From the IMG/VR virus record IMGVR_UViG_2529292734_000006: 21,898 bases of DNA; one strand, given 5' to 3'. A program made the translations under genes and the position numbers. The notes below the pieces were generated by a model. It made no database searches. It saw nothing but the letters and a program-made list of their open reading frames with translations, and had not been told where the DNA came from. Numbering within the stretch: position 1 is the first letter of the stretch; the number at the start of each line of letters is the position of its first letter. This document shows, one piece after another, positions 1 through 21,898 of this stretch. The DNA is from a virus (lineage: Duplodnaviria; Heunggongvirae; Uroviricota; Caudoviricetes).

Positions 1-882
1 GATCATCCCGGACATACGTCCAGATGCGCCCTGTTTTCGTCTTTTTCAGGCCCGGTGCCAGTACCTTTACCGGTGTGTCGTCAGTGTGAAGCTTGCGGGT
101 ATTCATCACATAACGGTACAGGGCATCATTCAGCGGCGTCATTAACTGGCAGCACGCGTCAACCCAGTTGGAGAGTAATGCACGGCTCAGTTCGACACCC
201 TGTCGGGCAAAGATTTCACTCTGACGATACAGTGGCAGGTGTTCGCAGTATTTTCCCGTTAGCACGCGGGCAAGTAATCCAGGGCCCGCGATACCACGCT
301 CTATCGGGCGGGACGGCGCCGGTGCTTCAACGATGCAGTCACATTTTGTACAGGCTTTTTTTACCCGTTCTGTGCGGATCACTTTCAGGGCGCTGCTCAC
401 CAGTTCCAGTTGTTCTGCGCTGACTTCCCCCAGATAATCCAGCTCACCGCCACACTCCGGGCAACAGCTTTCTTCAGGCTCCAGGCGGTATATTTCACGG
501 GGGAGATGTGCCGGTAACGGACGACGATGGCGCGACTGTCGCAACTGGCGGGGAACCAGTGGGTCATCCTCACGCCCACTGTAACGATCGCTTTCCTGCT
601 CGCGTTGTTTCAGCAGGGCTTCAGCCTGTTCAACCTCACGACGCAGTTTTTCAGAACGGGTTCCGAACAGCATCCGGCGCAGTTTTTCTATCTGAGCCCG
701 CAGATGCTCTATTTCTCGCTCATCTTCTTCGATCTTTTCTTCGGCACGTGCCAGTGCAGAGCGCAGGAAGGCCTCCGTCTCTTCAACCAGACTCAGTTGC
801 TGGTCTTCTGACGGAGGGCTTCAGCCTGCTCAGAGAGCAGCCTTTCCAGCTCAGCGATGCGAATGAGGTATTTCTGACTCAT
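1..882 (-). pseudogene. IS66-family transposase TnpC (orfC), N-terminal portion; frameshifted and truncated by the window edge
   Basis: ATG at 882 (- strand) opens MSQKYLIRIAELERLLSEQAEAL... and hits TGA after about 32 codons. A different - strand frame continues ...LVEETEAFLRSALARAEEKIEEDEREIEHLRAQIEKLRRMLFGTRSEKL...CCPECGG... (leucine-zipper-like and Zn-finger motifs of IS66 transposases) to position 1. The frame change is near 797-810. Confidence 0.7.
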
Positions 883-931
883 GGCCGTTTTTATAATCCG
901 GCCCGGCGTTTTTTACAACATTGTCAGTGCG

Positions 932-1264
932 TTAAGGCGGGATGTTTTTTGGCTGACGCCAGTCCAGCTTATCGAGGAGCATTGCCAGTTGCGAGCGGGT
1001 AATGGATATCTTACCGTCACGCACCGCAGGCCAGATAAACTGACCTTCCTCAAGGCGTTTGGTGAACAGGCACAGACCATCAGCATCAGCCCACAGGATT
1101 TTAATCGTGTCTCCCCGTCGGCCACGGAAGATAAACAGGTGACCGGAGAAGGGGTTATCATCCAGCACATGCTGTATCTGCTCCCCCAGACCGTTGAAGG
1201 ATTTACGCATATCAGTAACGCCGGCAACGAGCCAGATACGGGTACCTGATGGGAGTGAAATCAT
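932..1264 (-). CDS. IS66-family accessory protein orfB (TnpB)
   Basis: 110-aa ORF; recalled match to IS66 orfB; start overlaps the orfA stop. Confidence 0.85.
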   Translation of the reverse strand: MISLPSGTRIWLVAGVTDMRKSFNGLGEQIQHVLDDNPFSGHLFIFRGRRGDTIKILWADADGLCLFTKRLEEGQFIWPAVRDGKISITRSQLAMLLDKLDWRQPKNIPP

Positions 1265-1698
1265 CGTCCCCTCCCGGTCAGCTCACGGATCAACACCGTG
1301 AGCAGCTCTGGTGAAGGATTTTCCAGCATCATTTTACCGTAATGGAATTCCACATGGCAGGAAGCTGCACAAGCAACTGATAATGCCTCCGGAGCAGGAG
1401 CATCTGTAGCACAGCGCGGGGGGTCGATAAGTTCCACTGGAACCAGAGTCGGAGAGGCCGGAAAAGATTGTGATACTGTAGGGCCTACAATAGTTGGAGG
1501 CATTCTACGAGAAATACGTCCTTCTCTTTGCCAGAGGCGTAGCCATTTAAAAATCAGGTTGTTATCAACGCCATGTTCCCGGGCCAGTTGTGCAACATTG
1601 GCATTTGGTTTCGAAGCCAGTTCAACCATATGAAGTTTAAATTCATTAGAAAATATCCGGCGGGTTCCGGAGCGCCAGTCTGTAGGTTTATCCATCAA
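1261..1698 (-). CDS. IS66-family accessory protein orfA (TnpA)
   Basis: 145-aa ORF immediately upstream of orfB with overlapping stop/start; position and size fit IS66 orfA. Confidence 0.75.
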   Translation of the reverse strand: MMDKPTDWRSGTRRIFSNEFKLHMVELASKPNANVAQLAREHGVDNNLIFKWLRLWQREGRISRRMPPTIVGPTVSQSFPASPTLVPVELIDPPRCATDAPAPEALSVACAASCHVEFHYGKMMLENPSPELLTVLIRELTGRGR

Positions 1699-1750
1699 TA
1701 GAACTCCGTCTAATTTAGAAGGAGCTCTAATTTAGTCTGCAAGGAGCAGG

Positions 1751-1780
1751 TGTTACAGACGGCATTGGCTTTACGCTTAC
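1751..1780 (-). repeat. Terminal inverted repeat of the IS66-family element (IS boundary at about 1780)
   Basis: Reverse complement of 1751-1780 is GTAAGCGTAAAGCCAATGCCGTCTGTAACA, the GTAAGCG-type terminus typical of IS66-family IRs. Exact IR length is not determinable without the other end. Confidence 0.6.
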
Positions 1781-1781
1781 G

Positions 1782-2062
1782 AAAGGAGTCCGTAATTTTG
1801 AGAATAAAGTTACGGTAACTGTAGCCTTACAGGACAAAGAACGCTTTGACGGTGAAATTTTTGGCCTGGATGTCGCCATGGACCGTGTTGAAGGAGCTGC
1901 GCTGGAGTTTTATGAGGCAGCAGCCAGAATGAGCGTCCGGCAAGTCTTCCTGGAAGTAGCAGAAAAATTGTCAGAAAAAGTTGAGTCTTATCTGCAGCAT
2001 CAGTACTCCTTTAAGATTGAAAATCCTGCCAATAAGCACGAGCGTCCTCATCATAAATATCT

Positions 2063-2066
<4 letters not shown>
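1782..2066 (+). pseudogene. 5'-truncated phage ORF of unknown function, open from the IS66 boundary to the endolysin start; probable target of the IS66 insertion (position matches the ydfR-like gene between holin and endolysin in Qin-type prophages)
   Basis: Reading frame is open with no stop from 1782 (first base after the IS end) to TGA at 2064-2066, which overlaps the endolysin ATG. The internal ATG at 1878 has no Shine-Dalgarno. The product is hydrophilic with no transmembrane segment, so it is not a holin. Confidence 0.4.
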
Positions 2067-3090
<1,024 letters not shown>

Positions 3091-3314
3091 ATTAATATTA
3101 AATCGGATTATTTTTAGCGCTGAATGTGAAATTTAAATAAAAAGGACTCTTCCATGAGTCAAAATCCTTGAAATCTTAAGGGTAAGATAAAAGGTCATTA
3201 GACAGAATGACACGTTTTATTAATAAATAAAGCTATTGTTTCATTCGTGTGTTTTTCTTTACAAAAGTAATCCTTGCTATGGTTGGTTAATCATGCGTTA
3301 ATGGTGTTCTGGTT

Positions 3315-3350
3315 TGTTACAAAATTATCTGAAGCAGTCATTGTTATAAT
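3315..3350 (+). promoter_or_regulatory. Putative sigma70 promoter with extended -10 (TGtTATAAT) for the cold-shock gene
   Basis: TATAAT at 3345-3350 preceded by TG at 3342-3343, in an AT-rich region about 100 nt upstream of the csp start. The -35 element is weak. Sequence-only prediction. Confidence 0.25.
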
Positions 3351-3453
3351 TTTATTATTTGTACCTCTTGAGATTTCCTTGTTGGTTTTTCTCTCTGATA
3401 TTTTTTTTCGGACCATTCTGCCCAAGGGCTAACTTCTTCAAAAGGTAATAATG

Positions 3454-3666
3454 ATGTCTAACAAAATGACTGGTTTAGTGAAATGGTTTAACCCTGAAAA
3501 AGGTTTTGGTTTCATCACGCCGAAAGATGGTAGCAAAGATGTGTTTGTGCATTTCTCAGCTATTCAGAGCAACGATTTCAAAACGTTAACTGAGAATCAG
3601 GAAGTCGAATTTGGTATTGAGAACGGACCTAAAGGCCCTGCAGCTGTTCATGTAGTGGCACTTTGA
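3454..3666 (+). CDS. cspI: Cold-shock protein, CspA family (prophage-encoded; most like CspI/CspB)
   Basis: Translation [38 protein letters not shown]... carries the RNP1/RNP2 cold-shock-domain motifs (KGFGFI, VFVHF); about 70 aa. Paralog assignment rests on memory and on the Rz-csp-gnsB context seen in the E. coli Qin prophage. An alternative ATG lies at 3451. Confidence 0.8.
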
Positions 3667-3873
3667 GGTAGAAAATATTACAAACCATATTCACTTTAGA
3701 TGCCCGTGTTGCCATGGTTCTCAGTATAGAACATCATCTTTTGATGTTTCTGACAGAAATCCTTTCGGGGCAAAATGTATCTTTTGTAAATCAATGATGA
3801 TTACATTTGATAATATTTCACAATACTTAAATGTTAGCCATCTGTCGTTAGATTTAAGAAAGTGAAAATGAAG

Positions 3874-3893
3874 GCTCCTTCGGGAGCTTTTTT
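3874..3893 (+). terminator. Rho-independent terminator-like hairpin (GCUCC-UUCG-GGAGC followed by a T6 run)
   Basis: 5-bp GC stem with a UUCG tetraloop at 3874-3887 followed by TTTTTT at 3888-3893, about 210 nt downstream of the csp stop. Confidence 0.45.
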
Positions 3894-4009
3894 GCTTAGT
3901 GTCTAGTCGATGGATACTCACATATTACGGTAACATTATGAAAAAATAATAGTTTTTTTAACTCTGAACCAGCAATGGTAGTGCCAGTGATGACCGAGTT
4001 AACACCATC

Positions 4010-4165
4010 ATGCGTGAATATCCAAATGGCGAAACAACACACCTCACTGTAATGGCTGCAGGGTTTCCATCTCTGACCGGAGATCATAAAGTCATTTATG
4101 TAGCAGCGGATCGACATGTAACTTCAGAAGAAATTCTGGAAGCAGCAATGAGACTCTTGAATTGA
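4010..4165 (+). CDS. Small hypothetical protein (51 aa), possibly ynfN-like
   Basis: ORF MREYPNGETTHLTVMAAGFPSLTGDHKVIYVAADRHVTSEEILEAAMRLLN; it is below the 60-aa cutoff of the ORF track. Weak ribosome-binding site. Supported mainly by its position between csp and gnsB, as in Qin-type prophages. Confidence 0.3.
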   Translation: MREYPNGETTHLTVMAAGFPSLTGDHKVIYVAADRHVTSEEILEAAMRLLN

Positions 4166-4334
4166 TTTGATTCTAATGCATTGATAATAAATGATAATCA
4201 TCTTTATCTGTTTGTGTGAAATTTAGACCGTCGTATGTTGATTATTGCGATGTTTCATCTTATCTTTTATACGTTTGCTCCATATAATTGACACTACTGT
4301 GTACCAGGACAGTCATAACAGACTAAAAGAGGAA

Positions 4335-4511
4335 ATGATGAACATTGAAGAGTTAAAAACAAAAACAGAAGCAGATATTTCTGAATATATAACAAAAAAA
4401 ATCATTGAGCTTAAGAAAAAGACCGGGAAAGAAGTTACCAGTATCCAGTTTACTGCACGGGAAAAAATGACTGGTCTTGAAAGCTATGATATCAAGATTG
4501 ATCTAATCTAG
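4335..4511 (+). CDS. gnsB: GnsA/GnsB-family small protein (57 aa)
   Basis: MNIEELKTKTEADISEYITKKIIELKKKTGKEVTSIQFTAREKMTGLESYDIKIDLI resembles E. coli GnsA/GnsB as recalled. Strong Shine-Dalgarno AAGAGG 6 nt upstream of ATG 4335. The 88-aa ORF in the track (4245) is an unlikely upstream extension. Confidence 0.75.
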   Translation: MMNIEELKTKTEADISEYITKKIIELKKKTGKEVTSIQFTAREKMTGLESYDIKIDLI

Positions 4512-4806
4512 CATGTTTATAGTATTAGCATCAATTTCTCATCAGATGCTATTCAACAATACAAATTACCCATAAACCTCGTTTTTACGGGGTTTTGTTA
4601 TATTTAAACATTACTGAATAGATATAAATCTCGATTGTCGATGGTATTGGTTGTGTGACAATACCTAGTCTTTCCGGTATGCCTGAAGAGAATACAAACG
4701 ACAGATTATGTAAGGGAAACGCGCTGAAACTTTCACTCTTTCATGCTGAGTGATTTGACGTTATATTTTTAGCCGCAAGTGAAGAGCAAACGAATGGAGC
4801 GACAAA

Positions 4807-5013
4807 ATGCATAAAGATCAATACACTGATGCCCCCTCCCAGGAGCAGGTTCGTGTAAAAACTATGCTTAATAGCACCATTTCGATGGGTTACCCGGATG
4901 TTGTAATTGCATGTATAGAACATCAAGTATCTCTGGAAGCATTCAGGGCAATTGAGGCCGCGTTAGTAAAGCACGATAAGAATACGAAGGATTATTCCCT
5001 GGTGGTTGACTGA
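4807..5013 (+). CDS. Hypothetical small protein (68 aa), unknown function
   Basis: ORF with GGAG 7 nt upstream of the ATG; no recognisable motif. The overlapping antisense ORF 4741..4926 lacks a ribosome-binding site. Confidence 0.35.
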
Positions 5014-5376
5014 TCACCATAACTGCTAACCATTCTGACCATTTCACAAGTGACAGAGTCAATATCGTATTCTGTCACTGTAAGGCTAATACAGTACTGC
5101 AATTCAACTACAGCAATGCCTCGTATTTAGGTGAATTTACAATATCGTCCAGTTCGGATGCCGGCTGCATTTCTGAAGATAAGGCATTTCGGTTCGCGTA
5201 TTTTCCCCTCATGCTCGTCAGTCCTGCGCGTAGTAAGAAACAGGACACTCACACTAATTTGTGTGGGCATGCTGTGATGTCCTTCTGAATTATCCCCATG
5301 CCATTATGTAACGCTCTGTTTCAGATGCTCGTCACGGTTGTCAGGCTGTCGGGTCCTCCCAGTGGGGGTCCCTGCC

Positions 5377-5396
5377 ACGGGGCGGGAGCGTCGCGG
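5377..5396. other. Candidate cos site (cosN-like) of the phage
   Basis: ACGGGGCGGGAGCGTCGCGG lies about 190 bp upstream of the terminase small subunit start. It resembles the lambda cosN region as I recall it (ACGGGGCGGCGACCTCGCGG, cohesive end GGGCGGCGACCT), and lambda cosN is about 190 bp upstream of Nu1. It is a GC-rich island in AT-rich DNA. Confidence 0.45.
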
Positions 5397-5436
5397 AAAA
5401 AGGCTAGTTTTTGAAATTTCATCCGTCATCACCACT

Positions 5437-5460
5437 ACTGTAATAGATTGATATTACAGT
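5437..5460. promoter_or_regulatory. Perfect 9-bp inverted repeat (ACTGTAATA-N6-TATTACAGT) with overlapping IHF-consensus match, between the candidate cos site and terS; possible cosB-like terminase/IHF binding site
   Basis: Palindrome at 5437-5445 and 5452-5460, followed by a T-rich tract. TAATAGATTGATA (5441-5453) fits the IHF consensus YAAnnnnTTGATW. Confidence 0.3.
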
Positions 5461-5565
5461 ATTTTTATTTTTGTGGTGTCGATTTTGATTGTTTTTTGTT
5501 CATCACTAACACCGTTTGCCTAAAGTCGTTCGCAAGATGCATGTTTAAAACATTCTGGAGCGGGT

Positions 5566-6060
5566 ATGGATCGAGAGTTAAAAAATCTGACGCTGAATAT
5601 CAGTCAATTGGCGGCACTGTCAGGTGTACATCGCCAGACTGCTGCGGCAAGGCTGCAAAATCTACCCGTTGCAGGGGGGCATGAAAGCAACCTCAAGCTT
5701 TATCGGGTGGTTGATATTGTGTCGGCATTTCTGGCATTACCACCGCCGGTTGCAGAAGGCGAAATGGACGCACATGAGCGCAAAGCCTGGTATCAGTCTG
5801 AACGTGAGCGTCTTAAGTTCGAACAGGAAACGGCACAACTCATTCCGGCCAGTGATGTCAGACGGGAGTTTGCCATCTGGGCAAAAGCGGTCGTGCAGGT
5901 GCTGGAGACATTACCGGATATTCTTGAACGTGACTGCGGTCTGCAGCCTGCCGCTGTGAGCCGTGTTCAGTCCATTATTGATGATCTGCGCGATCAGGTA
6001 GCCCTGCGGGTGACTGAAGCAGGTGCGGATGATGAGGAGGAATTACAGCAGGAGGAGTAA
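5566..6060 (+). CDS. Terminase small subunit (Nu1-like, N-terminal HTH DNA-binding domain)
   Basis: 164 aa; GGAG ribosome-binding site; N-terminal HTH-like segment (LTLNISQLAALSGVHRQTAAARL); acidic C-terminus; stop overlaps the terminase large subunit start (TAATG). Confidence 0.8.
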   Translation: MDRELKNLTLNISQLAALSGVHRQTAAARLQNLPVAGGHESNLKLYRVVDIVSAFLALPPPVAEGEMDAHERKAWYQSERERLKFEQETAQLIPASDVRREFAIWAKAVVQVLETLPDILERDCGLQPAAVSRVQSIIDDLRDQVALRVTEAGADDEEELQQEE

Positions 6061-8162
6061 TGCTGAATCAGGAAACCGCAAAGGCAGCACGAACCGATTC
6101 AGGTTATATCCTTCGCGCACCGAGACGAATGCGGGTTGCTGATGCCGTTGCTCAGTATATGCGGGTGCCCATGGGGGCAGGGAACTCAGTCCCATGGGAT
6201 CCGCTGGTGGCACCGTATGTTATTGAGCCTATGAACTGCCTGGCCTCGCGTGAATACGACGCAGTGATATTTGTTGGCCCGGCACGAACCGGCAAGACTA
6301 TCGGCCTGATTGACGGCTGGGTGATTTACAACGTGATTTGCGATCCTGCTGATATGCTGATCATTCAGATGACGGAGGAAAAAGCCCGCGAACACTCCAA
6401 AAAACGACTCGCCAGAACGTTTCGCGTCAGCCCGGAAGTGGTCAGTCGCCTGAGTCCGAACAAAAATGACAACAACGTTTATGACAGAACATTCCTTGCT
6501 GGCAACTACCTGAAAATCGGCTGGCCGTCAGTCAATATCATGTCTTCATCAGATTATAAATGCGTGGCGCTGACGGATTATGACCGTTTTCCGGAAGATA
6601 TTGATGGTGAGGGGGATGCCTTCTCTCTTGCCTCAAAACGTACCACCACATTTATGTCCAGTGGTATGACGCTGGTGGAGAGTTCCCCCGGCAGGGATGT
6701 GAAGGATGTGAAATGGCGACGGACTTCACCGCATGAGGCTCCACCAACCACGGGGATCCTGTCGCTCTATAACCGTGGCGATCGCCGTCGCTGGTACTGG
6801 CCCTGTCCACACTGTGGTGAGTATTTTCAGCCCTGCGGCGATGTGGTTGCTGGTTTCCGTGATATTGCCGATCCTGTGCTGGCAAGTGAGGCGGCTTATA
6901 TTCAGTGTCCTTCCTGTTCAGGACGGATTTTGCCTGAACAAAAACGCGAGCTGAACGGACGTGGGGTCTGGTTACGGGATGGTGAATCCATCAATGCAGA
7001 TGGCAGTCGTTATGGTGATCCCCGGCGTTCACGTATTGCGTCATTCTGGATGGAGGGTCCGGCAGCTGCTTATCAGACACTCTCGCAACTCGTTTACAAA
7101 CTGCTTACTGCAGAACAGGAATACGAGACAACCGGAAGTGAAGAGACACTCAAGACGGTTATCAATACCGACTGGGGATTACCTTATCTTCCCCGCGCCA
7201 GCATGGAGCAACGAAAAAGTGAATTGCTTGAGCAGCGGGCAGAGCCAGTTCCTTCCCGCAGTGTGCCGGATGGCGTTAATTTCCTTGTGGCGACAGTGGA
7301 TGTGCAGGCGGGACGTCATCGCCGTTTTGTGGTTCAGGTAACGGGCTATGGCAGCCGTGGCGAACGCTGGATTATTGATCGTTACAACATCACGCAGTCA
7401 TTGCGCGGTGACAGCGACGGGGAGAGCCAGCGAATTGATCCGGCCAGCTATCCGGAAGACTGGGATGTCCTGCTGACGGATGTTTTTCATAAAAGCTGGC
7501 CGCTGGCCTCCGACCCTTCTCAACAAATGCGACTGATGGCAATGGCGGTGGACTCCGGCGGTGAAGACGGGGTCACTGATAATGCCTATAAATTCTGGCG
7601 TCGTTGCCGTCGTGATGGCCTTGGTAAACGTATTTACCTGTTTAAGGGCGACAGCATCCGGCGAGCAAAACTGATCACCCGTACATTCCCTGATAACACC
7701 GGACGAACGGGCCGACGGGCGCAGGCCGCAGGTGATGTGCCGCTCTGGCTTCTTCAGACGGATGCCCTGAAAGACCGGGTGAATAACGCGTTATGGCGTG
7801 ACTCGCTAGGTCCCGGCTATGTGCATTTCCCTGACTGGCTGGGGAGCTGGTTTTACGACGAACTGACGTATGAAGAGCGGAGCAGTGACGGGAAATGGAG
7901 TAAGCCGGGTCGCGGTGCCAACGAAGCTTTTGACCTGATGGTGTATGCCGAGGCTCTGGTCATTCTGCATGGATACGAAAAGATCCGCTGGCCGGATGCA
8001 CCGGAGTGGGCGAGCCGGGAAACCTGGCTGGAGTGTGTCCCGGACAGTACCGAACCGTCACCCTCACCGGAACCGGTACCCACGCCTGTTAAAAAACAAA
8101 AACGGAAGAAAACAGTAACTGACGATGTTAACCCCTGGCTGACTTCCGGAGGATGGTTATGA
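6060..8162 (+). CDS. Terminase large subunit (lambda gpA-like; ATPase and endonuclease)
   Basis: 700 aa. Walker A-like FVGPARTGKT; Zn-finger-like CPHCGEYF...CPSCSG resembling the lambda gpA CPHCGE motif; position after the small subunit. Confidence 0.9.
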   Translation: MLNQETAKAARTDSGYILRAPRRMRVADAVAQYMRVPMGAGNSVPWDPLVAPYVIEPMNCLASREYDAVIFVGPARTGKTIGLIDGWVIYNVICDPADMLIIQMTEEKAREHSKKRLARTFRVSPEVVSRLSPNKNDNNVYDRTFLAGNYLKIGWPSVNIMSSSDYKCVALTDYDRFPEDIDGEGDAFSLASKRTTTFMSSGMTLVESSPGRDVKDVKWRRTSPHEAPPTTGILSLYNRGDRRRWYWPCPHCGEYFQPCGDVVAGFRDIADPVLASEAAYIQCPSCSGRILPEQKRELNGRGVWLRDGESINADGSRYGDPRRSRIASFWMEGPAAAYQTLSQLVYKLLTAEQEYETTGSEETLKTVINTDWGLPYLPRASMEQRKSELLEQRAEPVPSRSVPDGVNFLVATVDVQAGRHRRFVVQVTGYGSRGERWIIDRYNITQSLRGDSDGESQRIDPASYPEDWDVLLTDVFHKSWPLASDPSQQMRLMAMAVDSGGEDGVTDNAYKFWRRCRRDGLGKRIYLFKGDSIRRAKLITRTFPDNTGRTGRRAQAAGDVPLWLLQTDALKDRVNNALWRDSLGPGYVHFPDWLGSWFYDELTYEERSSDGKWSKPGRGANEAFDLMVYAEALVILHGYEKIRWPDAPEWASRETWLECVPDSTEPSPSPEPVPTPVKKQKRKKTVTDDVNPWLTSGGWL

Positions 8163-8371
8163 ATCAGAATGATATTGAAGCCATGATTCAGCGTTATACG
8201 GAAGCTGAAATGGCGGTGCTGGACGGAAAATCCGTCACTTTTAATGGTCAGCAGATGACCATGGAAAACTTATCTGAGATCCGGCAGGGGCGGCAGGAGT
8301 GGGAGCGCCGCCTTGCGGCTCTGATTACACGACGACGGGGGCATCCCGGGTACCGGCTGGCGAGGTTCTGA
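8159..8371 (+). CDS. gpW-like head-tail joining protein
   Basis: About 70 aa, ending ...RRRGHPGYRLARF like the lambda gpW C-terminus (RRRGPAGF). ATGA overlap with the terminase stop; GGAGG ribosome-binding site. An alternative start is at 8153. Confidence 0.75.
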   Translation: MNQNDIEAMIQRYTEAEMAVLDGKSVTFNGQQMTMENLSEIRQGRQEWERRLAALITRRRGHPGYRLARF

Positions 8372-9879
8372 TGGCAATTCTTGATGATGTGATTGGCGTT
8401 TTTTCACCAGGATGGAAAGCGGCAAGGCTGCGTTCCCGTGCGGTGATCCAGGCTTATGAGGCCGTAAAAACGACGCGGACACACAAAGCCCGACGGGAGA
8501 ACCGAACTGCCGACCAGTTAAGCCAGTACGGGGCCGTGTCGTTACGTGAGCAGGCTCGTTACCTTGATAACAACCACGATCTGGTCATTGGTGTATTTGA
8601 CAAGCTGGAAGAACGGGTGGTGGGGAAAAACGGGATTATTGTCGAGCCACATCCGGTATTACGCAATGGGGCCATTGCCCGTGATCTGGCAGCGGAGATA
8701 CGTACCCGATGGAGTGAATGGTCTGTCAGTCCGGAGGTCACCGGGCAGTTTACCCGTCCGATGCTGGAACGTCTGATGCTGCGTACCTGGCTGCGCGATG
8801 GTGAGGTGTTTGCCCAGATGGTTTCCGGGCGCATAAACAGCCTGACGCCTTCTGCCGGTGTTCATTTCTGGCTGGAGGCGCTTGAGCCGGACTTTATTCC
8901 CATGACCAGTGATGAGAGCAACAGGCTGAATCAGGGCGTGTTTGTTGATGACTGGGGGCGTCCCGAAAAATATCTGGTGTATAAAAGCCGTCCCGTATCC
9001 GGGCGGCAGATGGAAACCAAAGAAGTGGATGCAGAGCGAATGCTGCATCTTAAATTTGTTCGCCGTCTGCACCAGATGCGCGGGACGTCTTTGTTGTCCG
9101 GTGTGCTGATCCGCCTCAGTGCTCTGAAAGAGTATGAAGATTCTGAGCTGACTGCAGCAAGGATCGCCGCTGCTCTGGGGATGTACATCCGGAAAGGCGA
9201 CGGACAGAGCTATGAAACGGATGGTAATGACAGCAAGGAGAATGAACGCGAGCTTACCATTCAGCCAGGCATTATTTACGACGATCTGAAACCCGGCGAA
9301 GAAATCGGAATGGTGAAGTCGGATCGCCCCAATCCTAACCTTGAAACTTTTCGTAATGGTCAGTTGCGTGCCGTGGCTGCGGGCAGTCGTCTGAGTTTTT
9401 CCAGTACAGCGCGCAACTATAACGGCACTTACAGCGCCCAGCGTCAGGAGCTGGTTGAATCTACTGATGGCTACCTGATCCTGCAGGACTGGTTTATTGG
9501 TGCCGTCACCCGCCCGATGTACCGTGCCTGGCTGAAACAGGCTGTGGTATCCGGTGTTATCAGGCTACCCCGCGATCTGGACCGATCTTCACTGTATACC
9601 GCGGTGTATTCCGGACCGGTGATGCCGTGGATTGACCCTGTTAAGGAGGCTGAGGCCTGGAAAATTCAGATTCGTGGTGGAGCGGCGACAGAATCAGACT
9701 GGGTACGTGCAGGTGGTCGTAATCCAGATGATGTCAAACGTCGGCGCAAGGCCGAAATTGATGAAAACCGCAAGCTGGATCTGGTATTTGATACCGATCC
9801 GGCCAGTGATAAAGGAGGCAGCAGTGCCGCAACGAAACGACAGGAGCCGCAGCACACCGACGACCAGTCCGAAGAATAA
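8371..9879 (+). CDS. Portal protein (lambda gpB-like)
   Basis: 502 aa from the ATG that overlaps the gpW stop (TGATG); position and size typical of lambda-family portal proteins. The 526-aa track ORF starts upstream inside gpW. Confidence 0.85.
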   Translation: MAILDDVIGVFSPGWKAARLRSRAVIQAYEAVKTTRTHKARRENRTADQLSQYGAVSLREQARYLDNNHDLVIGVFDKLEERVVGKNGIIVEPHPVLRNGAIARDLAAEIRTRWSEWSVSPEVTGQFTRPMLERLMLRTWLRDGEVFAQMVSGRINSLTPSAGVHFWLEALEPDFIPMTSDESNRLNQGVFVDDWGRPEKYLVYKSRPVSGRQMETKEVDAERMLHLKFVRRLHQMRGTSLLSGVLIRLSALKEYEDSELTAARIAAALGMYIRKGDGQSYETDGNDSKENERELTIQPGIIYDDLKPGEEIGMVKSDRPNPNLETFRNGQLRAVAAGSRLSFSSTARNYNGTYSAQRQELVESTDGYLILQDWFIGAVTRPMYRAWLKQAVVSGVIRLPRDLDRSSLYTAVYSGPVMPWIDPVKEAEAWKIQIRGGAATESDWVRAGGRNPDDVKRRRKAEIDENRKLDLVFDTDPASDKGGSSAATKRQEPQHTDDQSEE

Positions 9880-9892
9880 TTCTTGGTTCAGG

Positions 9893-11851
9893 ATGCAGGC
9901 AGGTCACCAGAGTGACGCGGATATTTATATTTATGACGAGATTGGTTTCTGGGGTGTTACGGCGAAGCAGTTTATCAGTGATCTGAATGCACTGGGCGAT
10001 ATCACCCACATTAATCTCCATATTAATTCACCGGGTGGCGATGTCTTTGAAGGCATCGCCATTTTTAATGCACTGAAAACACATGGTGCGTCCATTACCG
10101 TTTATGTCGACGGTGTGGCGGCGTCAATGGCGTCGGTCATTGCGATGGTGGGAAACCCGGTCATTATGCCGGAAAACTCCTTCATGATGATTCATAAACC
10201 ATTTGGCTTTACGGGCGGTGATGCGGAGGACATGCGCACCTATGCCGACCTGCTCGATAAAGTTGAGGCGGTTCTGTTACCCGCTTATGCACAGAAAACC
10301 GGGAAAACCACCGATGAAATTGCTGCCATGCTGGCGGATGAGACCTGGATGTCCGGTGCCGAATGTCTGGCACAGGGATTTGCTGATCAGGTGACACCAG
10401 CCGTTAAGGCAATGGCATGTATTCAGTCAAAACGTACAGAGGAATTTAAAAAGATGCCGGAATCCATTCGAAATATGATTACTCCGCCACGCAACAGTGC
10501 TCCACGCGTACAGGATGATGGACCTGCAGCCTCCCGGACGCCAGTGCAGGCAGCAGCACCCGTGGTGGATGAAAACAGCATCCGTGCGCAGGTCCTGGCA
10601 GAGCAAAAAGCGCGTGTAAACGGTATTAATGATCTGTTTGCCATGTTTGGCGGGCGTTATCAGTCGTTGCAGGCTCAGTGTCTTGCCGATCCTGAATGTT
10701 CGCTGGAGCAGGCCCGCGAAAAGCTGTTGAACGAGATGGGGCGCGAGTCCACGCCATCCAATAAAAATACCCCGGCTCATATTTATGCCGGTAACGGTAA
10801 TTTTGTGGGGGACGGGATCCGCCAGGCGCTGATGGCGCGCGCCGGGTTTGAAAAAACTGAACGTGATAATGTCTACAACGGGATGACCCTGCGTGAATAT
10901 GCCCGTATGTCACTGACTGAACGTGGTATTGGTGTTTCCAGTTATAACCCGATGCAGATGGTCGGTGCGGCGTTCACACACAGTACGTCTGACTTCGGTA
11001 ATATTCTGCTGGATGTTGCGAACAAAGCCATTCTGCAGGGCTGGGAAGATGCCCCTGAAACCTATGAACAGTGGACGCGGAAAGGTCAGTTGTCTGATTT
11101 TAAAATTGCCCATCGTGTGGGTATGGGGGGCTTCAGTGCTCTGCGTCAGGTGCGTGAAGGGGCAGAATATAAATACGTCACCACCGGAGATAAACAGGCC
11201 ACTATTGCACTGGCGACCTATGGCGAGCTGTTCAGTATCACCCGTCAGGCCATTATCAATGATGATCTGAATATGCTGACCGATGTCCCGATGAAGCTGG
11301 GCCGTGCGGCGAAATCCACTATTGCCGATCTGGTTTATGCCATTCTGACGTCTAACCCGAAAATCTCCACAGATAATGTAAGTCTGTTCGATAAAGCGAA
11401 ACATGCAAACGTACTGGAGAGCGCGGCAATGGACGTGGCATCGCTGGATAAAGCCCGCCAGTTGATGCGCGTTCAGAAAGAGGGTGAGCGTCATCTGAAT
11501 ATTCGTCCTGCGTTCGTACTGGTACCGACGGCGATGGAGTCTGTTGCTAACCAGGTCATTCGCTCCTCAAGTGTCAAGGGGGCTGACATTAACGCCGGTA
11601 TTATTAACCCGGTGAAAGATTTTGCGACCGTTATTGCAGAGCCTCGTCTTGATGATAACAGCCAGACCACCTTCTACCTGGCTGCGTCCAAAGGCTCCGA
11701 TACGATTGAAGTGGCTTATCTCAACGGTGTGGATACGCCATATATTGATCAGATGGAGGGCTTCAGTGTGGATGGCGTGACAACGAAAGTGCGTATTGAC
11801 GCTGGTGTTGCGCCAGTTGATCACCGCGGCCTGGTGAAATGTACGGCGTAA
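9893..11851 (+). CDS. Fused prohead protease (ClpP/S14-like), scaffold and HK97-fold major capsid protein
   Basis: Single open frame of about 652 aa. N-terminal ClpP-like domain (YIYDEIG...INSPGGDVFEG...GVAASMASVIA...MMIHKP), a Pro/Ala-rich linker with coiled-coil-like region, and a C-terminal capsid domain of about 300 aa. The start at ATG 9893 is chosen just after the portal stop; the longer track ORF (9632) would overlap the portal by 250 bp. Confidence 0.8.
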   Translation: MQAGHQSDADIYIYDEIGFWGVTAKQFISDLNALGDITHINLHINSPGGDVFEGIAIFNALKTHGASITVYVDGVAASMASVIAMVGNPVIMPENSFMMIHKPFGFTGGDAEDMRTYADLLDKVEAVLLPAYAQKTGKTTDEIAAMLADETWMSGAECLAQGFADQVTPAVKAMACIQSKRTEEFKKMPESIRNMITPPRNSAPRVQDDGPAASRTPVQAAAPVVDENSIRAQVLAEQKARVNGINDLFAMFGGRYQSLQAQCLADPECSLEQAREKLLNEMGRESTPSNKNTPAHIYAGNGNFVGDGIRQALMARAGFEKTERDNVYNGMTLREYARMSLTERGIGVSSYNPMQMVGAAFTHSTSDFGNILLDVANKAILQGWEDAPETYEQWTRKGQLSDFKIAHRVGMGGFSALRQVREGAEYKYVTTGDKQATIALATYGELFSITRQAIINDDLNMLTDVPMKLGRAAKSTIADLVYAILTSNPKISTDNVSLFDKAKHANVLESAAMDVASLDKARQLMRVQKEGERHLNIRPAFVLVPTAMESVANQVIRSSSVKGADINAGIINPVKDFATVIAEPRLDDNSQTTFYLAASKGSDTIEVAYLNGVDTPYIDQMEGFSVDGVTTKVRIDAGVAPVDHRGLVKCTA

Positions 11852-11875
11852 ACGTCGCAGACAACAACTCTGATG

Positions 11876-11894
11876 GCCCGTAAGGGCTTTTTTT
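11876..11894 (+). terminator. Terminator-like hairpin plus T7 run downstream of the capsid gene
   Basis: GCCC-GTAA-GGGC followed by TTTTTTT, immediately after the capsid stop. A second 7-bp hairpin (CAGCCCC-TGAAC-GGGGCTG, 11906-11924) sits just before the next gene's ribosome-binding site. Confidence 0.4.
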
Positions 11895-11937
11895 GTACCT
11901 GAAATCAGCCCCTGAACGGGGCTGTGCGGAGACAGTT

Positions 11938-12261
11938 ATGGCAAAGAATTTTGTAGAAGAAGGAAAAACGGTGGCGATTGTTGCCAGTGCAGCCATCAGC
12001 AGCGGAGATCTGGTGCAGGTGGGTGATGTTTTTGCGGTGGCGCTGACCGATATTCCACAGGGAGAAACAGGCGACGGCATAACCGAAGGTGTGTTTATGC
12101 TGCCTAAGCTGAAAACGGATGACATGAAAACGGGTAAGAAGGTTTATCTGAAGTCAGGAAAAGTTCAGCTGACTAACAGCGGCTCTGATCCGCTGGTCGG
12201 GGTTGTATGGGCAGATGCCGGAACCAGTGCAGAAGAAGTGCCGGTAAAACTCAATGTCTGA
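11938..12261 (+). CDS. Small head protein (DUF2190-like; putative capsid decoration or head-completion protein)
   Basis: 107 aa from ATG 11938 with GGAGACAG ribosome-binding site; beta-rich, Gly/Val-rich; position directly after the major capsid gene. Confidence 0.5.
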   Translation: MAKNFVEEGKTVAIVASAAISSGDLVQVGDVFAVALTDIPQGETGDGITEGVFMLPKLKTDDMKTGKKVYLKSGKVQLTNSGSDPLVGVVWADAGTSAEEVPVKLNV

Positions 12262-12529
12262 TCCCTTTTCCCGGCTGGCAGCGCGTATGGATGCGATCAC
12301 GGTCAGAAAGATGGGAAAGACAGCCTCGATTAATGATGTCGATATGACTGTGATCCCGGGAGAAACACTGGCAGAGCTGAATGCTCTGTCCGGACCTGCG
12401 GTCTCTCTGGTGGTGTTTTCTTCGGGATACCGCCCACGGCGCGGGGATCGCGTTGTTTATGACGGACAACAATGGACGGTCACACGGCATGAACGTTTTA
12501 ACGGTAAGCCAATGATCTTTATTGAGTAA
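12254..12529 (+). CDS. Head-tail adaptor/joining protein (gpFII-like position)
   Basis: 91 aa; start overlaps the previous stop; the ...RRGDRVVYDGQQWTV... motif is typical of phage head-tail joining proteins; sits between head and tail modules. Confidence 0.5.
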   Translation: MSDPFSRLAARMDAITVRKMGKTASINDVDMTVIPGETLAELNALSGPAVSLVVFSSGYRPRRGDRVVYDGQQWTVTRHERFNGKPMIFIE

Positions 12530-12540
12530 AGAGGTGTGGG

Positions 12541-13119
12541 ATGAAGGGGCTTGAGAATGCCATCCGCAATCTGAACAGCCTTGATACCCGTATGGTGCCA
12601 CAGGCCAGCGCATGGGCGATAAACCGTGTGGCACAGAAAGCGGTCTCGGTTGCCACCCGGCAGGTTGCCGGGAATACCGTTGCGGGAGATAACCAGGTGA
12701 AAGGGATCCCCCTGAAACTGGTACGTCAGCGTGTCCGGGTGTTTAAAGCCAGTCCGTCAGGAAAAATGACGGCCAGGATCCGCGTTAACCGGGGCAATCT
12801 GCCCGCCATTAAGCTAGGGACAGCCCGGGTCAGACTGGCCCGGCGTGGTGGAAAACTGCAGTACCGTGGCAGTGTGCTGAAGGTGGGTAAATATCTTTTC
12901 CGGGATGCGTTTATTCAGCAACTGGCGAATGGTCGCTGGCATGTGATGCGACGTATTGATGGCAAAAATCGTTACCCCATTGATGTGGTGAAAATCCCGC
13001 TGTCCGGACCGCTGACACAGGCATTTGAAGATGCCCGCGACCACATCATTGCTGCGGAAATGCCGAAACAGCTGGGGTATGCACTGAAACAACAACTGAG
13101 GTTATGGCTGACCCGATGA
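12541..13119 (+). CDS. Minor tail protein Z-like (tail completion)
   Basis: 192 aa, the same length as lambda gpZ, located immediately before the U homolog; AGAGGTG ribosome-binding site. Confidence 0.6.
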   Translation: MKGLENAIRNLNSLDTRMVPQASAWAINRVAQKAVSVATRQVAGNTVAGDNQVKGIPLKLVRQRVRVFKASPSGKMTARIRVNRGNLPAIKLGTARVRLARRGGKLQYRGSVLKVGKYLFRDAFIQQLANGRWHVMRRIDGKNRYPIDVVKIPLSGPLTQAFEDARDHIIAAEMPKQLGYALKQQLRLWLTR

Positions 13120-13517
13120 ACCGACATACACAAATCCGCCAGGCCGTACTGGCACGCCTTCGGGAACAGTGTGGAGACAGCGCCACGTTTTTTGACGGGC
13201 TTCCGGCATTTATTGATGCGCAGGAACTGCCTGCCGTGGCGGTGTGGCTGAGTGATGCTCAGTACACCGGAAAAATGACGGATGAAGATGACTGGCAGGC
13301 TGTTCTGCATATTGCCGTCTTCATCCGGGCACAGGCACCGGATTCAGAGCTGGATATGTGGATGGAGAGCACCATTTTCCCTGCCCTGAATGATATACCG
13401 GCACTTTCCGGACTCATCGACACCCTGATCCCACTCGGTTTTAACTATCAACGTGATAATGAGATGGCCACCTGGGCGATGGCGGAAATCACGTACCAGA
13501 TCACGTACACGAATTAA
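13116..13517 (+). CDS. Tail terminator protein U
   Basis: MNRHTQIRQAVLARL...ATFFDGLPAFIDAQELPAVAVWLSDAQYTG...VFIRAQAPDSELDMWMES...IPALSGLI...ITYQITY aligns by eye with lambda gpU as recalled. ATGA overlap with the Z stop. Confidence 0.85.
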   Translation: MNRHTQIRQAVLARLREQCGDSATFFDGLPAFIDAQELPAVAVWLSDAQYTGKMTDEDDWQAVLHIAVFIRAQAPDSELDMWMESTIFPALNDIPALSGLIDTLIPLGFNYQRDNEMATWAMAEITYQITYTN

Positions 13518-13527
13518 GGAGGTGGTA

Positions 13528-14271
13528 ATGACCACACCAAATCCACTGGCAAAGACGAAAGGTGCGGGGACGACGTTCTGGATGTATACCGGCAACGGCG
13601 ATGCGTTTGCGAACCCTTTGTCGGACACTGACTGGCTGCGTCTTGCGATGGTGAAGGATCTGCAACCTGGCGAAATGACCGCTGATGCAGAAGATGACAC
13701 TTATCTCGATGATGAAGATGCAGACTGGAAAACGACAACCCAGGGGCAGAAATCCGTTGGTGATACTTCGGCGACGCTGGCCTGGCGTCCGGGTGACAGC
13801 GGGCAGAAAAAACTGGTTCAGTTGTTCGACTCCGGTGAAGTCTGCGCGTTTCGTATCAAATATCCCAACGGCACTGTTGATGTTTTCCGTGGCTGGCTGA
13901 GCTCACTGGGTAAAACCATTGCCTCAAAAGACGTGATGACCCGCACTGTGAAAATCAGCGGTGTGGGGCGTCCGTATCTGGCAGAGGAAGGCACTGAAAC
14001 CGTGAGCGTTACCGGGCTGACAGTATCACCGGCGTCTGCCAGTGTAAAAGTGGGAGCAACCACCACGCTGACCTTTACAGTAAAACCTGACGGAGCCAGT
14101 GACAAAGCGATCAGTGTGCATTCGTCAGATCCACAGACTGCCACGGTTACCCTGAACGGACTTGTGGCCACGGTAAAAGGCGTGAAGCAGGGCAGTGTCA
14201 GCATTGTGGGCATGACCGCTGACGGGAATTTTGTGGCTGTGACTGCGGTGACTGTCAGCGCAGCAGGTTAA
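13528..14271 (+). CDS. Major tail protein V with C-terminal Ig-like (Big_2) domain
   Basis: MTTPNPLAKTKGAGTTFWMY...NPLSDTDW...YLDDEDADW...IKYPNGTVDVFRGW closely matches lambda gpV as recalled. The C-terminal roughly 90 aa is Ig-like (TVSVTGLTVSPASASVKVGATTTLTF...). Strong AAGGAGGTGG ribosome-binding site. Confidence 0.9.
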   Translation: MTTPNPLAKTKGAGTTFWMYTGNGDAFANPLSDTDWLRLAMVKDLQPGEMTADAEDDTYLDDEDADWKTTTQGQKSVGDTSATLAWRPGDSGQKKLVQLFDSGEVCAFRIKYPNGTVDVFRGWLSSLGKTIASKDVMTRTVKISGVGRPYLAEEGTETVSVTGLTVSPASASVKVGATTTLTFTVKPDGASDKAISVHSSDPQTATVTLNGLVATVKGVKQGSVSIVGMTADGNFVAVTAVTVSAAG

Positions 14272-14291
14272 CAGGACGATACTCATCATTT

Positions 14292-14315
14292 GCCCCGGTT
14301 ATGCGGGGCTTTTTT
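14292..14315 (+). terminator. Rho-independent terminator-like hairpin after V (GCCCCG-GTTATG-CGGGGC plus T6)
   Basis: 6-bp GC stem with 6-nt loop followed by TTTTTT, located between V and G. Confidence 0.5.
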
Positions 14316-14331
14316 GCAGGTGGAGAACATG

Positions 14332-14718
14332 ATGTTTCTGAAACAGGACACGTTTAATTATGAAAAACAGTCCGTGGTGCTCAGTGAGCTGTCCGGGCTG
14401 CAGAGAATTGAATATCTGACGTTTGTTCAGCAGCGAACGGCAAAGTTTGATGCCGGGGAGGGAGAACTGCCGGAGGCTGAACGACAGATTGCTTTTCTGC
14501 GGATGGGGATGGATATCAATGCCTGGCTGGTTTCCCGCTCACTGTGGAATGCGGATCAGTCTAAGGATGTAGAGACGCTTTGCGCATCCGTTATTACAAC
14601 ATGGTCGTATGATGCCCTGGGTGCGGGGGCGGAGATGGTTCTGTCGCTGAGCGGTATGGGGGCCATTGATAATGCCGTGGATGATGAGCATGAGGCGCTG
14701 ACGCCGGAAAAGTCCTGA
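14332..14718 (+). CDS. Tail assembly chaperone G
   Basis: MFLKQDTFNYEKQSVVLSELSGLQRIEYL... matches lambda gpG (MFLKTESFEH...LSELSALQRIEHL) as recalled. An alternative ATG is at 14329. Confidence 0.85.
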   Translation: MFLKQDTFNYEKQSVVLSELSGLQRIEYLTFVQQRTAKFDAGEGELPEAERQIAFLRMGMDINAWLVSRSLWNADQSKDVETLCASVITTWSYDALGAGAEMVLSLSGMGAIDNAVDDEHEALTPEKS

Positions 14719-14726
14719 CGCGGGAA

Positions 14727-15056
14727 ATGCAGTTTGTCATGCGGCTTGCCCGGGAGTTCCGGCGGGCAGACTGGCGGCGGATGCTGTCGGAAATGTCGGC
14801 CACTGAGCTTGGTGAGTGGGGCGATTATTTCCGGATGCAGAGCTTCAGTGATGTGTGGATGGATGCGCAGTTTGCCTCGCTGAAGGCATTGATCGTGAGA
14901 ATGGTGTCCGGCAGCAGTGATGCTGCGGTGGCTGATTTCAGCCTTTTACCGGAAGAGAACGGGATACCGGAGCGAACGGACGAAGAACTGATGCATCTTG
15001 GGGAAGGTATTTCCGGAGGTGTGCGTTATGGACCAGATAGCCAACCTGGTCATTGA
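14727..15056 (+). CDS. Tail assembly protein T, expressed as a G-T fusion by -1 programmed ribosomal frameshift
   Basis: The T frame is -1 relative to G and open from 14694. Candidate slip site GGAAAAG at 14706-14712, just before the G stop. Architecture conserved with lambda G/GT. Coordinates are given from the first ATG in the T frame; the true fusion product would span 14332..15056. Confidence 0.7.
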   Translation: MQFVMRLAREFRRADWRRMLSEMSATELGEWGDYFRMQSFSDVWMDAQFASLKALIVRMVSGSSDAAVADFSLLPEENGIPERTDEELMHLGEGISGGVRYGPDSQPGH

Positions 15057-18000
15057 TTTGGGGATTGATGCGGCAGAGTTTAAAAATGAAATTCCCCGTA
15101 TCAAAAACCTTCTGAATGGTGCAGCCAGCGATGCAGAACGGTCTTCTGCCCGTATGCAGCGTTTTATGGAGCGTCAGACTCAGGCCGCCCGGCAGACAAC
15201 GCAGGCAGCTTCTTCGGCTGCAACAGCCGCATCCGTCCATGCGCAGACGGTGGAGAAGAACGCACAGGCTCATGAACGCATGGCCCGCGAGGTGGAGAAA
15301 ACCCGCCAGCGCATGGAGGCACTGAGCCAGAAAATGCGCGAGGAACAGGCGCAGGCCATGGCTCTGGCGGAGGCTCAGGATAAAGCGGCTGCTGCGTTTT
15401 ATCGTCAGATTGACAGTGTGAAACAGGCCAGTGCGGGGCTGCAGGAATTACAGCGTATTCAGCAGCAGATCCGACAGGCCAGAAACAGTGGCGGGATTGG
15501 TCAGCAGGATTATCTGGCGCTGATTTCTGAGGTTACTGCGAAAACCCGTGTTCTTACACAGGCTGAGGAAGAGGCTACCCGACAGAAAGTGGCGTTTATC
15601 CGTCAGCTTAAAGAGCAGGCAACCCGCCTGAATCTTTCATCTTCTGAGTTGCTTCGTGCTAAGGCAGCCCAGCTGGGGGTAAGCAGTGCTGCAGAAGTGT
15701 ATATCCGCAAAATGGAGCAGGCAGGAAAAGCCACGCATTCGCTGGGTCTGAAAAGTGCAGCAGCCCGCCAGGAGATAGGCGTTCTGATAGGTGAACTGGC
15801 CCGCGGCAATTTAGGGGCGCTGAGGGGATCCGGGATAACGCTGGCTAACCGTGCCGGATGGATAGACACACTGATGTCACCGAAAGGCATGATGCTTGGC
15901 GGGGTTATTGGCGGTATTGCCGCGGCCGTCTATGGTCTGGGTAAAGCCTGGTATGACGGTCAGAAGGAGGGGGAAGAATTTAACCGCCAGTTGTCGCTGA
16001 CGGGGCATTATGCCGGAGTCACTGCCGGGCAGCTGTGGACGCTCAGTCGTGCTATTTCCGGGAATGGTATCACGCAACATGCTGCAGCCGGTGCGCTGGC
16101 TCAGGTGGTGGGGAGTGGTGCATTTCGTGGAAACGATATCGGTATGGTGGCGAGAGCTGCCGCACAGATGGAGCGATCGGTTGGCCAGTCGGTCAGCGAT
16201 ACCATAAATCAGTTTAAGCGGCTGAAGGATGATCCTGTAAATGCCGCGAAGGCTCTGGACAATGAGCTGCATTTTCTTACTGCCACTCAGCTTGAGCAGA
16301 TACGCGTCCTTGGGGAGCAGGGGCGGTCCAGTGATGCTGCACGGATAGCCATGTCTGCACTGGCAGAGGAAACCGGTCGGCGTACTGCGGATATTGATAA
16401 TAACCTCAATGCGCTTGGCAGTACGCTGAAGTATCTGTCTGATTTGTGGAGTCGTTTCTGGGATGCGGCCATGAATATTGGTCGTGAAGACTCGCTGGAT
16501 GAACAGATTGCCGCTTTACAGGAGAAAGTGTCGCGGGCGAAAAGACTCCCCTGGACGGCATCATCTTCTCAGGTTGAATACGATCAGCAGCGTCTTAACG
16601 ATCTTCAGGAGAAAAAACGCCAGAAGGATTTGCAGGATGCAAAAGAGCAGGCAGAGCGGAATTATCAGGAGCAACAGAAACGCCGTAATGCTGAAAATGC
16701 TGCACTGAACCGGATGAATGAAACGGAAGCAGCACGACATCAGCGTGAAATTGCGCGTATTAATGCCATGCAGTACGCCGATCAGGCTGTCAGGGATGCG
16801 GCGATACAACGTGAAAATGAACGTTACGAGAAAGCCCTGGCATCCGGTAAGAAAAAACACGCGAAACCCGTAATGATGAGGCCACCCGGTTATTGCTGCA
16901 GTACAGTCAGCAACAGGCACAGGTGGAAGGACAGATTGCTGCTGCCAGACAGTCAGCAGGCATTGCCACGGAAAGGATGACAGAAGCGCATAAACAGCTT
17001 CTGGCTCTGCAGCAGCGCATCAGCGACCTGGACGGGAAAAAACTGACGGCAGATGAAAAGAGTGTGCTGGCCCGTAAAGATGAACTGATTCAGGCACTGA
17101 CGCTGCTGGATGTAAAACAGCAGGAGCTTCAGAAACAGACGGCACTCAACGAGCTGAAGAAAAAAACAATTCAGCTGACCAGTCAACTGGCTGAAGAAGA
17201 GCGCGCTCAGCGTCAGCAACATGACCTGGATATCGCCACGGTGGGTATGGGTGATCAGCAGCGACAGCGATATCAGGTACAACTGAGTCTTCGCCAGAAA
17301 TACCAGCAACAGCTGGAGCAGTTGAGGCGGGATAGTGAGCAGAAAGGGACATATAACACGGATGACTACAGAAAGGCCGAGCAGGCGCTGACGGAGAGCC
17401 TGAACCGACAACTGAATGAGAATCGCCGTTACTGGCAACAGCTTGAAGTTGTGCAGGGTAACTGGAAAAACGGAGTCCTGCGTGCATTTCAGGATTTTAC
17501 CGTGGATGCAGATAATACGGCAGAAACAGCAGAACAGGTGTTCTCGTCAGCCTTCAGCAACATGGGAAATGGCCTGGCAACTTTTGTCACTACCGGCAAA
17601 CTCAATTTCAAATCCTTCACCTCTTCTGTGCTGTCAGATATGGCGAAAATCCTGGCGCAGGCAACCATGATGAAATCGATAAAAGGGATTGGCAGTGTAC
17701 TGGGATTTGATCTCAGCAGCCTTTCCCTGAATGCCAATGGGGGGATTTATCAGTCTGCTGATTTGAGTCGTTACAGTGGCACGGTGGTTAACCGTCCGAC
17801 GTTTTTTGCTTTTGCAAAAGGCGCGGGTGTGATGGGGGAAGCGGGACCTGAAGCCATTCTGCCATTGCGTCGTGGTGCTGACGGTAAGCTGGGGGTTGTG
17901 GCGGATATTGGGGGTTCAGGTATGGCGATGTTTTCCCCGCAGTACAACATCGAGATCAATAACGATGGCACGAACGGGCAGATAGGTCCGGCTGCCCTGA

Positions 18001-18092
18001 AGGTGGTTTATGACCTTGGGAAAAAAGCGGCAGCGGACTTTATGCAACAGCAGGCCCGTGATGGTGGTCGGTTAAGTGGAGCATATCGGTAA
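15028..18092 (+). pseudogene. Tail tape measure protein H, interrupted by a -1 frame disruption near 16865-16880
   Basis: Two overlapping ORFs (15028..16980 and 16893..18092) both match lambda gpH as recalled: the N-terminal part (DLVIDLGIDAAEF...) and the C-terminal part (...INNDGTNGQIGPAALKVVYD...RDGGRLSG). The frames join at ...KKKHAKPV / NDEATRLLLQYSQQ..., consistent with one missing base in cccgtaatgatgag. ATG 15028 has a GGAGGTG ribosome-binding site. Confidence 0.8.
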
Positions 18093-18421
18093 TGGAGACG
18101 TTTCACTGGAAAGTGCGCCCGGATATGAATGTGGTATCAGAGCCGAAAGTGGTGACAGTGAAGCTGGGCGATGGTTATGAACAGCGTCGTGCGGCGGGAC
18201 TGAATAACCAGTTGTCGATTTACAGCGTGACGATACGTGTTCGTAAATGTGAACACCCATCTTTAAAAGCCTTTCTGGAACGGCACGGTGGCGTCCGCGC
18301 ATTTCAGTGGACGCCACCTTATGACTGGAAGCCGATCAGGGTGGTTTGTCGTAAATGGTCGGCAAGCGTGGGGGCGTTGTGGGTAACCATAACGGCAGAT
18401 TTTGAACAGGTCGTGGCATAG
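18092..18421 (+). CDS. Minor tail protein M
   Basis: METFHWKVRPDMNVVSEPKVVTVKLGDGYEQR...LERHGG...WTPPYDW... matches lambda gpM as recalled; TAATG overlap with the H stop. Confidence 0.85.
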   Translation: METFHWKVRPDMNVVSEPKVVTVKLGDGYEQRRAAGLNNQLSIYSVTIRVRKCEHPSLKAFLERHGGVRAFQWTPPYDWKPIRVVCRKWSASVGALWVTITADFEQVVA

Positions 18422-18430
18422 GAGTCTCTG

Positions 18431-19129
18431 ATGCAGGATATTCCACAGGAAACACATCATGAGACGACACGCCTCACTCAGTCAGCCCAGGTGGTGCTCT
18501 GGGAAATCGATCTGACAGTGGTCGGTGGAGAACGTTATTTTTTCTGTAATGAGCAGAACGATAAAGGTGAGCCGGTCACCTGGCAGAGGCGACAGTATCA
18601 GGCGTATCCCATTCAGGGGACGGGATTTGAACTGAACGGCAAAGGCAGTGCTGCCCGTCCGACACTGACGGTTTCTAACCTGCACGGCATGGTCACCGGG
18701 ATGGCGGAAGACCTGCAGAGTCTGGTCGGAGGAACGGTGGTCCGGCGTAAGGTTTACGCCCGTTTTCTGGATGCGGTGAACTTCGTCAACGGAAACAGTG
18801 ACGCCGATCCGGAGCAGGAGGTGATCAGCCGCTGGCGCATCGAGCAGTGCAGCGAACTGAGCGCGGTGAGTGCCTCTTTTGTACTGTCCACGCCGACGGA
18901 AACGGACGGCGCTGTTTTTCCGGGGCGCATCATGCTGGCTAATACCTGCACCTGGACCTATCGCGGTGATGAGTGCGGTTATCACGGTCCGGCGGTCGCG
19001 GATGAATATGACCAGCCGACCTCCGATATCACGAAGGATAAATGCAGCAAATGCCTGAGCGGCTGTAAGTTTCGCAATAACGTCGGCAACTTTGGCGGCT
19101 TCCTTTCCATTAACAAACTTTCGCAGTGA
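18431..19129 (+). CDS. Minor tail protein L (Fe-S cluster tail tip protein)
   Basis: 232 aa, the same length as lambda gpL; C-terminal Cys cluster (CTWTYRGDECGYHG...DKCSKCLSGC). Confidence 0.85.
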   Translation: MQDIPQETHHETTRLTQSAQVVLWEIDLTVVGGERYFFCNEQNDKGEPVTWQRRQYQAYPIQGTGFELNGKGSAARPTLTVSNLHGMVTGMAEDLQSLVGGTVVRRKVYARFLDAVNFVNGNSDADPEQEVISRWRIEQCSELSAVSASFVLSTPTETDGAVFPGRIMLANTCTWTYRGDECGYHGPAVADEYDQPTSDITKDKCSKCLSGCKFRNNVGNFGGFLSINKLSQ

Positions 19130-19134
19130 ATCCC

Positions 19135-19878
19135 ATGACAGAGACAGAATCAGCGATTCTGGCGCACGCCCGGCGATGTGCGCCAGCGGAGTCGTGCGGC
19201 TTCGTGGTGAGAACACCGGAGGGGGAAAGATATTTTCCCTGCGTGAATATCTCCGGTGAGCCGGAGGAGTATTTCCGGATGTCGCCGGAGGACTGGCTGC
19301 GGGCAGAGATGCAGGGTGAGATTGTGGCGCTGGTCCACAGTCACCCCGGTGGTCTGCCCTGGCTGAGTGAGACCGACCGGCGGCTGCAGGTGCAGAGTGA
19401 TTTGCCGTGGTGGCTGGTTTGCCGGGGGGCGATTCACAAGTTCCGCTGTGTGCCACATCTTTCCGGGCGGCGCTTTGAGCACGGGGTGACGGACTGTTAC
19501 ACGCTGTTCCGGGATGCTTACCATCTGGCGGGGATTGAGATGCCGGATTTTCATCGCGAGGATGACTGGTGGCGTAACGGTCAGAATCTCTATCTGGATA
19601 ATCTGGAGGCTACAGGGCTGTATCAGGTGCCGTTGTCAGCGGCGCAGCCGGGCGATGTGCTGCTGTGCTGTTTTGGTTCATCGGTGCCGAATCATGCCGC
19701 CATTTACTGTGGTGACGGCGAGCTGCTGCACCATATTCCTGAACAACTGAGCAAACGAGAGAGGTACACCGACAAATGGCAGCGACGCACACACTCCCTC
19801 TGGCGTCACCGGGCATGGCACGCATCTGCCTTTACGGGGATTTACAACGATTTGGCCGCCGCATCGACCTTCGAGTGA
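19135..19878 (+). CDS. Tail assembly protein K (MPN/JAB metalloprotease plus NlpC/P60 peptidase domains)
   Basis: JAMM-type motif ALVHSHPGG...SETD and a downstream Cys/His pair (GVTDCYTLF, PNHAAIY); position between L and I. An alternative GTG start at 19126 overlaps the L stop. Confidence 0.8.
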   Translation: MTETESAILAHARRCAPAESCGFVVRTPEGERYFPCVNISGEPEEYFRMSPEDWLRAEMQGEIVALVHSHPGGLPWLSETDRRLQVQSDLPWWLVCRGAIHKFRCVPHLSGRRFEHGVTDCYTLFRDAYHLAGIEMPDFHREDDWWRNGQNLYLDNLEATGLYQVPLSAAQPGDVLLCCFGSSVPNHAAIYCGDGELLHHIPEQLSKRERYTDKWQRRTHSLWRHRAWHASAFTGIYNDLAAASTFE

Positions 19879-20424
19879 AAACGGGGTCCGAAGCCATCCG
19901 GGCGCTGGCCATGCAGATCCCGGCGTTTCGTCAGAAACTGAGCGACGGCTGGTACCAGGTACGCATTGCCGGGCGTGATGCAGGTGAAACCGAATTGTCT
20001 GCCCGTCTTAATGAGCCGCTGGCAAATGGTGCCGTGATCCACATCGTGCCGCGTCTGGCGGGAGCTAAAAGTGGCGGTGTGTTTCAGGTGGTGCTGGGGG
20101 CGGCGCTGATTGCGGTGGCATGGTGGAACCCTGTGGGCTGGCTGGGTGCCGCGGCTGTATCGGGCATGTATGCGGCAGGGGCCAGTATGATCCTGGGCGG
20201 AGTGGCGCAGATGCTGGCACCGAAAGCCAGGACGCCCACGGCAGCAAGTACAGATAACGGCAAAACAGAACACCTATTTCTCCTCACTGGATAACATGGT
20301 TGCCCAGGGCAATGTTCTGCCCGTTCTGTACGGTGAAATGCGCGTGGGGTCGCGGGTGGTCTCTCAGGAGATCAGCACGGCAGACGAAGGGGATGGTGGT
20401 CAGGTTGTGGTGATTGGTCGCTGA
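19776..20424 (+). pseudogene. Tail assembly protein I, with a +1 frame disruption at the A4 run 20262-20265
   Basis: The N-terminal 160 aa (MAATHTLPLASPGMARICLYGDLQRFGRRIDLRVKTG...) end prematurely at 20294. A different frame continues NTYFSSLDNMVAQGNVLPVLYGEMRVGSRVVSQEISTADEGDGGQVVVIGR to 20424. Both parts match lambda gpI as recalled; one extra A in ggcaaaacagaac explains the break. Confidence 0.75.
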
Positions 20425-20442
20425 TGAAAAACGTTTTATGTG

Positions 20443-20464
20443 AAACCGCCTCCGGGCGGTTTTG
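20443..20464 (+). terminator. Hairpin with T-rich tail in the I-J intergenic region (AAACCGCC-TCCG-GGCGGTTT), possible attenuator or terminator
   Basis: 8-bp stem and 4-nt loop followed by TTTTGTCGTTT, about 20 nt upstream of the J ribosome-binding site. Confidence 0.3.
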
Positions 20465-20484
20465 TCGTTTATGGAGCGTGAGGA

Positions 20485-21898
20485 ATGGGTAAAGGCAGCA
20501 GTAAGGGGCATACTCCGCGCGAAGCGAAGGACAACCTGAAGTCCACGCAGTTGCTGAGTGTGATCGATGCCATCAGCGAAGGGCCGGTTGAAGGTCCGGT
20601 GGATGGATTAAAAAGCGTGCTGCTGAACAGTACGCCAGTGCTGGACACTGAGGGGAATACCAACATCTCCGGCGTCACGGTGGTGTTCCGGGCCGGTGAG
20701 CAGGAGCAGACACCGCCGGAGGGATTTGAATCCTCCGGCTCCGAGGCGGTGCTGGGTACGGAAGTGAAATACGACACGCCGATCACCCGGACCATCACGT
20801 CGGCAAACATTGACCGACTGCGTTTTACCTTCGGCGTGCAGGCACTGGTGGAAACCACCTCAAAGGGGGACAGGAATCCGTCGGAAGTCCGCCTGCTGGT
20901 TCAGATACAACGTAACGGTGGCTGGGTGACGGAAAAAGACATCACCATTAAAGGCAAAACCACCTCACAGTATCTGGCCTCGGTGGTGGTGGGTAACCTG
21001 CCGCCGCGCCCGTTCAATATCCGGATGCGCAGGATGACGCCGGACAGCACCACAGACCAGCTGCAGAACAAAACGCTCTGGTCGTCATACACCGAAATCA
21101 TCGATGTGAAACAGTGCTACCCGAACACGGCACTGGTCGGCGTACAGGTGGATTCGGAGCAGTTCGGCAGCCAGCAGGTGAGCCGTAATTATCATCTTCG
21201 CGGGCGCATTCTGCAGGTGCCGTCGAACTATAACCCGCAGACGCGACAATACAGCGGTATCTGGGACGGAACGTTACAACCGGCATACAGCAACAACATG
21301 GCCTGGTGTCTGTGGGATATGCTGACCCATCCGCGCTACGGCATGGGGAAACGTCTTGGTGCGGCGGATGTGGATAAATGGGCGCTGTATGTCATCGGCC
21401 AGAATTGCGACCAGTCGGTGCCGGATGGCTTTGGTGGCACGGAACCGCGTATCACCTGTAATGCGTACCTGACCACGCAGCGCAAGGCGTGGGATGTGCT
21501 CAGTGATTTCTGCTCGGCGATGCGCTGTATGCCGGTATGGAACGGGCAGACGCTGACGTTCGTGCAGGACCGGCCATCGGATAAGGTGTGGACCTATAAC
21601 CGCAGTAATGTGGTGATGCCGGATGATGGCGCGCCGTTCCGCTACAGCTTCAGCGCCCTGAAGGACCGTCATAATGCCGTTGAGGTGAACTGGATTGACC
21701 CGAATAACGGCTGGGAGACGGCGACAGAGCTTGTGGAGGATACGCAGGCCATTGTCCGTTATGGTCGTAACGTCACGAAGATGGATGCCTTTGGCTGTAC
21801 CAGCCGGGGGCAGGCACACCGCGCCGGGCTGTGGCTGATTAAAACGGAGCTGCTGGAGACGCAGACCGTGGACTTCAGCGTGGGCGCAGAAGGGCTTC
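20485..21898 (+). CDS. Tail tip/host-specificity protein J, N-terminal 471 codons (continues beyond the window)
   Basis: MGKGSSKGHTPREAKDNLKSTQLLSVIDAISEGP... is near-identical to lambda gpJ as recalled; GAGG ribosome-binding site; the frame is open to the window end. Confidence 0.9.
   Translation, partial: MGKGSSKGHTPREAKDNLKSTQLLSVIDAISEGPVEGPVDGLKSVLLNSTPVLDTEGNTNISGVTVVFRAGEQEQTPPEGFESSGSEAVLGTEVKYDTPITRTITSANIDRLRFTFGVQALVETTSKGDRNPSEVRLLVQIQRNGGWVTEKDITIKGKTTSQYLASVVVGNLPPRPFNIRMRRMTPDSTTDQLQNKTLWSSYTEIIDVKQCYPNTALVGVQVDSEQFGSQQVSRNYHLRGRILQVPSNYNPQTRQYSGIWDGTLQPAYSNNMAWCLWDMLTHPRYGMGKRLGAADVDKWALYVIGQNCDQSVPDGFGGTEPRITCNAYLTTQRKAWDVLSDFCSAMRCMPVWNGQTLTFVQDRPSDKVWTYNRSNVVMPDDGAPFRYSFSALKDRHNAVEVNWIDPNNGWETATELVEDTQAIVRYGRNVTKMDAFGCTSRGQAHRAGLWLIKTELLETQTVDFSVGAEGL

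Follow-up and report, generated by a model that had tools for sequence, protein, structure and literature searches.

We analysed a window of 21,898 bp, which is the whole of the draft contig AIHL01000045.1 and ends inside an insertion sequence (IS), and the reading that we consider very probable is that ISEc47, a common E. coli element, has inserted into the ydfR gene of a Qin-like lambdoid prophage that keeps its holin, Q and late promoter, with lysis weakened at most. The first-pass annotation of this DNA had proposed that the element took the position of the holin and removed it. However, two sister assemblies read through the same insertion, and in them the holin gene essD is intact beyond the element. 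On this evidence, we consider that the holin is displaced by 2.5 kb and not removed.

Identity and end of the inserted element

The left end of the window is 99.8% identical (positions 1-1780) to ISEc47 copies annotated in RefSeq, the full element being 2,541 bp long. The features at this end are as follows.

1 to 1780, minus strand: right part (1,780 bp) of the IS66-family element ISEc47, 99.8% identical to annotated copies
1 to 882, minus strand: 5' part of tnpC (LZ_Tnp_IS66, zf-IS66 and DDE_Tnp_IS66; PF13007, PF13005 and PF03050)
913 to 1264 (932 to 1264 as read), minus strand: tnpB, IS66 Orf2-like accessory gene (PF05717, 2.5e-36)
1261 to 1698, minus strand: tnpA/orfA, HTH_Tnp_1 accessory gene (PF01527, 2e-10)
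1756 to 1780: imperfect terminal inverted repeat of ISEc47, both ends compared in a complete copy of a sister assembly
1781 to 1788: right copy of the 8-bp target-site duplication GAAAGGAG, equal to nt 27-34 of ydfR

By Pfam, the three genes are of the IS66 type and lie consecutively on the minus strand, orfA with an HTH domain, orfB with TnpB_IS66 and orfC with the DDE transposase, and they are directed away from the lysis genes. The matches to ISEc47 copies end at window positions 1782-1784, and the flanks beyond are unrelated. The first-pass annotation had placed the end of the terminal repeat at 1780, and an independent complete ISEc47 copy (2,541 bp) confirmed this position, showing the same terminal ...GGCTTTACGCTTAC together with a duplication of its own, GAAAAATA. 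The tnpA/orfA counterpart in the independent copy is annotated in RefSeq with 144 aa. The repeat at 1780 reads ...ACGCTTAC, with the reverse complement GTAAGCGT..., and the latter opens both ends of the full ISEc47 copies in one sister assembly and in the independent copy, with the IS66-type start GTAAGCG.

The ISEc47 copy in E. coli 602354 (NZ_CP025847.1) has the same three genes, the ACGCTTAC end and an 8-bp target duplication. The targets differ, being an NAD(P)H oxidoreductase gene in 602354 and ydfR in the window. In the window, tnpC is cut by the window start and lacks a T from a homopolymer near position 805 in comparison with the reference copies, giving a 1-nt frameshift, and an extra T at 945 alters the 3' end of tnpB, so that its open reading frame (ORF) is read as 932-1264. 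These two homopolymer indels, which break tnpC and the end of tnpB unlike in the 602354 copy, may be sequencing errors. Across the window, homopolymer indels account for most of the apparent frameshifts, the one in the tape-measure gene included, and these frameshifts should not be read as prophage decay. In the literature, we found a single incidental mention of ISEc47.

The interrupted gene

The frame from 1782 to 2066 is open, as the first-pass annotation had described for the stretch between the end of the IS and the start of the endolysin gene. All coordinates of that annotation proved correct. Its view that the element truncated the gene preceding the endolysin also held, and we identified this gene as ydfR.

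1782 to 2066, plus strand: ydfR remnant, codons 10-103 and the stop codon (DUF1327, 3.6e-45)
1878 to 2066, plus strand: 62-aa ORF reported by gene callers, starting at the internal Met42 of YdfR

Intact ydfR encodes 103 aa and matches PF07041 (DUF1327) with 8.8e-51. The remnant covers 10-93 of the 93 profile positions and lacks positions 1-9; its start codon and first nine codons are absent from the window, and the start codon and the Shine-Dalgarno sequence are on the far side of the IS. Window positions 1782-2066 are base-for-base identical to ydfR of the uninterrupted Qin-like prophage of E. coli KE48. We consider that ydfR in the window is a truncated member of this family and in effect a pseudogene. 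The first-pass annotation had allowed for the 62-aa ORF being a complete gene next to an intergenic insertion; it is an incomplete gene that begins at M42 of the 103-aa YdfR, and the Shine-Dalgarno-like pairing at its start (-3.4 kcal/mol) equals the background of the window. We also considered an IS-ydfR fusion protein and rejected it, as the ydfR frame extends into the IS no further than 1731 and has no start codon in this stretch. In NCBIfam, we found no informative family for essD, ydfR, Rz or Rz1.

Insertion site and junction

By aligning the window, KE48 and E. coli 33F4, we placed the insertion point after nt 34 of ydfR. The first-pass annotation had suggested looking for an 8-bp duplication at the other end of the IS, and GAAAGGAG is indeed found on both sides of the element in two sister assemblies and once in uninterrupted KE48. 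The left copy lies beyond the window, whose own left flank is missing, the draft assembly having stopped within the repeated IS. We consider this perfect duplication to be the signature of a real IS66-family transposition.

The draft contig ends within a multi-copy IS, and the window carries several homopolymer indels that resemble sequencing errors. Both would suit an assembly artefact, in which a mis-joined repeat in an old draft left a chimeric contig end. We find this explanation hardly credible. The identical right junction occurs in three further assemblies (AIHM01000042.1, AIGT01000016.1 and PGBJ01000060.1), two assemblies span the whole IS, and the sequence that is perfectly duplicated there is single in the uninterrupted gene. 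We regard the junction as real because it recurs in four assemblies, and it is not a chance feature. The exact 36-mer of the junction had no match among the GTDB representatives, one genome per species, and none of the 5,426 complete E. coli genomes covered both halves of a 241-bp junction query; thus no finished genome among them shows the insertion.

Holin and Q beyond the element in sister assemblies

Both sister assemblies that read across the insertion carry a full essD of 71 aa, which ends 4 bp before the ydfR start and 38 bp from the left end of the IS; nt 1-34 of ydfR lie between essD and the IS. The left junction runs from essD through TAATCCA and ATGACTCAATACTATGAACTGGTTGTGAAAGGAG directly into GTAAGCG of the element, and its sequence is GTTGTGAAAGGAGGTAAGCGTCAACGG. 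The essD protein, read from KE48, matches PF04971, 'Bacteriophage P21 holin S', with 5.5e-36. The 71-aa protein, which starts MKSMDK with the dual-start motif, is intact in both sister assemblies; the holin of the relatives is a member of the P21 S family and shares the MKSM dual start with S21 of phage 21. Q and a pR'-like promoter are located upstream of essD in these assemblies, with the pR'-like promoter and a tR'-like terminator hairpin directly after Q. Accordingly, both the holin and the Q gene, which the first-pass annotation had advised seeking to the left of the IS, are present there in the sister assemblies. The sister assemblies differ from the window at 4 and 6 positions over about 8-9 kb (alignment-end gaps excluded). 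They carry an additional IS2 about 40 bp upstream of essD, which is absent from KE48.

The window itself contains no holin gene, and essD would lie to the left of the contig end. From the sister assemblies, we infer that essD and the rest of this left flank are also present in the genome of the window. Where a contig breaks off within an IS, this does not show that the DNA beyond it has been lost.

The uninterrupted prophage of KE48 (NZ_CP141084.1) is 99.9% identical to the window over 20,118 bp (window 1781-21898). Its gene order is Q, tRNAs, essD, ydfR, rrrQ, rzpQ and cspI, followed further on by the terminase, head and tail genes, and the genome of phage Tritos has the same order of S, ydfR, endolysin and Rz. 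KE48, Tritos and mEp460_ev081 share the cassette with a ydfR free of any IS, and YdfR of mEp460_ev081 is 100% identical to the KE48 protein. The comparison with uninterrupted relatives proposed in the first-pass annotation therefore places the holin upstream of ydfR and not at the IS site. Its premise that the endolysin gene directly follows the pinholin gene does not apply here, as ydfR lies between them in KE48 and Tritos. In phage 21, S is directly followed by R; compared with S21/R21, the present cassette has ydfR as an extra gene separating the holin from the endolysin. The SAR endolysin of Qin-type cassettes is preceded by ydfR, not by the holin.

Endolysin and spanins

To the right of ydfR, the window contains the remaining lysis genes.

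2063 to 2596, plus strand: intact rrrQ (177 aa), predicted SAR endolysin like R of phage 21 and R of 933W (PF00959)
2593 to 3090, plus strand: rzpQ, Rz-type inner-membrane spanin (DUF2514), 165 aa, intact (PF10721, 3.6e-38)
2786 to 3040, plus strand: embedded +1-frame ORF for a putative Rz1-like outer-membrane lipoprotein spanin, assigned by sequence features

The rrrQ product has a phage lysozyme domain (PF00959, 6.2e-24) and aligns to the phage 21 endolysin R21 (3HDE) from residue 9. The two proteins share the E-X8-D-X5-T triad (E35, D44 and T50 in rrrQ) and the N-terminal SAR region. Residues 7-27 of rrrQ, which align to the SAR region of R21, form a weakly hydrophobic N-terminal stretch in which 11 of 21 residues are G, A or S. 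A weakly hydrophobic, Gly/Ala/Ser-rich N-terminal transmembrane stretch is the criterion for SAR endolysins (PMC9239132). We therefore consider rrrQ to be a SAR endolysin, with predicted Sec-dependent export, membrane tethering, and release on depolarisation or by a pinholin. The rrrQ ATG at 2063 overlaps the stop codon of ydfR (ATGA) and has no Shine-Dalgarno sequence, its pairing energy being +1.2 kcal/mol against -8.4 to -10.8 kcal/mol for essD, ydfR and rzpQ. The rzpQ gene is annotated under the same name in KE48. The translation of the embedded ORF has the lipobox LTSC and a Pro-rich mature part, and no NCBIfam model matched it; judged by these features alone, it is a putative spanin partner.

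Consequences for lysis

We propose that ydfR received a copy of ISEc47 (2,541 bp) at its 5' end, immediately behind nt 34, and that this transposition duplicated GAAAGGAG. This event would have inactivated ydfR and pushed essD and rrrQ 2.5 kb apart within the late operon, while the holin, Q and the late promoter would persist to the left of the IS, outside the window contig. Late transcription from pR' could still reach rrrQ through the antisense IS, because Q-modified polymerase ignores terminators and the IS contains no strong plus-strand terminator. Lysis would then be weakened at most, possibly by the loss of translational coupling between ydfR and rrrQ, and would not be abolished.

In the alternative proposed in the first-pass annotation, the IS occupies the holin site and has removed or truncated the holin, so that the endolysin is left without holin and late promoter in a non-lytic remnant. 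The IS directly precedes the endolysin region, the gene before the endolysin is truncated, the window has no holin gene, and phage 21 has S directly before R. Nevertheless, we judge this alternative to be very unlikely. The truncated gene is a DUF1327 gene, of which just the first nine codons are missing, and all relatives have the holin gene upstream of ydfR, where two assemblies with the same insertion show it intact. Moreover, the visible part of the prophage is not a decayed remnant, because its 20 kb are 99.9% identical to the full-length KE48 prophage with complete head and tail genes. A milder effect is possible in that the holin and the endolysin are to some extent decoupled, as their co-transcription must cross 2.5 kb of antisense IS.

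A different route to the same outcome is strong polarity, in which the 2.5-kb IS, or the IS2 further upstream, silences the endolysin, spanin, head and tail genes and neither lysis nor particles result, although each lysis gene is intact. In lambdoid phages, the late genes all rely on one pR' transcript. Here, this transcript would cross the IS antisense as untranslated RNA, a state that favours Rho termination. The IS2 before essD in the sister assemblies is a possible second obstacle. In addition, removal of the ydfR start could lower endolysin synthesis and cause a real lysis defect, which is thinkable because rrrQ, whose ATG overlaps the ydfR stop, lacks a Shine-Dalgarno sequence of its own and may need translation of ydfR. 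Q-modified polymerase, on the other hand, passes both intrinsic and Rho-dependent terminators, and lambda Q suppresses the polarity of insertions, as Forbes and Herskowitz reportedly found in 1982. In scans of the IS end, the whole ISEc47 and IS2 against shuffled controls, we found no strong plus-strand intrinsic terminator in either element and no outward promoter at the ISEc47 end, and the site counts, including those of plus-strand promoter-like and terminator-like sites in ISEc47, were not in excess over shuffled sequence. We accordingly rejected the idea that recognisable signals within ISEc47 drive or block the transcription of rrrQ. In a DLP12-like prophage, rrrQ also has no Shine-Dalgarno sequence and sits after an untranslated gap of 340 bp, so that translational coupling is not obligatory in this family. 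Taking both sides together, we consider strong polarity unlikely, although it deserves more weight than the loss of the holin. Even when no holin is present, SAR endolysins bring about lysis, which is then delayed and less abrupt (PMC9239132). Antitermination by Q and such slow, holin-independent release argue against a simple non-lytic outcome, in keeping with the preferred reading of a weakened lysis at most.

Other lesions in ydfR

Four independent IS insertions were seen between nt 34 and 76 of ydfR, namely ISEc47, IS1, ISEc23 and another IS66-family element, and two different 1-nt deletions were seen in the palindrome-like GTTACGGTAAC of the ydfR 5' end. The holin, endolysin and spanin genes are intact in most of these loci; in one, the lysozyme was called short, with 142 aa. 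A close parallel to the window is found in E. coli 33F4, 32F4, 33E and RM14721, where ISEc23, also of the IS66 family and oriented alike, interrupts ydfR in the same kind of prophage, with essD, rrrQ and rzpQ intact on either side. ISEc23 is about 93.5% identical to the IS of the window over the aligned part (window 1-1370), and it is inserted 31 bp deeper in ydfR, after nt 65, with the duplication CGGTAACT. Because the IS, the site and the duplication differ, we regard it as an independent event.

These clustered lesions could reflect selection against endolysin translation coupled to ydfR. Still, we are doubtful, and strongly so, that the ydfR 5' end is a preferred target of inactivation in Qin-like prophages. 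The ISEc47 insertion itself is an ordinary one of a known kind, in which a small accessory gene of the prophage is disrupted by a known IS. The insertion shows no new way of disarming a lysis cassette, and its value lies mainly in the correct annotation of the locus. YdfR reportedly binds RNase E, according to a recent report. Together with the cluster of 5' lesions, this could justify asking what role YdfR has during lysis. Homologues of YdfR were found in 100 phage records.

Interruption of ydfR by ISEc47

The element at the left end of the window is a copy of ISEc47, of the IS66 family, and the gene that it interrupts is ydfR, not the holin gene. ISEc47 copies annotated in RefSeq match window positions 1-1780 at 99.8%, and the matches stop at 1782-1784 in many unrelated flanking contexts. 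A complete reference copy (locus L014, E. coli 602354; 2,541 bp) carries an 8-bp duplication of its own, GAAAAATA, at its flanks and shares the terminal ...GGCTTTACGCTTAC with the window copy, and this sets the IS end at 1780. Together with three IS66-type genes, this confirms the IS66-family end that the first-pass annotation had placed there.

IS66-type genes in the window (domain matches)
1261-1698, minus strand, gene with HTH_Tnp_1 domain
932-1264, minus strand, gene with TnpB_IS66 domain
882 to the window start, minus strand, gene with LZ, zf and DDE_Tnp_IS66 domains

Compared with the L014 reference and a sister copy, tnpC lacks one T at about 805, resulting in a frameshift, and tnpB has one extra T at 945 that alters its 3' end. 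Both indels fall in homopolymer runs and are more likely sequencing errors; if they were real, this ISEc47 copy would itself be disabled. A look-up of the exact 62-aa product encoded at 1878-2066 led to AIHL01000045.1 (assembly GCA_000250435.2; L007), a contig of 21,898 bp whose first 10,066 bases are identical to the window, indicating that the window is the whole draft contig and that this contig has no sequence further left. Assembly broke off at its left end, inside the IS, a repeated element.

As had been described, an open frame runs from the IS edge (1782) to a stop at 2064-2066, which overlaps the endolysin ATG at 2063 (ATGA). Its 94 codons match Pfam DUF1327 (PF07041; 3.6e-45) over positions 10-93 of the 93-position profile. 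Accordingly, the gene ahead of the endolysin is indeed truncated, although it is ydfR and not a holin gene. Window position 1781 aligns with ydfR nt 27; the IS was inserted after nt 34, and the target duplication comprises nt 27-34 (GAAAGGAG). The 62-aa ORF at 1878-2066 is not a complete gene and corresponds to the part of the 103-aa YdfR downstream of Met42. The insertion inactivates ydfR. In K-12, two-hybrid and pull-down experiments in a 2026 study showed binding of YdfR to the catalytic, N-terminal half of RNase E through a surface in residues 1-72; YdfR also co-purifies with RNA, and ydfR expression is minimal under standard conditions (PMC13232886).

The uninterrupted cassette and the left flank

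The uninterrupted prophage of E. coli KE48 (NZ_CP141084.1) matches window 1781-21898 at 99.9% identity with 12 differences, and like the Qin prophage it has ydfJ at its far end. Aligning the window to this relative, as the first-pass annotation had proposed, puts the IS in ydfR and leaves the holin gene outside it. The RefSeq gene order in KE48 is essD (71 aa), ydfR (103 aa, DUF1327), rrrQ, rzpQ, cspI, gnsB, terminase, portal, capsid and tail. The gap between essD and ydfR is 4 bp, rrrQ overlaps the ydfR stop, and about 2.6 kb separate essD from a Q-type antiterminator gene and two tRNA genes upstream of it. EssD matches PF04971, Bacteriophage P21 holin S (5.5e-36). In phage Tritos, whose genome has been sequenced, the order is likewise S, ydfR, endolysin and Rz. 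Homologues of YdfR were found in 100 phage records, among them relatives of mEp460 and many Stx phages. Since ydfR lies between holin and endolysin in KE48 and Tritos, the premise that the endolysin directly follows its pinholin does not hold for cassettes of this type.

Three sister assemblies, L004 (AIHM01000042.1), L006 (AIGT01000016.1) and L008 (PGBJ01000060.1), share the right junction exactly over 40 nt. With gaps at the alignment ends left out of the count, 4 positions distinguish L004 from the window over about 8.9 kb, and 6 distinguish L008 from it over about 8.4 kb. L006 spans the entire 2,541-bp IS; L004 (about 6760-7232) spans it without 1,372 bp of the interior, owing either to collapse during assembly or to a real deletion inside the element. 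The left junction in L004 and L006 reads ...essD stop-TCCA-ATGACTCAATACTATGAACTGGTTGTGAAAGGAG, followed across the junction by GTAAGCGTCAACGG..., so the predicted 8-bp target duplication is found on both sides of the IS. In both, an essD of full length (71 aa) is found 38 bp from the IS, contradicting the proposed loss of the holin; the L004 copy is identical to that of KE48. Both also match KE48 upstream of essD through the Q gene. Q is immediately followed by a sequence resembling the pR' promoter and by a strong hairpin of the tR' type. An IS2 copy (1,331 bp, duplication CATAA) precedes the essD start by about 40 bp in both (L006 3738-5068). Considering the near-identity and the consecutive accession numbers, we infer the same left flank in the window's own genome, which may or may not include the IS2.

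Three side observations concern these assemblies. In the L006 essD (5109-5324), one Tyr is replaced by Cys (…SAGCWFLQ…) in comparison with L004 and KE48. The IS2 is oriented like the late genes. A promoter-like TGGAAA-16-CATAAT (9/12 matches) is formed where the right end of the IS2 meets the flank.

Expected effect on late expression and lysis

The lysis cassette is split and ydfR truncated; the holin is not removed. Holin and endolysin genes are now separated by 2,549 bp, including the 2,541-bp IS, and RNA polymerase must cross this stretch antisense to the transposase genes. Between a fully polar insertion and late genes that are still expressed, with lysis at most weakened, the second appears more likely. 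Three points speak against a simple non-lytic outcome. On the plus strand of ISEc47 and IS2, a site scan showed terminator-like sites to be no more frequent than in shuffled sequence, and none was strong. Lambda-type Q antitermination reportedly (Forbes and Herskowitz, in 1982) suppresses terminators and insertion polarity. As for the split cassette itself, SAR endolysins are released spontaneously and can lyse cells without a holin, but later and less sharply (PMC9239132).

A defect is possible at the level of translation: rrrQ lacks Shine-Dalgarno pairing (+1.2 kcal/mol, against -10.8 for essD, -9.5 for ydfR and -8.4 for rzpQ). Because its ATG also overlaps the ydfR stop, rrrQ may rely on ribosomes translating ydfR, which suggests coupling of endolysin translation to ydfR in the intact cassette (window 2040-2066). 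The sole in-frame start in the ydfR remnant, ATG 1878, pairs at -3.4 kcal/mol, the background level. In a DLP12-like prophage, rrrQ likewise lacks a Shine-Dalgarno sequence and follows a 340-bp gap, indicating that such coupling is not obligatory.

Endolysin, spanin and the rest of the prophage

The endolysin rrrQ, of 177 aa (2063-2596), contains a phage lysozyme domain and aligns from residue 9 onwards with the structures of the phage 21 endolysin (3HDE) and DLP12 RrrD (4ZPU), including the N-terminal Gly/Ala-rich stretch and E35/D44/T50. Its earlier assignment to the SAR type is thus borne out at the sequence level. The rzpQ gene (DUF2514) is intact, with an embedded lipobox ORF of the Rz1 type.

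Relative to KE48, the window has six single-base indels, mostly in homopolymer runs.

Single-base indels relative to KE48
3940, 3952 and 3995, ynfN region, ynfN split
16851, tape-measure gene, split into ORFs 14998-16980 and 16893-18092
19128 and 20262, tail genes, split

All three ynfN-region indels are absent from L008, and those at 3952 and 3995 from L004; they are therefore probably assembly errors and not prophage decay. Sequencing errors are the simplest reading of the window indels in this old draft. Over the 20 kb in view, the prophage is essentially identical to a full-length one.

Recurrence and novelty

The ISEc47::ydfR allele was found in 0 of 5,426 complete genomes. It is rare, yet not a new kind of thing: a known IS with a known mechanism and a prophage gene as target is an already known, common event.

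Across different assemblies, a cluster of six independent lesions was seen within the first 80 nt of ydfR (nt 34-76), in a sample biased by retrieval of contigs through the 62-aa truncated product.

Lesions in ydfR (L numbers are database contigs or loci)
Window 1781-1830, ISEc47 after nt 34
L010 1-40, IS1 end at about nt 40
33F4, 32F4, 33E and RM14721, ISEc23 after nt 65
L009 1-130, other IS66-family end at about nt 73, opposite orientation
L005 (about 7940)/L013 and L011/L012, two different 1-nt deletions in GTTACGGTAAC
Further loci for the cluster, L001 6040-6050 and 8566-8575; L015, ISEc23 between 1549 and 4066

The ISEc23 insertions are IS66-family events independent of ISEc47 in the same gene, and elements of this family seem to turn up repeatedly near these lysis cassettes. 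In the DLP12-like prophage of E. coli 3359 (L002 4270-6966), ISEc23 is found about 200 bp ahead of essD, and its transposase genes run antisense to the lysis genes; other genomes among the matches appear similar to L002, the one inspected.

Follow-up and report, generated by a model that had tools for sequence, protein, structure and literature searches.

A probable lambda-type cos site upstream of the terminase genes of an mEp460/ev081-type E. coli prophage

The non-coding region upstream of terS

Is the non-coding region that precedes the terminase genes of a lambdoid prophage its cos, and where would the ends of the virion DNA then lie? The DNA analysed here (the window, a stretch of 21,898 nucleotides from the IMG/VR virus record IMGVR_UViG_2529292734_000006) is the late region of such a prophage, with the gene order lysozyme, Rz-like gene, ybcW-like small ORF (4807-5013), non-coding region, terS, terL, lambda-family portal and an ORF for a fused ClpP protease-capsid protein. 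The last four are full length and gave strong family matches. The candidate cos region that the initial annotation had placed in the non-coding part was borne out, since the hallmarks of a lambda-type cos are present there at the right spacing. With a rough probability of 0.88, we consider positions 5351-5506 to be the functional cos of a lambda-like (mEp460/ev081-type) E. coli prophage, with the subsites described below (phage coordinates, given as bp, count 5380 as bp 1). This reading draws on what we observed directly, namely the sequence elements, their spacing, their pattern of conservation, the protein families encoded alongside and deposited phage genomes that open exactly at the site. 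The cos of the window is an ordinary, previously unannotated example of the well-studied lambda-type cos family.

The leftmost element is a cosQ heptamer, GGGTCCT, at 5351-5357 on the plus strand, identical to that of lambda at 7/7 positions and located, as the putative packaging-termination element, 22 nt before the predicted top-strand nick; a cosQ heptamer about 23 bp before the nick is a mark of lambda-like cos sites, and in lambda itself it lies at 48473-48479, 23 nt before the nick, the right end reading ...tacGGGTCCTttccggtgatccgacaggttacg. The mean minor-allele count was 0.57 in cosQ, compared with 4.9 in the spacer and 15 further upstream. The initial annotation had overlooked cosQ though it lies inside the interval proposed there, and the TerS-binding repeats were not identified in it either. 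The predicted cosN, CG/GGGCGGGAGCGT/CG, spans 5378-5393 on both strands, with predicted nicks at 5379/5380 (top) and 5391/5392 (bottom). The GC island that had been likened to lambda cosN is indeed close to it, the 20-mer ACGGGGCGGGAGCGTCGCGG (5377-5396) matching lambda ACGGGGCGGCGACCTCGCGG at 16/20 positions. CG dinucleotides flank both predicted nicks, as they do in lambda, Gifsy-1 and mEp213, and the two-fold rotational symmetry is partial (8/16, compared with 10/16 in lambda and Gifsy-1). The terS ATG at 5566 corresponds to bp 187 and the start of lambda Nu1 to bp 191, in agreement with the earlier statement that the distance to terS is as in lambda.

Three properties place this layout beyond chance: a single copy of the combined motif GGGTCCT-N18-27-CGGGGCGG is present in the window (0.00 expected; none in 100 shuffles), the GC content drops from 0.72-0.75 at 5340-5399 to 0.225 at 5440-5499, and a hairpin in the latter part folds better than shuffled sequences (see below).

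Immediately to the right of the cos lie genes for a Nu1-type TerS and a gpA-family TerL, as in lambda-like cos phages. The 164-aa product of terS (5566-6060, plus strand) matched Pfam DUF1441 (E = 3.6e-41), PHROG 141 'terminase small subunit' (E = 2e-73) and, over nearly its full length, PHROG 57 (E = 1.3e-9). Lambda Nu1 gave the reverse pattern (PHROG 57 at 1e-76, PHROG 141 at 5.6e-8), and because of these reciprocal profile matches the DUF1441 protein is assigned as the small terminase, a remote relative of gpNu1. A direct hhalign comparison of TerS and Nu1 was colinear but weak (E = 0.0056, probability 6.5%), the structure modelled from the single sequence (mean pLDDT 55) was too low in confidence for assessing a winged helix, and a search of PDB sequences with the single sequence and with a profile gave no significant match. 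NCBIfam holds no model for TerS or TerL. The TerS segment that aligned with the helix-turn-helix of Nu1 (LNISQLAALSGVHRQTAAARL) has an HRQT core; relatives with the repeat core described below retain it, and cdtI has HRDT instead. The TerS proteins of mEp460, Ayreon and phi458 are about 99% identical to that of the window. The 700-aa product of terL (6060-8162, plus strand) belongs to PHROG 15, terminase large subunit, and matched Pfam GpA_ATPase (E = 1.7e-71) and GpA_nuclease (E = 6.2e-85); by these family matches to lambda gpA, it would be the enzyme that nicks cosN.

In RefSeq annotation of this group the small terminase appears only as 'DUF1441 family protein' and the cos is unannotated. 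A full-text literature search with the string GGGCGGGAGCGT returned a single, unrelated paper on a mammalian promoter, a search on Ev081 returned nothing about packaging, and we found no description of the mEp460-type cosB in the searchable literature.

A shared cassette, candidate cosB repeats and a putative IHF site

For a phylogenetic footprint we collected exact matches to the 21-mer that spans the nick, 123 in number and oriented alike; they came mostly from IMG/VR, and most of those were prophages in isolate genomes. Downstream, bp 1-34 were identical in all 123 occurrences compared, of which only bp 18-34 count, as bp -4 to 17 (cosN) were fixed by the search pattern and their invariance is uninformative. 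Upstream, the 44 distinct 60-nt contexts were alike from GGGTCCT onward and had nothing in common to its left, at least five unrelated sequences lying left of cosQ. From bp 35 onward the occurrences divided into four or more cosB types that are unrelated to one another, each paired with a terS of its own: type A, which is that of the window (57 occurrences), the type of cdtI and Tritos (43), that of PhiR40_1 (17) and a singleton. The shared bp 1-34, with unrelated cosB and terS sequences beyond, indicate that the cos is a mosaic made up of a common cosQ-cosN-spacer cassette and exchangeable recognition modules. Comparable cos mosaicism has been published for lambda versus phage 21 or N15 (PMC4669245).

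Right of cosN, at 5397-5419 on the plus strand, lies an I2-like spacer, AAAAAGGCTAGTTTTTGAAATTT, with A5 and T5 tracts 11 bp apart followed by A3T3. Its position is that of lambda I2 (bp 18-50), a static bend (PMC4856287), and with its similarly phased A/T tracts it is probably a static bend too. Among 50 distinct type-A sequences bp 18-34 showed a single change, and they were identical across all four cosB types.

Beyond the spacer, the cosB of the window holds three copies of the motif kTCrwCAC in + - + orientation, with an IHF consensus between the first two. The first copy, an R3-like candidate TerS-binding repeat, GTCATCAC, lies at 5425-5432 on the plus strand (bp 46-53) within the conserved block 5424-5435, a place that corresponds to lambda R3 (bp 50-65; PMC9026076); it showed a mean of 0.25 minor alleles in the 50 type-A sequences and lies inside a CAyCA block conserved in five cosB relatives. 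The second, an R2-like candidate, is inverted: it lies at 5476-5483 on the minus strand (top strand GTGTCGAT, reverse complement ATCGACAC), has the same mean of 0.25 minor alleles and falls in a TGTCGA block conserved in relatives, the preceding 4 nt varying freely. The third, an R1-like candidate, TTCATCAC, lies at 5499-5506 on the plus strand just after a conserved TGTTTTTTG, with 1.4 minor alleles per column, in a GTTCAnCA block conserved in five relatives. The linkers between the cosB elements carry 2.5-3.8 minor alleles per column. CACCAC (5430-5435) and GTGGTG (5473-5478) were also considered as inverted R arms and dropped, since the GTGG part varies freely and GTGTCGAT is fixed.

Three TCRWCAC matches in 81 bp compare with about 0.05 expected from the window-wide rate, for a motif defined after seeing the data; over the whole window the motif is not enriched (16 matches, 13.4 expected). 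In an alignment of five related cos regions, whose TerS proteins are 57-100% identical, conservation was concentrated in cosQ, cosN (left half), CGCGG, the A5/T5 tracts, CAyCA, TTGA(T), TGTCGA and TGTTTTTTGTTCAnCA.

The cosB plan of lambda-like phages is R3-I1-R2-R1 with R2 inverted (PMC4669245, PMC9026076), and the order found here, repeat (+), IHF, repeat (-), repeat (+), would by its sequence correspond to the plan of lambda, phi80, 21 and Gifsy-1 (PMC9026076): an exact IHF consensus is accompanied by the 8-mers GTCATCAC, ATCGACAC (inverted) and TTCATCAC in conserved blocks, the motif having been chosen post hoc. On the strand that carries it in lambda too, the IHF consensus has one direct candidate repeat before it and an inverted and a further direct one after it, an arrangement like that of lambda; the two phages also share cosQ, bp 1-6 of the end, the CG flanks, the A/T-tract spacer, a gpA-family TerL and the portal family. 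They differ in that the kTCrwCAC repeat is unrelated to the lambda repeat, the IHF core is about 17 bp and R1 about 30 bp closer to cosN, TerS is of the DUF1441 family, and the head genes belong to the Gifsy-2 type and include a fused ClpP protease-capsid ORF.

Two other groups help to place this cosB. In mEp213/LLS, whose TerS belongs to the same family (57-58% identical), cosQ is likewise 22 nt from the nick and the blocks follow the same order (CATCATC, which is R3-like, then the core TTGAT, then TGTCGA); there are, however, 5 differences in the cohesive end, and a shorter cosB places the terS ATG at bp 130. The cdtI/Tritos group shares cosQ, cosN and bp 1-33 (cdtI) or 1-34 (Tritos) with the window and differs in cosB from about bp 35 and in TerS, which is also a DUF1441 protein and is 41.7% identical. 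No R sites were assignable by eye in the cdtI/Tritos-type cosB. This divergence of cosB and TerS predicts a packaging specificity unlike that of the window.

The putative IHF site (I1-like) is an exact match to WATCAANNNNTTR at 5441-5453 on the minus strand (TATCAATCTATTA), the same strand as the best I1 match of lambda (bp 79-91), with a T-rich tract at 5462-5472 on its 5' side in the minus-strand reading. An IHF consensus overlapping an inverted repeat was thus rightly noticed at the outset; exact matches number 2 in the 21.9-kb window, where 0.62 were expected. In the 50 type-A sequences TAA and TTGAT were invariant and the four N positions varied more than any others in the cos (mean 11.25 of 50), a variability accounted for by the consensus YAANNNNTTGATW, which predicts exactly that pattern. 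A TTGAT/TTGAA core is kept at the same place in all cosB types.

Around the IHF core of the window lies a perfect 10-bp palindrome, TACTGTAATA-GATTGA-TATTACAGTA, at 5436-5461 on both strands, with 100% complementary arms (5436-5445 and 5452-5461) and a 6-nt loop. The initial annotation had described it as a 9-bp inverted repeat (5437-5460) about 45 bp downstream of the GC island; the repeat is real and perfect, but it is 10 bp long and starts 40 nt past 5396. Its hairpin was better than all of 200 shuffles (z = -3.9 as RNA, -4.5 as DNA). Of 40 distinct type-A sequences, 36-40 form Watson-Crick pairs throughout the 7-bp core CTGTAAT/ATTACAG; this pairing is kept because both arms are conserved and not by compensatory change, no convincing case of which was found among the 40. 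The innermost pair is A-T in only 15/40, and the outermost, which is mostly T-G, is Watson-Crick in 15/40. The palindrome was absent from all other cosB regions examined (types B, C and D, CP-1639 and mEp213). Of its proposed standing as a feature of cosB, what holds is therefore the IHF core TTGAT together with the R-type repeats, shared across cosB types, and not the palindrome, absent from the sister types, which we read, from this distribution, as a lineage-specific elaboration of the IHF site rather than a defining cosB element.

The palindrome and the T-run after it could instead act mainly as an RNA hairpin that terminates transcription, or be bound by some other dimeric protein, and not act as part of the IHF site. 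As a terminator, the palindrome would insulate the terminase genes from upstream read-through in the lysogen, and in a RefSeq genome identical over 5200-5600 the genes annotated upstream of the cos are cspI, ymcF, ynfN and gnsB, relatives of which are highly expressed in a Tritos lysogen (PMC9928086). The RNA hairpin, fairly stable at -10.6 kcal/mol, is followed by the U-rich UAUUUUUAUUUUU, yet its stem has only 2 G-C pairs, and a terminator scan of 4700-6100 returned no terminator, the palindrome included. Arm substitutions in relatives mostly keep G-U pairing (40 G-U cells versus 27 mismatches); against this, the evidence for compensatory change is unconvincing, the variation fits YAANNNNTTGATW exactly, and the other cosB types, which lack the palindrome, all keep the IHF core in place. 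A main role outside the IHF site is thus rather improbable. The roles as part of the IHF site and as a terminator are not mutually exclusive, and a weak terminator role may be secondary.

The predicted cohesive end and the ends of deposited genomes

The predicted 12-nt 5' cohesive end, GGGCGGGAGCGT (5380-5391, plus strand), would be the left end of the virion DNA. Lambda-like cos phages have 12-base 5' ends related to that of lambda, in which bp 7-12 vary and cosQ and the CG flanks do not (PMC4669245). The core GGGCGGGAGCGT agrees with this definition: it is identical to lambda GGGCGGCGACCT at 8/12 positions, including bp 1-6, with differences at bp 7, 8, 9 and 11. It differs from mEp460 GGGCGGGAGCGG at bp 12 only (11/12) and from Gifsy-1 GGGCGGCAGCGT at bp 7 only (11/12). 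The likeness to the lambda end that had been pointed out at first is therefore present, but the nearest relative is Gifsy-1 and not lambda.

Gifsy-1, a Salmonella phage, is counted among the lambda-like cos phages (PMC4669245, PMC4856287, PMC9026076) and, according to published work, departs from lambda at bp 8, 9 and 11 (PMC4669245). In its sequence we confirmed GGGTCCT, the 23-nt distance and ACG/GGGCGGCAGCGT/CGCAGG. Apart from bp 7 (C, compared with G in the window), Gifsy-1 differs from the window by a true Nu1-family TerS (PHROG 57, E = 3e-58), by lambda/21-type head genes and by another cosB.

Deposited genomes bear on the position of the predicted nick. The records of cdtI (AB285204) and Tritos (OV696610) start with GGGCGGGAGCGTCGCGG / GGGCGGGAGCGTCGCGGAAAAAGG and end with ...CCTGCCACG (...CCACG), both opening precisely where the nick is predicted; the cdtI record has its position 1 at 5380 of the window, its first bases are GGGCGGGAGCGTCGCGGAAAAAGGCTAGTTTTT and its last bases ...GGGTCCTTCCGGTGGGGTGGCCTGCCACG, and the same was found for Tritos. 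The cohesive end predicted in the initial annotation is thus matched by two records that open with GGGCGGGAGCGT and close with ...CCACG, its length of 12 nt being deduced from the flanks. Both start points may themselves be their depositors' deduction from lambda, because cdtI was deposited with a circular label and the Tritos record describes a prophage annotated anew (PMC9928086), for which the LF82/Tritos paper reports no end mapping (PMC9928086).

Two further records, both assembled from virion DNA, carry anomalies at this point, inside cosN. Ayreon, with a TerS 99.4% identical to that of the window, is a plaque-forming phage isolated on E. coli K-12; its authors did not place the cos, and their genome begins at terS (PMC5764929). 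Its record follows the window up to bp 3 (5382) and again exactly from bp 13 (5392), bp 4-12 being replaced by an insert of about 77 nt from a Q antiterminator gene and 72 nt from terS, both fragments being second copies within the same record. This insert is most simply read as a chimera with which the assembler bridged physical DNA ends. The record of mEp460_4F5 (TerS about 99% identical) opens 5 nt ahead of the nick and is missing 3 nt, bp 12-14; this deletion was found in 0 IMG/VR contigs, compared with more than 120 contigs that have the full sequence. Both anomalies fit a discontinuity in the packaged DNA inside cosN, and neither is proof of it.

The overhang is probably exactly the 12-nt GGGCGGGAGCGT. 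Another length, for example 9-11 nt through a different bottom-strand nick in an otherwise genuine cos, would be in line with the 9-nt 5' cohesive ends measured for Cr-LKS3 (PMC9303873), whose TerS is related (40% identical), with the 10 and 11 nt that separate the conserved flanks in CP-1639 and VT1-Sakai, where the window has 12, and with the 3 nt missing from mEp460_4F5; moreover, the record ends imply the top-strand nick only. That 3-nt deletion, however, is unique to one record, homology with Ayreon starts again precisely at bp 13, the bottom-strand context CCGCG^A is the same as lambda's, and the right flank CGCGG is separated by exactly 12 nt from the top nick, a distance also seen in lambda, Gifsy-1, mEp213 and Fels-1. 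We thus find a different overhang unlikely in the window. Across the wider family the length may not be fixed, because of the spacings in CP-1639 and VT1-Sakai; for mEp213/LLS, a 12-nt end, GGGCGGCGCGCT, has been deduced (PMC12315714).

Likely use of the site and exchange of recognition modules

Many E. coli prophages are cryptic, and the site could be a genuine cos by descent that is now an unused relic of a defective prophage. The interval 5200-5600 was matched in 2111 of 5426 complete E. coli genomes, most such prophages have never been shown to yield virions, and the window alone gives no sign of activity. The relic reading is nevertheless hard to reconcile with the state of the locus, in which terS, terL, the portal gene and the protease-capsid ORF are full length and all subsites are intact and invariant among relatives, with a cos and terS region 100% identical to the deposited phage genome mEp460_ev081 and a TerS about 99% identical to that of the plaque-forming Ayreon (PMC5764929). 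It appears doubtful on these grounds, and a functional cos is preferred. Headful (pac) packaging, with a merely coincidental resemblance to cosN, is extremely improbable, given a TerL of the gpA family, which is typical of phages with 5' cohesive ends, a discrete conserved cosQ-cosN block whose pattern had an expectation of 0.00, and conservation boundaries that coincide with the cos subsites; no observation in favour of a headful mechanism was found.

We infer the nick positions, the overhang length, the binding of IHF and TerS and the roles of the subsites from the comparison with lambda. By this analogy, TerS dimers would bind R3 (5425-5432) and the inverted R2 (5476-5483) on concatemeric DNA, a bend induced by IHF at I1 (5441-5453) would set R3 and R2 face to face, and R1 (5499-5506) would add further TerS binding. 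The TerS/IHF complex would anchor the gpA-family TerL on cosN, the A/T-tract segment 5397-5419 supplying an I2-type static bend. TerL would then nick the top strand at 5379/5380 and the bottom strand at 5391/5392, leaving the 12-nt 5' overhang GGGCGGGAGCGT, and packaging would proceed rightwards, terS end first, to stop at the next cos, where cosQ (5351-5357) and cosN would be needed for the terminal cut.

A bolder and improbable proposal joins the mosaic structure to the palindrome. It holds that an invariant cosQ-cosN-I2 cassette (to bp 34) is common to four or more different cosB/TerS specificity modules, which are exchanged at a sharply defined border, bp 34/35, so that co-resident prophages could end packaging on each other's cos and start it only on their own, and that in the mEp460 lineage I1 was remodelled into a perfect palindrome doubling as an RNA hairpin/U-tract terminator. 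If this were true, the palindrome-terminator would shield the terminase genes from read-through of upstream genes expressed in the lysogen.

The existing understanding of cos packaging is unchanged by this cos. Its value is practical: it would give the true genome ends of a very common E. coli prophage group and a testable map of TerS- and IHF-binding sites for a diverged terminase related to Nu1, and the assignment would explain the arbitrary opening and the artefacts at this point in deposited genomes (Ayreon, mEp460_4F5). The cosQ-cosN cassette already serves as the origin of two GenBank records.

Limits of the cos cassette and its small terminase

Positions in the cassette are counted from window 5380 (bp 1), the first base after the predicted top-strand nick, the predicted 12-nt cohesive end being bp 1–12. 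cosQ (5351–5357), cosN (5378–5393) and bp 1–34 were identical across more than 120 IMG/VR contigs. To the right of this cassette lies an abrupt mosaic boundary at window 5413/5414 (bp 34/35), and at least four unrelated cosB/terS modules start at bp 35 (IMG/VR loci L009–L128). On the left, unrelated upstream contexts become homologous exactly from cosQ (5351).

The small terminase encoded at 5566–6060 is labelled only 'DUF1441 family protein' in RefSeq and has no NCBIfam model; reciprocal PHROG hits tie it to lambda gpNu1. The TerS proteins of cyanophages Cr-LKS3 and Cy-LDV1, as well as those of Aeromonas and Vibrio phages, belong to the same family.

Variation within the predicted cohesive end

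The reference genome of mEp460 (JQ182728.1) reads GGGCGGGAGCGG, with a G at bp 12 where the window has a T, and Fels-1 carries the same G. This G/T difference, at the base adjoining the predicted bottom-strand nick, is natural variation. The mEp460_4F5 record (LR595868.1, 1–30 = window 5375–5400) begins 5 nt ahead of the predicted nick, and its cosN lacks 3 nt, reading GGGCGGGAGCG, the gap, then CGG. This 3-nt deletion was absent from all IMG/VR contigs. Either the assembly went wrong here in connection with the genome end, or the deletion is private to this record and would leave a shorter overhang.

Two further related phages differ in spacing. The conserved flanks, ACG on one side and CGCGGAAAAAGG on the other, should stand 12 nt apart, but enclose 10 nt in CP-1639 (GGGCGGGCGG(CG)) and 11 nt in VT1-Sakai (GGGCGGGCGGG(CG)). 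The overhang of these phages could differ in length, their cos could have decayed, or the G/C runs could have been misread during sequencing.

The Ayreon record

In the GenBank record of Ayreon (MF807953.1, 44306–44698 = window 5283–5530), bp 4–12 of the cohesive end are replaced by about 150 nt that duplicate sequence found elsewhere in the record: first a Q antiterminator fragment, then a terS fragment (= window 5899–5970). This filler looks like an assembly chimera joining the physical genome ends, and the CDS that runs across it (44298–44582, annotated 'putative late gene regulator') is probably spurious.

Other features of the window

Besides the IHF consensus inside cosB (5441–5453, minus strand), the window holds a single other exact match, TATCAATGCATTA (4174–4186, minus strand), between the lysis genes and cos. 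An inverted repeat, GTCCTG...CAGGAC, lies upstream of cosQ at 5222–5247 with no T-run after it; the right ends of Tritos (OV696610) and mEp460_4F5 are similar to the window over this stretch. Finally, in a 739-aa ORF (9632–11851), whose listed putative TTG start overlaps the portal ORF, a prohead protease domain of the ClpP type and a major capsid domain are joined in one protein, which is the head arrangement of Gifsy-2 type noted in PMC12315714.

Follow-up and report, generated by a model that had tools for sequence, protein, structure and literature searches.

Between positions 15028 and 18092, the window (the whole 21,898-nucleotide stretch of DNA that was analysed) carries a lambda-H-like tape measure protein (TMP) gene that, on translation, is open in two different frames, with the switch from one to the other falling within 16840-16900. 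The sequence as given holds no continuous TMP open reading frame (ORF), the gene being split at 16852-16857 (Table 1). In the window, as in annotated relatives, the G and T chaperone genes lead into the TMP gene, which is followed by homologues of M, L, K, I and J.

The window is the entire contig AIHL01000045.1 from the 2012 draft genome of Escherichia coli DEC14B (GCA_000250435.2); the prefix AIHL01 is named as DEC14B by a paper that used another contig of the assembly (PMC11914072). Judged by its sequence, the prophage is a mEp460/Qin-like lambdoid phage. Over 16.4 kb (5541-21898), 3 substitutions and 2 indels distinguish the window from phage mEp460_ev081, and just 2-8 substitutions, none of them private, separate it from any single close relative. 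One substitution that had seemed private, 8883T, is synonymous and present in 5 IMG/VR contigs, making it a standing polymorphism. It proved useless as a lineage marker, since it occurs in more distant prophages, and the window is therefore without a truly private substitution.

At its other end, the contig begins inside a partial IS66-family element that lies within ydfR (Table 1). Strain 33F4 carries a different IS66-family element (93.5% identical) approximately 50 nt further along the same gene, suggesting that ydfR is an IS66 insertion hot spot.

Table 1 Coordinates of the features discussed, with the state of each run in the window and in the sister contig AIHM01000042.1
Feature	Coordinates	Strand	Window	Sister
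IS66-family element, partial	1..1780	-	contig begins inside it; lies 26 nt into ydfR, with the holin and lysozyme genes on either side	same junction
Two +/-1 T-run changes, near 806 and 945	806..950	-	affect the IS66-family transposase and tnpB; intact copies taken as reference	
ynfN	3938-4000			
ynfN start, three run contractions	3941..3996	+	A6 (A7 in most relatives), T7 at 3953-3959, single G at 3996	T8 for T7
Run at 3953	3953		T7	T8
Run at 3996	3996		G	GG
Run at 10304	10304		A4	A3
G chaperone gene	14332-14718		separate from T	
Candidate G/GT slippery stretch	14704-14712		CCG GAA AAG	
T chaperone gene	14727-15056		separate from G	
Upstream TMP ORF	15028..16980	+	ATG at 15028, stop at 16978-16980; 650 codons = 610 native residues + 40 out-of-frame (HAKPVMMRPPGYCC...PRKG, then stop); GenBank EHX83856.1	
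-1 frame with the remaining TMP	16851..18092	+	open directly after TAA 16848-16850, stop at 18090-18092; native residues 611-1021 from 16857	
Lesion in the first A-run	16852..16857	+	A6 (A7 in intact homologues); context GGT AAG AAA AAA (A)CA CGC	A7
Called downstream ORF	16977-18092	+	371 aa; EHX83857.1	
Second A7 run of the TMP gene	17160..17166	+	A7, intact	A6
Lambda-I-like tail assembly gene	19776-20294		172 codons	
Run truncating the lambda-I-like gene	20262..20265	+	A4 (A3 in all relatives)	A3

The frame break in the tape measure gene

Both parts of the gene resemble lambda-type tape measure proteins. The N half matches the Pfam family TMP_2 (E=1.9e-49), and hits to TMP_4 (E=3.4e-17) and Tape_meas_lam_C (E=1.3e-22) lie in the C half. 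The C half is also similar to chain H of the solved tail structure 8iyk (8iyk_H, annotated 'Tape measure protein', 853 aa; E=1.5e-22), a similarity that was computed for this half only and in which the C-terminal part alone aligns (residues 181-409 of the C half with 607-851 of 8iyk_H).

The frame break is present in the deposited sequence as a missing A in an A7 run. The letters at 16840-16881 of the window are gca tcc ggt aag aaa aaa cac gcg aaa ccc gta atg atg agg, with the codons AAG AAA AAA(A) CAC, whereas intact homologues read AAG AAA AAA ACA CGC. When the window is aligned here with E. coli E2865 and phage mEp460_ev081, the only gap falls in the poly-A run. Complete E. coli genomes yielded 1839 matching records and, among the matches listed, all align 552 bases to the window's 551. 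With one A added at the run, the gene becomes a 3066-nt ORF of 1021 codons, and the repaired protein has 100% identity to the TMPs of E. coli KE48, 20Ec-P-124 and phage mEp460_ev081, the last of which was deposited as a phage genome. This exact protein sequence is recorded on 479 contigs and a close variant on at least 1000. As judged from these comparisons, that a single added base recreates a common intact protein is far beyond chance.

In the repaired protein, the residues ASGKKK are followed at the true junction by TRETRNDEATRLLLQ, so that the join begins ASGKKK/TRETRNDEATR. A reading of the letters and their translations, made without database searches (the sequence-only reading), had described H as split in two frames with both halves gpH-like, and translation and the Pfam matches agree with it, the switch lying inside the interval that it gave. 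Its intact length of about 1021 codons is likewise the one reached by inserting a single A. It was right that one base is missing but not about where: the site it proposed, cccgt(t)aat at about 16869, is approximately 15 nt too far downstream, and alignment with intact homologues, the check that it had recommended, puts the indel in the A-run at 16852-16857. The same alignment moves the junction from AKPV/NDEATRLLLQ, as first drawn, to ASGKKK/TRETR; the residues HAKPV of the upstream ORF are out of frame already and are not native.

The stop of the upstream ORF and the start codon of the 371-aa ORF share the tetranucleotide ATGA at 16977-16980, with GGAAAGG preceding it. The frameshift created this overlap by chance, but it could permit some reinitiation if the A6 allele is real. 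We considered and rejected a split TMP made as 610+40 aa plus 371 aa by reinitiation at the ATGA, as native residues 611-650 would be absent and the arrangement is not conserved.

A TMP-like sequence was also encountered in an unrelated setting: an unannotated 237-bp stretch of the 254-kb Aeromonas phage AP1 record (MT713136.1, 251326-251563) is 98.7% identical to the E. coli TMP gene; a contaminant or the end of a chimeric assembly may account for it.

One-base run changes in the window and in sister assemblies

Differences between the window and its nearest relatives are mostly changes of +/-1 in mononucleotide runs (at 806, 945, 3953, 3996, 16852 and 20262), and the private differences of the contig are single-base homopolymer indels throughout. 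Those at 806 and 945 break the transposase and tnpB frames of the window's IS66 copy. Near the other end, the extra A at 20262 leaves the lambda-I-like gene with 172 codons, compared with 215 in relatives (region 19776-20424). This A4 was found in none of 3343 E. coli records, in no IMG/VR sequence and not in the sister contig described below; a look-up of the full-length 172-aa truncated product gave no match, and the 127-aa call of the gene was found in AIHL01000045.1 only.

Within ynfN, three contractions (A7 to A6, T8 to T7 and GG to G) leave the gene reading ATG AAA AAA TAA. The window's sequence across ynfN occurred in 0 of 2139 matching E. coli records; GG stands at 3996 in every aligned relative, and the single G was not seen elsewhere among the assemblies examined. 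Parts of this combination do occur in other strains, with the A6 common to the sister, A6 together with T7 in strain 04-00955, and T7 alone in strain 127, where it is annotated 'frameshifted'.

Look-ups of the ydfR remnant and then of a capsid sub-ORF led to contig AIHM01000042.1 (GCA_000250455.2), which, by its adjacent accession, is presumably from a sister strain of DEC14B's collection. The window and this contig share the IS66-ydfR junction and have 99.957% identity over 20.7 kb, with 3 substitutions and 6 one-base homopolymer indels between the two (Table 1). The A6 at 16852 is not reproduced in this contig, which has A7 there. Its TMP gene (its 14224-17288) is broken at the second A-run (window 17160) and called as 716 + 281 aa, and its protease-capsid gene (its 9090-11047) is split by a change from A4 to A3 at the equivalent of window 10304. 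The two A7 runs are the longest homopolymers of the TMP gene.

AIFJ01000054.1, a third contig whose accession begins in a similar way, shows the first run as A6 and has a T gene that is called short, and split L and K genes. Overall, the AIHL, AIHM, AIFJ and AIFB assemblies that were examined contain scattered split or frameshifted genes, and the aligned ones show homopolymer frameshifts.

The A6 allele in other genomes

We compared an 81-bp query centred on the run with 5426 complete RefSeq E. coli genomes. It was found at 1985 places in 1817 genomes, with a full-length 100% match to A6 at one place, in strain A2 (platypus). In this genome (NZ_CP028772.1, 2457990-2465070), 5 of 9 consecutive tail genes are marked 'frameshifted' and dozens of small indels distinguish the region from the window, which indicates that this 'complete genome' is an error-rich assembly. 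IMG/VR contains one A6 copy versus at least 120 A7 copies and gave no match to an A8 allele, and exact-match searches of GTDB species representatives and JGI metagenome contigs returned no A6. At the second A7 run, there was one A6 case in IMG/VR.

The 650-aa product is also encoded in three read-set assemblies, SRR27214280, ERR15665845 and SRR27683434. In the first, A6 is the sole difference from 20Ec-P-124 over 13.6 kb; in the second, it is the sole difference from the nearest relatives over 3.8 kb; and in the third, it is accompanied by 2 substitutions. A6 is thus found in three otherwise clean read-set assemblies and on at least two haplotypes. Because these assemblies are independent and otherwise clean, A7 to A6 probably can be a real allele, and somewhere in nature it is likely to recur as a genuine hot-spot allele.

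Relatives also carry premature TMP stops that were created by a single substitution, at codon 642 (in the 4.43-Mb contig of GCA_964041475.1 and in ERR4034129) and at codon 649 (in SRR23851449). These nonsense alleles, which homopolymer miscalls cannot explain, look like genuine prophage decay, and hence TMP decay does occur in this prophage family.

Sequencing error, slippage or recoding

We consider a sequencing or assembly error to be the probable cause of the TMP split in the contig, with a probability of roughly 80% given the sequence comparisons above. That sister assemblies from a single project each carry their own random homopolymer indels points to sequencing error, and a biological origin would need several independent frameshifts in essential genes in each near-identical sister, with only 3 substitutions between them. 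Random homopolymer miscalls made by the sequencing chemistry explain this pattern directly, and we infer that the indels originated in sequencing or assembly rather than in the bacterium. The DEC14B gene would then carry A7 (AAG AAA AAA ACA), which was recorded as A6 in the 2012 draft; the miscalled A6 would shift the frame and lead gene callers to emit a 650-aa and a 371-aa protein, while a continuous 1021-codon TMP ORF is most probable for the real strain. An assembly indel had been only the second thought of the sequence-only reading, and it is the one that we favour, in view of at least five other +/-1 homopolymer indels on the contig and the A7 of the sister; its headline, a truly broken TMP that abolishes tail assembly, is in our judgement the less likely of its two alternatives.

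That headline corresponds to a genuine loss of function, in which replication slippage from A7 to A6 in the DEC14B prophage would leave a 610-residue fragment with 40 nonsense residues and no tails, and which we regard as unlikely. Slippage would fit an indel in a mononucleotide run that disrupts an ORF, in a gene whose two A7 runs are its longest homopolymers, and independent assemblies show A6 on several haplotypes, in three cases with no further indel over 4-14 kb; yet it accounts for only about 1 of the 1985 places in complete genomes and for 1 copy versus at least 120 in IMG/VR. The nonsense codons 642 and 649 in the TMP of relatives are in keeping with decay, as is the IS66 element that already interrupts the late operon and might relax selection on tail genes, but the sister with the same IS66 junction has A7, which confines the change to DEC14B at best. 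Alongside A6, the contig has five or more other private one-base indels and no truly private substitution. Published mutation-accumulation estimates put indels in wild-type E. coli at roughly a tenth of the frequency of substitutions, and an indel-only pattern would consequently be very unusual for real mutation.

A recoding or leaky site would keep some function in the split gene, with ribosomes slipping by -1 on AAA AAA, or an A added during transcription, giving low-level, throttled or phase-variable TMP. A -1 shift after the second AAA would restore exactly the wild-type GKKK-TRETR. Furthermore, tetramers of the A_AAA type are frameshift motifs in E. coli, where A7/T7 runs are under-represented in genes, possibly as a result of slippage (PMC4066793), and the G-run of the herpesvirus thymidine kinase gene provides a case of low-level compensatory frameshifting over a homopolymer indel (PMC5009743). 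The two-frame layout is, however, not conserved, as seen from the same counts in complete genomes and IMG/VR and from the A7 of the sister, and the zero frame AAG AAA AAA CAC presents G_AAA_AAA with no X_XXY_YYZ heptamer, only the A_AAA tetramer fitting. The predicted fold of the 93 nt downstream (16858-16950) is not more stable than that of shuffled sequence, with a minimum free energy (MFE) of -22.3 kcal/mol versus a shuffle mean of -24.3 kcal/mol (z=+0.69), and on reading the sequence upstream of the run no Shine-Dalgarno-like stimulator was seen. Heptamer motifs without stimulators yield 2-10 times a background of about 0.055% (PMC4066793). If the base was simply miscalled, nothing is left to recode, and we give this explanation almost no credence. 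We rejected a programmed frameshift at the A-run, given how rare the split is, the missing canonical heptamer and the lack of a downstream structure; the sequence-only reading, which had noted that none is known at this position in lambda H, was right on this point.

A combination of these ideas, in which A6 is real in some strains, both A7 runs serve as mutational switches that turn tail production off and on, and -1 slippage supplies a trickle of infectious phage, strikes us as very doubtful.

If the break is an artefact, DEC14B has an ordinary mEp460-like prophage with an intact TMP, and EHX83856.1 and EHX83857.1 are halves of one protein. For data quality, pseudogenes in assemblies of the AIHL, AIHM, AIFJ and AIFB type need read support before they are read as prophage decay. 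If the mutation is real, this is another prophage inactivated at a homopolymer hot spot, a process that is already familiar, and A6 would abolish tail assembly save for a leak that we put at less than 1%. Under every reading the finding is ordinary and carries little biological weight.

Compared with lambda gpH (853 aa; 8iyk chain H), the window's TMP occupies the same gene position and has the same C-terminal Tape_meas_lam_C domain, but is longer (1021 versus 853 aa) and has an N half of the Pfam TMP_2 family. The TMPs of mEp460_ev081 (LR597641.1, VUF53242.1) and of E. coli prophages (WP_000372023.1) are identical to it over 1021 residues once the A is added, and the flanking head and tail genes of mEp460_ev081 have 99.97% DNA identity to the window; the difference is that the window has A6 rather than A7 and is accordingly annotated with two proteins, EHX83856.1 and EHX83857.1.

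The programmed -1 frameshift of lambda G/GT likewise changes the frame by -1 in a tail-assembly gene, on an A-rich slippery stretch read by tRNA-Lys. The slippery sequence in lambda is G GGA AAG. No exact GGGAAAG was found near the window's G/T junction; the G chaperone gene there ends in CCG GAA AAG TCC TGA (14704-14718), with the T frame open in -1, and its candidate slippery stretch is a tetramer of the A_AAG type with imperfect P-site re-pairing. G/GT frameshifting is kept across long-tailed phages, and both of its products are needed (PMC5009743), whereas the H break occurs in a tiny minority of copies, with no useful zero-frame product and no stimulator. The homopolymer miscalls of draft assemblies, which annotation pipelines mark as 'frameshifted', are likewise changes of +/-1 in runs that fall over unrelated genes and differ between sisters and, like such miscalls, the changes in the window are absent from thousands of other genomes; between the two there is no difference of substance.
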